64,000 nucleotides of DNA from Acidobacteriota bacterium (lineage in GTDB: Bacteria > Acidobacteriota > UBA890 > WLXD01). Positions 1 through 64,000 of the stretch are shown piece by piece (the stretch's first letter is position 1; every line of letters starts with the position of its first letter). The position numbers were made by a program, and so were the translations under genes. The notes below the pieces were generated by a model. That model made no database searches. It saw nothing but the letters and a program-made list of their open reading frames with translations, and was not told the origin of the DNA. The stretch covers positions 480,001-544,000 of the forward strand of contig CBDBHB010000007.1 of NCBI GenBank assembly GCA_965205505.1, in the 5' to 3' direction.

Positions 1-1
1 A

Positions 2-559
2 GTGGCGGGCGCCATCGCGGTCGTGCGTGCCTCGAACGCTTCGGTGGCTGTGAAGCTGGCCTTCGAGTTTCTAGTGCTGACCGCGTGCCGGTCTGGCGAG
101 GTACGGCTTGCGACGTGGGATGAAATCGACATGGACGCCCGCGAGTGGACGGTTCCGGGCGAGCGGATGAAGTCCAAGCGTCCGCACCGGGTACCATCAT
201 CCGGGTCTGCTGTCGAGATCCTGGCCAAGGCGCGGGTGCTGTCGGACGGGACGGGCCTGGTGTTTCCGTCACCGACAGGAAAAGCGCTGTCCGACAACAC
301 GCTGTCCAAGCTGTTGCGACAGCTCAACATCGCCGCCGTGCCGCACGGGTTCCGTTCATCGTTCCGGGACTGGGCGGCGGAATGCACGAACGCGCCCCGT
401 GCCGTCATGGAAGCGGCGTTGGCGCACGTCGTGGGAGGCGTCGAAGGCGCTTACGCGCGTTCGGACCTGTTCGAGCGACGGCGAAAGCTTATGGACGACT
501 GGGCAGCTTATCTGAGCCAGGAGCGGGGCCAGATGATCGCTATGGTGCGCCGTGGATAG
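2..559 (+). CDS. Tyrosine integrase, P4/IntA-like, C-terminal part (5' end outside window)
   Basis: LTACRSGE (catalytic R), HGFRSSFRDW (HxxR), LAH, AYARSDLFERRRKLM (catalytic Y). Confidence 0.95.
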   Translation: MAGAIAVVRASNASVAVKLAFEFLVLTACRSGEVRLATWDEIDMDAREWTVPGERMKSKRPHRVPSSGSAVEILAKARVLSDGTGLVFPSPTGKALSDNTLSKLLRQLNIAAVPHGFRSSFRDWAAECTNAPRAVMEAALAHVVGGVEGAYARSDLFERRRKLMDDWAAYLSQERGQMIAMVRRG

Positions 560-1229
560 GAACCGCCGCAAGGCTTGGGACGCAGCATTCGCCAAGCTCG
601 ACGAGGGATCGAAGGTTTGGGAACTGCCGACCGAGGAACAGCAAGCGTTGCTTTGCCCTGGCCTGTTCGAGGGATTGAGTGATGTAGAGGCCGCCGAGGA
701 GGCGGCCAACGTCGTGTGCTACTGGCTGCACGGGCGGAACCTATCCCCTATTAAGACGCGCGGTTCGGTGGAAGCGGACAACTGGTTCGCAATGAAGGCG
801 GTGTGGGGCGAGGAGCGCCAAGCCGAGAAGTTGCGGAACATGATCGAGGCTAGCGTTGTCGATCCCGACTATTGGGAGGCGCTGAAACTTATTGTGGTTC
901 GCCTGCTTGGGACCGGCCAAATGTTTCCCGATGACCTGGCCGACTGGGCCATCGCGTTTTTTAAGGATGAGCTGAAACCGCCCCCGAAACACAGGGGAGA
1001 CAAGGGGCACCCGTACTATGCGCAGGAGAATCGGAACTTCGCGATTGCGGAGGTCTTCAACCTGCTCGGGTATTTGGGCTTGGACCGAAAGATGGTTCGC
1101 TATTGGGTGCTGAGCAAGCGCTTCGGTCTTGACGAGCGCACCGTGATGAACGCGATCGATTCCGCCGCCAAGCTCGACGGGAAACTCCCGCTGCCGTGGG
1201 AATGTTGGCCGCCCCCGCCCAACCGATGA
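552..1229 (+). CDS. Hypothetical protein, 225 aa
   Basis: Open frame overlapping the integrase stop; possible C-terminal HTH (LSKRFGLDERTVMNAI); no family recognised. Confidence 0.65.
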   Translation: MDRNRRKAWDAAFAKLDEGSKVWELPTEEQQALLCPGLFEGLSDVEAAEEAANVVCYWLHGRNLSPIKTRGSVEADNWFAMKAVWGEERQAEKLRNMIEASVVDPDYWEALKLIVVRLLGTGQMFPDDLADWAIAFFKDELKPPPKHRGDKGHPYYAQENRNFAIAEVFNLLGYLGLDRKMVRYWVLSKRFGLDERTVMNAIDSAAKLDGKLPLPWECWPPPPNR

Positions 1230-1328
1230 CCCAGCGCGTCCATTTGAAGGCTATCGGCAGATAGCCCGCTAACGCTCGCACCGTCTCTTCACCAATCATG
1301 TGGTCCATCTTGTCGAAAGGAGGACCGC

Positions 1329-1532
1329 ATGTCTGAACCGAGGATTATACGGCGGGCTGAAGTTGAGCGACGGACCGGGGTAGCGAAAGCGACGCTCTAC
1401 AGAATGATGGCGGCGGGAAAGTTCCCGCGCCCGGTCCAGCTGAGCGTGCGCTGCGTTGGTTGGCGCCTGGATGAAATAAACGAGTGGATCGCGTCCCGCG
1501 AGCGGGCTGGCACCGACCGGCCGGCAGCCTAA
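1329..1532 (+). CDS. alpA: AlpA-family regulator/excisionase
   Basis: IIRRAEVERRTGVAKATLYRMMAAGKFPRPVQL..VGW signature; AAGGAGG RBS. Confidence 0.93.
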   Translation: MSEPRIIRRAEVERRTGVAKATLYRMMAAGKFPRPVQLSVRCVGWRLDEINEWIASRERAGTDRPAA

Positions 1533-1621
1533 GCGCGTCCCGTGGAGAAGCTCGAGGCGCGCTTGAGAGGAGTTAGTTACCCTCGACGCGCAGCGGTGCG
1601 GCGCCTAGTGACGAGGCCGCG

Positions 1622-2488
1622 GTGCCAGTGAGATCCCGGCGCGACGGCGCCGTGCTCGCCGCATGCCTCGACCTGCGACGCGTCGGCCGCGAGTGGAGTG
1701 GACCCTGTCCGCGCTGCGGCGGCCGCGACCGGTTCCACGTGCGCGCCGACGGCCTGTTCGGCTGCCGCGGCTGCGGCGAGGATTCGCGCGGCCTGTACCG
1801 CGCCGTCTTGGAGGCGGCCGGTGAGTGGAGAGCCCGCCCCGAGACGCGAACGCGCCGGCGGCCGCCCTGCGAGCGCAAGACCAAGCCAGCGCTAGGCCGT
1901 CGCCGCCTGGCACGCGCCGCCTGGACCGCGGCCAGACCCGCTCTCGACACACCGGCCGAAGCGTACTTGCGACGGCGCGGCGGCTGGCGCGAGACGTTGC
2001 CGCCGTCAGTGCGGTGGCTTCGACTGGCCGACGTGCCCGCGGCCATGATGCCCCGCCGACTCACCGAGCCCGCCGCGGTCACTGGCCTGGTGCTGTTCGC
2101 TTACACGCGCGGCACCGCCGTGCACAGCGTTAAGTGCGAGGCGCTGGCCGACAACGGCGAGCGACTGCAGGATGACGCCGGCCCCTACAAACGCAACTAC
2201 GGAGCCCGCGACGGTGCGCTGTTCGTGGCGCTCGATGCGCCCGGCGGCGACTGGCACCTGACGGAGGGGGAGGCCGACGCGCTGGCCGTGGCGGCCGACC
2301 TGTCAGAGCGCGCCGAGCCTGGCCTGAACGCCACGTCGCGGCTGTTATCCGAGCTCACCCGCGCCGGCAAGTCTGCGGCCGTGCGCCCCTGCTACCAAGC
2401 CGACGACCCGGCCGGCGAGATGGAAGCACCACGCGAGCAAGCGGGCAGCGCTGCTGCCAGGTCCCCAGATAAGGAACGCAATGTCTGA
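1622..2488 (+). CDS. Primase-like protein (P4-alpha-type Zn ribbon plus partial Toprim)
   Basis: GPCPRCGGRDRF..CRGC Zn ribbon, AEAYLRRRG, TEGEADALA; the Toprim DxD region looks shortened. Confidence 0.75.
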   Translation: MPVRSRRDGAVLAACLDLRRVGREWSGPCPRCGGRDRFHVRADGLFGCRGCGEDSRGLYRAVLEAAGEWRARPETRTRRRPPCERKTKPALGRRRLARAAWTAARPALDTPAEAYLRRRGGWRETLPPSVRWLRLADVPAAMMPRRLTEPAAVTGLVLFAYTRGTAVHSVKCEALADNGERLQDDAGPYKRNYGARDGALFVALDAPGGDWHLTEGEADALAVAADLSERAEPGLNATSRLLSELTRAGKSAAVRPCYQADDPAGEMEAPREQAGSAAARSPDKERNV

Positions 2489-3710
2489 GCGCGATCACCC
2501 GCGAGACAATGAATCCCAGGCCGACAACCTGCGCGCGGTGATTCTCACCGCATTGACGACGGACGCAGATCGCAGCGACCGGCTAGACGCCGTGCGCCGT
2601 GTCTACGAGGCCACGCCGGAGACACCGCTCGAGCGCGACGAGGACCTAGTGGCGCGCATTGTCGGGCCGGCGCTCGATGCAGACCGCACCGGCAAGACGC
2701 CGGAGGGCACCGAGGCAGAGGCGGCCGCTCTTGCCGCCAAGCTCATAGCAGCCCGTCCGGCGGAACCGTGCCCGGCGCTGGTGAAAGACCTACCGCGTTC
2801 GCTGCCCGAGGCTCTGATCCAATACTCGCCCGATGTGGCCGACGGCGCGCTGCTCGTGGCGGGCACCGTGACCGTGATCTCCGGCGCTGGCGGCGTCGGC
2901 AAATCTCGCCTCGCACTGCAGCTCGCCATGACCGTCGCCGGAGCGCCGCCCGGCGCATGGGCGAGCACCGGATTCGGGCTCGACGTGCGCGGCGGCCCGG
3001 TGCTCATGGCCGGCTACGAGGACGACCCCGGTGTCGTGCGCTGGCGGTCCGAGACCATGGCGTCGGCCGGCGTCGTCGAGCACCTGCGCGCCGGGTTCGA
3101 TGGCGACGCGCTGTACCACCTGAACATGTGCGGCCATCCGATCTTCGGCCCCGCCGAAGACAGCCGCGGCCTGTACAACGCGCGGCCCGGCAAGCTGCCC
3201 GGCTGGAAGGTGCTGTGGCGGCATGCGCGCGAGCTCCGCGCCCGCCTGGTGATCGTTGATCCGGCCACGTGCGCTTACGTCGGCGAGAGCAACGCGCTCG
3301 CCCCGGTGCGCGAGTTCCTGCACGCGCTAGCCAACGAGGCCGGCGAGATCGGCGCCGGGGTCCTGCTAGTGACGCACGGCAACAAGGCGAGCCGGAGCAA
3401 GGACGCACCGCGCGACGATCCCGGCCGTGTCGGTGGATCGGCGGCATGGGTAGACGGGGCACGCGGTGCGCTCACCATGGCCCCGACCATGCGCGACAAG
3501 ACCAACGCTAAGGGCAAGGGCAAGACGGACCGCGAGCGAGTGTCCGGGCGATGGGATCTCGTGGTGGCGAAGGCCAACTACGGGGCGACCGGTGTGTGCC
3601 TGGAGCTCGACGAACTCGCCGACTCCAAGAAGCGACCCGTCGCCTACCGCCAGGCGACCGCAGTGGGCCTCGACGCAGTGGCGTCGGTGGACTACGGGAG
3701 TCACCTGTGA
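2481..3710 (+). CDS. RepA/AAA_25-family helicase
   Basis: Walker A GAGGVGKS, YEDD, LVIVDP, LLVTHGNK, GGSAAW, KANYG. Confidence 0.88.
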   Translation: MSERDHPRDNESQADNLRAVILTALTTDADRSDRLDAVRRVYEATPETPLERDEDLVARIVGPALDADRTGKTPEGTEAEAAALAAKLIAARPAEPCPALVKDLPRSLPEALIQYSPDVADGALLVAGTVTVISGAGGVGKSRLALQLAMTVAGAPPGAWASTGFGLDVRGGPVLMAGYEDDPGVVRWRSETMASAGVVEHLRAGFDGDALYHLNMCGHPIFGPAEDSRGLYNARPGKLPGWKVLWRHARELRARLVIVDPATCAYVGESNALAPVREFLHALANEAGEIGAGVLLVTHGNKASRSKDAPRDDPGRVGGSAAWVDGARGALTMAPTMRDKTNAKGKGKTDRERVSGRWDLVVAKANYGATGVCLELDELADSKKRPVAYRQATAVGLDAVASVDYGSHL

Positions 3711-5356
3711 GCGGCGATCGGGCGGCCCTGCGCGCTGCCACGATGAAGGCACGCCACGAGGCCGAAGCCTACGCGGCGCTGCACGCTGAGCTCGTAGCGG
3801 ACGGCGAGGCCGATGCGGGCGACCCGCCCCCGGAGCCGGAGCAGATTCGCCGCTTACTCACCACTGGTCGTGACCCGGTGGCCGTGCTCGGGATGTTGCA
3901 CACCGCCGTCCCGGATCTGCCAGCCCCGCCGCGTGACGGCGTCACCAGCGTCGCCCTCTCAGTGTTGCGGCGCGCCGAGGGCCTGGTCCGACCTAATCTT
4001 GGGACGGAGCACGTTGTGCTGACGCTCCAGTGCACGCCTCCTCCGCTGCCGGCGGCGGTACTGACGATCGCTATCGGGCTCGACGTGTACGGTGTGAAGG
4101 TTCCCCACATCGCGGACGGGGATCCACCGGTGCGGATGCTCCTTGGAGAGGATCTCCACCAGTTGTGGACCCTGACACCCGAGCTCAAACACCCACTCGC
4201 GCCGCTCGTGCGCTGGTGGTGCAAGCGGCCGCAGCCGCTCGATCGGCGCCACCTGATCACGCCGGCGATCCTGCGCGGCGATGAGCCTCGGCCACTCGTT
4301 CGAGCGCCGGCCGTTGTGGACCTGTGCATGCTCTCGCCTGTCGAGGCGGTACTGGTCGATGACATCCCGCTCGCCTCAGCGGCGCCGGCCATGCAAGCGT
4401 ACCGCCGGCGACCGATGCGACGCCCCCCCAATCAAGGCGAGCTCAGATTCGCAGGACCTCGCAGCGTAGGCCGTGTGCCGGTGGTGAATCCGATCATCGC
4501 CGCGGTAGAGTCGCTGCCGCTCACCGGCGACGAGCACAACCTGATTCGGGCCGACGTGATCCGACTCGCTGAGCTTGCATACGCGCTCACCGGCCCGGCG
4601 ACCGTGCCCGACGATGCCGGCGCTCGATTCATCGCCGGCGGTGCGGTGACCGATGCCACGCTGCGTCGGTGGTGGAATGCCTGCGCGGTGTTTGGGACCG
4701 CGCTGATGACAATCAACGAGCGCACAAGGGAATGGCTCGACCTTGGTATTGCAACGCACACGCCTGATCTCGGTGTCGTCGAGCTGAGCCCGCCGGCCTG
4801 GTGGCACGGCAAAGGCAAGTTCGTACGGTGGCGTCTGTCCGGTGGCCTGTGGCGCCCGGCGCTCTCGGATGGCAAGCGTGGCGCAGGCGGTACGGCAGAA
4901 CGTCGATCTGCCCTGCATCGAACCGTGGCCGGCCTGGAGTCGCGCCTCGCGTACACGCCGGCTGCCGGCCGCGGCAAACATGGGCGCATCCCCTCCGCGC
5001 ATCGACCGGTACGGCCCGGACGCGCAGGCCACCAGGTGTTTGTACCGTGGCGCGAGGTGCTCACGCTGGCTGGCGAGCACGTGCCACCAGATGCGGGCGC
5101 CAAGTCGAAAGACGGGCGCCGATACGGACGGCGCGTTGTGGCGCTCGTCGAGACCGGCTATCACGTGCCCGTCACCGGCGGCGCAGCACCGGCCGGCGAC
5201 ACGGTGGAGATCGTCAAGCAGGTTCGAGGCGGCCGCGGCCGCGAAGCCGGCTTGGTGATCCGCGCATCGGCGCTGTTCTGCGAGGCCGTCCTGCGCTCGC
5301 AGCGGCGCTCGAACTGGGAGCGTATCCCGGCGGTTCGAGTGCTCGGCGAGAACTAG
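3707..5356 (+). CDS. Large hypothetical protein (~549 aa) coupled to the helicase
   Basis: GTG at 3707 overlaps the helicase TGA (GTGA), with GGGAG upstream; long open frame, no family recognised. Confidence 0.7.
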   Translation: MSGDRAALRAATMKARHEAEAYAALHAELVADGEADAGDPPPEPEQIRRLLTTGRDPVAVLGMLHTAVPDLPAPPRDGVTSVALSVLRRAEGLVRPNLGTEHVVLTLQCTPPPLPAAVLTIAIGLDVYGVKVPHIADGDPPVRMLLGEDLHQLWTLTPELKHPLAPLVRWWCKRPQPLDRRHLITPAILRGDEPRPLVRAPAVVDLCMLSPVEAVLVDDIPLASAAPAMQAYRRRPMRRPPNQGELRFAGPRSVGRVPVVNPIIAAVESLPLTGDEHNLIRADVIRLAELAYALTGPATVPDDAGARFIAGGAVTDATLRRWWNACAVFGTALMTINERTREWLDLGIATHTPDLGVVELSPPAWWHGKGKFVRWRLSGGLWRPALSDGKRGAGGTAERRSALHRTVAGLESRLAYTPAAGRGKHGRIPSAHRPVRPGRAGHQVFVPWREVLTLAGEHVPPDAGAKSKDGRRYGRRVVALVETGYHVPVTGGAAPAGDTVEIVKQVRGGRGREAGLVIRASALFCEAVLRSQRRSNWERIPAVRVLGEN

Positions 5357-5368
5357 GTCGATGTTGTT

Positions 5369-5515
5369 CCGAATGCCGTCCACCAAACTCCCGAATGCCG
5401 TCCACCTATCTCCGGTATATCCCCCACCAGCATTGAAAGTCGGTGCACCCCTACGTCTCTACGACCCTAGGAGTGAGACGTAGGGACGGCCTGACGGCCG
5501 GCCGCCCTACGCTCT
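5369..5515. repeat. Iteron-like direct repeats plus inverted repeat (candidate origin)
   Basis: CCGAATGCCGTCCACC at 5369 and 5391 (22-bp period); CCCTACGTCTC 5449-5459 pairs with GAGACGTAGGG 5475-5485; partial copy near 5505. Confidence 0.7.
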
Positions 5516-5819
5516 GAAAACCTACCAGAACAACCCGCCGGAACACCGAAAGGGTGAGACCTCGACGCGGCCGAAATCTCGGAAATCACAGCCCCCTATA
5601 CCCGAGTGAGCCCCTGTCGAAAGTGCGGAAAAGTGCGCCCCCTGGCTCGGCGGGCTTGAGATCACACCATGCCGCGGGCGGCGGTGTTGCATAAAACCGC
5701 ACCAGTCGGTGTGCGCAACGGTGATCAGCGATGTCGCAAAGATGTTGCAGCGTGGGCACTGGTGATCGATGTCCGCTGCACCACCCCCCGAGCTGGTAGC
5801 ACTTCCATGAGTAACACCG

Positions 5820-6542
5820 CGGGACGAACTCATCCTGGCTCTCGACCTCTATTTCCGAGAACCGGCTGCTAGAGGCAGCAAGTCCCACCCAGCTGTGATT
5901 GAGCTCAGCGGGGTTCTCAACGCGTTGCCGGTTCACGCCGGGAAGTTGCTCGATACGGACTTCAGGAACGCGAACGGCGTCTCGATGAAACTCAGCAACT
6001 TCCTGCGATTCGATCCGGACTACGAGGGATCTGGTTTGACAAGAGGATCCCGGCTCGAGGAAGAGGTATGGGGAACGTTCGCGGACGACCGCAACCATCT
6101 CGGAAGAGTCGTAGCCGCAATCCGGGAAAACATCGGGAGCCGGTCTATTGAACCCACAGGCGCCCTGGCTGGCAACGACACGGTCGAGGCTGAAGAAGGC
6201 CGAATCTTGTCTCGGGTGCATCGAACTCGCGAACGCAGCCGGAAACTTGTGCGGAAGAGGAAAGACCAGGTGATTCGCGCTACCGGCCGGCTTGCATGCG
6301 AAGCTTGCCAATTCGATTTCCGAGCCGGGTACGGTGAGCGCGGCGATGGCTACGCCGAGTGCCACCACACGAAACCTCTAAGCGAGTTGAAGCCCAGTCA
6401 GAAGACGCGGCTAGACGACCTGGCCATTGTTTGCGCCAACTGCCATCGAATGATCCATCGACGTCGACCATGGCTTACGATCGAAGAGCTCAGAGAAGTG
6501 ATCGATCAGCGTGAACGCCGCCTGACAAGGACCAGCCGCTGA
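5820..6542 (+). CDS. HNH endonuclease (McrA-like C-terminus)
   Basis: CEACQFDF, ECHHTKP, VCANCHRMIH. In-frame RDELILALDLYF lies upstream of the tracked start (5895); the ATG at 5808 is one base out of frame. Confidence 0.88.
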   Translation, partial: RDELILALDLYFREPAARGSKSHPAVIELSGVLNALPVHAGKLLDTDFRNANGVSMKLSNFLRFDPDYEGSGLTRGSRLEEEVWGTFADDRNHLGRVVAAIRENIGSRSIEPTGALAGNDTVEAEEGRILSRVHRTRERSRKLVRKRKDQVIRATGRLACEACQFDFRAGYGERGDGYAECHHTKPLSELKPSQKTRLDDLAIVCANCHRMIHRRRPWLTIEELREVIDQRERRLTRTSR

Positions 6543-6641
6543 CCCGTCGCGCTTCTCACTGCCGCTGCATGCGCAGCGCTCGCACGAATCGGAGCTTGGC
6601 CGGAGGCGCCCGTAACTCGCCGAAACGCAAAGCAGCATCGC

Positions 6642-7433
6642 CTAAGTCGGCCACCCTCGGAGACCCTCGACGATTTCCGTCCAGCCGGCGGCGTCCTCTT
6701 CCTCCAAGCTCTCCCGGATTGCCTCGACGTACGCGCGTAGTCTCTCGGGAGACGGCTCGCCCGTGTGTACCAGCCACGTGAGAAACACCAGAAGTGTGTC
6801 GAGACAGTCGAGCTTGCAGTATTCCTCGACGATGCTGTCTTCGCCCCCCAAGATATGGTCGTAGATCGGCTCCGTGAGGAACGCCTTGCCCGGAATGCCG
6901 AACAGCTCACACATCCGTCCGAGCCCGACACGATGGGACGCTCCGTAGCCTGAGAGAACATCCATGAGGTCGACGTGCATGTCGTGGAAGCGACTCTGGT
7001 AGTTGTTCCACTTCCACTCCCCGTCCGTTCGGTAGAACTTGGGTGCCGAGATGCCGTGCAGCATGGAGCGGTAGCGAATCACCGGTAGGTCGAAACCGTT
7101 GCCGTTCCAGGAGACCAGCCGTGGTTGTTTGTCAGCCCAGCGGAACATCGAGAAGAAGCCCTCGAGGTGGCTGCGTTCGTCCATTGCCTCGCCACCCAGA
7201 ACCGCAAGCCTGAAGCTGTTGGACTCCGGGTCCAGGCACGCGACCCCGATGGTCACCACCCGATGGAAGGGGAGCTGCGGGTACTCTGTACGCCCGTCCG
7301 TCTCCTCCATCCGCAGGCTGACCATCTCGTGGACAACGGCGTGGTCGTCTCCGGCCAAGCCGAGCACCCGGCGTCCGATGTCGGGATCGGGGATGGTCTC
7401 GATGTCGAAGGCGACGATGGGGCGGTCGAGCAT
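6642..7433 (-). CDS. Stand-alone PolB-like 3'-5' exonuclease
   Basis: AFDIETIPD, VSWNGNGFDLPV, HVDLMDVL, YCKLD: DEDDy motifs. Confidence 0.9.
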   Translation of the reverse strand: MLDRPIVAFDIETIPDPDIGRRVLGLAGDDHAVVHEMVSLRMEETDGRTEYPQLPFHRVVTIGVACLDPESNSFRLAVLGGEAMDERSHLEGFFSMFRWADKQPRLVSWNGNGFDLPVIRYRSMLHGISAPKFYRTDGEWKWNNYQSRFHDMHVDLMDVLSGYGASHRVGLGRMCELFGIPGKAFLTEPIYDHILGGEDSIVEEYCKLDCLDTLLVFLTWLVHTGEPSPERLRAYVEAIRESLEEEDAAGWTEIVEGLRGWPT

Positions 7434-7512
7434 AGTGCTCTGCGGCTGAGTGTTCGGGCACAGGCACGGGCTGACCGTTAGCTTAGGAGATCCGGGCCGT
7501 CGACGCGAAGGG

Positions 7513-7561
7513 TTGGAGACATATGGAGATGGCCGATGAGGTGGTCGCCAACTCCAACAAA
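7513..7561 (+). repeat. Degenerate copy of the integrase 3' end / att-arm sequence at 34959-35008
   Basis: About 41 of 50 positions identical by manual alignment, same orientation. Confidence 0.75.
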
Positions 7562-7795
7562 CTAGGCCGTCTGGTGCGTCCGCCCGTCCACTTGTCGAAT
7601 TGCAGGGTCAGCTTGCGGGGCGGCTTGGGAATGAACTCAAACCCACGCCAGGAACGCGAACTCGGCTTGCGCTCCTGGCATGCTGCTACTTGGCCGGAAG
7701 ACTCGAGCGCTGTCTAGGCCATCCCGTGACCCGATCGAGAGGACACGTCATAGACAGGCCGGTTGATCCGAAGGCTTGGTGCGAGGGGCAGCGTG

Positions 7796-8674
7796 ATGGC
7801 GACATCCTGTATCGACCTGCTTAGCGACGAAACGTGTCGCGCGTATGTCGAAGCGCGCGAGCGAGAAGTCTACTACCGGTCTCTTTCCCACAAGCGTCCG
7901 ATACGCGACTTCAGGGACTCCGGATTTGGCCCGATCCGCTCGTTCCTCGAGATGACCACATCGAGGTCGATTGAGCAGAAGCTAGACCGAGAACTCTTTC
8001 AACACAGCTTGTCCAGTTTTGAGTTTATCCCGGACTACAAAGAGCCAACCGAAGAATTGCTCTGCAGATATGCCAGCTGGACCGCACCAACCGCATACAG
8101 ACTGCTGCATGCATCCGCGATGCCCAACTTCGGGGCGCTCCATTCGCGATATCAAGTTGCGCGTCGCGAGAACCTGCTGGAACCCGATGATCCGTCGTGG
8201 GATGAGCTCAATCGGGGGTTCAAGTTTCTGCACGACGTATTGTGCATTCGCACATTGCGTTCGAACCTCTACTACGAGACATCGGGCGGACTGCTTACAA
8301 TCGCCCAGACGAGCGACTACTCGGTGAGTCTATGGAGCTTGCTCTTCGACGCTGCCGTCGACGACTGGGCGCTGGACGAAGCCCTTTCACTCCTTGTCGA
8401 GCGTCCTGGCGGCCAGTTCCCCGAAATGTTCGACTTCTTCGGCGAACATGAGTATCGGCAGCTCATCGACAGCCTGGCACGGCTAGCGAGCCGCCTTGTC
8501 ACGGCCGGCGACACAGACAACGCGCGCTTAGTGGTGGCTCAGCTTCAGGACCGCGTATCTGACACGTTGTTCAGTGACAACTCCCTGGCGATCGGGCTCA
8601 CGGAAACGCTGGCGGAGGCTCATCAACGCGTTTCCCGCGGACAAGGGGATCGGATAGTGGTCAGGACCCCCTAG
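7796..8674 (+). CDS. Hypothetical protein
   Basis: Open frame with GAGGGG before ATG 7796; no family recognised. Confidence 0.65.
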   Translation: MATSCIDLLSDETCRAYVEAREREVYYRSLSHKRPIRDFRDSGFGPIRSFLEMTTSRSIEQKLDRELFQHSLSSFEFIPDYKEPTEELLCRYASWTAPTAYRLLHASAMPNFGALHSRYQVARRENLLEPDDPSWDELNRGFKFLHDVLCIRTLRSNLYYETSGGLLTIAQTSDYSVSLWSLLFDAAVDDWALDEALSLLVERPGGQFPEMFDFFGEHEYRQLIDSLARLASRLVTAGDTDNARLVVAQLQDRVSDTLFSDNSLAIGLTETLAEAHQRVSRGQGDRIVVRTP

Positions 8675-8696
8675 CCAAGCCAACAATCTCCTCAGA

Positions 8697-9962
8697 TTGG
8701 GCTTGATCGATGACACTCGTTTCCAGAAGGCGACCGCTCGATGGCACACAGACACAGAGCGCAATTCGGCCGAGCACTTGTATCGACGATTCCGGTCTTC
8801 AAGTGTTCCCCGGTGGCGCACATTTTACCCGAATTTGGATAAGGCAAACAGCGAACAACGGCGGTTCTACGAGGATTGGGTCAAGCAGGTCGAGAGAGGG
8901 GACTTCATCGATTTGGAAGGTCAAGTGTCCTACGCATATGCGTACCTCTACAGCGCGATCGATCGCTTCCTACGGAGGAAGAACCTTAAGGCGTTCCTGC
9001 GCGCCGTTCGGTTGATCGACGAGGGCTACGGATCCGATCCAGGTCTCTCCCAGTACTTGGCGAGATGGGCCGCGGATGCGTGCGTAGTCGTTGGTGATGC
9101 CGAACGAGCTTGGGCGTTTCGATGGCAGGACGTACTCAGAGGTCGCTGGCTTGCATGCGGTGCTGGGGAACGACTCCCGGAGCGCGTTGATGGTCCCATG
9201 CTCTTGGGGATCCTCGGTTCCGAGAGAGGACTCACGGAGGTCGGTAAGGAACACGTGGATCAGGTGAACCACAAGGCGACTAGCGTCCTCGATCAGTTCG
9301 CGCGTCAATTTGGCGACGACCTTCTTGGCTACTTCGTCCAGGGCTTCGGTCCTGACGCCGCCGAGATCCCAACTGAAGAGATCCATGCGAACGCCCGCGC
9401 GATAGGCATTGACGTGGATCTCGGGGCCCCGCAGGAGTTTGAATCCCGCGATCCGGATTCCCCGACCCTGCTCTTCAATGGCTATCCGGGCGTTAACAAG
9501 CCCTCCGCAACGGTGGCAGCTGCCGGGTGGCCCTCAGCGCCCATCGTGAACACCTTCCTGAACGTCGCGAAGGGAATCGTTCGCGAGGCAGAGAACCAAG
9601 TACGCGAGGATCTTGAATTACCGCGCGTTGGAGAGGGCTGGATAGGCGAAACGCAGCTCTTCAACCGAATCCGCGCAGAGTTCCCAGAAGAACGTGTAAT
9701 CGCTCACGGACGGCCGGGGTGGCTTGCTCCGCAACACCTCGATGTCTACCTACCTGATCGGAACATTGCCCTGGAGTATCAGGGGCTCCAGCACTATGAG
9801 CCCGTGGACTTCTTTGGGGGCGAGGCTCAGCATCGGCGGCAGCTCGAACTGGACGAGAGGAAGCGAGGCCTCTGTCAGGCCAACGACTGCGTTCTTCTTT
9901 GCCTACGGGACGGTTACGATATCTCTGAAGTCGTCGAACGCATCCGCGGCCGGATTCCTTAG
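8697..9962 (+). CDS. TerB-N-like domain fused to a C-terminal PD-(D/E)XK-type nuclease domain
   Basis: EQRRFYEDW..SYAYAYLY resembles TerB_N; QHLDVYLPDRNIALEYQGLQHYEPVDFFGG resembles a restriction-like nuclease core. Confidence 0.65.
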   Translation: MGLIDDTRFQKATARWHTDTERNSAEHLYRRFRSSSVPRWRTFYPNLDKANSEQRRFYEDWVKQVERGDFIDLEGQVSYAYAYLYSAIDRFLRRKNLKAFLRAVRLIDEGYGSDPGLSQYLARWAADACVVVGDAERAWAFRWQDVLRGRWLACGAGERLPERVDGPMLLGILGSERGLTEVGKEHVDQVNHKATSVLDQFARQFGDDLLGYFVQGFGPDAAEIPTEEIHANARAIGIDVDLGAPQEFESRDPDSPTLLFNGYPGVNKPSATVAAAGWPSAPIVNTFLNVAKGIVREAENQVREDLELPRVGEGWIGETQLFNRIRAEFPEERVIAHGRPGWLAPQHLDVYLPDRNIALEYQGLQHYEPVDFFGGEAQHRRQLELDERKRGLCQANDCVLLCLRDGYDISEVVERIRGRIP

Positions 9963-10057
9963 TAACTTCGACTCCCGCCGGGACCGCGTGAAGCACCGAC
10001 GTGCCGCTGTGGCCGCACACTGCGAGAATGCCTCATCCACCCGTATGGTTGCCTTGG

Positions 10058-10825
10058 TCAGGTTCCTCGCACGGGCGCCATACCACCTCCACCCTCGACC
10101 AAATCCACCACGTCCACATCCAATCCCTGGCGATGAACCTCGAATCCGGGAGACTGCCGGAGATCATGGGCGCGCAGGCTCACGTCGAACGGGAAGAACG
10201 CCGGGTGCCTCACGGCTTGTTCCACTGGCAGCGCATTGCCCTCGTGGATGAGAAGGCCTTCGAGAAGAAGTTTCGCGAGGCGGCCGTTCGCGGCCGTTCG
10301 CCTGGCTGTCTCGACATGGACCCCCATGCGGGTGGTGGCGACCAGCACTCCCCACTGGACCATTGACTGAACCACGCACTGCGTGGCGCGTTCCACGGTC
10401 CCCCGCTCACCCCAGCTCTCCTGCATTCGCCGGGTGATCTGAGGAGTCGCGAAGTTACCCTGAAGAGAGAGCAGGCGACCCGCATTGCTCGCGAGATCGC
10501 CGAAGAATGGATACCCCGCCAGTAGCATCGACCAGTGCACCGTCAAGCGCTCGCGCGGGGAAAGAGTCGGGAGAGTCTGGACGGCACGATCTCGAAAGCC
10601 CGCGATCTCCGTAGGTACTGTCACCCATATGCGGGCGAGGACGCCCACGGTGGCGTGGCACGCCGATCCCCGCCTTGTTCCTCCGGTCAGCTGTCCGTCG
10701 AGGAGATCGAAAAGCGTCGCCCGGATAGAGTCGAGACCTGCTCCAGCCGCCACCTGCGCGGCGACGGCATCGAGCCACCCGATATCTAGCCGACGGCCGA
10801 GTCCGATGCCGGCGCGGCTGGTCAC
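10058..10825 (-). CDS. brxA: BREX type 3 BrxA-like protein
   Basis: GTG overlaps the pglZ stop; HWSMLLAGYPFF, WGER, QSMVQWGVL; last position in the BREX-3 gene order. Confidence 0.75.
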   Translation of the reverse strand: MTSRAGIGLGRRLDIGWLDAVAAQVAAGAGLDSIRATLFDLLDGQLTGGTRRGSACHATVGVLARIWVTVPTEIAGFRDRAVQTLPTLSPRERLTVHWSMLLAGYPFFGDLASNAGRLLSLQGNFATPQITRRMQESWGERGTVERATQCVVQSMVQWGVLVATTRMGVHVETARRTAANGRLAKLLLEGLLIHEGNALPVEQAVRHPAFFPFDVSLRAHDLRQSPGFEVHRQGLDVDVVDLVEGGGGMAPVRGT

Positions 10826-12921
10826 CTGTCCCCTCCGCGTATCTTCACGAAAGGCACGATGACCTCTTCCATGGCAATGCCACCGTGGCCGACGGTGTGC
10901 TGCCCTTGGGGCACGAAGGCTCCTCGTCCCGGAGCCAGTAGCGCCCGCCACGTCTCTGGTAGGCCGATCTGCGGCCACACGATGGCGTTCGGGTAGTCTC
11001 TGGCGACTCCGGCACGGGTGTTCTCGTCGTTGAAGACGTGGGCACGCTCGCCGCGTTCATCGGCGACCACGCCGACCTTCGGCTTGCCGATCCCGCGCCC
11101 GTGGATGTTGCCGTGGTCCGCTGTCATGGCGAGCTCGTAGCCCTGGTCGAGCAACCGGCCGAGGAGCCGGCCCATAGTCCCCGAGCGGGCCCACTGCCGC
11201 ACCATGGCGTGCAGCCCACCGCTACCGGTCTTGATGCCGTGCATGGACTGGTCGACCTTGCCGACCACGACCCCTAGCATTCTCATCTTGGGGTGGTCGG
11301 CCAACTTGAAGACCTGCTCGAGGAAGTCGTCGTCCGCCTGGTCCTTGCCCTCGCGGACGTAGCCGATCTCCGCTCGCTTGGCGCCGCGCTCCTCCCAAAA
11401 GCGCGTCCAGTGAGTCTTCTCCTTTGAGGTATTGCCGAGGCTGCTGGCGAAAAAGAGCGGCTCGGTGCCGGCAAAGATGGCCTGCCGCGACACTCCCGTG
11501 AGCGTCGGCACCCAGGCGAAAGAGCCGTCCTGCGCTACCTGCACATCTGCGTCGAGTTGAGCCAGGACGATGTCGCGCAACACGACCCACTGGTCGAATG
11601 CCAGGCCGTCCATCACTATGAGCGCGTGTTTGGTCGGCGGTCCGGTGCCTGCCGTTCGAGCCCCGGTCACCGTGAACGCTTGGGCCATATGCAGGGGGAT
11701 GTGGTGCACCATGGCTGGACGAGCGTAGGGCGAGAGATTGTGTAGCGATGCGTAGTTGCGCACCATCCAGTCTGCGAAGTTCGCCTCAATGCGGTCATGC
11801 AGTCGCTCGCAGTCGTCGGTCGCCACATCCGCTCCCGCATCGACGAGCTCCCAGCGAAGCGCCGACCACTCGGCCCATGTCTGCGCGAAGTCCACCCAGC
11901 CTCGGTGGCTGGCATCCTCGACGGGAAACTCGGTCTGAAGGCGGGCTAGAAGCCGCTCGAAGCGCACCGCTCGATCGTCGCCATCACCGCCCGCCACACC
12001 CACGCGCATCCATGCCTCGGGCACCTGGTCGGCGGTGTAGTCGTCCACCGGCTTGAGCTGCCCCTCCTGAAAGAGGTTGTCGATGTAGATCTTCACGTCG
12101 TCGTGCCCGAAGGGCAGCTCGGTGGGGCCGGAGAAATGAAGGCCATAGGCCTCGGTGGGCTCCGCGACCGCGTAGCCTTTGGCCTCGACAGCACGCTTGA
12201 CGAAATGCGGCCAACGCTCACTGAGGAAAGCCAGAAAGGCGGCGCGATTCGGTACGATCTCCATCAGCGGCCAGTCCATCCAAAGCCCACCTTTGTTCAG
12301 CACGTAGATGAAGCGTTCGTCCAGGCCGGGAGGAAACGAGATGCCGCGGTAATGCCGCCGCAGTAAGACCCGCATCAGGTTGGCTGGAGTCTTAATGAGC
12401 TCCGGGGCGATCTCGAAGACGTGGCGAAGCACGAAATCCTTGGTGGCGTCCACGCCGAGGCGCTCAGAATCGTCCTGTGCCTGGGCGGCGTAGAGCGTGT
12501 CGAAGCAGTCCCGCGTCAGAGCCAGCACGACATTGGGCACCAGTTTCGGGAAGAGCTGACCCACGGAAAAAGACAAACACCGCTCCTGGTACCTGGCCTG
12601 CTCCAGCAGATCGTAGGGCAATGCGTCGAGGTCGCCTGAGGCGCTTCGCAGCACTACCACCAGGGTGGTCTTCTCCCCCCGGTCCCAGATCTGCCGATAA
12701 CGGCTCTCATAGGCGAAGCGGAAGGCCACGTGGTCTTCGAACGGCACCAAGTCGAAACCTCGTTCCCGCAGTTCGGTGAGGATCTCCTGCTCGGCCAGCA
12801 GGTAGTCGGGGTCAGCGACGATGGTCAGCCGCGTAGCTTCGGCGATCTCGGGCGTAAAGTGCTTGAGGATAGGCGCGCGCCACCCGAGCGTACGCTTGAG
12901 TGTTCCCGCCGCAGCACTCAT
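10822..12921 (-). CDS. pglZ: BREX-3 phosphatase PglZ
   Basis: VADPDYLL, IVMDGLAFDQW, AWVPTLTGVSRQAIF, TADHGN, HGGIAMEEVIVPF. Confidence 0.95.
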   Translation of the reverse strand: MSAAAGTLKRTLGWRAPILKHFTPEIAEATRLTIVADPDYLLAEQEILTELRERGFDLVPFEDHVAFRFAYESRYRQIWDRGEKTTLVVVLRSASGDLDALPYDLLEQARYQERCLSFSVGQLFPKLVPNVVLALTRDCFDTLYAAQAQDDSERLGVDATKDFVLRHVFEIAPELIKTPANLMRVLLRRHYRGISFPPGLDERFIYVLNKGGLWMDWPLMEIVPNRAAFLAFLSERWPHFVKRAVEAKGYAVAEPTEAYGLHFSGPTELPFGHDDVKIYIDNLFQEGQLKPVDDYTADQVPEAWMRVGVAGGDGDDRAVRFERLLARLQTEFPVEDASHRGWVDFAQTWAEWSALRWELVDAGADVATDDCERLHDRIEANFADWMVRNYASLHNLSPYARPAMVHHIPLHMAQAFTVTGARTAGTGPPTKHALIVMDGLAFDQWVVLRDIVLAQLDADVQVAQDGSFAWVPTLTGVSRQAIFAGTEPLFFASSLGNTSKEKTHWTRFWEERGAKRAEIGYVREGKDQADDDFLEQVFKLADHPKMRMLGVVVGKVDQSMHGIKTGSGGLHAMVRQWARSGTMGRLLGRLLDQGYELAMTADHGNIHGRGIGKPKVGVVADERGERAHVFNDENTRAGVARDYPNAIVWPQIGLPETWRALLAPGRGAFVPQGQHTVGHGGIAMEEVIVPFVKIRGGDR

Positions 12922-15746
12922 GCAGCATCGTCTTTGCGATCCACCCTGAGCATGATGAGTGCTGTCAGCTCGGGCAGGGCTGAGTCTTGCTCGGCGATAC
13001 GATCTCGCCACTGGACCTCTTCTCGTTCCAATTCACGCAGCCGGTGGTCTCGTCCTGGGGCAGACCGATGCGCTCGACGGCCTTGCGTCTCGCGGCGAAG
13101 GCTCGGCGCCCCTTCTGGCGTTGCTGGGTCTGGCGCTCCCGGTGGGCGTCCGTCAGCTCGGAAAACACCGCGCGACCGTGACGTTCGGCCTCAACTAGCG
13201 CCTGATCGTAGGCAGCCACGGCGTCATCGCCGGTGACAGCCGCGATTTGAAACCCCTCCGCTGGGTCGCCGAGGTCGACAAGCCGGTCCCACACAGCCCG
13301 TGCGGTCGGCGCGAGAGCACGCCCGTCGTCGCTGATGAAGAGGGGCATCACCCGCTGGGACTGTCCGTCCTGGGTGCGCAGCGCAATCCGCCAGAGCGAC
13401 CACGTCCCGCCGACCTTGTCGGAGATCCCCTCGAGGATCACCGCTCCGAGAGGCTGGCCTGGCGCAAACTGCGCCAACCGCGTCATCAGGCTGCGGACGC
13501 GTGGGTGCTCGAGGGAGAGCAGCGTGGTGCCTGCCTGCTCCGCCTCATGGCGTGAGAACATGGCCCTTCGTTGGGTATCACCGTCGGGCCATTGGAGCCG
13601 GTTGCCCACGTCGTCAGCTTCGGCGTGTCCGCCCGGAGACTCCTCCATCCTCAGATAGGACAGCGTCATGCGCTCCGTCCAATAGGGCAGCTGGTGATGG
13701 GCGATCTTTTGCGCTGCGCTCGGGTCCAAGGGGCTGGTGCTTCCGAGCACCTTGGAGCCCTCCTTTGATGCCGCCGCACGCTCGCGCACGCGCCCGGCCA
13801 GCTCCTGTGCCCGTGCCTCGGCGTCCTCTGGCGTGATCAGGGCGCCTACATAGAGACCCTCGAAGTCCACGCCTCCTTCCTCGGAGTCGAGCACGTCAGC
13901 CAGCTTGTCGACGCCGAACTCCTCGAGGATCCGCTCGAGCTTCTCCTCCAGCACCTCGCGCACCCGGAGCTCCACGGTGTCCTCCAGCGCGAAGTTCTGG
14001 GCCCGCACGACGTGGGATTGGCCGATGCGGTCGACGCGCCCGATGCGCTGTTCGATCTTCATCGGATTCCAGGGCAGGTCGTAGTTGAAGACCACGTGGC
14101 AGAACTGCAGGTTGAGCCCTTCGCCCCCCGCGTCGGTGGAGACGAGCACCTGCGCCTCGTCCGAGAAGGCCCGCTGCACCTCGTGGCGCTCATCGAGGTT
14201 GAGCGAGCCGTTCAGGCAGACCACCGGGAAGCCCCTGTTGCCCAAGAACTCCGCGAGCATCGACTGCGTCGGCACGAACTCCGTAAAGACCAGCACCTTG
14301 AGCTTGGGGTCGTTTTCCTCGCGCTGCAGCTCGTGGATCCAGTCCATCAGCGCTTGCGCCTTGATGTCGGGGCCCTTGGCCTCGCAGCGCCGTGCGGCCG
14401 AGAGCAGGAGCTCTACCTCGGCTCGCTCGTTCTTGAGCCCTTTCATACGGCTACCGAGCATCGACTCCATCTGCTCCTGGGAGTCGAGGCTGGCCCATTG
14501 TTCTCCCACGTCTTCGCCGAAGAAGCTGCGCTGACCTTGGGGGAGTTCCAGCACCTCGAGTCGGCGCTCTAGCGAGGTGCGAATGGCGCGCACGCTCGAG
14601 GTGACCAGGCGCTGAAACAGGATCATCAAGAACCCAATGGCTGTGTTCTTCTCGCGCCGGGCCTGGTTGTAGCCGTCTCGCACATAGTCAGTGACCGCGT
14701 CGTAGAGCACCCTCTGGTCTTGGTGGGTGTCGGTCCACGGCACGGATACGAGTTGTGTGCGGCGGAGCTTGAAGAGCGGGTTGCCGTCGGCGTCGATGGC
14801 GTTGCGCTTCTCGGTGCGGATCACGTAGGGCGCGACGTTGTCCTGGTTGATCGTGTCATCGTCGGGGAAGGCTTCGTTGTCGAGGAAGCTCAACAGGCGC
14901 CGGAAGGCATCGGTCTTTCCCTGGTGGGGCGTCGCCGAGAGCAGCAAGTAGGTAGGGCGCGGCCTGGGACAGCGCCTCTCCCAGCTGGTAGCGGGCTACC
15001 TGCCCGGTGCTGCCGCCCAGGCGGTGGGCCTCGTCAAGGATGATGAGGTCCCAGCCGGCCGTGACCAGGTCTTCAAAGCGCTCGCGGTTGTAGCGGGCGA
15101 CCTGCTCGCCGCTCCAGCCGCGCCGGGAATCCATGGGTTTGACCGAGTCGAGCGGGCAGACAACCTGGTTGTGCAGGCGCCAGAGGTTCTCACCGTCGTC
15201 CACGGCGGCGATCTTGCGCCAGGTGGAGAACTCACCGGGGATGACCAGACAGAAGTCCTCATTGAAGTGGGTGCGCATCTCGCTGACCCATTGGGTGACG
15301 ATCCCGGTGGGCGCGACCACGAGGACTCGCTTGATCAAGCCGCGGATCTTGAGTTCTCGCAGGACCAGGCCCGCCTCGATCGTCTTGCCCAGGCCTACTT
15401 CGTCGGCCAACAGGTAGCGCACGCGGTCGCCGAACATCGCGCGGGAGAGGGCATGGATCTGGTGCGGCAGCGGGATGACGGTGCCTTCGAGTGGGGCCAC
15501 CAGGGCGTCGCGCTGCAGCGCATCCTCGATGCGGGCCGCGGCGGTCACATAGGCGATACGTTCTGCCGAGACGGCAGCACGGCCCGAGAACGAGACCAGA
15601 GCTTCTTCGGCGAGCCTGACGGTCGCATCGCATCCGGGAAGCCAGGCCAACACCGTGCCTCGACCCCATAGACGGCGGACCTCGACCAGTCGGCAGGGCT
15701 CGTCGTGTTCAACGCTCCAGGCCCAATCTCCTGCCGCCCACGCCAT
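12918..15746 (-). CDS. brxHII: BREX-3 SNF2-type helicase BrxHII (frameshifts near 14950 and 13050)
   Basis: LLADEVGLGKT, DEAH, LLSATP, STDAGGEGLNLQ, WNPMKIEQRIGRVDRIGQ; the restored C-terminus overlaps the pglZ ATG. Confidence 0.9.
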
Positions 15747-18059
15747 ACGGCTCCTCCCTCAATCGCCCAGGCGCATCGTGGCGACGTCGTAGTACATGAG
15801 GAGCTTCGCATCCTCCTGGATGACCTTCTCCGGGAGTTTGGCCGCCACGTCAACGATGGTCTGGTAGTCCTGCTCGTCGTAGCAGTGCTTGAATCCGGCG
15901 CGGACCGCCTCGGTGCGGAACTGCTTGATCTTGCGCTGGGTGCTGGTGCGGTACTCCTCGAATTCCTTGAGTAGGGTGCGCGTGCGGAGTTTCTCGAGGT
16001 CGCCTTCCTTCTTGGGGTCCGGCACGTACCAGCGGTCGACCGCCTTGTCCTTGAGCCGATCGTCTTCTTTGTCGAGCTGGCGCAGATCCTTGAAGTTGGT
16101 GGACAGATAGCTGTGAACTTGGCTCGGGACCGGGCCCTTGCCCTCGTAACGGAGGAAGTTGAGTTCCAGGATCTCGGTCAACTCGATCGTCTTCTCGTGC
16201 TTGGCCCAGGATTGCAACTGCTGCATGAATTGTGGCTGCATGTCCTGGAAGGTCTGCGGCTTGTTCTGAAGCTTGCTGCCGCAGCCACTGCGTGGCGCTT
16301 GCTTCGTCGGAGACGAAGAGATCGAGTTGGCGCAATTCGCCGACCGTGGTGCGCTTGCGGTCGTACTCCGAGACCTGGTCATGCAGGAAGTACATGCCAT
16401 CTCTCCTTGGATAGCGCTCGTCGAGACCAGCAAAGAAGCCTGGGCCGCTGATGGGTACGGGAACCTGGTGGCGAACAAAGAAGGCGACCAAACGGTCATA
16501 GAGCATGTGTGGCAGGCGCTCGACAACGATTTCGGCGCCAGCGACCCTGCCGGCGAAGACAGTCAACTTGTTGAGGTGCTCGTTCACGAAGGCCCAGGGG
16601 GAATCTCCCACATGGCCGTCACCGTCTAGCGCGGCAATCAAGGCGGCCGTCGGCTTGTAAGCGGAGATGACAAGGTCTCTCCGTACTGCCGTCGGAGTAG
16701 TCACCGCCTTGAAGCTCCCTTGTTTCTTGTCAAGAACGGACGAATTCGCGACGACAAAACCAGTGTTCTCCAGCGTGTTCTGGATGGCATTCCAGACGGC
16801 TGCGCTCGTATTGGAGAACTCAACGGTCGCCCATCGCCCCGGCTTGAGAACGCGGTAAAACTCAGCGAAGCACTGTTCGAGAAGCCTTTGGTACTCGACG
16901 ACCGTCTTGGCCTGGGTCCTGTTCACGATGGCTTCGCAGGCGTTGGCCGTATGTACTTTGAGCTACGATTCCCAGATGAAGTTGAGTTCGGAGTACATGA
17001 GATTGCTGCCGAACGGCGGGTCTACGAACACATAGTCGACAGACTCTGCTGGCACGTAGTGTAAATCTGAAGAACTTCCTGTAGAGATGAAAGCCCCTGC
17101 GTGCTCTGCCAATAGCCACCGCACTTTCTCCGTCTTCTCGATGTGCTCGCCTAGCATCTTCCCCAACCGGGATCTCTTTCGACAGAGACGGCACGTAGAG
17201 AGTGCCCGAAAGCGGCCCACCGCCTGCTCCCAAGCTGCCGCCCTGTGACCTGAAGCGATACATCTTCGTGGCGATCGTAGCCACGGACGTTACGTTGACG
17301 AAGTCACGTGAATCTCCCAGTTCGTGGGCGAACTGGGCCAACAGAAGGAGATTCCGCCAGGTATAGAAGTGATGGACATGCGAGATCCCCAGGCGGTCGT
17401 TTCTCCTGGCTTCGTCTCCAGCTGGCATCCGATCGGCGGGCAGGTCGAGTTCGCCACAAAACTCCCGCGCCTTGTCGGAGAGAAGGACATCCAGGGCATC
17501 CGGAGCCTTGGTGCCGCTTCCGTAGTGAACCAGCGCGGGGACGGTTTGGGCCTGCCAAATCGGAGTGCCGAGCACCGGATCGGCCACCGTCACGCCCTTT
17601 CGGGTCAAGCCGCGCTTCTTCAAGCGCGTATCGCAATTATGGCAGTGAAACTCGTCCTGAATCTCCCAGGTGCCTTCCTGGACGGCATGTGTCCAGAACG
17701 TGACATCGGCTCCGCAGGCGTCGCACAAGAACACGTCGGACCATAGAACGTAGTTCACATCCGCGAGCTCTAAGGTCGGGTGTTCTGAAAGCCCCAAGCC
17801 ATCCCGCAGAGTGCGCGCATTTTGGAGCAAGGTGGTACACGCTTCTGCAGAGTTCGCGCGCTCCACGAGGGCGGCAGCAGCGTCCACTATCTCAGGTGAA
17901 GATGAGGTCAAGGTACGAAAGAGCCAACCCCATCTCGCCTTGGCTCGGGCAAGTGCCCTGCGTGCTCGGGACCCGTAGTCGATGTCGGCGGCCCTACTGT
18001 TGTAGTTGTAGGCAACGAAGGACGCCGCTGGAGTGACCTTGCCCCGCTTTCCCGGACAC

Positions 18060-19054
18060 TTAGTTAAGATCCATTGTCGTAGTCGTATTAGCGGCTGTGG
18101 GAGCTGTTGGCAACGCGGAGCGTTGTCCAAGCGACGGTGGAAATCGGGAGTCGATTTCCACGGGCGCGTCAGCTTCCACAGCTGATTGGCCGCTCTGGCC
18201 TGGCCGCCGCATTGCCGCCTCGAACTGAGCCGGACTCTGGTCTCCGATCGAGGTGTGCATGCGAGCCCGGTTGTAGAACACTTCGATGTAGTGGAACAAC
18301 TCGGCTCGGGCCGCCGCCCGGGAACTGAAGCAGCCACCGAGTTGGAACTTCAGGGTAGAGAAGAAACTCTCCATCGGCGCGTTATCCCAGCAGTCTCCTT
18401 TCCTGCTCATGCTGATGGTGAAGCCACGGTCACGCAGCTTGTCTAGGTAATCGTCGCTGCTGTACTGGCTGCCGCGGTCGCTGTGATGGAGCACTCCGGA
18501 ACCGGGACGGCGTTGCTCCAAGGCCTGATCCAGGACCGCCAGCGTCAAATCGTCCGTCATCGTCTCGCTCACCGCCCAGCCGATGATCCGTCGCGAGCAC
18601 AGATCCATCAGCACGGCCAGGTATAGCCATCCTTCCTGCGTCCACAGGTATGTCAGGTCGCCCACCCAGACGCTGTCCACGGCATCCACCGTGAAGCGCC
18701 GTGCCAGCACGTTGGGCGCCGCTGACCGGCCAGGTGTGGGCCGTGTTGTCACCTGGAACCGACGGGGTTGGCGAGCTCGAAGTCCTTCCTGGCGCATCAG
18801 CCGAGCTACCCGCTTGCGAGAGCAGCGGATCCCTCGTTGCCGAAGTTGCTTGTGGATGCGCGGACTTCCGTAACGGTCGCGGCTCTCTCGGAATGCAGCT
18901 CTGATCTGCACACGTAGACGGCGATCTTCTCGCGCTCTCGGGCTCGGCCCCCTTCCTCGCCACTCGTAGTAACCGCCGTGAGACACCTCGAGCATCTTGC
19001 ACAACCGCCGCACCGGGAACTTGCCGGACAGTTGCTTGATGATCGGGTACTTCA
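18060..19054 (-). CDS. IS3 OrfB DDE transposase
   Basis: YGSPRI, WVGDLTY, HHSDRGSQY, GDCWDNAPMESFF, YNRARMH. Confidence 0.93.
18094..18182. repeat. Branched palindromic element inside the IS
   Basis: Outer stem GCTGTGGGAGCTG/CAGCTTCCACAGC encloses hairpins CAACGC-GGA-GCGTTG and GTGGAAATCG-GGAGT-CGATTTCCAC. Confidence 0.75.
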
Positions 19055-19805
19055 TCGCGGGCGTTCCGAGAAGATCGCCAACGCTTTTTTTAGAATGTCG
19101 CGCTCCTGCCGTACTCGCCGCAGGTACCGCCGTCGTGACCCCATGCTTCACCTCCGAGCCCATTATCGGGCTTCCAAAGGTGTCCGGGAAATCGGGGGAG
19201 GCCCAGAGATAGCTCAGAAAGCAGTGCACGGCGCGCACCGAGCTCGGACACATGAGCTCCGGTATCGTCAGAGATCGATCCGTTGCTAGCCACCGCATAG
19301 CCGAGCGCTTCTACCTCCCGCCGGTCTGCGCACAGAGATGCGGCCACGCCCGTCATTCCGGTGCCCGCAAAACCGTCCAGTATCACTGCGTTGGGTTCCG
19401 TGTAGTGGAGGATGTAGCGCATCAGCGCGCGATGCGGCACCTTCGTGTGGTACGAGTGGGCTCGATAGATTGAGTGGTTCTTTCCTTCCGATACGTCCGC
19501 CGCAAACGGCGCACGGACCCAATCTCGATCGACGGCATTGTCCGCGCGGACTTCCGAACTAATCTCTCCGAGCCACGGGTTCGGACACGCAGTGAAGTAA
19601 GGCGGGTCGGACAGTCGCAGGATGTCCTCGTTTGTGCCGATCGGGAAGCCCGGTGTCTCGCGAAACTCGGGGTCCTTCAGCTTCTCGGCTAAGAGTCCCT
19701 GGAAGTGCTCCCGCCGCGCCTCATCGCTCTCGAAGGTTTGGCCGAGGCACTCGACCGGGCCCGTTTCCTTCTTCGCCGCCGGGAAATCGAGATCGCTTTG
19801 ATCGT

Positions 19806-21555
19806 TCATTGGAGTGCTTCCTTCAGGTGCGCCTTCAAATGGAAGCGCTCCTCGCGTTCTTCGATCAGGACCTGGTGCACCAGGAACCGGAGGGTGTCGC
19901 GCGTCTCTGCGAGGCTGGCGCCGGTCCCGGCCGCAGCCTGGTGGGCGGTTATGCCGGCAGGGTCCGTTGCGCGGTTCAGGACCGCGGCCTGGGCCTCGGT
20001 GAGTTGCACGCCGAGCTTGCCCTTCCACACCTCGTCATAGGCGTTCCGAACCTCTCTCCAGTCCAAGGTGATCGTGAAGCTGTTCCCGTCGCGGTCCGAG
20101 TCGAGGGCTGACGGGCGCCGGCTCGCCTGGCGCCAGGCGTACTGCAGCGCTCGGATGCCACTGCCTGCCAGCTCCGCAAAGCCGATCAGACGAAGCGCCC
20201 GGGCGATGAGGGGACTACGAGCCTGGCTCTTGCCTCCATCGGCTATGTGCTCCTCCGTAACGAGGCTGTACCCGGTATTGAAGAACACAGCTTTGTTCGC
20301 GCTGAGTTCGACCTGTGCAGCCGCGCTCTGATCTGAGTAATCCTGATGAATCAACTGATTGACGAGCGCCTCTCGTATGGCGATGTAGTCGGCACTGCCG
20401 CTCGTCCGGGTCAGATCGTTGACCTCGGCGGCGTCGAGTCCCACGTGCTTGGCGAAGAACTCGATGCCGACGTTCAGCATATCGAGAATGTTCTTGCTGC
20501 CGCTGACGCGTTCATCCCAGCGAGCCCCGGGCTCGGAGATCGCCCGAAAGTCGCTCATCTCTCGGCCGAGCGCTCTTCGCACGGCCTGCTCAGTTCCAAA
20601 CAGCAGCATCAACTGCAGGAGTTCGTCCCGCGACAGTCCGCTAGACCGTCCGTCAAGCAATCCAGCCGTTATGCGTTCCGGCGCAGACGTCGAACTCTCA
20701 CCAGGCAATCTTCGGGCATACCACTCGAGCGTCTCGCTGGAATAGCTGTCCCAAGGCGCCACGCCCTCGGAGTCCTTGCCGGCAGATTCGCGAACTCGTC
20801 GCTCCTCCGCCCAAGACTGCGGCAGGTTGGAACCATCGACCAAGCAGACGTCGTCGAGAGGAAGCAGCTCGCCCGCCAAAATGGCCATCAGTGCGGCGTG
20901 ATCTTCATGCCCTTCCTCAACCACATGTGACTCCTGCGTCTTGAAACGCAGGTGGCCACGTTTCACAGCATCCAGAAACGCCAACCGGTACGCGCACTGT
21001 TGGTGGATCAGGGCGAAGAGGCCTGGGGGCAACAACAGTGCGTGGTCACCGACCGCCACATAGGATAGGGTACGCTGGGTTCCAGCGCGGTCGAGAGTCG
21101 CAGCTGGTCCGGGATTGGGTCGGGACTCTCACCCATCAGGAGCAGCCGCTGCGCGACCAGCGTCTTCTTCTTGTCGATGCTCACGTTCTCGAGCACGAAG
21201 AGGGGTAGCGCCAAGATACGCTCCAGGGCGCCGAGGGCATCCAGAAGGTGCCGCTCCGGGTCCTCCTCCGCGAGGAGGGTCGCCGCCCGGGCTTCTTGCA
21301 TTGTGGCGAGGTCGTGTCCCAGATGGTTGCGCAGCGCCAACAGCGCGACCAACGGACCGTCCGCGGGACCCCGCGAACGCTGGCCGCGTTTCCCGCGCGC
21401 CCGAAATGGCTCGAGGTAGGTTTCGAGAGGATGTTTCTGGATCTTCGCCACTGCCTGAACCGTGCTAAGGAAGGTCCCGAAAGACAGTTCGCCATCCAGC
21501 GGCTGGACCGTCTCGGGAAATGCCGCGTTGCACCGGCCGGCGCGGTAATCGAGGA
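19806..21555 (-). pseudogene. BREX-inserted gene: RxxxxH (HEPN-like) region, HATPase_c_4-like domain and wHTH; 5' truncated, frameshift near 21065
   Basis: [10 protein letters not shown] (21314-21331); AIREALVNQLIHQDY..FFNTG..RSPLIARALRLIGFAELAGSGI; stop overlaps the pglXI ATG. Confidence 0.6.
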
Positions 21556-23976
21556 GAACTGTTCGACGGAGCCGGCAACGAGCTTCTTGCCGGGGATGCT
21601 GAGCACCAGCGATCCGCTGTGGACCAGGGCGGCCAAGACTACCGCCAGGAACTCGGGCTCCAGCCGAAAGCGAGTCCAGTAGTCGATTCCATTGTCGTCT
21701 TGCACCAGTTCTGCACGGTTGAGCACCTGGCCCTTCTTCTTCTTGGCCAGCAGGTCGAGCACATGGGCCGCATAGCGAGACTGCCGCGGCTGGAGTTGGT
21801 CGCCATCGAGCAGATTCAAGGCATCGAGAACGGCCGTGCCCTGCTTGCTCTTGATGCCCCCGGCTATCCATCTAAGGGCTTCGCTCGCTGCTTGCTCCCG
21901 ATTGCGTCGGGTGATCAGCACGCTAAAAGTCGGGTAGTCGGGGCTGTTGTTCTCGAACTGCGGCGCAAGGCAGACTGAGCCGGCGATGTTGACCAGGTCG
22001 CGCACGGACGCGTGGCTCAGGCCGCCGGCCACTTTGCCTTGAATCACCTCCTGCAATGTCTTGGCGCGCCCCTCGTACGTGACTTCGAAAGCGGTCGCCA
22101 TGTGTTCGCGCATCCACTTGGTCAGCTCCCGCAGGTGGTCGGTGGCCTTCTGCTCGTAGATGCGCTTGTTCTCACCCGACGCCGTGGCCGCTTGCTCGCG
22201 CGCCCCGGCGTAGAGCTTGAGGTGGGTGTCAAGGTCATCGTCGCGCTGCTTGAGCTTGAAGAACACTTCGTCGGGCCGCTTCCCGTCCTTGTAGTAAGGC
22301 GCGTCGTGAGGCTGGAGGAAGTAGAGATAGAAGTCCCTCGGAGGCTGCGCTGTGGAACGCTCGTTGGGCGCACCGAAGAAGAGGTAGCCGCTGCGCTCTG
22401 TCTTGCGCTCGCGCCACTCCACCTCGTGCTCCCAGATCTTGTAACCGGACACGTAGGTCTCGTCGGCGGCCTCCATGACCCGCGTAAGCGCGGTGAAGTA
22501 GTGGCGGTCGAGCTGACCGGCGCTCAAGGTGTCGGCCTTCTTGGCGATGATGGAGTCGAAGTCGACGTCCTTCTTCAGGTCCAGGTAGTACTGGTTGTTC
22601 TCCTTGTTCACCGTAATGAACTGCCCGCTCACGGTGCGGAGGATCTCCACCAGCGCTTTCTCTACCAGGGTCGCCAGGAAGGCGGCGTCCTTCTCCGGGG
22701 TGGGCAAGATCAGGCACAGGTCGTCGCGCAGCTCCTCAGGAGTGGCCCCGAGCGGCGCGAAGATGTCACCAGTCGTGAGCCGGTGGACCGAGAGCGCATG
22801 GATGATGCGCAAGGCGACGCCCTTGTACCGAGGCTGGGTGTAGGCCTGCTGGATTCGGTCCTCGAGCACCTTGCTCTTGTCGATGACCTCCTTGATGTCG
22901 GGTACCGAACGGAACGACGGGTTGCTCTGGAGATTGGCCCAATAGCTGTCGTACGAAACGAGCCCCGGCTCGCTGCTAAGGAACGTCGCTGGCGATCACG
23001 CCGCGGATGGCGGCGCTTAGGGTCTTGAGCACTTCGCGTTTTTCCGCCACGTAGACCTTCTCGAAGGTGTCCAGGTAGGCGGGATGCACCGGGAAGAGTT
23101 CGACGAATTTGTCTAACTGCTCGTTCATCGATCCATAGAGCGGCGCGAACTGGGTCAAGTGCTCGCGTATCTTTCCCGCCTGCTCGGGAGTCTTCTTGAG
23201 CAGCCGCTGGGAGACCACGTAAGCGACGTCTTCTCGGGCGATGCGGACCTGGTCGAAGCGGTCTTTGACGCGCCGCAGGGTCTCGGCCACGAACTGAAAG
23301 CGCTGGTTGTCGAAGAGACTCTCCTGCACGCCGGAGATGAAGCGGAAGCGTGTCGACTTGCAGATCTCGCCCACCTCGCGGAGGAAGTTGAGGTCGAGGA
23401 TGAGTTCCTGCTCCTTGCGGGTGCGGAGGTAGTCGAGCAGCTCGTCAAGAACCAGCAGCAGGCCCTGCTTTGGGTGCGCCTCCTCGAAGGCAGCCATCAT
23501 CTCGACGAAGCAGTCTTGTTGTTGGTGACCTCGCTCGCCAGCGGGAACTGGTAGTCCACCCCCATCTCTCCGAGCCTCTCCTCGATGCTCTGGCAGATGA
23601 TGTCCCGCAGGGTCATCGTGGTGGACCCGATCTCGGCGCGTAGAACTTTGAAGCGTCCCGCGATGCTGTCTGCCTTTTTTGCCACCGATTCGTTGGTGGC
23701 TGCGGCCGCCAATTCCGTGTGTTCGGCAATGGCGGAGATCAGCGCCATCAAGTGCGACTTACCAGTGCCGTAATTCCCGACAATCAGCAAGCCCTTGTTG
23801 TCGGCGGGCTTGTCGAACTGAAGCTGTTGGAACACGAGGCCGGTGAGCAGTTCGGCCATGCGGTCGGAAATGACGAAGGTCTCCACTAGGCGCCTGGCGT
23901 CGCTCGCCTCGTCCGCTTCTCGAAGCTGGATGACAGACTCGATGGGCTCGAACTGGATGAGATCTTCGTACTTCAT
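21545..23976 (-). pseudogene. brxC: BREX-3 ATPase BrxC/PglY (DUF6079-like), frameshifted and 3' truncated
   Basis: [37 protein letters not shown]; 1-bp shifts near 23515 and 22978; recognisable sequence stops near 21550. Confidence 0.88.
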
Positions 23977-24485
23977 TCCGACTCCCTATTACCTGTGAGT
24001 GCTTTCGCGCCGGGTACATCCAGGGTGGGCACAATGACTATGCCTGGTTTGTGGTACCGCCTGAACTCGGGGTGAGTCGGGTCGGCGTATGTCAGGCTGT
24101 CGCCCTCGTACACACCCGCCCAGGCAGAGATCACGGTCCGATTGCGGGCGAGCCCCTGCAGCAGCCGAAGCGGATCCTGTTTGAGTTCAGGGCTGAAGAG
24201 CACTTCGATGTTGTCGAGGATCAGTACGTCGCTGCCATGCTCCTTGGCCGCATGGCCGAGAAGGCGCGGTAGTCTGAGTGCACGCTGTCTCGACGTCAGC
24301 TCCAGCATGCGCCCCGAGAGCGAGAGGTTGACGTTGAGCAGTGGCCAGGACCGCTCGTCGGCAAGTTCACGCAGGGACGTCGTCTTGCCCGTGCGCGGGG
24401 GCCCGACGACCAGGATCAAGCGGTGGTAGAGCACGGCAGCCGCAGGAACCTGTTCCGCGATCCGGCGTGATAGTGTCCGTACCAA
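23973..24485 (-). CDS. brxF: BREX-3 P-loop protein BrxF
   Basis: [41 protein letters not shown]; stop overlaps the brxC ATG. Confidence 0.92.
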
Positions 24486-24544
24486 CTACTTTTCCTCGGG
24501 AATTGTCAGAGTTCGAACCAGAAGCCGTATGGTGACGCGATCGA

Positions 24545-27500
24545 TCATGGTGAACCTAGCTCGTGCGCGCTAGCGCCGCTGCGCGCCACAACCTTCTCCA
24601 GATCGACCCAGATCGCCTTGGCCGTGTAGTTCTCGACCTCGTATTCGTCTGGCCGGCAGGTGAATACCAGGATCTGGGACTTGTCAGCGCAGCGATAAAT
24701 CAATTCGGCGAGACGGCTCATGCGGCCGATGTCGCTGTGGACGAGTTGGTCGTCGAGGACGACGGCGGTCTCGAGGGCCTCGGCGATGGTGAGGCGGAGT
24801 AGGGTGGCGAGCTGGTCTCGGGTGCCGATTGACAGTGACGTCTGGTCGCGGGCGGCTCCTGCCAGGGTGAGCCGGGTGCCGTCGAGATGCGGGCCTACTG
24901 AGACGGTGTCGTAGCGGCCCTGGGTGAGAGCGGCGACTCGTTCTTCGATAGGCCTCACGACCGCATCCCCGAGGTGAACGGCGTCCTCGCTCTCGGCAAC
25001 TCTCAGCGTTTCCAGGAGAAGCTGCCATGAGGAGTACTCGATCTCGGTCAGGTGCTCGAGATCGCTGATCGACTCGACGGCTTCCTCCGCTCGATCGAGC
25101 CTGTCCTGGATGTACTGCCCGCCCACCGTCTCCAGGGCGCCCTCGCGTTTACTCCGCTCGCTCTCGAGATCGCGGACGGCGTTGGTGGCTCGCTGCACCA
25201 GCTCGCGCGCGGCCGCGAGTTTCTCGTCGTCGACTTCTACCGTGGGTCGCGGCAGCTTCTCGAGCGTCTCGCGTTGCTCGGCTGCGAGAAGCTCTGCGGC
25301 TGGCAGGTCGTCGGCGTCGGCTCGTGATTTGCGCTCGTCGAGTTGTGCGACGAGCGTTGTGACCGCCGACTGGGCCTTCGATACAGTTTCGGTCTTCTCT
25401 TCGAGGTCCTGCCGCGCCTGGTCGGCCCGAGTCCGGGTGACCTCTTGCCTCTCACGAGCCGCATCGATCGTTGCACTCGCGCTCGTGCCCATCTTCTTCA
25501 GTTCCGCCTCGAGCAAGCCACGGTCCGACGTGATCTTGGCGAGCGTGCCCTCGGTGCCGGCGAGAACGTCCTGAAATGGGCCGCTCAGCCTCCCATCGGC
25601 CGTTTTGCAGTCTCGACGCTGGGCTTGGAGTTCGCGGTTGGCGGAGTCGAGGGTGCTCTCGTCCCGTGTTACCTGTGTTCGCAGTGCACCGGCCTGGTCG
25701 TTTCGCGTCGCGATGCTCTGCTCGAGAGCCTGTCTCTTCTTCTCGGTGGCTTCGGGGTCGCCGGCAGCAGCAGCCTCCTCGAGCACGCGCTCGACGGGGT
25801 CGCCAGCCGCCAGCTTCGCGTCGAGCTGCGCCCGCGCTTCTCGTTCGGACCGCTCTGCCACGGCAAGGCGCGCCTCGGCATCGCCGGCTCCCCGGGCCTG
25901 GGCTTCTGCCTGGTCTGCCTCCGCGTCCAGGGCGGCGACCTTGCCGAGGTCTTTGATCGCTCGCTCGGAGGCCTTCACCAGTTGTCCGAACGACTTGACC
26001 TTGGCAGCGCGAAGCAGGGGAGCCACCGCGTGGTCCCAGCGCTGCCGCATCTCCTGTGCTTCCTGGAGCAGGGCCGCGCTCCCGCCCGTGACCTCTACCT
26101 CGGCGATTCCCGCGAGCTCGACTCGGAGGTGTCCTTCGGCCTCGAACGTCTTCGCGTTCGCCAGATGGTGGTCGTTGGGCTCGGCCGAGTCTGCGGTAAC
26201 AAATACGTCCAGCGGTTTCTTCGGCACGATGCGCAAGGAGAGGCCAACCTGAAGTTTGCCCTCGGCAATCTGCAGCGAATGTAGTTGCTCCCCCAGCTCG
26301 TTCAGTGCTTTCTCGTCGGGGAGAGCCAGTGCTTCGATTCGCGAGCGGATGATCTTGGCTTTCTGTTTTGCGGCCGCCGCCTCGTCGCGGAGCTTGGCAA
26401 CGGACTCGGTGTCCGCGCGCGCCGTGGTCAGGTCCTCGACGGCAGCCGCCAGAGTACCGGCAAGCTCCAGTTGTTCGAGCTTGGCCAAGGCGACCTGGTC
26501 GGCAGTAGTCTGGGTCTCGGCCTGTTGCAGGAGATCACGGGCGTCCTTCAGCTGCTTCTCGCCCGCCGTGACCCCGCTGGCCAGCTCGTCGGCCTTGCGG
26601 TGCGCCACAGCGGCCAGGTTCCCGAGCTCGAGCTCCCGCTCACCGTCCTTCCTGGCCGCGTCGAGAGCGAGCAGCTTCTTCTCGAGCTCCTGCTGCTGGA
26701 TCTTCCGTTTCTGCTCGGCGCTGCCGCTTTCGAGCTCTTCCAGGAGCTTGGCCGCAGCACTGGCTTGCGCCTCGGCAGTGGTGAGCTCGGTCTTGGCTGC
26801 TGTCGCCGCGGCATTGGCATCATCGAGTGCGGCCTGCGCAGTCTTGAGGGCGGCCCCGGTTTCCTCGACAGCCGTGTAGTAGGCGTGCACCCGATCGCGG
26901 GTCTTCTCCGCCTCGGCCAAGAGGTTTGCCGCGGCGGTGAGGGCCTCGTTCTGTCGATAGGCCTCCTGCAGCAGCTGGCTCGCCGCCTCGGCCTCCGCCT
27001 GCTGGATTCTCGCTACTGCGATCTCCTCCGCGATCTCCTCGACTGCCGCACCTACGGAGAGACTGTCGTTCACGAGCTTGCGCGCGGCTTCCTGCTCATC
27101 CCGAGCGAGCTTCAGGCGGTTCTGGATGTCGGTCCAGGGCGAACCCTTGCTCCGCTTCTGCCTTCCCTTGGGGGTATAGGCCTCATCAACCTTCACCTGA
27201 GCGGCCGCGAGCACGCGTCGGAACTCGGGGCTCTCGGCCATGGCCTGCAGCGCCTGCGTGAGCCGTTGCTTGCCCGACTCGTCCGGATCCCCGTCGAGGC
27301 CGCGTTCGAGCACGGCTTCCACTTCGTCTTGGGTGCCGATAAGAGCCGTGGTGAGGAAGGTCTCCGGCCAGCCGTGCTTACCGCCCTGGCCGCCTCCTGG
27401 TTGCTTGATGCCCCACTCCAGGAGCTTGCGTACTTGCCCGTCAACGTCCGCAGCCTTGGCCTCGAGGGCGAAGCTCTCGCCGTCCTTCGAGAACTCCAGG

Positions 27501-27790
27501 AGGCTCGAACCGTCGGCCCCCGAGCCGAAGCTCTTCTTAATGCGGTAGATGCGCTGTGGCTCCGTCTCGAAGGTCAGCTCCACGCGCGGCGGCTGGTCGT
27601 CATGCCAGTCGACGAGGTTGCGATGGGCGGCGCTGCTGACGGGCAACAGCAATGCTGCGCGAATGGCCTGCACGAGCGTCGACTTGCCCAGCTCGTTGGG
27701 GCCGTACAGAACGTTCAGTCCCTGGTCGAGCTTGATGTCGGCGTGCTTGATGCCCGCGAACGAGCGCACCACGAGGCGCCGCAACCACAC
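24545..27790 (-). CDS. Rad50/SbcC/YhaN-like SMC ATPase
   Basis: GPNELGKST, long coiled coil, LSIGTRDQL signature, VVLDDQLVHSD; no CxxC. Confidence 0.9.
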   Translation of the reverse strand: MWLRRLVVRSFAGIKHADIKLDQGLNVLYGPNELGKSTLVQAIRAALLLPVSSAAHRNLVDWHDDQPPRVELTFETEPQRIYRIKKSFGSGADGSSLLEFSKDGESFALEAKAADVDGQVRKLLEWGIKQPGGGQGGKHGWPETFLTTALIGTQDEVEAVLERGLDGDPDESGKQRLTQALQAMAESPEFRRVLAAAQVKVDEAYTPKGRQKRSKGSPWTDIQNRLKLARDEQEAARKLVNDSLSVGAAVEEIAEEIAVARIQQAEAEAASQLLQEAYRQNEALTAAANLLAEAEKTRDRVHAYYTAVEETGAALKTAQAALDDANAAATAAKTELTTAEAQASAAAKLLEELESGSAEQKRKIQQQELEKKLLALDAARKDGERELELGNLAAVAHRKADELASGVTAGEKQLKDARDLLQQAETQTTADQVALAKLEQLELAGTLAAAVEDLTTARADTESVAKLRDEAAAAKQKAKIIRSRIEALALPDEKALNELGEQLHSLQIAEGKLQVGLSLRIVPKKPLDVFVTADSAEPNDHHLANAKTFEAEGHLRVELAGIAEVEVTGGSAALLQEAQEMRQRWDHAVAPLLRAAKVKSFGQLVKASERAIKDLGKVAALDAEADQAEAQARGAGDAEARLAVAERSEREARAQLDAKLAAGDPVERVLEEAAAAGDPEATEKKRQALEQSIATRNDQAGALRTQVTRDESTLDSANRELQAQRRDCKTADGRLSGPFQDVLAGTEGTLAKITSDRGLLEAELKKMGTSASATIDAARERQEVTRTRADQARQDLEEKTETVSKAQSAVTTLVAQLDERKSRADADDLPAAELLAAEQRETLEKLPRPTVEVDDEKLAAARELVQRATNAVRDLESERSKREGALETVGGQYIQDRLDRAEEAVESISDLEHLTEIEYSSWQLLLETLRVAESEDAVHLGDAVVRPIEERVAALTQGRYDTVSVGPHLDGTRLTLAGAARDQTSLSIGTRDQLATLLRLTIAEALETAVVLDDQLVHSDIGRMSRLAELIYRCADKSQILVFTCRPDEYEVENYTAKAIWVDLEKVVARSGASAHELGSP

Positions 27791-27793
27791 TGG

Positions 27794-28947
27794 CTACCGT
27801 CCCCTTCATGAGCTGGAAGAGGTGGTGCAGGGCTCGCTCGGCTCGCTCGGGTTTCCTGGTGGGCAGTTTCGACCAGTCGATCGATGGTCGACTTGAGGAC
27901 GGGGGGAAGGTCGTCGGGGAAGTCCTTCTGCCCGGGGGGCTCCAGGCGCAGTCCGGTTCGGTCCGCGAGCATGACGCCCACTCGGGGATGCGCGGCGAAC
28001 GAGCCTTGCAGCTCGTTGAGGATCGCCCCGGCTTCGTCATACTCGGTAATGGGCAGACGCATCTCAATCTGGATTTTCAGCACGCACTTGCGCAGTGAGT
28101 CATCGGCGCGCAGCGCCCTCAGCTCCTCGATGGAGCGGCAGGTCTGCTCGCGCCACTGCCACTCGCCCACTCGATGTGATTCGACGATGGCCCGGCGACG
28201 CCGATCGCGCGGGAAGAAGGTCAGGGCAACGTGGCCGGCGTCGGTTTCCCCGAACGTGGCCGGCTCGGGCGCGCCCGGATACACAGTGGGAACCGGCGCA
28301 TCGGGTTGGACGTCGCGGAAGCCGTGCGTGTCACCGATGGCGAGGTAATCGAGACCGCGTTGCTGCGCAGCGTCACGCGCGATGGGGAAATTCGTCTGGT
28401 GCCCCTCAATGTCGAAGGTCTGGCCGTGAACGAGGCCGATGCGGATGCGCTCGTCGCCGGGCGCACGGGCTGGAAGCTGCAACGCCGGGTCGTTCTGCCC
28501 GGCGTGAGAGGTGCAAGGCACCGCATAGAGCACGACGTTATCGGCGAGCTCGAGCTCGAAGTCCGGACGATCGACCACGTGCACGAACGGAGGCAGTCCT
28601 CGGCGGAAAGCGTGCCCCGGCTCATAAACAGATCCTGGAACCAGCGGGTCGTGGTTGCCGGGAAGCAGGGCCACCGGACGGGTCCACTTGCGCTTGGCGA
28701 GGTCCTCGACCACGGCCCTCCACCACTGCGAGTCCGGAGCGTACTCGTCGAATAGGTCGCCGGCGCAGAGCACTGCATCCACGCGGCGGCTCTCGGCCAG
28801 GTCGAGGATCCTGGTCACGACCTCGCGTCGAGCACGCGTAAGCTTTTGCTCGTCCTGCTCCGGGAACCTCGGGAAACGACGCCCGAGATGCCAGTCGGCC
28901 GTGTGCAGCAGTGAAAAGGCCACGTCGGGTGCCTCCGGTTTGCTCAT
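27794..28947 (-). CDS. Mre11/SbcD-like metallophosphoesterase nuclease (3' end frameshifted, end approximate)
   Basis: HTADWHLG, AGDLFD, PGNHD, LVHG, GDTH; ATG overlaps the SNF2 stop. Confidence 0.9.
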
Positions 28948-31937
28948 TCGAGAACGAACTCGACGTTGAAGAGCCGCTCGGGCTCGGGCGGCTTGTATCG
29001 ACGGGCGTGGGCGTGATCGCGCCACTTCTCGTATACGGTGTCCGCCCGCGAGTCGACCTTCTCGAGGTCGGCCTCGATGTCCTGCACGCGCTCCTCGTGA
29101 CGCAGAACGCGCTCCTGAGCAGCCTGTCGGGCCTCGGTCCCGAGGGCGCGGTCGCGGGCCATCTCGGCCTGCTCGAGGGCCGCCGCCACGTCGGTTAGCT
29201 CGCGGCGGAGAACAAGGGAGCGGTCGTCCATGAACTGATTGAGCTGGTCGAGGGCGCGCTCGAAGCGATCCTGCTCGCGTCGGGCGGCGTCCGACTGATC
29301 AAGAAACATCTCCTCGTCAACGACCTCGTCGAGGTCGCCCTTCGTCAGTTTGCATGGAGGGTCGTTGTTCGAGAGGTCCTCGCAGGGGAGGCGGAGCAGC
29401 TCGCGGGCGGCCTCGGCAGGGCGGAGCACCTCGGAGTCTTCGAAGATCGCGGTTACCACCAGTCGGTCCTCGCTCTCGTAGCCGGAGTAGGAGACCTTGG
29501 TGAGCGCCAGTCGTCCGCCGGCGCCGCGGCGGGCCTTGAGGACGGGGGAGCTGTCGTCGGCGAGGAGGAAGCGGAGCCGGAAGTCACCGGTACCGCTTTG
29601 TTGCGACTCTCTAACGGCGGCCTTGATCAGCGGGTGCCGACCATGGAGCGACTCAATTTCCTCCAGAGAGCTGGAGTGGCCCAGTGCTACCCGAATACCC
29701 TCGGCGAGGGGGGCGGGGAGCGCTTCTGACTCCGGGACCTCGATGATGCGCTTGCCGTTGTCGGCGTGGAGAGTGTGCTGTGCGCCGATGGCCTCCAGGT
29801 AGGCAGTGGCCACGCGCTCCAGGTCGCTGTCGAGTTCGGCGAGCGTCGCCGGGAGCTCTTCACGAATCTGGCGGAAGACGGCTCGCACCGACTCGTCGAG
29901 ACGGCTCTCGATCAGGCCGACCGTGTGCTCGCGTACGTCTTCGAGCGAACGGCGGCGCTCATCGACGGAGTCTCGCAGTCGACGCAGCTCGACCTCTACC
30001 TCCTGCACCGAGCGAGCGCGATCCCAGATGCGGCGGATCTCGGCCTCGAAGTCCGGGCCGAGACTCATGCCCAGCTCGGCGGTACCGTCATCGCTGCTCT
30101 CGTGCAGAACCTCGTCGGACATGCCAAGGACCGAGCCGAAGAGCTCGAGCTTCTGACTGAGGATGTCGAAGGTGAGCCGTTGAGCCTCGTTGTCCTTCGC
30201 CAGGAAGTTGATGACGGCGACATCACGGGTCTGGCCGTAGCGGTGGCAGCGGCCGATGCGCTGCTCGATGCGCTGAGGGTTCCACGGCAGGTCGTAGTTG
30301 ACGATGGTGTCGCAGAACTGGAGGTTCAGGCCCTTGGCGCCAGCCTCGGTGGAGATGAACACGCGCGAGCGGGTCCTGAACTCGTGCACCAGCGCCAGGC
30401 GCACGGCGATGTTGGGGCTCGGCCGGGAATGAGAGGGGAGGCCGTTTCCGATCTCTTCCTGCCACCTCGCGAGGGCGTCTCGGGCACGTGGGTGGCCGTT
30501 GGCGCCAGAGAAGAGAGTGATCTCGTCTTCGCGCAGGCCGGCCTTCTCCACCAGAAGGTCGCGTAGGTAACTCTGGGTCGTCAGCGACTCGGTGAAGATG
30601 ACCACCTTGTGGCTGCCGCTCTCCCTCTTGCCAATGGTCTCCACGGCAGTCACGAGACTCTGGGCCTTGCTGTCGTGGGGGAGGTCTTGGGCGCGGCGGA
30701 TGAAACCCTCGACCTCTGCGAGTTCGTTGCGAACATCCGCGGACTTGGGGGCGGAGGAGGTCTCCTCGGTCACGGCGGGGCTGGTGTCGTCCTCGTCCTC
30801 GAGGTCGGTGAGGAAGTCGGCGCTCAGCTCGGCGGTGTCGTCCTGTTCCAGGCCGCGTACAAGTTTGCGAAGGCGGTTGGCGACCTGGTGCAGGCTCGCG
30901 GCGAGAGCAGCCGTGGACGAGGCCATGCGGCGATGGAAACCGATCAGGAGGAGCTGCCGCGAGCGGCCGCGGAATGCGTGCAGGGTTGGGCGGAGCAGGT
31001 AGGCGGTAACGTCGTCGTAGAGCGAACGCTCGTCGGGTTCCATCTTGTACTCAAACAGGCGCGCGCTGCGACCGACGAACGGCTTCTCCAGGAACTCCTG
31101 AGCCTGGCGACGCAGGGTTCGATGCACCACTGATGCGAGACGACGTCGCAGGTCGGGCGATTGCTCCGGGACGATCCGGCGTCCCGCGGGATCCTGGCAG
31201 AAGAGCTTCCTGAAGGTGGGGCGAAGGCCCAGCAAGGTGCCCGATCGCTCAACGTACTGCACGAGCCCCCACAGCTCGAGCAGCGAGTTCTGCATGGGGG
31301 TGGCGGTGAGGAGCAGTACTGGCGAGGGCCCTATCAGCGCGCGCACCCTATGCGCGGTTTGCGCCTCCTTGTGCTCCTCCTGGTAGGTGCCGAGGCCATC
31401 GAATCGCCGATGAATCCCCGCGAACAGCTCGTGCGCCTCGTCGATCACGCAGAGATCGAACGGTGGGCCTGAGCCGAGCCTCTCAGAGCCGCGCTGGCCG
31501 CCGGCCCACTCGCGCCCGGCCAGGAAGACCCCAGGCCCATCGGTGTCGGTGCCTGGCTCCGACGCCTCGAACGCCGAGATCCCGAACAGCGTGAACAGCT
31601 CGTCCTGCCATTGGCCAACCAGTGCCCGCGGCAGGATGATCAGAATCCGCTCCGCGCTCTCGGCGAGCAGCTGGGCGATGACCAGCCCAGCCTCGATCGT
31701 CTTGCCGAGGCCAACCTCGTCGGCCAGGACACAACCGCCCTCGGGGATCCGTTGCAGCGCGAACATGACTGCGTCGATCTGGTGCGGGTTCGGGTCGATA
31801 CGGCCCTGCCGCTGAGACGCCGCGTAGCGCCGTGCCTCGCCGGCGCGGCGTCGTCGGACGAGATCTTCCGCGTAGTAGCGCCGATGGATCGGATGGAGGC
31901 CACCCATCAGATTCGTCTGGTTTCGGCGGGAGGCCAC
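28944..31937 (-). CDS. SNF2-family helicase/translocase
   Basis: NPHQIDA, LADEVGLGKT, DEAH, LLTATP, STEAGAKGLNLQ, WNPQRIEQRIGRCHRYGQ; C-terminal coiled coil. Confidence 0.93.
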   Translation of the reverse strand: MASRRNQTNLMGGLHPIHRRYYAEDLVRRRRAGEARRYAASQRQGRIDPNPHQIDAVMFALQRIPEGGCVLADEVGLGKTIEAGLVIAQLLAESAERILIILPRALVGQWQDELFTLFGISAFEASEPGTDTDGPGVFLAGREWAGGQRGSERLGSGPPFDLCVIDEAHELFAGIHRRFDGLGTYQEEHKEAQTAHRVRALIGPSPVLLLTATPMQNSLLELWGLVQYVERSGTLLGLRPTFRKLFCQDPAGRRIVPEQSPDLRRRLASVVHRTLRRQAQEFLEKPFVGRSARLFEYKMEPDERSLYDDVTAYLLRPTLHAFRGRSRQLLLIGFHRRMASSTAALAASLHQVANRLRKLVRGLEQDDTAELSADFLTDLEDEDDTSPAVTEETSSAPKSADVRNELAEVEGFIRRAQDLPHDSKAQSLVTAVETIGKRESGSHKVVIFTESLTTQSYLRDLLVEKAGLREDEITLFSGANGHPRARDALARWQEEIGNGLPSHSRPSPNIAVRLALVHEFRTRSRVFISTEAGAKGLNLQFCDTIVNYDLPWNPQRIEQRIGRCHRYGQTRDVAVINFLAKDNEAQRLTFDILSQKLELFGSVLGMSDEVLHESSDDGTAELGMSLGPDFEAEIRRIWDRARSVQEVEVELRRLRDSVDERRRSLEDVREHTVGLIESRLDESVRAVFRQIREELPATLAELDSDLERVATAYLEAIGAQHTLHADNGKRIIEVPESEALPAPLAEGIRVALGHSSSLEEIESLHGRHPLIKAAVRESQQSGTGDFRLRFLLADDSSPVLKARRGAGGRLALTKVSYSGYESEDRLVVTAIFEDSEVLRPAEAARELLRLPCEDLSNNDPPCKLTKGDLDEVVDEEMFLDQSDAARREQDRFERALDQLNQFMDDRSLVLRRELTDVAAALEQAEMARDRALGTEARQAAQERVLRHEERVQDIEADLEKVDSRADTVYEKWRDHAHARRYKPPEPERLFNVEFVLE

Positions 31938-31944
31938 TGCTGCG

Positions 31945-32659
31945 TCACCCGTTGTTCTCCCGCGCAGGAACGACCAACTCGGTCAGCAGTGGCCGATGGT
32001 CGCTTGCCTCGGACCACTCGTCGAAGCTGGCCACCGACACATCGCTGATCATGTGAGACCAGTTCGCGGGAATGAAGCAGTAATCGATGTGGAAAGGCTG
32101 GTCCAGCTTCCACTGGGTGGTAGTAGGTGGGGCGGGTTTCCTCGCCGTGGCCCTCGCCGTGAAAGACGTGATAGGCGCTGACGAGCCCTAGCTCTTCCAT
32201 CCGACGAACAACTTCAGCGTGATTCAGCCTCGAGTTCGGTAGGTCGAAAGCGCTGCTCGTGTTGAAATCTCCAGCAATCACGGTCGGTGTCTGACGGATC
32301 ATCCCTTCAAAGTGTTCCAGCACCGCGTACATCACCTCAACGTAGGTCGGCTTTGGCAAGGTCCAAACACCAATGAGGTTGAACCGCTCTGGGCCGTCTA
32401 CTCGGGCCGCAATCGTGTGCCCCGGCCCATCATCGAGTCGGGTTAGCTCCCATCCCTGACGCGAGACGATGCCGAGGCCATGGTTGGGTTTGTCACCGGT
32501 CCATAAGACGCGGCCGTCGAGCACCGAGTCCTGAGGTGAAGCGCACTCCGGCAGGACCGCGACATCCGGCTGCAGCGGAGCAAGTTGTTCCCAGGAATCC
32601 TCGATGGCGCCGCGAAAGACGTTCCAAGAGCAGATGCGAATTGTTTGGGTTGCCATCAT
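31945..32659 (-). CDS. Endonuclease/exonuclease/phosphatase (EEP) protein, frameshift near 32115
   Basis: ICSWNV, PDVAVLPE, IAGDFN; the shifted frame gives FHIDYCF..SDHRP and a TGA at 31945. Confidence 0.85.
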
Positions 32660-32982
32660 CAGCGGGAGAGAGACTCCGGATGCCGGGTGTACGGCACGCC
32701 AGCGCTCACAATGGTCGCAGGAGGCCGGACGGAGCGTAGTGTTTCCTCATCTGATGGTGGGCTCAAGGGGAGCAGGCGACCGGTGGAAGCAGATTGAAGC
32801 CTGGTGAGCGGAGGCCGGACTTTGTCGCTGAGCCTGGCCGCGTCATTTCGAGCTCAGCTCGCCTGGCCAGCCCCTACGGGCGCGGGGTCTTGTCGGCCTT
32901 CTTCCAGAAGTCCTTCTTTGGCGCGGTCCGCATCCTCGAGCTCGGGGCGGCAGGCCCCGAGCCCGAGCACGAAAGGACGAAC

Positions 32983-33681
32983 ATGCCGCGGCGCAAGAAG
33001 CCAGAACCGAAGCCCGCTTCACTCTGGGAGCTACCCCAGTTGCTGGCGGTTTACGCCCTGTGCGGCGGATCTGAGCGCCGGCGCTACGTTGCCTACGTCG
33101 GCATTGCGAGAAAACTGAGGCGGCGTATCGGACAGCACCTGATTACAAGAGACAGCGGCGTGGCCGTTGGTACCTCGGCAGTAGGAATCAACGCCGCCGA
33201 CTACGTTACCGAGGTCTGCTGGTGGCAAAGCGGCAGCTTCCGAGGCAAGTACGCACTAGAAGCTGCCGAGATGGTCGCTACGGAGATCTTGCAGCCCGCC
33301 ATCAAAGCACGGTGCGTCAGGCCGAGCCGACACTTCGACGAGCGGCGAGGCCGAGAAGAAATCCATCTGTACTGGCAATGCCTCGATGATGGATCGGCGC
33401 AGCGCGTCGTGTTCCGGCAGAAGCTCAACCATCCCGAGTACATCGGCCTGAATAGCTACTTCTACAAGTGGTTCGCGGTGCTGCTTGGAGTCCCGGAAGC
33501 GGGCGAAGGGATGCCGTTCGTTGATTTCGAAGGGGTCAACGCGAAGATCTCGTTGCGAGCCTCGGGCCGTGGACCGGCAGCCTACACAGTCGTGCCTTCA
33601 CCCCAACCCACTGACCCACCAACCCATACCCAGCTCACTACGAGTCTGACGCGCGTAGACGGGACTGGGGTGGCTGATTGA
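32983..33681 (+). CDS. Protein with GIY-YIG-like N-terminus, possibly chimeric
   Basis: AVYAL..YVGIARKLRRRIGQHL..LEAAE; AAAGGA RBS before ATG 32983. Confidence 0.55.
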   Translation: MPRRKKPEPKPASLWELPQLLAVYALCGGSERRRYVAYVGIARKLRRRIGQHLITRDSGVAVGTSAVGINAADYVTEVCWWQSGSFRGKYALEAAEMVATEILQPAIKARCVRPSRHFDERRGREEIHLYWQCLDDGSAQRVVFRQKLNHPEYIGLNSYFYKWFAVLLGVPEAGEGMPFVDFEGVNAKISLRASGRGPAAYTVVPSPQPTDPPTHTQLTTSLTRVDGTGVAD

Positions 33682-33890
33682 CCTTGACACGCAAGGTGCT
33701 GCCCATCCTCCTGACCGCGGACGAGACGGCCGAAGTCCTCCGCACCTCCCGGGAGGCCATCTACGCTATGGCCGCCCGCGGCCAGCTGCCTGGCGTCGTT
33801 CGGATCGGCCGCCGCATGCTCATCCGGTCCGAAGACCTGCTACGCTCGCTCGATGAAAGCCGTGCGCCATCAGCGCGAAAGGAGCGTTGA
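33678..33890 (+). CDS. Excisionase-like HTH_17 protein
   Basis: [34 protein letters not shown]; overlaps the integrase start. Confidence 0.88.
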
Positions 33891-35011
33891 TGAGCGTAAC
33901 GATCAGACCCTATCGACGTGGCGGCTGGGAGGTCGACATCCGCATTCGGATGCACGACGGAACTGAGATACGGAGGCGATGGAAATCTCCCGTCACCTCG
34001 AAATCCGGTGCCCGGCGCTGGGGGCAGGCGCGTGAGCGGCAGCTACTGGCCAAGGGACCACCGAGACCATCAAAGGAGGTGCCGACACTGGCGCAGTTCG
34101 CTCCCCGGTACATGGATGGCCACGTTCGAGCCAACCGGCTCAAGCCGAGTACTCAGGCCTTTCAGGAGTCGATCCTGCGAGTCCACCTGATTCCGACGCT
34201 TGGGCAGCGCAGGCTCGACGCCATCGGCAACGAAGACGTGCAGCGGCTCAAGCAACGCCTCAGCACCAGGGCCGTCAAGACGGTCAACAACGTGCTGTCG
34301 GTGCTGAGTCAGCTGCTGAAATGCGCTGTGGAGTGGGACGTTATCGACACGATGCCATGCAGGATCAGGCTGCTTACCGTCACACCGACGGAGGCGGCCT
34401 TCCACGACTTCGAGGAGTTCGAGCGACTCGTCGAGGCGTCGGGATATGACTCTCGCGCGCGGGCGATCGTGCTGCTGGGCGGAGAAGCCGGGCTACGGTG
34501 CGGGGAGATGATGGCGCTGGAGTGGAACGACGTCGACTTCAGCGGGGGGCGACTGCAAGTCGTCCGATCCGATTGGAAGGGCCACGTCACCACACCCAAG
34601 AGCGGTCGACCCCGCACCGTACCGATGACGGCCAGGTTGCAGGAGGCGTTGCGGAAGCTGCGCCACCTGCGCGGGCCTCGTGTTGTCTGCGAGCCTGATG
34701 GCAGCCCGCTGACACAGAAAGTCGTGCAGAACCTGGTGCGCGGGGCGGCGCGGCGCGCCAACCTCGCCAACGAGGGTGTGCATGTGCTGCGGCACACGTT
34801 CTGCTCGCATCTGTCGATGCGGGGGGCGCCGGTGAGGGCCATCCAGGAACTCGCCGGGCACTCCAACCTGTCCACCACACAGCGCTACATGCACCTGTCT
34901 CCGGCAGCCCTGAAAGAGGCAATCGGGTTGCTCGAGGAGCCCCAAAAGGCTCCCCGTTTTGGAGACATCCTGGAGACGGCCGTGGAGGTGGCCGCTAACT
35001 CTAATAAATAA
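33887..35011 (+). CDS. Tyrosine integrase
   Basis: [33 protein letters not shown]. Confidence 0.96.
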
Positions 35012-35024
35012 AGCAACTTGTAAG

Positions 35025-35098
<74 letters not shown>

Positions 35099-35339
35099 TG
35101 CGAATACCTCCGGATGCTCGCGGAGAAAGAGCGCAATCGCCAGCCGTTCGGAACACAGATCACAAGACAGCGCGTGGGAAGTCGACAACAGCAGGGGCTC
35201 GTCAGTACCTTACGGACCGAGCATACGAACTCTGGCGACTGCTCCTGGCCGGGTAGGCATCTCCACTAAGCTCGTGCGTGGGGTGCTCTCCACTCCGCAC
35301 GGTTTTCGGAAGAGAGCCAGTCTCGGAGCTCCGCTGCTG

Positions 35340-35560
35340 CTCGGTCCAGCAGTGGAACACCAGCTCCATCTCGCGGATCTGGAACCGGTTGCGCTGGTAA
35401 AAGTTCAGCGCCCTTGGGTTGCGTCCGGCACCCCCACCACCGCGTTGGGGCGGCCGGCCTGCTGGTGGTGGTGCAGCGCCGCCTTCACCAGGGCGGAGCC
35501 GGTGCCGCTGTCGCGCACGCCTACCATCTCCAGCGCGCCGGAGGTGACGCCTGCTGAAAT
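35340..35560 (-). pseudogene. GNAT acetyltransferase remnant
   Basis: Fragments VRDSGTGSALVKAAL and NPRALNFYQR on the minus strand. Confidence 0.4.
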
Positions 35561-35844
35561 CGCTACTCCAGTAGCTTGGCGAAGAAGGTGTCGAAGTCGA
35601 AAGCTACGCCGATGATGCCTCGGATGTCGGACTCGTCAATAAGCTCGACCCGGGTGGCGTAGGTAATCGAGAGGGGTACCTTCAGCCCCGTGCCCGTGAG
35701 TAGGCGGCTTCGCCGTCGATTCGTACCTCGGCCTCGCCGCATCCGCAAACGCCACACGTCGGTCAGACTCACCCGCTCTCGTTGTCGGGCCGCGGCACGC
35801 CTTGCTGCACGGTCGGACGCCCAACCGCACGCCGCTACCAAGAT

Positions 35845-37039
35845 CTATGTCATCACATCGTCGCGATGGCCCAGCTTGCCCGCTGCCACCATGGCGCTCA
35901 AGACATCGAGAATCACGCGGCAGGCCAATTGCGATGTGTTGTCGTTGACATCGTAGGGCGGGGACACCTCGACTACTTCCATTCCGCACAGACCCTCGCC
36001 GGCGATGGCCTTGATCATCTGGAACGCCTCTCTCGGCATGAAGCCACCCGGTTCCGGCGTTCCCGTGCCGGGCGCGAACGCCGGATCCAAGGAATCATTG
36101 TCGAACGACAGGTACACCGCCTTTGCCCCCTTCCAGGCCAGCTCGAGTGCCACCTCAGCTGTCTTCGCCGGGCCCATTGTCTCGAAATCATGCATGGTCA
36201 GTACGCTAGTGCCGCGCTCACGGGCAACTTTGCTGCCGGGACGAGATCCGTACCAGCCGCCGATTCCGATTTGCACGAGGTTCTTTGGCGGGCAATTCGA
36301 CAGTCCGACGTCGTGCATATGGCTATGATCATGGTGCGCACCGGAACCATGGGTGTGTTCGCTCACCTCCGGGTGGTTGTTCGAGGTCCAAAACCACGGC
36401 GTTGTATGCATGCGCTCGTCCATATCCATTTCCTGCATATCGATGTGTTCGGTCGAAATGGATGATGCCGACGTTGCCGTCGATGTGCGGAGCAATGCCG
36501 CGAACGTGCGGGTAGCCCAATGAATGATCGCCGCCACACATGATGGGAAACGCCCCGGACGTGTAGACGTGCGATACGGCTTTCGACACCTGATCGAACG
36601 TTTTTTCGATGTTGCCCGGTATCACGAACACATCGCCAGCATCACAGATGTCGAGCTCTTCGGTGAGATCCACGCCGGCATCCACCGAATAGCCGTCATA
36701 CAGCGCTGAGATCCTGCGCACAGCTTGGGGCCCGAAGCGAGTGCCGGATCGATACGTCGTGCCCGTATCGAACGGAACGCCGAGGAACGCGGCCTCGTAC
36801 TTGCCGACCTCGTTGATATCCTCGCAATATGGCGCCCTCATGAAGGTATTGATTCCCGCGAAAGCCGGCTGCGAACCGCGCGCGAAAAGCGAGATCGACC
36901 GGTCGTTGATTGAATCCGCCGCCTCCAATCCGAGCTTCAACTGCCTTTGAACTTCCTCGTCCTGCTTGGTTTGAGAAATCCTCTTCAGCTTGTCGAGATT
37001 CTCATTCCCTTCGAATGTGGGTGGTTTCGCGTCGCTCAT
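35845..37039 (-). CDS. Guanidinase (GdmH)-like ureohydrolase, frameshift near 36450
   Basis: FAGINTF, GTTYRSGTRFGP, GGDHS, HFDRHID..DERMHTTPWF, DNDSLDPAFAPGTG, EVSPPYD. Confidence 0.88.
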
Positions 37040-37116
37040 GCTCAGTACTCCCTCATTGCGGACACAGTTCAGTAAAGACGCTCGCTCTGTCCAGGAAGCC
37101 CGCAGTTCCACACATG

Positions 37117-37841
37117 TCAGTGTCGTCCCACGAACGTGATCACCACCGGGCTGTAGATCAGGTGAACCGCAATACTCATGGAGAAAATGCCGATACACGT
37201 CTGCAGGGCACGGCTCACGCGCGTCATGGTGTTTGCCGAATACGCAATCGGAAGTGCGATCGCACATGATAGGCACGCCATCCCGATGATCGAGCCCACG
37301 CCGAACGTAAGGCCGTAGGCGACCGCGACCAGCACGCCGTCGAGCCGGGCTGCCGCAAAAACGATCAGGGCCGCCGATCCCGCCAATCCATGCATCGCAC
37401 CGATGAACAGCATCTTGAGCGAGTTGCACCTCGAATGCTCATGGTCGTGGTCATGGCTCTTAGCAGGGTGCTGCCCCGCCCGGCGATGGGCGTGCGCATG
37501 GAGGTGACGTAAACCTCCGGCATGTACATGAACTTGAAAATGGACGCGGTCACGGTACAGCCGAAAGATCACCCCGGCACCCAGTATGAAGAGCATCACC
37601 CCGACCAGGAATTCGAGGACGGAGGTGAGCGACGGATCAACCTCGGCACCCACGACCTGTGTTCCGATGATGACGCACAGCAGCGTCGTGGCATGGCCGA
37701 CTCCCCACATCACGCCATGCCGAATGATACTCATCGAGGAACGCTGCCCCGACACGGCGCTGGCGACGGCGGCCACGTGATCGGCTTCGAGGGAATGCTG
37801 CAGCCCGATGAACAAGCCGAGAGCAAAACAGGAAGCATCAT
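37117..37841 (-). CDS. Nickel/cobalt transporter (UreH/NicO-like); 5' homopolymer shift
   Basis: HSLEADH, WGVGH, His-rich loop, GAMHGLAGS. Confidence 0.88.
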
Positions 37842-38226
37842 GGCTGTTCCCGCCCTTCTATTTGCGCCGTTGATCCGGAGGGTATCCCGCCCGTCGCCCC
37901 GGCCCTCGTTGATCGCTGATGACGATCACGTTGCAATCCGGATGGCGCGCCACCGTAGTCGAGGAACGCAACTTGGCTTCAGGAAACGAGGCCTGAGCGT
38001 ATTCGGCCGCGTGGATTCTCGCCAGCAATCGATCGCCCGTGAAGATTTCGCACCACCGGCGTGGGGCTCACAAATGCAGAGGGGCGCCGGGAGGATGGCC
38101 GGTATTATGATGACGACGCCTCGTTGTTGGACGCTCTCAGGAATCCGATGCTCGCTTCTGTCTTTCCGACGGGCCGATGGAGCCTCGCAAGCGGCCGGGA
38201 ATCATTGCCAACCCTGGAGGGGAGTC

Positions 38227-39481
38227 ATGTCGCGGCATGATCGGCGCACCTTCCTCAGGCTGACCGGAGCTGGTGCGCTGGCGTTGGGTAGCACCAAGGG
38301 ATTGCAGGCCGCGGCCACCCCGGCACACACGTCCGGACGGGCGACCGCATCGACGGTGGACGTGGCGGTCATCGGGGCGGGAGCGTTCGGCGGTTGGACA
38401 GCCCTTTATCTGCGAGAGATGGGGCACCGGGTCACCCTCATCGACGCCTACGGCGCAGGCAACGCACGGGCCTCCTCCGGCGGGGAGACTCGGCAGATCC
38501 GTACCCAATATGGCGAACGCGAGATCTACACCCGATGGGTCGTGCAGGCGTTCGACCGTTGGGAAGCGCGCCAGAGGGAGTGGGGTGGACGGCCGCTGTT
38601 TTACCGTACGGGCCAGCTGACGTTGGCGCGTCAATGGTCCGAGTACCTGCGGGCCTCCAAGGAGGTGCTCGATCGACACGGGATCGACAACGAAGTCGTG
38701 CCTCACGACGAGCTGTCTCGGCGCTATCCTCAGTTCAACCACCAGGAGTTCGAATTCGGGTTTTCTGTGCCCAGCACCTGGTGTCCTCATGGCACGGCGT
38801 GCCTGTTTCGCCGTTGCAGGCGCCTTCGAGCGCGCCGGCGGTACGCTGGTCACGGCTAGGGCGCAGCCCGGGCGGCGCGCCGGAGGCAAGCTACTGGAGC
38901 TCGAGCTGTCGACCGGCGCGCCGGTGTCGGCAGACACGTTCGTCTTCGCCTGCGGACCATGGCTGCCGAAGGTGTTTCCCTCCGTGATGAAGAACAAGCT
39001 CCAGACTCCGCGCGCCAGCATCTTTTGGTACGGCGTGCCGGCCGACGACAACCGGTTCATCTACCCCAACTGTCCGACGTGGGACATGCAGGGCGCCTAC
39101 GGCTTTCCTAGCATCGAGGGCCGCGGCTGGAAGGTGCGACCCTATTTGGACAGCATCTCGTTCGATCCGGACACCGGCGAACGGATCGTGACCGCCGAGG
39201 AGATCGAGAAGGCGCGCCAGTTCGTGGCGCACGCCTTCCCTGCTCTCGCGGACCAGCCGGTGCTCGAGTCGCGGGTGTGCCAGTTGGAGAACAGCGTGGA
39301 TGATCACTTCATCGTCGACCGCCACCCGGAGATGGACAACGTCTGGATCGTCGGCGGCGGCTCCGGCCACGGCTACAAACACGGCATCATGATGAGCGAC
39401 TACGTGGCACATCGTGTCGTGGGGGACGATCGCAGCCCGGAGTTGGCCGACACGTTCAAGCTCAAGACGGACACCTTCTGA
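38227..39481 (+). CDS. Tat-exported FAD-dependent oxidoreductase (sarcosine oxidase/DAO family), frameshift near 38775
   Basis: DRRTFL Tat motif, VIGAGAFG, SSGGETRQIR, GGSGHGYK. Confidence 0.88.
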
Positions 39482-39617
39482 ACTCTGAAAGCGACGGATC
39501 TGCCTGTATCCAGCGGGATTCCCGAGCTACCGTTGATCCAATTCACCAGGTCGGGCCTTCGCCCAGGTACGGCTGGCGCCGGACGGCTCGACGGCGTTGA
39601 CTCGAGGGAGTCGAAGG

Positions 39618-41156
39618 ATGCGGAAAGCGACGTCATGTGGGTTGGCCACGGTGGCAATGGCCGCCCTGTCCGCGCTGATCGGGTGTGGCTTGCAACCTCA
39701 GGAGCCTCCTCCGCCAGCGCCCTCGTCTGCACCTGAGAACGGCTTGTTGAGATGGCCGCTGCCGCCAGGAGCCGAGGCTTATGCGGACATCGACGGCAGG
39801 CGGCAGCACGAGTACGTGGTAGAGCAAGCGGCCATCTCACGCCGCTATCGCGACCAGGGCCATCCGCGGTTCTGGGGCCGGATCACCGGCACCTCCGGCG
39901 ACGCCGAGAGTGCAGAGTGGTTGGTCGCCAAGTTCCGGGGAATCGGCCTGTCGGATGTGCGCGCTCAACCGCTCGACCTGGAGCCACAATGGATGCCACG
40001 CTCGTGGGCGGTCACGGTCACGGCCGGCGGCAAGACGACGGAGCTCGAATCGGCTCAGCCAGCCTACCGCGCCAACCCGACTCCTCCGGGGGGCCTGGAT
40101 CTCGAAGCCGTGTACGTGGGCCTGGGCAGCGAGGCAGACTTCGCCGGCCGCGATGTCCGCGGCAAGGCCGTCTTTACCTTCAGGATGCCGTTATCGAGCT
40201 CGGAAGCAGCGTTGCAACGGGCGGATTCTCGGGGCGCGGCGGCCGTCTTCAACGTCCCTATGCTGCCCGGGAACCTGCGCTACCAAGCTTACCCCTCGGG
40301 GACCGATGCGCCCGCGTTCAGCCTCGGAAGCGACGACGGCTATGCGGTCCGGGAGCTGATTGCACAGGCCTCGACCGGTGAGCCACCGGGCGTCACGGTC
40401 AACCTCGATGTGGAGCTGACTGCGGGCCTCGAGACCGCGCTCGTCTGGGGGACGCTGCCGGGGCGGACCGACGAGACCATCTACATCATGGCGCACCGCG
40501 ATGGCTGGTTCGATGCTGCCGGCGATAATGCCTCCGGGGTCGCCTCGATGATCGGCCTGGCGGAGCACTATGCCGAGATTCCACCAGCCGAGCGGCGGCG
40601 CACGCTGGTGTTTGTCGGTCTGGATGGGCATCACAACAGCGGCCCCGGCCAAGGCGTGGGCAGAAGGTGGATGGTCGATCACAGAGACGAGCTCTTTGCC
40701 AAGGCCGCGTTGGTGATCAACCTCGAACATCCGTCGACGCTACAGACGACCGTCCGCCCGCGGTACCACGGCACGGTGCAGACCGCCGACGGCCTCAGCT
40801 TTCGGGACGGCGACGATATCGTCTGGGCCAACACCTACATGCCGCAGCAATGGTACGCGGGCGGGCCGACGCGCCCCCAGCTTCAGGCGATCGCCATCCA
40901 GGCGTTTCGCGAGTTCGGAGTCAGCACCTATCTCGAACCGAACCCGGTGCCACCGGCCGGTGATCTGGGTCGCTTCTGGCAGTTCGTCCCCGGACTGGCG
41001 ACCAGCGAGTTCTACCACTACTTCCACTCCGACCTGGAGACCCCGGAGACCGTGCCATGGACCGGGCTCGAGGCCTCGACACGCGCTCATGCACGGATCA
41101 TCGACGAGGTGAACAAGCTCGAGCTCAGCGACCTACAGCGACCGTCAGAACCCTAG
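39618..41156 (+). CDS. M28-family peptidase, probable lipoprotein
   Basis: LIGC lipobox, AHRDGW, DNASG, NLEH, FHS. Confidence 0.82.
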   Translation: MRKATSCGLATVAMAALSALIGCGLQPQEPPPPAPSSAPENGLLRWPLPPGAEAYADIDGRRQHEYVVEQAAISRRYRDQGHPRFWGRITGTSGDAESAEWLVAKFRGIGLSDVRAQPLDLEPQWMPRSWAVTVTAGGKTTELESAQPAYRANPTPPGGLDLEAVYVGLGSEADFAGRDVRGKAVFTFRMPLSSSEAALQRADSRGAAAVFNVPMLPGNLRYQAYPSGTDAPAFSLGSDDGYAVRELIAQASTGEPPGVTVNLDVELTAGLETALVWGTLPGRTDETIYIMAHRDGWFDAAGDNASGVASMIGLAEHYAEIPPAERRRTLVFVGLDGHHNSGPGQGVGRRWMVDHRDELFAKAALVINLEHPSTLQTTVRPRYHGTVQTADGLSFRDGDDIVWANTYMPQQWYAGGPTRPQLQAIAIQAFREFGVSTYLEPNPVPPAGDLGRFWQFVPGLATSEFYHYFHSDLETPETVPWTGLEASTRAHARIIDEVNKLELSDLQRPSEP

Positions 41157-41228
41157 TGCTGCGCCCCACCAATAGTGGTACGCCTGCAGAGTGTAGGATC
41201 GATCTCCGTTGAAACAGGGAGCCTGAAG

Positions 41229-42032
41229 ATGCCGACTACTTGCTTCAAGAAAAGGAACACTTGTCATGCTCGGCGCCGAAACCGGACCCACACGGCCGCG
41301 CGACTCCTCGGCCGTGCGATGGTTGCCGCCCTGATCGCCGGGATACCGGCGATCGGTCTCGCCGCACAGCAGGTGGGCGTGTTCTACCCCGACATCCCCG
41401 GTGAGCTGTTGCTCGACAACGAGTACGTCGTCGTGCAGAGGTTCATCATCGAGCCGGGGCAGTGGGAGGGGATTCACTCCCATCCGGGCAACCAGATCGC
41501 GGTGCGCGTCAAAGGCGGCCTCTGGGCCGGACGCCGCGGTGGCCGCGAGGTGTACAGGATGACCGAGCCTTTGGAGGATGGCTCGGTCGGATGGCAGGAG
41601 GCCATCGATATCTCCGAACAACACGACTCGGGCAACGTCGGAGATACGCCAATCGATCTCATCTGGATCACCCTGAAGTCCTGTGAGCCGGGGTCGAACC
41701 ACGACGTCGGTCAGTTCTATCCGAACGTTCCGGCCGAGGTGCTCCTCGAGAACGAGCGCGTCGTCGTACAGCGGTTCGTCACCCAGCCTGGCCAGTGGCA
41801 GGGAGTCCATTCCCACCCTGGCAACCAGGTCTTCGTCCACACAAGGGGCGGCGAATGGACCATCAGCAGGGGTGCGCGCGAGACCGTTTCGGATGCCGAG
41901 ACCGGCTCGGCCGGCTGGTGGGAACGCGTCGATATGAGCGAACAGCACGATACCGGCAACAGCGGCGATACTCCCATCGAGCACATCTTGGTCAACCTCA
42001 AGCCGTGCGGATCGCTCGATAGCGGCGACTAG
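41229..42032 (+). CDS. Secreted tandem-cupin protein (start uncertain)
   Basis: Two similar repeats of LL[DE]NExVVVQRFxxxPGQWxGxHSHPGNQ..SEQHDxGNxGDTPI. Confidence 0.8.
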   Translation: MPTTCFKKRNTCHARRRNRTHTAARLLGRAMVAALIAGIPAIGLAAQQVGVFYPDIPGELLLDNEYVVVQRFIIEPGQWEGIHSHPGNQIAVRVKGGLWAGRRGGREVYRMTEPLEDGSVGWQEAIDISEQHDSGNVGDTPIDLIWITLKSCEPGSNHDVGQFYPNVPAEVLLENERVVVQRFVTQPGQWQGVHSHPGNQVFVHTRGGEWTISRGARETVSDAETGSAGWWERVDMSEQHDTGNSGDTPIEHILVNLKPCGSLDSGD

Positions 42033-42103
42033 TGCTCCTGATCATAAGTACGGTGACGTTTGCAGGAGCGGATCCCGATTCCTGCTGCCGCTGGCGGAGA
42101 GCT

Positions 42104-42652
42104 TCACGCGCTCCCCCGCAATCGGAGCTCGAATAGCTGCTCCGCGCCGTCCTCGGTACGAGGATGGCGGAGAAATCCGTTGTTCTCCAGCACCCGCCGA
42201 GACGGATCGTTGTCGCGGTCAACACCCCCAACGATCGACGCGACGTCCGCCTTGCGGCACCACTCGACAAATCCTCGAACCAGCTCACTGGCCAGACCGC
42301 GCCCCCACGCCGACTCCGCAAGCACGTAGCCGAGCCGAATCTCGGTGCCGCGCGCTAGTCCGTGGTCTATCTCAAACAGAATGATCAATCCGACGGGCAA
42401 TCGCGACGATCGCTCCACCGCAAGTAGCGTCGTGCCTTCACGGTCGCGTTCCCTGATCCACTCTTGTGCGCGCTCTACCGTATAAGCTCCTTGCCACGCT
42501 TCCGGTAGCGATCGCGTGACCCGTGGGGTGAGCACGGACGTCAAGATGTTTGCAAGCTCCTGTGGCGCCCACGCCTCGGCAGGCAGCGAGTGCCACTCGC
42601 TGACGACCAGCCGAGGCGTTGCGAAACTGCAGGTCTTGCAGACCAACCTCAA
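42104..42652 (-). CDS. RimJ/RimL-type GNAT acetyltransferase
   Basis: LGYVLAESAWGRGLASE, NDPSRRVLENNGF. Confidence 0.85.
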   Translation of the reverse strand: MRLVCKTCSFATPRLVVSEWHSLPAEAWAPQELANILTSVLTPRVTRSLPEAWQGAYTVERAQEWIRERDREGTTLLAVERSSRLPVGLIILFEIDHGLARGTEIRLGYVLAESAWGRGLASELVRGFVEWCRKADVASIVGGVDRDNDPSRRVLENNGFLRHPRTEDGAEQLFELRLRGSA

Positions 42653-42787
42653 TCATCTCCCTGCAGACGGTGTCTCCATGACGCGGGGATTCTCTGCCCC
42701 TGTAAACCACTCGCGTCTGCCGACTACAATCCTACCGGCCCTTTTTTCGACAATTGCCGATCTCTAGCTGCTGGTGATTCCTCGACC

Positions 42788-43675
42788 ATGCTCACGACTC
42801 GAAAGTACGGGTCGGTCTCGAGACTCTGGATCTGCTGCACCCTCGCGGTGGCGGGAGTTGCCCTCTTCGGCGAGCAAGTGGCCTCTGAGCAACAGTCCAG
42901 GAAGCTGCTCTTCCTGACGCACGCCGGGTACTACAAGCACAGCAGCCTTGGGCCTGCCGAAACCGCGGTTACCTCCTGGGGGCCGGAGGCCGGCTTCGAG
43001 GTCACTGTGCTCCAGGGATACTTGCAGGACGCCGAAAGCCTGGATCTCTCGATCATCGACGCGGAATACCTGGCCCGCTTCGACGGGGTCATGATGATGA
43101 CCAACGGAAACCTGCCTCTCACCGACTCGCAGAGAAGTGCGCTGGTAGATTTCGTGAGCAATGGTGGCGGGTTCATCGGAGTCCACTGCGCCGCCCTGAC
43201 CCTGTACGACTACCCCGAGTTTGGGAAGATGCTCGGCGGCTATTTCCGCCGCACCGTCGGCCAGAACCGGGTTGTCGTCCGCGAGGTCGAGGACTCAGAC
43301 CATCCCGCAACAAGAATGCTGGGCGACAGTTGGCCAATCGTCGACGAGTTCTACCAGTACGGCACCGCGGCGTGGACGGCGGACCGGCCGGAGGAGAACG
43401 TGGACGTGCTCTTCGACAACCGAATCCCACTCGGGTTGTCACGGGAGCGGGTGCATGTATTGCTCAGCATCGACACGGAGCAAACCGACCTCGAAGGGCT
43501 CGACGATATGGAGCCGGGCGGCGACTATCCCCAAGCCTGGTATCAGGACTTTGGTGAGGGACGATCGTTCTACACATCGCTTGGCCACCGCGACGATCTT
43601 TGGAGCAGCGACCCCGTCTTTCGAGCTCACCTGGTGGGAGGTATCCGGTGGGCGCTTGGCTTGGAGCCGGGCTAA
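42788..43675 (+). CDS. ThuA-domain secreted protein
   Basis: GYYKHSS, GGGFIGVH, DEFY, GRSFYTSLGH, GGIRWALG. Confidence 0.88.
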   Translation: MLTTRKYGSVSRLWICCTLAVAGVALFGEQVASEQQSRKLLFLTHAGYYKHSSLGPAETAVTSWGPEAGFEVTVLQGYLQDAESLDLSIIDAEYLARFDGVMMMTNGNLPLTDSQRSALVDFVSNGGGFIGVHCAALTLYDYPEFGKMLGGYFRRTVGQNRVVVREVEDSDHPATRMLGDSWPIVDEFYQYGTAAWTADRPEENVDVLFDNRIPLGLSRERVHVLLSIDTEQTDLEGLDDMEPGGDYPQAWYQDFGEGRSFYTSLGHRDDLWSSDPVFRAHLVGGIRWALGLEPG

Positions 43676-43751
43676 TCACGGCTCGGATGGTTGGCAAGGT
43701 GCAGCCCGGGCACCGTAGACAGCCACCCGCCTTGCCCACTTCGTGGATCCG

Positions 43752-45566
43752 CTACGGATTGAACGCCCGGTAGTAGTCGCCGCCCACGTACCGCGCGGAT
43801 AGCGTCCTGCCGGCCGCGAGGGCGCCGAAGTGGATCCGTTCTGCGGCGTCTTCATCCCCGACGGCGAAGACACCGTCCTCGAGGGGGAAGAGTTGCTGCG
43901 CCGATCCCTGGGGATAGACCAGGTAGAGGCGCCCCTTGCGAGCCAGGACGCGGAAGTTGCTCATCCAGGGGTTGTGCGAGCGATAGTGACCCTCGTAGGA
44001 GCGCCACGACTCCGGCAGCTCGAAGCTCTCAGGCCCGGTGTAGCGCTTGTGGCGGAACCACTCCGCGCCGTGGAACGCCTCCACCACGTCGCCGTCCTCA
44101 CGCCCGACGACAAGCGGGAACCGTGCGAACTCCGGGTGGTCGACGACGAACGCATCGTTCCTCGAGCGCAACAGGCGAATGCGCTCCGGTGCCGGGTTGG
44201 ACTCGGAGCCGCGGCTGGGGGCGACCTCGAGGAAGAGCCTGCCTCCATCCGCTACGACCGCCACCTGCCTGGAGTCGGATCGGTACGTACCGGTGTACTC
44301 CTGTGTGTCCTCGATGCGCTCGCGATCCGGCGCCTGCGGCAGCGCGGGTAGCTTCTCGCCACGGCGAACCGCGGCGGCCAGGTCGAGCGCGAAACGCGCC
44401 ACGGCTCCGGCCGGGCCTCCGGCGTTCATCATCACCGCCGCACCCAAGCCAGCATCCAGGTCCGCGATGATGCTTGACACGAACGAGAGATGGCCGCCGC
44501 CATGAGTCAACACCGTACGGCCGTCCGCCTCCAAGACGTTGATGCCGTAGCCGTAGTAGGCGTTGTCCGCGAACTCCGTCCATCTGCCGGTGAACAGCTG
44601 AAAACTGTCCTCGGACAGGATCCGGCCGCCGGGTCCCTGGCCCCCGTTGAGCAGCATGCGGAGATAGGCGGCCATGTCGGCCGGAGTTGACGTGACGCTA
44701 CCATCGCCCGCGCCGTACTCGTGCCAGCCGGCCGGGACAAGGAGAGCCCCGGGAAGCGTCGGACGATCGTCGTGCAGGGGCCGGTAGGCGACGGCGGACA
44801 GCTGTCGCGTCTCAGCGGTGATCGACCCGTGCGACGCTGCCATGCCGAGCGGCTCCAAGATGCCAGCCTCGAGAATCTTGCCGAGTGGCTCGCCGCGTAC
44901 CGCTTCGAGCAACAGCCCCAGGGTCTTGTACCCGACATTGGAGTAGTGGAAGCGCTCGCCCGGCCCGGTGGTGAGCCGCGAGTGGCGCAGGGCCCACGCC
45001 TCGTAGTACCCGTGCGGTGCGAGGTCCGAGCCCCCGATGATCCCCGCCGTATGGGTGAGCAGATCGTGCACGGTAATCGGTGGCCGATCAGACTGGATCT
45101 CGAACCAGGGCAGATAGGTGTGCACGGGGGCGTGCAGATCGATCGTTCCCCGCTCGTGCTCCTGCAGGATGGCGATGGCGGTGAACGACTTGCCAATCGA
45201 GCCCATCAGAAACAGCGTGTCCGGCCGCACCGGGCTGCGGGCATCGAGGTTGGCAAAGCCGTAGGTCCAGACCCCCAGGAGACGATCCGTATCGGTCAGC
45301 GCCAGCGCCATGCCGGGCAGGGCCCATTCATCGATCTGCTGCTGGGCGTAGCGATCCAGCAGGGTGAACGCCTCGTACCACGATTCCTCGAGATCCGAGG
45401 CGACCTCCTGGTACTGAAGGGCGGTCGGTTCAAGCACGGTGTCGGCGGAGTTGCTGCAACTGCTGGCGAGGATCAAGACACCAGCGAGCGACCCGCTGAT
45501 CAGCAGAACCCGATATCGAGACGTCGTGTACTTGTACTGGCTCCGTTTCGGATACTTCATGGGCAA
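43752..45566 (-). CDS. Serine hydrolase (beta-lactamase/class C fold)
   Basis: GSIGKSFT (SxxK), LLTHTAG, FHYSN, HGG. Confidence 0.9.
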   Translation of the reverse strand: MPMKYPKRSQYKYTTSRYRVLLISGSLAGVLILASSCSNSADTVLEPTALQYQEVASDLEESWYEAFTLLDRYAQQQIDEWALPGMALALTDTDRLLGVWTYGFANLDARSPVRPDTLFLMGSIGKSFTAIAILQEHERGTIDLHAPVHTYLPWFEIQSDRPPITVHDLLTHTAGIIGGSDLAPHGYYEAWALRHSRLTTGPGERFHYSNVGYKTLGLLLEAVRGEPLGKILEAGILEPLGMAASHGSITAETRQLSAVAYRPLHDDRPTLPGALLVPAGWHEYGAGDGSVTSTPADMAAYLRMLLNGGQGPGGRILSEDSFQLFTGRWTEFADNAYYGYGINVLEADGRTVLTHGGGHLSFVSSIIADLDAGLGAAVMMNAGGPAGAVARFALDLAAAVRRGEKLPALPQAPDRERIEDTQEYTGTYRSDSRQVAVVADGGRLFLEVAPSRGSESNPAPERIRLLRSRNDAFVVDHPEFARFPLVVGREDGDVVEAFHGAEWFRHKRYTGPESFELPESWRSYEGHYRSHNPWMSNFRVLARKGRLYLVYPQGSAQQLFPLEDGVFAVGDEDAAERIHFGALAAGRTLSARYVGGDYYRAFNP

Positions 45567-45751
45567 TGACCCCAGGTCAGGCCTAGTCTGGTGCCGGGTT
45601 TCACGGCGCTACCAGAGGGAGGTGCTTGTGCACCTGCAGCCTATCGCTGGACCGGACGAGCGCCAACAGGCGCAAGCGGTCGGGCCGGAGGTCAGAACCT
45701 CCCGGCGGCGCCAGCGAGCAGGAACAGCTCCTGCCGCTCGGCCGGCGAAAG

Positions 45752-45790
45752 TTGAAATTCGTGGAGCTTCAACGTACGCTAATACGTACG
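45752..45790 (+). promoter_or_regulatory. TA promoter and operator
   Basis: TTGAAA-17bp-TACGCT; two CGTACG palindromes at 45773 and 45785. Confidence 0.65.
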
Positions 45791-45808
45791 TCATAGAGAG
45801 AGTGCGCA

Positions 45809-46051
45809 ATGACCACGATCACAGCGACGGAAGCGCGCAAGAAGCTCTACAACCTGATCGACGAGGTGCAGGAATCGCACGATCCCGTGCAGATCACCGG
45901 CAAGCGCGGCAATGCCGTACTGATCAGCGAGGACGACTGGCACGCGGTACAGGAGACGCTATACCTCGTATCGATTCCGGGAATGCGCCAGTCCATCCGC
46001 AAGGGTATGGCCACGCCCGTTGACGAGCTCGAGGAACAGCTCGACTGGTGA
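45809..46051 (+). CDS. yefM: Phd/YefM antitoxin
   Basis: ITATEARKKLYNLID..ETLYL. Confidence 0.93.
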   Translation: MTTITATEARKKLYNLIDEVQESHDPVQITGKRGNAVLISEDDWHAVQETLYLVSIPGMRQSIRKGMATPVDELEEQLDW

Positions 46052-46311
46052 GCTGGCGACTCGTCTACACGAAAGCAGCGAAGAAAGACGCCAAGAAGCT
46101 CGTGGCGGCTGGCCTCAAACCCAGGACGCAAGCTCTTCTCGAGATCCTCTCAGAGAACCCGTATCAATCCCCACCGCGTTTCGAGAAGCTCGTCGGTGAC
46201 CTCGATGGTGCTTACTCCCGGAGGATCAACATCCAGCACAGGCTTGTCTACCAGATCGTCGCAGACGAGAAGGTGATCAAGGTGCTCCGGATGTGGACGC
46301 ACTACGAGTAG
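46048..46311 (+). CDS. yoeB: Txe/YoeB toxin
   Basis: EKLVGDLDGAYSRRINIQHRLVY..WTHYE; GTGA overlap with the antitoxin. Confidence 0.94.
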   Translation: MSWRLVYTKAAKKDAKKLVAAGLKPRTQALLEILSENPYQSPPRFEKLVGDLDGAYSRRINIQHRLVYQIVADEKVIKVLRMWTHYE

Positions 46312-46535
46312 CGGAGGGCGATATTCACGGCGCGCTCGCCAGCGTGCGTGTTCTGCCACCCATCGAACCGAACCTCGGGAACTGTTGCATCGATGTCTGT
46401 GACGATACGCTCCACGATCACCGGCGTGTCACTGTTCCTGACCTCCTCGAACAGCTCAGTAGGCGCTGCCTTGCCGCGTTCCTCCTCTTCGATCGGTGGG
46501 ACGGAGCGCTCGGTCGCACCTCGAGCACGACCAAT
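46312..46535 (-). pseudogene. C-terminal fragment of a type I restriction R subunit
   Basis: Minus frame reads EEERGKAAPTELFEEVRNSDTPVIVERIVTDID..VRFDGWQNTHAGER, which I recall as an HsdR tail. Confidence 0.6.
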
Positions 46536-46555
46536 CTGAGGGAAGGATCTCGCTC

Positions 46556-47989
46556 TTGGGCATCGACCAAACCATCGACCAGTTCATGCGTCCGCTCGCG
46601 GACGCGATCTACGGCTTCGTCTTCTACGCCGTGCCGGTCGCCGGCGCCGAGCTACCGCTGATCGTGTTGTGGCTGATCGCCGGGGGGCTCTTCTTCACGC
46701 TCTATCTGCGCTTCATCAACATCCGCGGGTTCCAACACGCGCTACACCTGGTCAGCGGCCGGTACGCCGACCCGCTCCACCCAGGGGAGGTCACGCACTT
46801 CCAGGCGTTGGCGACCGCGCTGTCGGGCACCGTCGGCATCGGCAACATCGCCGGCGTTGCGGTGGCGATCTCGGTCGGTGGGCCGGGCGCGACGCTATGG
46901 ATGATCATCGCCGGCCTGCTCGGGATGAGCACCAAATTCGCCGAGTGCACCCTGGCGGTGAAGTTCAGGCACGAGCACGAGGACCGCTCGGTCAGCGGCG
47001 GACCGATGTACTTCCTGGAACGTGGGCTGGCGTTGCGAGAGCTGCCCCGTCTGGGCCGCGCCCTCGGGATCTTCTACGCAGCCGCGATGGTCGTCGGGTG
47101 CCTCGGAATCGGGAACATGTTCCAATCCAACCAGGTCGCGGCGATCCTGATCGACGTCACCGGAGGCACAGACAGCTTCTTCTTCGGCAGGGCCTGGTTG
47201 CTGGGCCTCGCGATGGCGGTCGTCGTGGCGCTGGTGATCCTCGGTGGCATCCAGAGCATCGCCAGAACCACGTCGAAGCTCGTCCCGTTCATGGCGGTGC
47301 TGTACCTGTTCTCGGCGCTGCTCATCCTGGGTCTCAACTTCGAGCAGCTGCCCAGGGCGGTGGGCCAGATCTGGCAGGGCGCGCTGGCGCCGGAATCGAT
47401 CGCCGGCGGCCTGATCGGCGTCATGATCGTCGGCTTCCGGCGTGCGGTCTTCTCGAACGAAGCCGGCCTCGGCTCCGCGGCGATCGCGCACTCCGCGGTG
47501 CGTACCGACGAGCCCGTCACCGAAGGCTTCGTCGCCCTACTGGAGCCGTTCATAGATACCGTCGTCATCTGCACGATGACCGCGCTCGTCATCGTGACGA
47601 CGGTCTACGACCCGGCGCTGGCGTCGACCGAGGTGAGCGGAATCCAGCTGACGACGGAAGCGTTCGCGAGCACGTTGTCATGGTCGCCGGTTCCGCTGTC
47701 GATCGCCGCCGTGCTCTTCGCGTTCTCGACGATGCTGTCCTGGAGCTACTACGGCCTCAAGTCGTTCACGTACCTGGCAGGACATCGTCCGATCGTCGAG
47801 ATCGGCTTCAAGCTCTTCTTCTGCCTCTTCATCGTCCTGGGCAGCAGCATCCAGCTCGGCGCGCTCGTCGACCTGTCGGACGCGCTGATCTTCCTGGTGG
47901 CGATCCCGAATCTCGCGGGGCTCTACCTTCTCGCCCCGGTCTTGAAGGAGGAGCTGATCTCGTATCGGGAGCGCCTCGGACGCTACTGA
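46556..47989 (+). CDS. Alanine/glycine:cation symporter (AGCS family)
   Basis: ALSGTVGIGNIAGVA, GGPGA, GGPMY, FSNEAGLGS, FIDTVVIC. Confidence 0.93.
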   Translation: MGIDQTIDQFMRPLADAIYGFVFYAVPVAGAELPLIVLWLIAGGLFFTLYLRFINIRGFQHALHLVSGRYADPLHPGEVTHFQALATALSGTVGIGNIAGVAVAISVGGPGATLWMIIAGLLGMSTKFAECTLAVKFRHEHEDRSVSGGPMYFLERGLALRELPRLGRALGIFYAAAMVVGCLGIGNMFQSNQVAAILIDVTGGTDSFFFGRAWLLGLAMAVVVALVILGGIQSIARTTSKLVPFMAVLYLFSALLILGLNFEQLPRAVGQIWQGALAPESIAGGLIGVMIVGFRRAVFSNEAGLGSAAIAHSAVRTDEPVTEGFVALLEPFIDTVVICTMTALVIVTTVYDPALASTEVSGIQLTTEAFASTLSWSPVPLSIAAVLFAFSTMLSWSYYGLKSFTYLAGHRPIVEIGFKLFFCLFIVLGSSIQLGALVDLSDALIFLVAIPNLAGLYLLAPVLKEELISYRERLGRY

Positions 47990-48116
47990 GCGTTCTTTTG
48001 TGCCCGACCGAGCCGCACAGTACGATCACGAGCCTCGAACCATGCGCGGTCCGCTGAGAAGCGCTTGGCCGAGCACCGAGGCGAACCGTCGGGACAACCG
48101 ATCGCGGGGTGGCTAT

Positions 48117-49826
48117 ATGAACAGATCGATACGAGCCGTCGTCGTAGTCACGCTCGCGCTCGTCGTCGGCTCCGGCGGGTGCGCACCCGGGGGCGACTCG
48201 GGGCCGCAGGCCGACACGATCTTCTTCGGCGGCCACATCGTCACGATGGACCCCGCCCAGCCGTCCGTGGACGCGGTGGCGGTGACCGGCGAGACGATCA
48301 CGGCCGCCGGCACACTCGACGAGATCATGGCGCTGCAGAGCGCCTCGACGCGCGTCGTCGACCTCGGTGAGCGTGCGCTGCTGCCCGGTTTCATCGACGC
48401 ACACGGTCACTTCCTCGGAGCGGGGCGCGCGCTCGATGCTCTGTCGCTCCACTCCCCGCCGGTGGGGGACGTCACGAACAGCGACGAGCTCGTCGCCAAG
48501 ATTCGGCGCTGGATCGAGGAGAAGGAGATCCCGCCGGGTGAGGTCGTCTCCGGAGGGGGCTATGACGACTCGCTGCTCGACGAGAAGCGCCATCCGACGC
48601 GCTTCGATCTCGATCGAGCGTCGACCGAGCACCCGATCGTCATCGTTCACGTATCGGGGCATCTCAGGGCGGCCAACTCCGCAGCGCTCGCGGCGAGCAA
48701 CATAACGGCCGACACACCCGACCCCGCGGGCGGCCACATCAGGCGGGTCGAGAGCTCGAAGGAGCCGAACGGTGTCTTCGAGGAACGCGCCGGCCGGCTT
48801 CTCGTCGGCGGAGGCTCGTCGCCGACGCCCGAGGAATTCGACGAGCTGATCCGCAAGTCGATCGACGTCTATCTCGGCTACGGCACCACCACGATCCAGA
48901 ACGGTGGCGGCACGAGCCCGGAGATGGTCGAGACGATCCGCGCGGCCGCCGAGCGAGAGCCGCTGCTCGCCGACGTGGCGGTCTTCACGAGCGCTGACGC
49001 GATCCTGGAGAATCGGCTCCAGCACGAGCCGAGCTACCGAAACGGCTTCCGCGTCGCGGGCGTCAAGTTCGTGCTCGACGGCTCGCCCCAAGGGCGCACG
49101 GCATGGGTCACCGAGCCGTACGAGGAAGGACCGCCCGGGGCACCGGCGGACTACCGGGCCTACGGGACGATGGATCCGGACGTCTACAAAGCCCAGGCGG
49201 CGGCGCTGATCGAGCGGGGCGTGCCCTTCCTCGCCCACGGCAACGGCGACGCCGCTATGGACCTGATGCTCGACGGCGTCGACGAGGCGGTCTCCGGCAT
49301 GGACGCGACGCCGGATCACCGCTCGGTGATCATCCACGCACAGCTCATGCGCGCCGACCAGCTCGACCGCGCCGCCGAGCTGAGCGTCGTGCCCTCGTTC
49401 TTCGCCGCGCACACCTTCTTCTGGGGCGACTGGCACCGGATCAGCTTCGGCGAGGAGCGAGGGAGCAACATCAGCCCGCTACGCTGGGCGATCGACCGGG
49501 GCGTGCGCTTCACCGTGCACAACGACGCCTCGGTCGTCCCGCCGGACATGATGCGCCTGATCTCGATCACCGTGAACCGGAAGACTCGTAGCAGTCACGT
49601 TCTCGGACCCCATCAGCGCGCCACGATCCAGGAGGCGCTGCACGCGGTCACGCTCGGCGCTGCGTATCAGTACTTCGAGGAGGACCGGAAGGGCTCGATC
49701 ACCGTGGGGAAACAGGCAGATCTCGTGATCCTGGGGCAGAACCCGCTCACGTCAGATCCGGCCGAGCTCGAGAACATCCCGATCATGGAGACATTCTCGC
49801 GGGGTCGGTCAGTCTACACGCGATGA
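48117..49826 (+). CDS. Amidohydrolase_3 (YtcJ-like) lipoprotein
   Basis: Signal peptide ending GGC, PGFIDAHGH, DGSPQGRTA, AHGNGD, IHAQ, HND, GKQADLV. Confidence 0.9.
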   Translation: MNRSIRAVVVVTLALVVGSGGCAPGGDSGPQADTIFFGGHIVTMDPAQPSVDAVAVTGETITAAGTLDEIMALQSASTRVVDLGERALLPGFIDAHGHFLGAGRALDALSLHSPPVGDVTNSDELVAKIRRWIEEKEIPPGEVVSGGGYDDSLLDEKRHPTRFDLDRASTEHPIVIVHVSGHLRAANSAALAASNITADTPDPAGGHIRRVESSKEPNGVFEERAGRLLVGGGSSPTPEEFDELIRKSIDVYLGYGTTTIQNGGGTSPEMVETIRAAAEREPLLADVAVFTSADAILENRLQHEPSYRNGFRVAGVKFVLDGSPQGRTAWVTEPYEEGPPGAPADYRAYGTMDPDVYKAQAAALIERGVPFLAHGNGDAAMDLMLDGVDEAVSGMDATPDHRSVIIHAQLMRADQLDRAAELSVVPSFFAAHTFFWGDWHRISFGEERGSNISPLRWAIDRGVRFTVHNDASVVPPDMMRLISITVNRKTRSSHVLGPHQRATIQEALHAVTLGAAYQYFEEDRKGSITVGKQADLVILGQNPLTSDPAELENIPIMETFSRGRSVYTR

Positions 49827-49920
49827 GTCGATGGCCGCGGCGCGGCACGGCGGAAGGAGAAGATGGCAGTGAATCGGACGACGGTCTCGGGATGAACCTG
49901 GCACAGGAAATGAGGATCTA

Positions 49921-51654
49921 GTGGCTAAACAAACGATGACCCCCTCCGAGGCGCTCGTCGAAACGCTCGTCGCGGAGGGCGTGACCGACGTATTCGGGCT
50001 CGTGGGCTCGGCGTTCATGGATGCGCTCGACCTCCTTCCGGATGCGGGCATCCGCTTCATCCCGGTGGCCCACGAGCAGGCCGCGGCGCACGCCGCCGAC
50101 GGTCTCGCCAGGGTCACCGGCATGCCTCAGACGTGTCTCGCCCAGAACGGCCCGGGCGCCGCGAACTTTGTCTCCGCGATCGCCGCCGCGTACTGGGCGC
50201 ACTCCCCGGTCGTCGCCATCACGCCTGAGGCCGGCTCCGGCGGAATCGGGACGGGCGGCTTCCAGGAGCTCGACCAGATGGCGATGTTCGCCGAGCAGAC
50301 CGTGTACCAGGTCAGGGTCAACCGGCCCGACCGCATGGCCGAGCTCACCCGGCGCTGCTTCTATCGCGCCAAGCTCGAGCTCGGCCCGACGCAGCTCAAC
50401 GTCCCGCGGGATTACTTCTTCGGGGATACCGAGCAGGAGATCTTCGCCACCCCGACGCTCGGCCCGGGCCGTCCGCGCCGAGAGGACATCGCGGAAGCCG
50501 TGCGCCTCCTCGAGGGGGCCGAGTACCCCGTGATCATCTCCGGCGGCGGCGTCAGTCAGGGAGAGGCGCTCTCCGAGGTCTCAGCGCTCGCCGAGCACCT
50601 CAGCGCGCCCGTGGTCAACACGTACCTGCACAACGACACGTTTCCCTACACCCACCCGCTCGGCTGCGGGCCGCTCGGCTACCTCGGGTCGAAGGCCGCG
50701 ATGCGAACCCTCGCCAAGGCGGACGTCGTGTTGGCGCTCGGCACGAGGCTCGGCGTGTTCGGGCTGCTCCCCCAGTACGAGATGGCGTACTGGCCCGAGG
50801 ACGCTGTTCTGATCCAGGTCGACCGCGATGCGAAGCAGTGGGGGCTGAGCAAGATCCCAGATCTCTTCTCGATGGCGGACGTGAAGGAGTACACCGCGGA
50901 GCTACTCGGGGCGCTGAAGGAAGCGGGGCCCGCCCGTCCGAGAGACGAGGACCGCCTCGCCGACGTGGCCCGTGAGAAGGCCGAGTGGGACGGCGAGCTC
51001 GAGGAGCGGTCGTCTTCGACCAGCGCGCTCATGCACCCCAGGCGCTTCCTTTGGGAGCTGCAGCTCGCGCTCCCCGACGACGCCCTCGTCGCCACCGACG
51101 TGGGCAACACCTGCTCCATCACCAACGGGTACCTGCGCGGCTTCAAGGGGGGCCAGCAGCACCTCGCCGCGCTCACCTGGGGCAATTGCGGATTCGCCTA
51201 CGGCTGCGCGATGGGCGCCAAGGTCGGCAAGCCGCAGGCGCCGGTCTTCGCCATGCAGGGCGATGGTGCTTGGGGGATCAGCGGCCTCTCAGAGGTGATG
51301 ACTGCCGTGCGGGAGAACATTCCCGTCATCGCGATCGTCATGAACAACCACGAGTGGGGCGCCGAGAAGAAGAATCAGATCGACTTCTACGACAACCGCT
51401 TCGTCGCCGTCGACCTGCCGGACAACCCCGATTACGCCAAGCTCGCCGAGGCGATGGGCGCCAAGGGCTACACTGTGGACGACTACCGGGACGTCCAGGA
51501 CGTGGTGCGGGACGCCATAGCTTCCGGCGAGCCTTGTGTCATCAACGCGATCGTCGAGGGTGGCGAGAACGTGCTGGCGGCGCCCTTCCGCCGCGACGCA
51601 ATGGCGGTGCCGACGCGTCATCTGGAGAAGTACGCACACCTGGATCTGAACTAG
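49921..51654 (+). CDS. xsc: Sulfoacetaldehyde acetyltransferase
   Basis: MTPSEALVETL, VGSAFMDALD, AYWAHSPVV, GDGAWG..NHEWGAEKKNQIDFY, PFRRDA. Confidence 0.92.
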   Translation: MAKQTMTPSEALVETLVAEGVTDVFGLVGSAFMDALDLLPDAGIRFIPVAHEQAAAHAADGLARVTGMPQTCLAQNGPGAANFVSAIAAAYWAHSPVVAITPEAGSGGIGTGGFQELDQMAMFAEQTVYQVRVNRPDRMAELTRRCFYRAKLELGPTQLNVPRDYFFGDTEQEIFATPTLGPGRPRREDIAEAVRLLEGAEYPVIISGGGVSQGEALSEVSALAEHLSAPVVNTYLHNDTFPYTHPLGCGPLGYLGSKAAMRTLAKADVVLALGTRLGVFGLLPQYEMAYWPEDAVLIQVDRDAKQWGLSKIPDLFSMADVKEYTAELLGALKEAGPARPRDEDRLADVAREKAEWDGELEERSSSTSALMHPRRFLWELQLALPDDALVATDVGNTCSITNGYLRGFKGGQQHLAALTWGNCGFAYGCAMGAKVGKPQAPVFAMQGDGAWGISGLSEVMTAVRENIPVIAIVMNNHEWGAEKKNQIDFYDNRFVAVDLPDNPDYAKLAEAMGAKGYTVDDYRDVQDVVRDAIASGEPCVINAIVEGGENVLAAPFRRDAMAVPTRHLEKYAHLDLN

Positions 51655-51667
51655 TGGCCTGTAACAG

Positions 51668-53080
51668 ATGATCGACAAACACGCTCCGCTCGCCGCCCAC
51701 GATGCCTCCGACATCGTCGAAAAGGACAAGAAGCACCTTTGGCATCACCTCCTCCAACACAAGGTCCTGGAGGAGTCCGACCCGAAGATCTTCGTCGAGG
51801 GCACGGGCGCTCGCCTGCGCGACATCGAGGGGACCGAGTACCTGGATGCGTCGTCCGGCGGCGTGTGGTGCGTCAACGTCGGGTACGGTCGTGAGAGCAT
51901 CGCCGAGGCGATACGCGACCAGCTCTTGAAGCTGCCCTACTACGCGGGCGTGGCGGGCACCGTGCCCGCTGCGGAGTACGCGGATCAGCTGACGGACCTA
52001 CTCCCGGGTCTCGATCGCGTCTTCTTCGCCTCGAGCGGCTCCGAGGCGAACGAGAAGGCGTTCAAGATGGTCCGCCAGATCGCCCACCTGAACGGCCACG
52101 ACAAGCACAAGGTCCTGTACCGGGACCGTGACTATCACGGAACCACGATCGCGTGCCTCGCGGCCTCGGGTCAGTCAGAGCGTAAAGAGGGGTACGGTCC
52201 CTTTCCGGACGGATTCGTGGGAATACCACACGCGCTTTGTTATCGCTGCCCGTTCGGGAAGTCGTATCCGAGCTGTGACCTGGAGTGCGCGCGCGCTCTC
52301 GACGACGCGATCGTCGAAGAGGGGCCCGACACGGTCGGCGGCGTTATTCTCGAGTCAATCACCGCGGGAGGCGGTGTTATCCCCCCAGTCGACGAGTACT
52401 ACCCCATCGTCCAGGACATCTGCGAGCAGTACGGCGTCGTTCTGATCATCGACGAGGTCGTGTGCGGCTTCGGGCGCACCGGGACGATGTTCGGCTTCGA
52501 GCACTACGACGTCGCGCCCGACATCGTCACACTGGCGAAGGGTATGGCGAGCGCTTACGCGCCGATCTCGGCCACGGCCGTGCGCAGCGAGATCTTCGAA
52601 GCCTTCCTCAACGACCCGAGCGACCCGCTCGACTACTTCCGTGACATCAGCACATACGGCGGCTGCACTGGCGGATTCGCCGCCGCGCTCGAGAACCTGC
52701 GCATCATCGAGGAGGAGGCGCTGGTCGAGAACGCCCGCGTCGTCGGTGCGTACCTCCTCGACCGCCTCCGTGACCTCGCCGACCACCAGAGCGTGGGAGA
52801 CGTGCGCGGCAAAGGCCTCTTCGCGGGTGTGGAGCTGGTTGCCGACAAAGCCACGAGAGAGCCGCTCGGTGAGGAGGCGATGGGTGCGGTCATGCGTTCC
52901 ATCACTGCGGAGGGCGTGCTCGTCGGGCGCACGAACCGGAGCCTGCCCGGCTACAACAACACGGTGAACATCGCTCCGCCGCTCATCGTGACGGAGTCGG
53001 ATGTCGACGAGATCGTGGCGGCCCTGAAGGTCGGGATCGAGAAGGGGTGTCGGGACTCGGTCTCTTCGATTCCACGATGA
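51668..53080 (+). CDS. tpa: Taurine:pyruvate aminotransferase (class III)
   Basis: SGGVWCVNVGYG, SGSEANEKA, RDYHG, DEVVCGFGRTG, AKG, YFRDISTYGG; adjacent to xsc. Confidence 0.85.
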   Translation: MIDKHAPLAAHDASDIVEKDKKHLWHHLLQHKVLEESDPKIFVEGTGARLRDIEGTEYLDASSGGVWCVNVGYGRESIAEAIRDQLLKLPYYAGVAGTVPAAEYADQLTDLLPGLDRVFFASSGSEANEKAFKMVRQIAHLNGHDKHKVLYRDRDYHGTTIACLAASGQSERKEGYGPFPDGFVGIPHALCYRCPFGKSYPSCDLECARALDDAIVEEGPDTVGGVILESITAGGGVIPPVDEYYPIVQDICEQYGVVLIIDEVVCGFGRTGTMFGFEHYDVAPDIVTLAKGMASAYAPISATAVRSEIFEAFLNDPSDPLDYFRDISTYGGCTGGFAAALENLRIIEEEALVENARVVGAYLLDRLRDLADHQSVGDVRGKGLFAGVELVADKATREPLGEEAMGAVMRSITAEGVLVGRTNRSLPGYNNTVNIAPPLIVTESDVDEIVAALKVGIEKGCRDSVSSIPR

Positions 53081-53307
53081 TCGTCGTCGGCTCGATGATC
53101 GGCTCGAGCATCTATGTAGCGCTCTCGGAGATCCAGGGCCAGAGCCATTGGGAGTAGCGAGCGAACGCGACTCTGACCGCTGCGATCAGGCCGGCAACCC
53201 TTGTAATTGTTCTTTTCACCTACCGGACCTCCACGACGTGGCCGGGCCTGATCATCGTGCTACTCGGCGTCCCGGTCTACTTCGTGTGGCAACGCAGCAG
53301 CAGCTAG
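53056..53307 (+). pseudogene. Collapsed APC amino-acid permease remnant
   Basis: N-terminal LGLFDSTMIVVGSMIGSSIY and C-terminal TWPGLIIVLLGVPVYFVW lie within 250 bp. Confidence 0.65.
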
Positions 53308-53344
53308 TCCAAAGCTGTGTCGAGTAGCTGTCTCCAACCAACTC

Positions 53345-54760
53345 ATGTGTAAAGCCACAGCCGTATTGACACTCTTGCTCACACTTTCGTTTGTTGAAGG
53401 CTCCACTGCGCAATATGGCGAACAGTATGACGATGTCATGGCAAACATCGGCGATGCGAACTACGGCACCTTCGATGACGGCAATCCCTATGCCACCGTT
53501 GACATGCTCAATCACGTGCGTAGAGAACGCTTCTACCTGATCTTGCCACGGGTCATGCGTGAAAGAGCAATCGACATGTGGATTCACGTCATTCGACCTT
53601 GGGCGTGGGGCGGAACCGATCCTCTTCGCTATGAATTCGGCACCAAGTCCGCCGTTCTCATCTTTACCGATCGCGGTAGCGATCAGATCGAACGGGTCGT
53701 TTTCCAGGGTGAGGTCCAAGATCCGGACGCCTACGACATCGTCGGCGAAGAATACAAGTATCTCAGTCAGCAAGACTATGAGTTCATGAATTACGCCGTC
53801 GACAATCCCGGCGACGAGTACGCGTCGGAATTGGACTTCAGATTCGAGGGTCTCTACGAGTTCGTTGCTGAACGGAACCCGAAGCGCATCGCCGTGAATT
53901 ACCTCGAAACACTCTCGTTTGCCGAGGGCTCCGAGACTTTTACCATGGCGCTCGGTGACGGTATTTCATACACCGACTATGTCCAGATATCCAAAGCGTT
54001 AGGCGACATCTACTCCAAGCGGATGGTCTCAGCAGAGCACCTTATCCTCGACTACTTATCAAGAAGGGTCGCCAGCGAGGTCGTTCTCTACGGCACTTCG
54101 GGCCTTCGACGCGAGAGCGGCAGAAGATTCGCCAATATTGTGCCCGGCGTCACCACGCTCGGCGATATCGATGTTCGCTCGGTAATCAACAAGGATGGAG
54201 ATGAACGAAGAGGCGACGACTATGTGATTCAGCGCGGCGATCTCATTGGTGGTTGGGAGGGACAAGCCTACGTTCTCCGGAAGGGCGAGACCGACTTACC
54301 GCAGCACATACGGAAATTCTGGGAGGATAACCAGAGAGTCCGTGACATCCTGCGGCACAACATCGAGGTCGGCCGCACCGGTGGCGAGACTCTCGATCTC
54401 CTCGCCCGAAAGCTGGAAGACGCAGGGTTCGTGTATACGGACTACCAGGAATACAACAAATACGTCGCGCACCCCGACAGAACCCAGGTCCATCTCGACT
54501 TACATGCTGAAGGGAAAGGAATTCTCGCGCCCAGAATTTCGCCGATGGGACCAAAATGGCACTGGAACACGACAATCCGCCTGTTTCACACCTTCGCCGT
54601 CGAATACATGATCTATATGCCCGTGCCGGAATGGTCTCGTGGAAATAATTTCACCGGGCAACAGATGTCTGCCGCTTTTCACGATGGCGGCATCGTCACC
54701 AGCCGTGGCATGGAGATTCCATACCCCGACCAATCCACCAAGATTCAGATCATTCAATAG
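53345..54760 (+). CDS. M24/Xaa-Pro aminopeptidase-like protein, paralogue 1
   Basis: Signal peptide; ILPRVMRERAIDMWI, PKRIAVNY, AYVLRKGET, MPVPEW. Confidence 0.75.
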   Translation: MCKATAVLTLLLTLSFVEGSTAQYGEQYDDVMANIGDANYGTFDDGNPYATVDMLNHVRRERFYLILPRVMRERAIDMWIHVIRPWAWGGTDPLRYEFGTKSAVLIFTDRGSDQIERVVFQGEVQDPDAYDIVGEEYKYLSQQDYEFMNYAVDNPGDEYASELDFRFEGLYEFVAERNPKRIAVNYLETLSFAEGSETFTMALGDGISYTDYVQISKALGDIYSKRMVSAEHLILDYLSRRVASEVVLYGTSGLRRESGRRFANIVPGVTTLGDIDVRSVINKDGDERRGDDYVIQRGDLIGGWEGQAYVLRKGETDLPQHIRKFWEDNQRVRDILRHNIEVGRTGGETLDLLARKLEDAGFVYTDYQEYNKYVAHPDRTQVHLDLHAEGKGILAPRISPMGPKWHWNTTIRLFHTFAVEYMIYMPVPEWSRGNNFTGQQMSAAFHDGGIVTSRGMEIPYPDQSTKIQIIQ

Positions 54761-54822
54761 ATTCACGACGCTTCAAGGTTAACAGGGTGCTGAAGAACTC
54801 TGTTAAGGCGCAGGGGCCAACC

Positions 54823-56058
54823 ATGTATGGAGTACGGAACGTCCTCACATTCTTGTGCATGCTTCTTCTTGCCCAAGAAGTCCACGCCCAGCGTCAAGAG
54901 CTCGAGGCGTTTCCGGCGCTGATGAATCTCATTCGTGGCGAGAAATTCGACGTGGTCCTCCCGCAAGCGATGAAGAGCAACGGCATCGACATGTGGATCC
55001 ACGTGATCAGAGGAGAGAACCTCCTCAACTACGAGCTCGGCGACAATTCCGGCATCTATATCTTTACCGACCGCGGTGAGGCGCGGATCGAGCGGGCTGT
55101 CCTCGGCGGCCAAGCCGACCGCGAACTCTATGACGTCTTCGGCCCTGAAAGTCACTTGGGACGATTCGTCGCCGACCGTGACCCCAAGCGTATCGCCCTC
55201 AATTACGCCGAAGAGGGTTCCGGTTTCGACACCATCTCGACCGAGGATCGGACACGGGTCTTTGAAGCACTGGGCGGCGAATACAGCAATCGAGTCGTCC
55301 CAGCCAACCACTTGATAGCGGATTTCTTGGCCGGCAGGGTGATGAGCGAAGTAGCCCTCTATGGTCGCCTTCTCATAAACAGCACCAACATCATAGAGAG
55401 AGCATTTGCAAGCATCGTCCCCGGCAAAACTCGCTTAAGCGACATTGCCGGCAATGTATTCGTCAGGGACCTCGACGGCAACGAAGAAAACAATACTGAT
55501 TACGTCGTCCAACCCGGCGATCTGGTCGGGATACTGCACGACGCGAACATGCGGGAATTCAGTGAGCACAACGGCGGCATCGGCTACGCCCTCCGCCAGG
55601 GGGAAACGGGGCTCCCTCCGGAGATCCAGCGTATATGGGGACATGCCTTACGAGCCCGTGAACTGTTCCGTAGAAATATCGTCGCAGGTCGGACAGGGGC
55701 GGAAACGCTCGACATCCTCATCAAGCAACTCGAGCAAGCCGGATACCACTACATCGATCAGGATCAATATGACACGAGCGCGGACCCGGACAAAACGCAG
55801 GTCCATATCGACTTCCATGCGCTCGGCAGAATGGTTTCACAGGAGGAAGCGCCGAGGATTTCTCCAACCGGTTGGGGCCGCGATCTGAAGATTCCCCTCT
55901 ACCATACCTTCGCCCTCGAATACATGATCCACATGCCCGTGCCGGAATGGGGCAAGGGAAAACACCTTTACATTTGCCTCCACGACGGAGCAATGGTCAC
56001 CGAACGTGGCGTCGAGTTTCCGGCGCGACCCACACAAGAGATTCTGATTATCCGCTAG
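54823..56058 (+). CDS. M24-like protein, paralogue 2
   Basis: VLPQAMKSNGIDMWI, DPKRIALNY, YALRQGET, MPVPEW. Confidence 0.75.
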   Translation: MYGVRNVLTFLCMLLLAQEVHAQRQELEAFPALMNLIRGEKFDVVLPQAMKSNGIDMWIHVIRGENLLNYELGDNSGIYIFTDRGEARIERAVLGGQADRELYDVFGPESHLGRFVADRDPKRIALNYAEEGSGFDTISTEDRTRVFEALGGEYSNRVVPANHLIADFLAGRVMSEVALYGRLLINSTNIIERAFASIVPGKTRLSDIAGNVFVRDLDGNEENNTDYVVQPGDLVGILHDANMREFSEHNGGIGYALRQGETGLPPEIQRIWGHALRARELFRRNIVAGRTGAETLDILIKQLEQAGYHYIDQDQYDTSADPDKTQVHIDFHALGRMVSQEEAPRISPTGWGRDLKIPLYHTFALEYMIHMPVPEWGKGKHLYICLHDGAMVTERGVEFPARPTQEILIIR

Positions 56059-56072
56059 CAGGAGATTGCCCG

Positions 56073-57527
56073 GTGACCGAATTACGACTTGTGCTGGTGG
56101 CCTCTTTCTTGCTGTGCCTCGCACACGTGTCAACCGCACAAACGCGAACTCGTAATCCTGAAGCCCTGCCCGGCATCAGCGACACCTACTACGGGGCCTT
56201 CGACGACGACAACCCCTATGCGACCAAAGAAATGCTGAACCACATTCGCCGGGAGAAATTCGCCTTGGTTTTACCCCGCGTCATGCGTGATGAACGCATC
56301 GACATGTGGATTCACATTATTCGGCCCTGGACCTTTAGCGGAAACGAGCTCAGAAGACTAGAGGGCCTCGATCTCAATTACAGCAACATCGATTCCACCG
56401 ACCCCCTTCGCTATGAATTCGGCAGCAACGCCGCCGTCCTCGTCTTTACCGATCGTGGCGACGACAGAATTGAGCGGGTCGTCTTTGAAGGTGAGGTTGA
56501 TGACGACGGCGCCTTCGACATCGTCCGCGGCCAGTCGAAGTTCATTAATCAAGAGAATTACGAGATCATGGACTACGTCAGGGAGAACCCGAGCGACGTT
56601 CCCCACTCAGAGATGGGCTACCGGTTCATGGGGCTCGGAGATTTCGTCGCCGAACGTGACCCGAAGCGAATCGGTGTGAATTACGCGGAGAAACTGTCAC
56701 TCGCCGAAGGCTCCGAGACATATACCCTCGCCCTTACCGACGGTATTTCCTATGCGGACCACCTCCATTTGTCTCGCGCGTTGGGCGACAAGTACGCCAA
56801 GCGAATGGTCTCCGCCGAGAACATGATCTTGGACTACCTCACGAGTAGTGTCGCCGGCGAAATCGTTCTCTTTGGTGGCTCCGGCCTACCGCGCCGGACT
56901 AGGACATTTCAAGAGATCGTACCCGGCGTCACCACCTTGCGCGATGTAGGGGGCAGTTGGTTCTCGACGCGCGAATGGGATCATGATGAAAGCGCTTTCG
57001 AAGATTTCCCCCTCCAGCACGGCGACATGTTCCAGAGCGGCATGGTCCCTTACTACGTACTCCGTGAGGGAGAGACCGGGCCGCCTCCAGAAGTCCAAAG
57101 GAGCTGGGATGAGGTCGTGAGAGTCCGCAAGCTCATTAGCAAGAACATCAGGGTCGGTGATACAGGTCGCCAAGCCCTTGCGCGGATCAGCGGCAAATTG
57201 GAAGAAGCCGGGTTTGCCTACATCGACAGAGACAGATTCGACCCGAGCCTGGACCCCGAAAAGACCCAAGTGCACCTAGACCTCCATCAGGTTGGCAAGG
57301 GCATGCTGGCGCCCAGGGTTTCACCTATGGGTGCAAGATGGCACGCGGACAAGAAGATCCCGCTCCTGCTCACCTTGGGCATCGAATACATGGTCCATAT
57401 GCCCGTCCCGGAATGGGGTGAAGGGAGACATATTTACTATTGCAGTCTCCACGAGCGTGGCGTCGTCACGGAGCGAGGTGTCGAATTCGCCGCGCCACCT
57501 GTCGCTGGGATTCAGAGTATTCACTGA
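56073..57527 (+). CDS. M24-like protein, paralogue 3
   Basis: AGGAG RBS then GTG; VLPRVMRDERIDMWI, DPKRIGVNY, YVLREGET, MPVPEW. Confidence 0.75.
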   Translation: MTELRLVLVASFLLCLAHVSTAQTRTRNPEALPGISDTYYGAFDDDNPYATKEMLNHIRREKFALVLPRVMRDERIDMWIHIIRPWTFSGNELRRLEGLDLNYSNIDSTDPLRYEFGSNAAVLVFTDRGDDRIERVVFEGEVDDDGAFDIVRGQSKFINQENYEIMDYVRENPSDVPHSEMGYRFMGLGDFVAERDPKRIGVNYAEKLSLAEGSETYTLALTDGISYADHLHLSRALGDKYAKRMVSAENMILDYLTSSVAGEIVLFGGSGLPRRTRTFQEIVPGVTTLRDVGGSWFSTREWDHDESAFEDFPLQHGDMFQSGMVPYYVLREGETGPPPEVQRSWDEVVRVRKLISKNIRVGDTGRQALARISGKLEEAGFAYIDRDRFDPSLDPEKTQVHLDLHQVGKGMLAPRVSPMGARWHADKKIPLLLTLGIEYMVHMPVPEWGEGRHIYYCSLHERGVVTERGVEFAAPPVAGIQSIH

Positions 57528-57642
57528 CCCGTCTCACCGCTCTGAGCCATCAGCGCGCCGTCTCCACCGGCAAGCCCGCCGCTGTATGTACTTCCAACCT
57601 CCAATTACAATGGCGCGGCCTCTCCTCTCGACAGAAGCCGGA

Positions 57643-59427
57643 ATGAGCACACCGCCAGCAGACGAAAGTGCCGTGCAGCGCCTCGACAGGCTCTACGAGT
57701 ATGATCGCGAGCCGGTTGCCGAGCAGCAGCTGCACGGGGGTGCTCGTTTCGCCGGTATGTATGCAGGCGAGCACGTCGCGGCCACCGAATTCGTCATCGG
57801 CGCCCTGTTTGTGAGTTGGGGGGCACGCGCGGGGGATGTTCTCATCGGCCTGCTGCTGGGCAATTTGATGGCGGTGCTGTCGTGGACACTGGTGTGCGCT
57901 CCGATTGCGACCCAAACACGCCTGACGCTGTATTGGTATCTGCGGCGCATCGCCGGGCCGGGGGTCACCACCATCTACAACGTGCTCAACGCGGTCCTGT
58001 ACTGCATTCTTGCCGGTTCGATGATCACGGTATCGGCCTCTGCGATTCGCATCCCCTTCGGTATTCCGCCGCAAACGCATTGGTATCCCGATGACCTGCG
58101 CTTCGTGCTTGTGGTTCTGGGCGTGGGAGCTGTGGTCGTTGCCCTTGCCATCTGGGGTTTCACACGCTTGGCACAGTTCGCGACGCTGTGCGCTCCGTGG
58201 ATGATCGCGATGTTCATCGCGGGTGCCCTCGCTACTTGGCCGAGTTTGGCCGCATCGGTTGCTTCCGAGGGGGGTGAAGCCGCTGGATTCCTCGAGGTTG
58301 CGCGCACCCGTATCTGGACCGGCGTGCCGGCAAGTGGGGGCGAGCCGATCACCTTTTGGCAGCTCGCTGCCTTTGCTTGGATTGCCAACATAGCCATGCA
58401 CTTGGGCCTCTCCGACATGGCGATTCTTCGCTATGCCCGGCGCGCGCGCTATGGACTGAACTCGGCCTTCGGAATGTTCCTGGGACACTATGTGGCCTGG
58501 ATCGCTGCTGGTGTGATGGGCGCGGCGGCCGCCTTGGCGTTGAATCAGCCGCTGACCGAGCTCGACTCCGGCGCAGTGGCGATGCACGCCCTGGGTGTGG
58601 CGGGGGCGATCGCCGTGGTAATTGCCGGTTGGACGACCTCGAACCCGACCCTGTACCGGGCCGGACTTGCGCTGCAGGCGGTTACACCCAATTGGCCGCG
58701 TTGGAAGGTGACACTCGTCGCGGGTGCGCTGACCACGGTCGTCGCTTGCTCGCCCTTTGTATTCACCAAGCTGCTGGGTTTTGTCGGCATATACGGAATT
58801 CTGCTGGCGCCGGTTGGCGGCATCGTGACCGCTTACCACTTCGTCCTACGCAAGCGTGGTGCGGCTCACCAAGTCTCTTCCATGTGGAACGCACCGGCGC
58901 TCATCGCCTGGGCGGCCGGCAGTCTGGGAGCTGTGGTTCTCTGGCAGACCGGTGTGGTGCATCTCTTCTTCCTGGCTGTTCCGGCCTGGGTGCTGAGTGG
59001 GATCTTGTACCTGGTGCTGGCGAAGAAGGGGACCGGGGGCAGCTCTATGACAGCTGACACTCGCAGTGACAGCGCTGCGGATGCGGCCCCATACCGGCCT
59101 TTGATTGGAACCGCCGGGAGCGGCCCCGAGGAGGCACCGAGCTTCGCCAAAGCCGCCGGCCTGGTGGCGCTCCTCGCGCTCGTGACTTGCGTGGCGCTTC
59201 CGGTATGGATTCTGCTTTCGTCCGAAGCAGAACGCGCGTCGAGAACCGGACCCTTCAAGACCTGGTTGTTGATCGCCTCACTGGTCTACTTCGTGGCGGG
59301 TAGTCTGTGGATCTACCGTCGCCGTAGCGATGGTTCAGCGGCGCAATCAATCGTCGATCTCATTTCAGGGAACATTGTGAACATCTGCGCCGGACAACCG
59401 GCCGCTTTGCCCGGTGAATGGCAATGA
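57643..59427 (+). CDS. NCS1/purine-cytosine permease-like transporter
   Basis: YAGEHVAATEFVIG, GWTTSNPTLYRAG, many transmembrane segments. Confidence 0.78.
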   Translation: MSTPPADESAVQRLDRLYEYDREPVAEQQLHGGARFAGMYAGEHVAATEFVIGALFVSWGARAGDVLIGLLLGNLMAVLSWTLVCAPIATQTRLTLYWYLRRIAGPGVTTIYNVLNAVLYCILAGSMITVSASAIRIPFGIPPQTHWYPDDLRFVLVVLGVGAVVVALAIWGFTRLAQFATLCAPWMIAMFIAGALATWPSLAASVASEGGEAAGFLEVARTRIWTGVPASGGEPITFWQLAAFAWIANIAMHLGLSDMAILRYARRARYGLNSAFGMFLGHYVAWIAAGVMGAAAALALNQPLTELDSGAVAMHALGVAGAIAVVIAGWTTSNPTLYRAGLALQAVTPNWPRWKVTLVAGALTTVVACSPFVFTKLLGFVGIYGILLAPVGGIVTAYHFVLRKRGAAHQVSSMWNAPALIAWAAGSLGAVVLWQTGVVHLFFLAVPAWVLSGILYLVLAKKGTGGSSMTADTRSDSAADAAPYRPLIGTAGSGPEEAPSFAKAAGLVALLALVTCVALPVWILLSSEAERASRTGPFKTWLLIASLVYFVAGSLWIYRRRSDGSAAQSIVDLISGNIVNICAGQPAALPGEWQ

Positions 59428-60719
59428 GCGAAACCTATCGCATTAGCGACGACCAAATACGGGATGAGAACGCTGCGGCGCTGGCCTCGCTGCAGGACGA
59501 CTTCGACCACCTCGGCGTGCAGCTGGCGCGGCGAGGAATCTCCATCGAAGAGATCACCCGCGAGGCGCAAGGCTTTGCTGTAGCGTTGCCCTCCTGGGGC
59601 GTCGGCACGGGTGGCACGCGCTTCGGGCGTTTTCCAGGAATTGGAGAGCCGCGCAACATCTTCGAAAAACTCGACGACTGCGCGACCGTTCAGCAGTTGG
59701 TCCGCTGCACACCTGCTATCTCCTTGCACATCCCATGGGACCGTCCCGACGACCCTGCCGAGTTGCGAGAACGCGCTGCTCACCTGGGAATCGGTTTCGA
59801 TGCGATCAACTCGAACACTTTTCAGGACCAACCGGAGCAAGCGCTCTCCTATCGATTCGGCAGCCTGGCACACACCGACGCGGCTGTGCGGCGGCAGGCG
59901 ATTGAACACAACCAGGAGTGCATCGAGGTCGGTCGAGAGCTAGGGTCCACGGCGTTGACGATCTGGATCGCCGACGGCGGCAACTTTCCCGGGCAACTGG
60001 ACTTCCGTGCCGCCCTCGGGCGCTACATCGATAGCTTGCGGGAGATCTACTCCGCGCTCCCGAGCGACTGGCGCATGTTCCTCGAACACAAGTTCTTCGA
60101 ACCGGCCTTCTACTCCACGTTGAACAACGATTGGGGAACCAATTACTTGTGCGCCGTGGAGCTCGGGGATCAGGCCTCTTGTCTTGTGGACCTCGGACAC
60201 CACGCTCCGAACGTCAACATAGAGATGATCGTCGCCCGCTTGATCCAGTTCGGTAAATTGGGCGGCTTCCACTTCAACGACAGCAAATATGGTGACGATG
60301 ACCTTGATAGTGGCTCGATCCACCCCTTCCAGCTCTTTCTCGTCATCCATGAGTTGATCGGAGCACGACGCGACGATGCGTCTTTCGCGCCCGCCTACAT
60401 GCTTGACCAATCGCACAACGTGACCGACCCGATCGAGTCCTTGATGACCAGCGCGATGGAAGTGCATCGTGCCTTCGTGCAGGCTCTGCTGGTGGACCGC
60501 GAAGCGCTCGCTGAACATCAAGGAGCCAACGACGCGATCATGGCGCTGGGCACCCTACGCGCAGCCTACCAATGCGACGTCTCCCCGATCCTCGCCATGG
60601 CTCGCCAGCGGTCCGGCGGAGCCGTCGATGCGCTCGGGCTGTATCGCAAGAGTGGCTACCGGAGCAACAAGGGTGTCGAGCGACCCTCCGACGGCGGCTC
60701 TCCGGCGGGGATCGTTTGA
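59418..60719 (+). CDS. rhaI: L-rhamnose isomerase (RhaI type)
   Basis: PSWGVGTGGTRF, HIPWD, EHKFFEP, DLGHHAP, HFNDSKYGDDDL, DQSHN. Confidence 0.9.
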   Translation: MAMSETYRISDDQIRDENAAALASLQDDFDHLGVQLARRGISIEEITREAQGFAVALPSWGVGTGGTRFGRFPGIGEPRNIFEKLDDCATVQQLVRCTPAISLHIPWDRPDDPAELRERAAHLGIGFDAINSNTFQDQPEQALSYRFGSLAHTDAAVRRQAIEHNQECIEVGRELGSTALTIWIADGGNFPGQLDFRAALGRYIDSLREIYSALPSDWRMFLEHKFFEPAFYSTLNNDWGTNYLCAVELGDQASCLVDLGHHAPNVNIEMIVARLIQFGKLGGFHFNDSKYGDDDLDSGSIHPFQLFLVIHELIGARRDDASFAPAYMLDQSHNVTDPIESLMTSAMEVHRAFVQALLVDREALAEHQGANDAIMALGTLRAAYQCDVSPILAMARQRSGGAVDALGLYRKSGYRSNKGVERPSDGGSPAGIV

Positions 60720-62378
60720 TTGGCTGACCGGCGTCCAGCCGGGCCAGCAGGCCGTGGTGAAAGTGTGGTGGGTCTGGTTACGGCGAGTTGGGGCCAGATG
60801 GAAGGCGGCCTGACGATGAGGGTGCCATCGCCTCCTCCTCTCTCCTTGCCTCCAACTCGCAAAACCCTGTCGCCAGACCCACCACACTTTCACCACGGCC
60901 TGCTAGAACGCGCCTATCTGGCGGTGGATCTTGGTGCGGGCAGCGGCCGCGTGATGTTGGGACGTCTGAGCGAGGATGCGCTCGAGCTCGAAGAGCTGCA
61001 TCGTTTTGCCCCGCCTGTGGCGTTCGAAGGGGGTCACGAGCGCTGGAAGCTTGACGGCTTGCTGGCCGAGGTCATGACGGGGCTGCACGCCGTGAGCCGG
61101 CAGCAGCTTGTCGATCCCGCCGAGATCCGCAGTGTTGGAGTCGATGGCTGGGGTGTGGACTATGGCCTGCTCGACGATAGCGGAACCCTGATCGAAAACC
61201 CCGTGTGCTATAGGGACCCGAGAACCGACGGGATGCTCGAAGCGCTGCTCGACAAAGTGCCCATGGAGCAGATCTACGCCAGCACTGGCATCCAGCTCAT
61301 GCCGATCAACACGTCGGTACAGATCTTGGCGCAGGTCGAAGCCGGCGAGTGGCCCCCGCAAGCGAAGCGCTTGCTGATGATCCCCGATCTCGTCCATCGT
61401 CACCTGTCGGGAGCTTCCACCGGGGAGGTCACCAACGCTTCGACCACCCAGCTGTTGCACGCCGGGACAAGAGAGTGGGACGCCCAGATGCTTGATGCGG
61501 TCGGCGTGGCGCCGGAGATCATGCCGTCATTGGCTCAGCCCGGCACACGGCTTGGCAGCCTGCTGCCCGAGCACCGAACCTCCACCGGCCTGAGCCGGCT
61601 CGAGGTCGTCGCGCCCGCCACCCATGACACAGCCAGCGCCGTAGCCGGTACGCCACTGAGTGCCGGATGGGCCTTTCTCTCGTCGGGCACCTGGTCGCTG
61701 TTGGGTATTGAAACCGCGGATCCGATTCTTGGCGATGAGGCCCAGCGTCGCAACGTCACCAATGAAGCGGGGGTCTGCGGCACCAACCGCCTGCTGAAGA
61801 ACGTGATGGGGCTTTGGCTGCTCGAGTCCTGCCGACGCGTTTGGGAATCAGAGGGCATCGGGCTCTCCCATGAAGAACTTCTCGGCGGGCTGCAAGGCAC
61901 TGCGATAGGTGACGGGCACATCGACGTGGACGACACGCGCTTCCTCAATCCCGACAACATGGTCGGGGAAATCAGCTCCTACCTGGTAGAGCGTGGGCAG
62001 GCGATACCGGGCTCACCGGCGGGCTTTGCCCGCTTGATTCTCGAATCGTTGGCGTTGCGTTGCGCGCAGGGCCTCGATGACCTGATGACGGTCACGTCGC
62101 AGAAGGTGCGGGGCGTCCACGTCATTGGTGGGGGCAGCCGCAACGATTTCCTCAACCAGGCCCTGGCCAACGCCACCGGCCTCGCGGTGAGAGCCGGCCC
62201 TGTGGAGGCCACCACCATTGGTAATATCGTGGTGCAGGCCATCGCGGACCATGCCCTCGAGGATCAATCCGCGGCCCGCACTTTTGTTGCCGGCACCTCA
62301 ACCGTCCGGGTTTTTCAGCCGCGAGATGCGGATCGCTGGGCCGCGGCGCGCGAGCGCTTTCGGATGACCCCGACCTGA
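60720..62378 (+). CDS. rhaB: Rhamnulokinase with in-frame MITE at the 5' end
   Basis: AVDLGAGSGR, DGWGVDY, YRDPRT, HDTASA, SGTWSL, NVMGLW, GPVEAT. Confidence 0.92.
   Translation: MADRRPAGPAGRGESVVGLVTASWGQMEGGLTMRVPSPPPLSLPPTRKTLSPDPPHFHHGLLERAYLAVDLGAGSGRVMLGRLSEDALELEELHRFAPPVAFEGGHERWKLDGLLAEVMTGLHAVSRQQLVDPAEIRSVGVDGWGVDYGLLDDSGTLIENPVCYRDPRTDGMLEALLDKVPMEQIYASTGIQLMPINTSVQILAQVEAGEWPPQAKRLLMIPDLVHRHLSGASTGEVTNASTTQLLHAGTREWDAQMLDAVGVAPEIMPSLAQPGTRLGSLLPEHRTSTGLSRLEVVAPATHDTASAVAGTPLSAGWAFLSSGTWSLLGIETADPILGDEAQRRNVTNEAGVCGTNRLLKNVMGLWLLESCRRVWESEGIGLSHEELLGGLQGTAIGDGHIDVDDTRFLNPDNMVGEISSYLVERGQAIPGSPAGFARLILESLALRCAQGLDDLMTVTSQKVRGVHVIGGGSRNDFLNQALANATGLAVRAGPVEATTIGNIVVQAIADHALEDQSAARTFVAGTSTVRVFQPRDADRWAAARERFRMTPT
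60748..60902. mobile_element. MITE, 155 bp
   Basis: Perfect 32-bp inverted repeat (60746-60777 and 60873-60904), inner GCGAGTTGG/CCAACTCGC stem, flanks CCAG and CTAG. Confidence 0.85.
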
Positions 62379-62431
62379 CCCATCGTGAGCGCCAGCCGGC
62401 CACACGCTGGAGCGCAATGACTGGAGTAGCA

Positions 62432-62671
62432 ATGAACGGCACTGTACCCAATCGATGGAACGACGAAGACTGCCGGGATTTCTCCCCGCAGGAGTTGCTC
62501 CGCTACCGTTCCAACCTGCTGGCGTCCGACCTCAGGATCACCAACTATGGCGGGGGCAATACCTCGGCCAAGGTGACGATGCAGGACCCGGTGGGTGGCG
62601 AGGACGTGGAGGTTCTGTGGGTCAAGGGCTCCGGCGGCGACCTGGGCAGCATGGGGTTGAGTGGTTTCGCC
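62432..62671 (+). pseudogene. N-terminal fragment of bifunctional rhamnulose-1-phosphate aldolase/dehydrogenase
   Basis: YRSNLLASDLRITNYGGGNTSAK, WVKGSGGDLGS; similarity stops near 62671. Confidence 0.88.
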
Positions 62672-63160
62672 AAAGCCCACGGCGTTGGGCCCGGGGCGAA
62701 GGGGCTGCCCGTAGTCGGTCGGCTCCGCGGAACCGAGCCCGAGGTGCCACTTGCCGACGGCGGCCGTAGCGTAGCCGCTGCGCTGCAGCAGCGACGCCAA
62801 CGTCAGGCGACCCTCTTCGATGAGCGCCGGCGAGTAGCCCTGCAAAACGCGGCTTTTCAGCCGCGTTCTCCAAGCGTACCGTCCGGTGAGAAGACCGTAG
62901 CGGGTGGGCGTGCACACCGCCGATGGTGAATGCGCGTCGATGAAGCGCATCCCCTCGCCGGCGAGCGCGTCGATGTTCGGCGTCGGGATCCGCGAGGCGG
63001 GGTTGTAGCTCCCTGGATCGCCGTAGCCCATGTCGTCGGCGAGAATGACGACGATGTTCGGCAGCTCCCGTGTGGCGGCGCCGCGACCAGCCTGCCGACA
63101 TGCCGATCCGACGAAAACCGTCAGGACAAAGACAAGCACGATGGAGATCGAGGTCTTCAC
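62671..63160 (-). pseudogene. Arylsulfatase, N-terminal fragment
   Basis: PNIVVILADDMGYGD, CTPTR, GKWHLG; ends at GPNAVGF. Confidence 0.88.
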
Positions 63161-63369
63161 CTTGCGGGTAGTGGTCCGGCGGTCGCCGCGCCTTCCGTTG
63201 TCGCTCAGCGCGCACCTCCTTTCAGACGTCAGGTCATCTGCCCCATGTGTTGCGGCCACGTGGTACCTCAGTAGATTGGGGCTTACAAGGGGGGTTGAGG
63301 ACGGCCGCGCAGAGCGCGAGCGACAAGTACTTTTGGACCCTGGCGCTGGAGAGCGTAATAATTCGTGCC

Positions 63370-64000
63370 ATGAGAAGAAACGCCTTGCTGGTATTCGCCC
63401 TGCTGCTCGTTGGCTGTGACGCGCAGGAACGCCCGGTTCCGCAACAATCGCCGACCACGGCAGCGGAACGACCCAATCTGCTGTTCATTATCACCGATGA
63501 TCAGCGCTTCGACATGCTGGGCATCGTGCACCCGTTTCTCGAGACGCCGAATATGGATCGGCTGGCTGGGGAGGGCGTGCGCTTCGAAAACGCCTTCGTA
63601 ACGACGCCCATTTGCGCCGCCAGCCGAGCCAGCCTGCTGACCGGGCTGGTCGAGCGTACCCATCAATACACGTTCGCCACGCCGCCGCTCGCCGAGCGAT
63701 TTGCCGACCGGAGCTATCCCGTCTTGTTGCGGGAGGCTGGCTATCGCACGGGATTTGTCGGCAAATTCGGCGTGAACACGGAGGATGGAGCCGCCGACAA
63801 GATGTTCGACACCTACGAACCCTTCAGCGCGCCCTACCTCAAGGAACAGGAAGACGGGTCGACTCGCCACCTCACCGACATCACCGCCGACAGAGCCATC
63901 GAGTTTCTGAGATCTGGCGATCAAACCAGTCCGTTTGCGCTGACTTTGAGTTTCAACGCGCCTCATGCCGAAGATGCCGACGAAAGACAGTACATCTGGC
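63370..64000 (+). CDS. Sulfatase lipoprotein (runs off window)
   Basis: Manual translation: LVGC lipobox, [31 protein letters not shown]. Confidence 0.92.

What the first reader, a model, noticed from the sequence alone, without database searches (positions are those of the whole stretch)
24545..32659. EEP nuclease - SNF2 helicase - Mre11-like - Rad50-like cassette heading a BREX-3 locus: candidate undescribed defence system
Seen: four co-oriented genes, tightly packed (7-bp gap EEP to SNF2, ATGA overlap SNF2 to nuclease, nuclease abutting the SMC gene), ending 59 bp before brxF inside an integrase-bearing island. The SNF2 and SMC frames are intact while neighbouring BREX genes are broken. 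Known: SMC ATPase plus nuclease pairs (Wadjet, Lamassu, SbcCD) sense DNA ends or topology. I know no named system that couples a RapA-like SNF2 to an SbcCD/YhaON-type pair. Inference: a DNA-end-sensing anti-phage/anti-plasmid machine, stand-alone or providing a nuclease for BREX-3.
Basis: partly seen in the sequence, partly recalled or inferred. Interest (0 to 1): 0.85.

Follow-up and report, generated by a model that had tools for sequence, protein, structure and literature searches.

The report
SNF2 helicase plus SbcCD-like nuclease operon
Three of the four flagged genes (a motor helicase, a DNA-cutting enzyme and a long-armed ATPase) form a strictly conserved, horizontally spread, unnamed operon that probably attacks foreign or broken DNA, while the fourth gene and the neighbouring BREX system are unrelated wreckage.

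Summary
The cassette is real, but it has three genes, not four. They are a RapA/DrmD-like SNF2 helicase (28944-31907), an Mre11/SbcD-type nuclease (27794-28947) and a Rad50/SbcC-like ATPase without a zinc hook (24545-27790), all on the minus strand.

- **Conservation:** starting from the SNF2, 35 of 36 genome loci with room downstream carry the nuclease. Starting from the nuclease, 64 of 64 metagenome loci have the SNF2 upstream and 60 of 60 the ATPase downstream.
- **EEP gene:** it is a genuine frameshifted pseudogene. It was found in 0 of 160 related loci and 0 of 30 relatives.
- **brxF:** it accompanies the triad in 0 of 160 related loci. BREX-3 here is truly decayed.
- **State of the triad:** it is intact in read-derived contigs and under purifying selection, dN/dS 0.11-0.26.
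- **Known systems:** no PADLOC, NCBIfam or literature match names it.
- **Distribution:** patchy, 7 of 401 genomes in the phylum sample.
- **Context:** mixed. It lies in defence islands in this genus but among housekeeping genes in another.

Best reading: a stand-alone, methylation-independent machine that degrades DNA ends or structures, probably for defence (about 0.5). An accessory repair role is the main rival.

The parts
28944..31907 (-). SNF2-family helicase/translocase, about 987 aa from ATG 31907 (the longest ORF reaches GTG 31937). It has RapA-like architecture without the N-terminal Tudor domains. Its nearest curated family is DISARM DrmD.
   Evidence: Pfam SNF2-rel_dom and Helicase_C. 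PADLOC DrmD PDLC02619 E 1.3e-125. NCBIfam DISARM_DrmD_b 421 bits, under the cut-off of 950. ATPase motifs I, II (DEAH), III and VI are invariant in 27 sequences. AF2 model pLDDT 80.9. Best Foldseek matches are RapA over the whole length, including N-truncated RapA. The start was set from orthologues.
27794..28947 (-). Mre11/SbcD-type metallophosphoesterase nuclease, about 383 aa. Its ATG overlaps the SNF2 stop (ATGA). In the assembly the frame runs on to 27715 because of two extra homopolymer letters; read-derived contigs restore the family's conserved C-terminal helix motif and a TAG stop at 27794-27796.
   Evidence: Metallophos E 1.6e-13. TIGR00619 sbcd 65 bits, under the cut-off of 77.65. 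Zero PADLOC families. Best solved relatives are T. maritima Mre11 and E. coli SbcD. The phosphoesterase motif residues (DxH, GD, GNHD, H, GDxH) are invariant in 30 sequences. Letters are left out in contigs at 27801 and 27852/27854. Orthologue C-terminus.
24545..27790 (-). Rad50/SbcC-like SMC-type ABC ATPase, 1081 aa. It has a split head, long antiparallel coiled coil, a small beta-domain at the apex (about residues 517-568) and no CxxC zinc hook. Its Walker B reads 'DD' instead of 'DE'.
   Evidence: SMC_N E 7.2e-9 (35.8 bits, under the cut-off of 40) and AAA_27 24.6 bits (cut-off 22). Best PADLOC match LmuB E 1.8e-15. Rad50 head is the best solved relative, E 1e-7. Motifs and absence of CxxC in a 23-sequence alignment. 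AF2 model pLDDT 80.7 with head, coiled coil and apex strands. Foldseek hits are SMC-family chains in general.
31945..32659 (-). EEP-like gene. It is listed only because the finding included it; it is a frameshifted pseudogene and not part of the conserved module.
   Evidence: Two frames. Pfam 23.7 bits, under the cut-off of 24.5. The break is reproduced without gaps by contigs of X2, X3 and X4. No homologue in 80 genome loci, 80 metagenome loci or 30 relatives.

Best explanation
The unit is a self-contained three-gene operon: an SNF2 motor, an SbcD-like nuclease and an SbcC-like ATPase. It moves horizontally as one piece.

**Proposed mechanism**
- The ATPase dimer with the nuclease forms an SbcCD/Mre11-Rad50-type clamp. 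The clamp recognises DNA ends, hairpins or protein-blocked ends and cuts them.
- The RapA/DrmD-like SNF2 motor, probably docked by its C-terminal domain, translocates on duplex DNA. It either feeds DNA into the clamp or strips protective proteins from it.
- No methyltransferase travels with the operon. Discrimination would therefore rest on DNA ends or DNA structure, not on modification.
- The most likely use is restriction of incoming phage or plasmid DNA.

**Shown:** gene content, strict co-occurrence and order, intact catalytic motifs, purifying selection, patchy distribution and independence from BREX and EEP.

**Inferred:** that the three proteins form one complex, what the substrate is, and that the role is defence.
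For: **Strict linkage**
- 35 of 36 genome loci with at least 600 nt downstream of a SNF2 of 36% identity or more carry the nuclease.
- 64 of 64 metagenome loci have the SNF2 upstream and 60 of 60 the ATPase downstream.
- Start and stop codons commonly overlap by 4-8 nt.
- One distant locus, L074, keeps the trio in a permuted order.
- No other neighbour is conserved.

**Functional state**
- Catalytic motifs are invariant.
- dN/dS against same-genus orthologues is 0.11-0.12 for the SNF2, 0.18 for the nuclease and 0.26 for the ATPase.
- The triad is intact in read-derived contigs, while the adjacent BREX and EEP breaks are real.

**Accessory and mobile character**
- It was found in 2 of 4 other species of the genus and 0 of 56 further relatives.
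- It was found in 7 of 401 genomes and 3 of 227 genera of the phylum sample.
- Only the triad, at about 90% nucleotide identity, is shared between the three species; the flanks differ.
- The nuclease tree needs 7 changes of phylum label where 3 is the minimum.
- A separate YhaO/YhaN-type pair is conserved in all 8 genomes of the family that I searched, including the window's own, with or without the triad.

**Defence flavour**
- The SNF2's nearest curated family is DISARM DrmD. SNF2 genes about 35% identical sit with a methyltransferase and a DEAD/DEAH-box helicase on plasmids.
- Neighbours in this genus are BREX-3; a BrxA plus BrxB fragment plus a serine recombinase; and a 1747-aa helicase-nuclease of the PDC-S37/Hhe/Mokosh kind. 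That last kind is also next to the triad in L003 and L006.

**Docking**
- Complex prediction paired the SNF2 C-terminal region (residues 640-997) with the G002 orthologue of the nuclease. The verdict was weak support: score 0.57 (runs 0.00, 0.57, 0.77) against a best control of 0.00.
- That mark was reached by 58 of 80 solved complexes and 2 of 110 mismatched pairs. At 0.60 or under, only 7 of those 80 solved complexes and both mismatches reached it.
- The runs agree in at least 0% of their contacts, and the partner pLDDT is at least 66. My own alignments were used, so these counts hold only roughly.
Against: - There is no experimental evidence for any function.
- Context is mixed. Among 137 flanking proteins of 29 loci, the Pfam tally is largely housekeeping (dehydrogenases, transporters and the like). 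No defence family recurs in more than 3 of them.
- In genus g132 the triad lies in conserved synteny in 3 of 3 species. Its neighbours there are FG-GAP/ASPIC, TPR, a Glu/Gln-tRNA synthetase and a histidine kinase.
- No close copy was found on 72,556 plasmids, 50,697 phage records or the viral contig collection.
- The complex prediction is weak; one of the three runs scored 0.00.
- The ATPase has an unusual Walker B (DD) and no zinc hook, so its behaviour may differ from SbcC.
Confidence: 0.5

Rival explanations
1. The triad is an accessory DNA-repair or recombination module. In this reading an SbcCD/Mre11-Rad50-type end processor uses a dedicated SNF2 remodeller to clear proteins and help resection at breaks, hairpins or stalled forks in the host chromosome. 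I recall that Fun30/SMARCAD1 assists MRX/MRN in this way in eukaryotes.
For: - Public sources name the nuclease 'DNA repair exonuclease SbcCD nuclease subunit' or 'hypothetical protein'.
- The best solved relatives are Mre11/SbcD and Rad50.
- The triad sits in stable synteny among housekeeping genes in 3 of 3 species of genus g132.
- Many flanks are housekeeping genes, and one flanking protein is Ku.
- No methyltransferase or other self-marking partner is conserved with it.
- All three genes are under purifying selection.
Against: - Distribution is very patchy: 7 of 401 genomes.
- A conserved housekeeping-type pair is present in all 8 genomes of the family that I searched, with or without the triad.
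- G205 also holds a canonical SbcD that scores over the family cut-off.
- The tree shows transfers between phyla.
- Neighbours in this genus, and in L003, L006 and L001, are defence or mobile-element genes.
- The SNF2 is closest to a defence helicase family.
- In g132 the triad is more diverged than its flanks: 75-81% against 82-95% nucleotide identity.
Confidence: 0.3
2. The triad is cargo of mobile elements and serves the element itself. Possible roles are competition with rival elements, processing of the element's own DNA ends, or anti-defence, rather than host immunity or host repair.
For: - In G002 a large serine recombinase follows the triad directly, and resolvase and IS fragments flank it.
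- A tyrosine integrase lies 1.2 kb upstream of the EEP remnant in the window.
- Two integrases and one TrwB coupling protein are among the 137 flanking proteins.
- Window 1-12000 has almost no counterpart in four same-genus genomes.
Against: - No recombinase or transfer gene is conserved next to the triad.
- No close copy was found on plasmid, phage or viral-contig collections.
- The triad is stably chromosomal and syntenic in genus g132.
Confidence: 0.1
3. This is the first reader's alternative: the cassette is an accessory of BREX-3 and supplies its nuclease.
For: - The triad is adjacent to and co-oriented with brxF in the window, across a 59-bp gap.
- In G002 the homology runs through that spacer into the first 76 nt of brxF.
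- BrxA and a BrxB fragment lie upstream of the triad in G002.
Against: - BrxF was found in 0 of 80 genome loci and 0 of 80 metagenome loci that hold the SNF2 or the triad.
- BREX-3 already has its own SNF2, brxHII.
- Here BREX-3 has at least five frame breaks and an IS3-type insertion, all reproduced by read-derived contigs, while the triad is intact and constrained.
- The BREX survey PMC12839542 has no passage on such a partner (passages seen through term searches only; supplements not seen).
Confidence: 0.03

Closest known systems
SbcCD / Mre11-Rad50 (E. coli SbcCD, T. maritima Mre11-Rad50)
   Same: - The nuclease gene directly precedes the coiled-coil ABC ATPase gene.
- All Mre11 phosphoesterase motifs are invariant.
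- The Rad50-type head carries Walker A, the signature motif and the D-loop.
- These are the best solved relatives by sequence.
- The nuclease ends in a conserved C-terminal helix motif. By position it could be the ATPase-binding element (inference).
   Different: - There is no CxxC zinc hook; a small beta-domain sits at the coiled-coil apex.
- Walker B reads DD, not DE.
- Scores are far under the curated cut-offs.
- An SNF2 partner gene is always present.
- Distribution is patchy and shaped by transfer, and the triad coexists with a housekeeping pair.
DISARM class 1 helicase DrmD
   Same: - It is the nearest curated family of the SNF2: PADLOC PDLC02619 E 1.3e-125 and NCBIfam DISARM_DrmD_b 421 bits.
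- Plasmid relatives about 35% identical sit with a methyltransferase and a DEAD/DEAH-box helicase.
   Different: - The score is under the cut-off of 950.
- No methyltransferase, DrmA/B or PLD gene is conserved next to the triad.
- The partners are an SbcCD-like pair instead.
RapA (RNA-polymerase-associated SNF2) and BREX-3 BrxHII
   Same: - RapA is the best whole-length structural match, including N-truncated RapA (8spg, 8so8, 8t0l).
- RapA is also the best solved relative by sequence.
- PMC12839542 describes BrxHII as RapA-like (passages seen).
   Different: - The triad's SNF2 lacks the N-terminal Tudor domain or domains; the protein starts about 45 residues before the Q motif.
- Identity to RapA is 16-17%.
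- The window's own brxHII is a different, broken gene at 12965-15746.
Lamassu (LmuA/B/C)
   Same: - It is an SMC-like ATPase of SbcC ancestry used for immunity. LmuB is the best PADLOC match of the ATPase, E 1.8e-15.
- PMC12663957 argues that Lamassu derives from SbcCD and senses DNA ends (passages seen).
   Different: - The triad keeps a full Mre11-type nuclease and long coiled coils of about 1080 aa.
- It has no LmuA effector and no separate LmuC.
- It adds an SNF2 motor.
B. subtilis YhaO/YhaN (SbcEF)-type pair, PF13514 AAA_27
   Same: - It is also a metallophosphoesterase plus a coiled-coil ATPase.
- The triad's ATPase passes the AAA_27 cut-off narrowly, 24.6 against 22 bits.
   Different: - The genome's real pair of this type lies elsewhere, on contig C6 (455 aa plus 873 aa, AAA_27 E 8e-15).
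- That pair is conserved across the family.
- It is only 32% identical to the triad's nuclease and has no SNF2 partner.

Membership tests
SbcCD / Mre11-Rad50 | Mre11-type phosphoesterase with its catalytic motifs | tested here: met
   The motif residues are invariant in 30 sequences. The best solved relatives are Mre11/SbcD. The curated SbcD cut-off is not reached: 65.4 against 77.65 bits.
SbcCD / Mre11-Rad50 | CxxC zinc hook at the coiled-coil apex of the ATPase | tested here: not met
   No conserved CxxC appears in the 23-sequence alignment. The model shows six short strands at residues 517-568 at the apex.
SbcCD / Mre11-Rad50 | ABC ATPase head with Walker A, signature motif, Walker B and D-loop | tested here: inconclusive
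   Walker A, the signature motif and the D-loop are conserved. Walker B is invariably DD rather than DE, and the H-loop position reads C followed by R or H. Curated Rad50 models score 18-31 bits against cut-offs of 700-1087.
DISARM class 1 | The helicase scores as DrmD, and DrmA/DrmB/DrmC plus a methyltransferase lie in the locus | tested here: not met
   NF038318 scores 421 bits against a cut-off of 950. No neighbour other than the nuclease and the ATPase is conserved in 42 loci. The neighbours were not scanned one by one for DrmA/B/C.
BREX type 3 (as an accessory component) | Co-occurrence with brxF and the other BREX-3 genes | tested here: not met
   BrxF was found in 0 of 80 genome loci and 0 of 80 metagenome loci. 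Adjacency was seen only in this genus.
Lamassu | LmuB with an LmuA effector and LmuC, and short or long LmuB architecture | tested here: not met
   There is only a partial LmuB profile match, E 1.8e-15. The partners are an Mre11-type nuclease and an SNF2. No LmuA or LmuC match is among the PADLOC results for the four genes.
Any named system in PADLOC-DB v2.0.0 or NCBIfam 20.0 | All components match the models of one system | tested here: not met
   The nuclease matches 0 PADLOC families at E 0.01. No NCBIfam anti-phage model comes near its cut-off. DefenseFinder itself was not available.
Defence system in general | Enrichment in defence islands and a protective phenotype | tested here: inconclusive
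   Defence neighbours occur in the three species of this genus and in L001, L003 and L006. Housekeeping neighbours occur elsewhere. No background-corrected score was computed. The phenotype cannot be tested with these tools.

The most novel reading that the evidence does not exclude
The triad is a new, widespread, stand-alone bacterial immune system. A RapA/DrmD-like SNF2 motor is coupled to a hook-less SbcCD-like clamp-nuclease, and the machine destroys invading DNA by its ends or structure without any methylation mark. It would be a living intermediate between SbcCD repair and Lamassu-type immunity. It would also be a prokaryotic counterpart of remodeller-assisted Mre11-Rad50 action.
Probability: 0.4. 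Interest if true: 0.8.

Novelty: new variant of a known kind. Interest (0 to 1): 0.62.

Why it matters
- **An unnoticed partner for a well-studied machine.** Bacterial Mre11-Rad50/SbcCD complexes are not known to have a dedicated motor partner. Here one is hard-wired into an operon. The nuclease has at least 1919 clusters (90% identity) in public data and 853 representatives at E 1e-30 or better. Sources call it only 'DNA repair exonuclease' or 'hypothetical'.
- **If it defends cells,** it adds a methylation-independent system. It would also give a concrete intermediate for the proposed route from SbcCD to Lamassu (PMC12663957, passages seen).
- **If it repairs DNA,** it shows remodeller-assisted end processing in bacteria.
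- **Either way it is testable.** The unit is compact at about 7.4 kb, with clear catalytic residues to mutate.

Tried and rejected
- **EEP as a fourth member: rejected.** It was found in 0 of 160 related loci and 0 of 30 relatives, and it is frameshifted in both the assembly and the contigs.
- **BREX-3 accessory: rejected.** See the rival explanations.
- **'All frameshifts are assembly errors': rejected.** Only the two in the nuclease tail differ in the contigs. The BREX and EEP breaks are reproduced with 0 gaps.
- **Named-system match: none.** PADLOC and NCBIfam gave no match.
- **Literature.**
  - Searches found no paper that couples an SNF2 to an SbcCD-like pair.
  - In PMC12839542, PMC10853773, PMC12663957 and 10.64898/2026.07.06.735840 I saw only passages found by term. 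I saw no supplements.
  - Krishnan et al. 2020 on ABC ATPases (PMC7544218) is not held. It and its supplements may already describe this neighbourhood, and I could not check.
- **Plasmids, phages and viral contigs.** No close nuclease homologue was found.
- **Island borders.** There is no tRNA in the window. Synteny with four same-genus genomes is scrambled, so no borders were defined.
- **Promoter and terminator scan.** It gave nothing above the shuffles.
- **Foldseek on the ATPase model.** It returned generic SMC-family matches that do not discriminate between subfamilies.
- **First ATPase count.** My first filter found 44 of 60. It only accepted matches that began within 1.5 kb of the nuclease. 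With a 4-kb span and E 1e-3 the count is 60 of 60.
- **L037.** It holds only a C-terminal SNF2 fragment with no nuclease or ATPase. This is the one exception.
- **Greedy ORF calling.** In high-GC DNA it picked some antisense ORFs (clusters 2 and 3), and I ignored those.
- **Parts of the stretch with thin contig cover.** I draw no conclusion from them.

Full report
**What is at the coordinates**

Four minus-strand ORFs fill 24545-32659.

| Gene | Pfam | PADLOC | NCBIfam |
|---|---|---|---|
| EEP-like | 23.7 bits, cut-off 24.5 | 0 families | 0 families |
| SNF2 helicase | SNF2-rel_dom E 6.7e-21; Helicase_C E 3.9e-15 | DrmD PDLC02619 E 1.3e-125 | DISARM_DrmD_b 421 bits, cut-off 950 |
| Nuclease | Metallophos E 1.6e-13 | 0 families | SbcD TIGR00619 65.4 bits, cut-off 77.65 |
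| ATPase | SMC_N 35.8 bits, cut-off 40; AAA_27 24.6 bits, cut-off 22 | LmuB E 1.8e-15 at best | Rad50-type models far under cut-off |

By sequence, the best solved relatives are RapA for the helicase, Mre11/SbcD for the nuclease and the Rad50 head for the ATPase.

Downstream lies a BREX type 3 locus:
- brxF scores 179 bits against a cut-off of 50.
- brxC is in three pieces.
- pglXI is in four pieces.
- brxHII is in two pieces.
- pglZ and brxA are whole.

A tyrosine integrase lies upstream at 33887-35011.

**Junctions**
- The EEP gene is split between two frames.
- The SNF2 most likely starts at ATG 31907, not GTG 31937. The protein of the same-genus orthologue begins there, and DNA homology with the orthologues begins at 31910-31917.

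**Real breaks and assembly errors**

The family alignment shows a conserved C-terminal helix motif in the nuclease. In the window this motif lies in another frame.

I laid Logan contigs of four coded runs on 12700-32699.
- Contigs otherwise identical to the window lack one letter at 27801 (X1, X2, X3) and one at 27852 or 27854 (X2; X1 and X3).
- With those two letters removed, the gene ends at TAG 27794-27796, 3 nt before the ATPase start. Orthologues G002 and G004 end the same way.
- Everywhere else the contigs of X2, X3 and X4 match with 0 gaps, over 12700-17921, 19178-26526 and 28420-32699. The BREX breaks and the EEP break are therefore real in that population.
- The ORF at 18060-19298 inside pglXI is an IS3-type transposase (rve, HTH_21). 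It coincides with a depth peak.

At least five frame breaks and one IS insertion lie in about 14.4 kb of BREX, against none in the 7.4 kb of the triad. My rough Poisson estimate is P of about 0.05.

**The conserved unit is a triad**

A scan of one genome per species with the SNF2 gave 587 relatives among 595 stretches, of which the best 80 loci were kept. I then ran tblastn with the window's proteins.
- Of the 42 loci where the SNF2 is 36-65% identical, 36 have at least 600 nt downstream.
- 35 of those 36 carry the nuclease. All of those with further room carry the ATPase.
- The exception, L037, holds only a C-terminal SNF2 fragment.
- Of the 38 loci where the SNF2 is about 30% identical, only L074 has the pair, and there the order is nuclease, ATPase, SNF2.
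- Gene sizes are constant at about 990, 385 and 1080 aa, and 4-8 nt overlaps are common.
- Clustering all neighbours found no other conserved gene.

From the nuclease side, a metagenome scan kept 80 loci.
- The SNF2 lies directly upstream in 64 of 64 loci with room.
- The ATPase lies downstream in 60 of 60 loci with room. A stricter first filter had given 44 of 60.
- EEP and BrxF were found in none of the 160 loci.
- EEP was also found in 0 of 30 relatives.

**Anatomy**

*SNF2*
- Motifs I, II (DEAH), III and VI are invariant in 27 sequences.
- The AF2 model has pLDDT 80.9, and the C-terminal 300 residues are near 90. After the motor come a helical hairpin, an alpha/beta domain and a long C-terminal coiled coil.
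- Foldseek aligns the whole length to RapA, best to N-truncated RapA. The protein is therefore RapA-like without the Tudor domains.

*Nuclease*
- All Mre11 phosphoesterase motif residues are invariant.

*ATPase*
- Walker A, the signature motif and the D-loop are conserved.
- Walker B is invariably DD.
- There is no CxxC.
- The model has pLDDT 80.7. It shows a split head, helices of about 270 residues on each arm and a six-strand apex domain at 517-568.

**Selection and spread**
- Against the same-genus orthologues, dN/dS is 0.11-0.12 for the SNF2, 0.18 for the nuclease and 0.26 for the ATPase. Within the ATPase the heads give 0.02-0.25 and the coiled coil 0.3-0.46.
- The triad is in 2 of 4 other species of the genus and 0 of 56 further relatives.
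- It is in 7 of 401 genomes and 3 of 227 genera of a phylum-wide sample, G000 included.
- Between the three species of the genus only the triad is shared, at about 90% nucleotide identity. In G002 the homology also covers the spacer and the first 76 nt of brxF.
- The nuclease tree needs 7 changes of phylum label among 24 labelled rows, where 3 is the minimum. The labels are still more clustered than in shuffles (0 of 200 shuffles were as low). The window's clade sits with Gammaproteobacteria and Acidobacteriota rows in a branch with 99% support.
- The family is large:
  - 853 representatives at E 1e-30 or better.
  - 1919 clusters at E 1e-40 or better among the 8000 candidates scored.
  - Where a name is given, it is 'DNA repair exonuclease' or 'hypothetical'.

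**Context**

*For a defence role*
- In G004 a 1747-aa helicase with REase_MTES_1575 precedes the triad. It matches PDC-S37, Hhe and Mokosh models.
- The same kind of gene lies beside the triad in L003 and L006.
- L001 has a GmrSD/HEC-05 gene.
- In G002 the triad sits between a resolvase fragment, BrxA and a BrxB fragment on one side and a large serine recombinase on the other.
- SNF2 relatives about 35% identical sit on plasmids with a methyltransferase and a DEAD/DEAH-box helicase, as in class 1 DISARM.
- The genome has a separate YhaO/YhaN-type pair on contig C6. That pair is conserved in all 8 genomes of the family that I searched, whether or not they hold the triad.

*Against a defence role*
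- The tally of 137 flanking proteins is mostly housekeeping, and no defence family recurs more than three times.
- In genus g132 the triad is syntenic in 3 of 3 species among FG-GAP/ASPIC, TPR, tRNA-synthetase and histidine-kinase genes. There it is more diverged than its flanks: 75-81% against 82-95% nucleotide identity.
- No close copy is on the plasmid, phage or viral-contig collections.

**Complex**

I paired the SNF2 C-terminal region (640-997) with the G002 nuclease.
- The verdict was weak support: 0.57 (runs 0.00, 0.57, 0.77) against a best control of 0.00.
- That mark was reached by 58 of 80 solved complexes and 2 of 110 mismatches. At 0.60 or under, only 7 of those 80 and both mismatches reached it.
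- The runs agree in at least 0% of contacts, and the partner pLDDT is at least 66. My own alignments were used.

I treat this as a hint only.

**Comparison with known systems**

The triad works like SbcCD/Mre11-Rad50 with an added motor, but it fails the zinc-hook test and the curated cut-offs. Its SNF2 is DrmD-like but under the cut-off and without DISARM partners. It is neither Lamassu nor a BREX component.

I found no paper describing it.

**Verdict**

| Reading | Odds |
|---|---|
| Stand-alone machine that degrades DNA ends or structures, for defence | about 0.5 |
| Accessory DNA repair | about 0.3 |
| Function of a mobile element | about 0.1 |
| BREX accessory | about 0.03 |

It is a new variant of a known kind and worth a bench test.

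Noticed in passing
window 27801 and 27852-27854: The assembly carries two extra homopolymer letters that read-derived contigs of X1-X3 lack. They break the frame of the nuclease C-terminus in the assembly only.
   Followed up: yes
window 18060-19298 (-): An IS3-type transposase (rve, HTH_21) is inserted inside pglXI. Contig depth there is 128-311, against roughly 5-20 nearby, so the element is repeated in these samples.
   Followed up: partly
window 10058-24485 (-): The BREX type 3 locus is decayed. brxC is in three pieces and its last third or so was not detected. pglXI is in four pieces, and brxHII is in two. brxF, pglZ and brxA are whole. The breaks are reproduced by independent contigs.
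   Followed up: yes
window 19806-21059 (-): A 417-aa ORF with a HATPase_c_4 domain lies between the brxC and pglXI remnants. Its role was not examined.
   Followed up: no
L091 (G002:C17) 1513-14286: In a sister species the triad is flanked by a resolvase fragment, BrxA and a BrxB fragment upstream. Downstream lie a large serine recombinase and an IS fragment. The first 76 nt of brxF survive after the ATPase gene, so the triad-brxF junction predates the split of the two species.
   Followed up: partly
L089 7233-12476; L003 4596-9758; L006 4353-8963: A giant (1536-1747 aa) SF1 helicase with a REase_MTES_1575 nuclease lies next to the triad in three unrelated genomes. The L089 copy matches PDC-S37, Hhe and Mokosh models (only that copy was run against PADLOC). 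These may travel together as an island.
   Followed up: partly
L074 5239-12883; L013 12958-15676: A distant Chloroflexi variant has the order nuclease, ATPase, SNF2. In L013 about 2.7 kb is inserted between the SNF2 and the nuclease.
   Followed up: no
G000 contig C6, L092 3350-7341 (-): A second, housekeeping-type pair (Metallophos 455 aa plus AAA_27/YhaN-like 873 aa) is conserved at 57-94% identity in the seven other genomes of the family searched (G001-G005, G007).
   Followed up: yes
window 1-12000 and 33000-47000: Window 1-12000 has almost no DNA counterpart in four same-genus genomes. Pieces of 33000-47000 map to scattered places, and short repeats occur many times. The whole region is highly plastic.
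   Followed up: partly
L188-L190 (genus g132): Where the triad is syntenic in three species, it is more diverged (75-81% nucleotide identity) than the housekeeping flanks (82-95%).
   Followed up: partly
protein P0019: A 1338-aa representative begins with the nuclease domain (profile positions 9-280). It may be a nuclease-ATPase fusion or a read-through.
   Followed up: no
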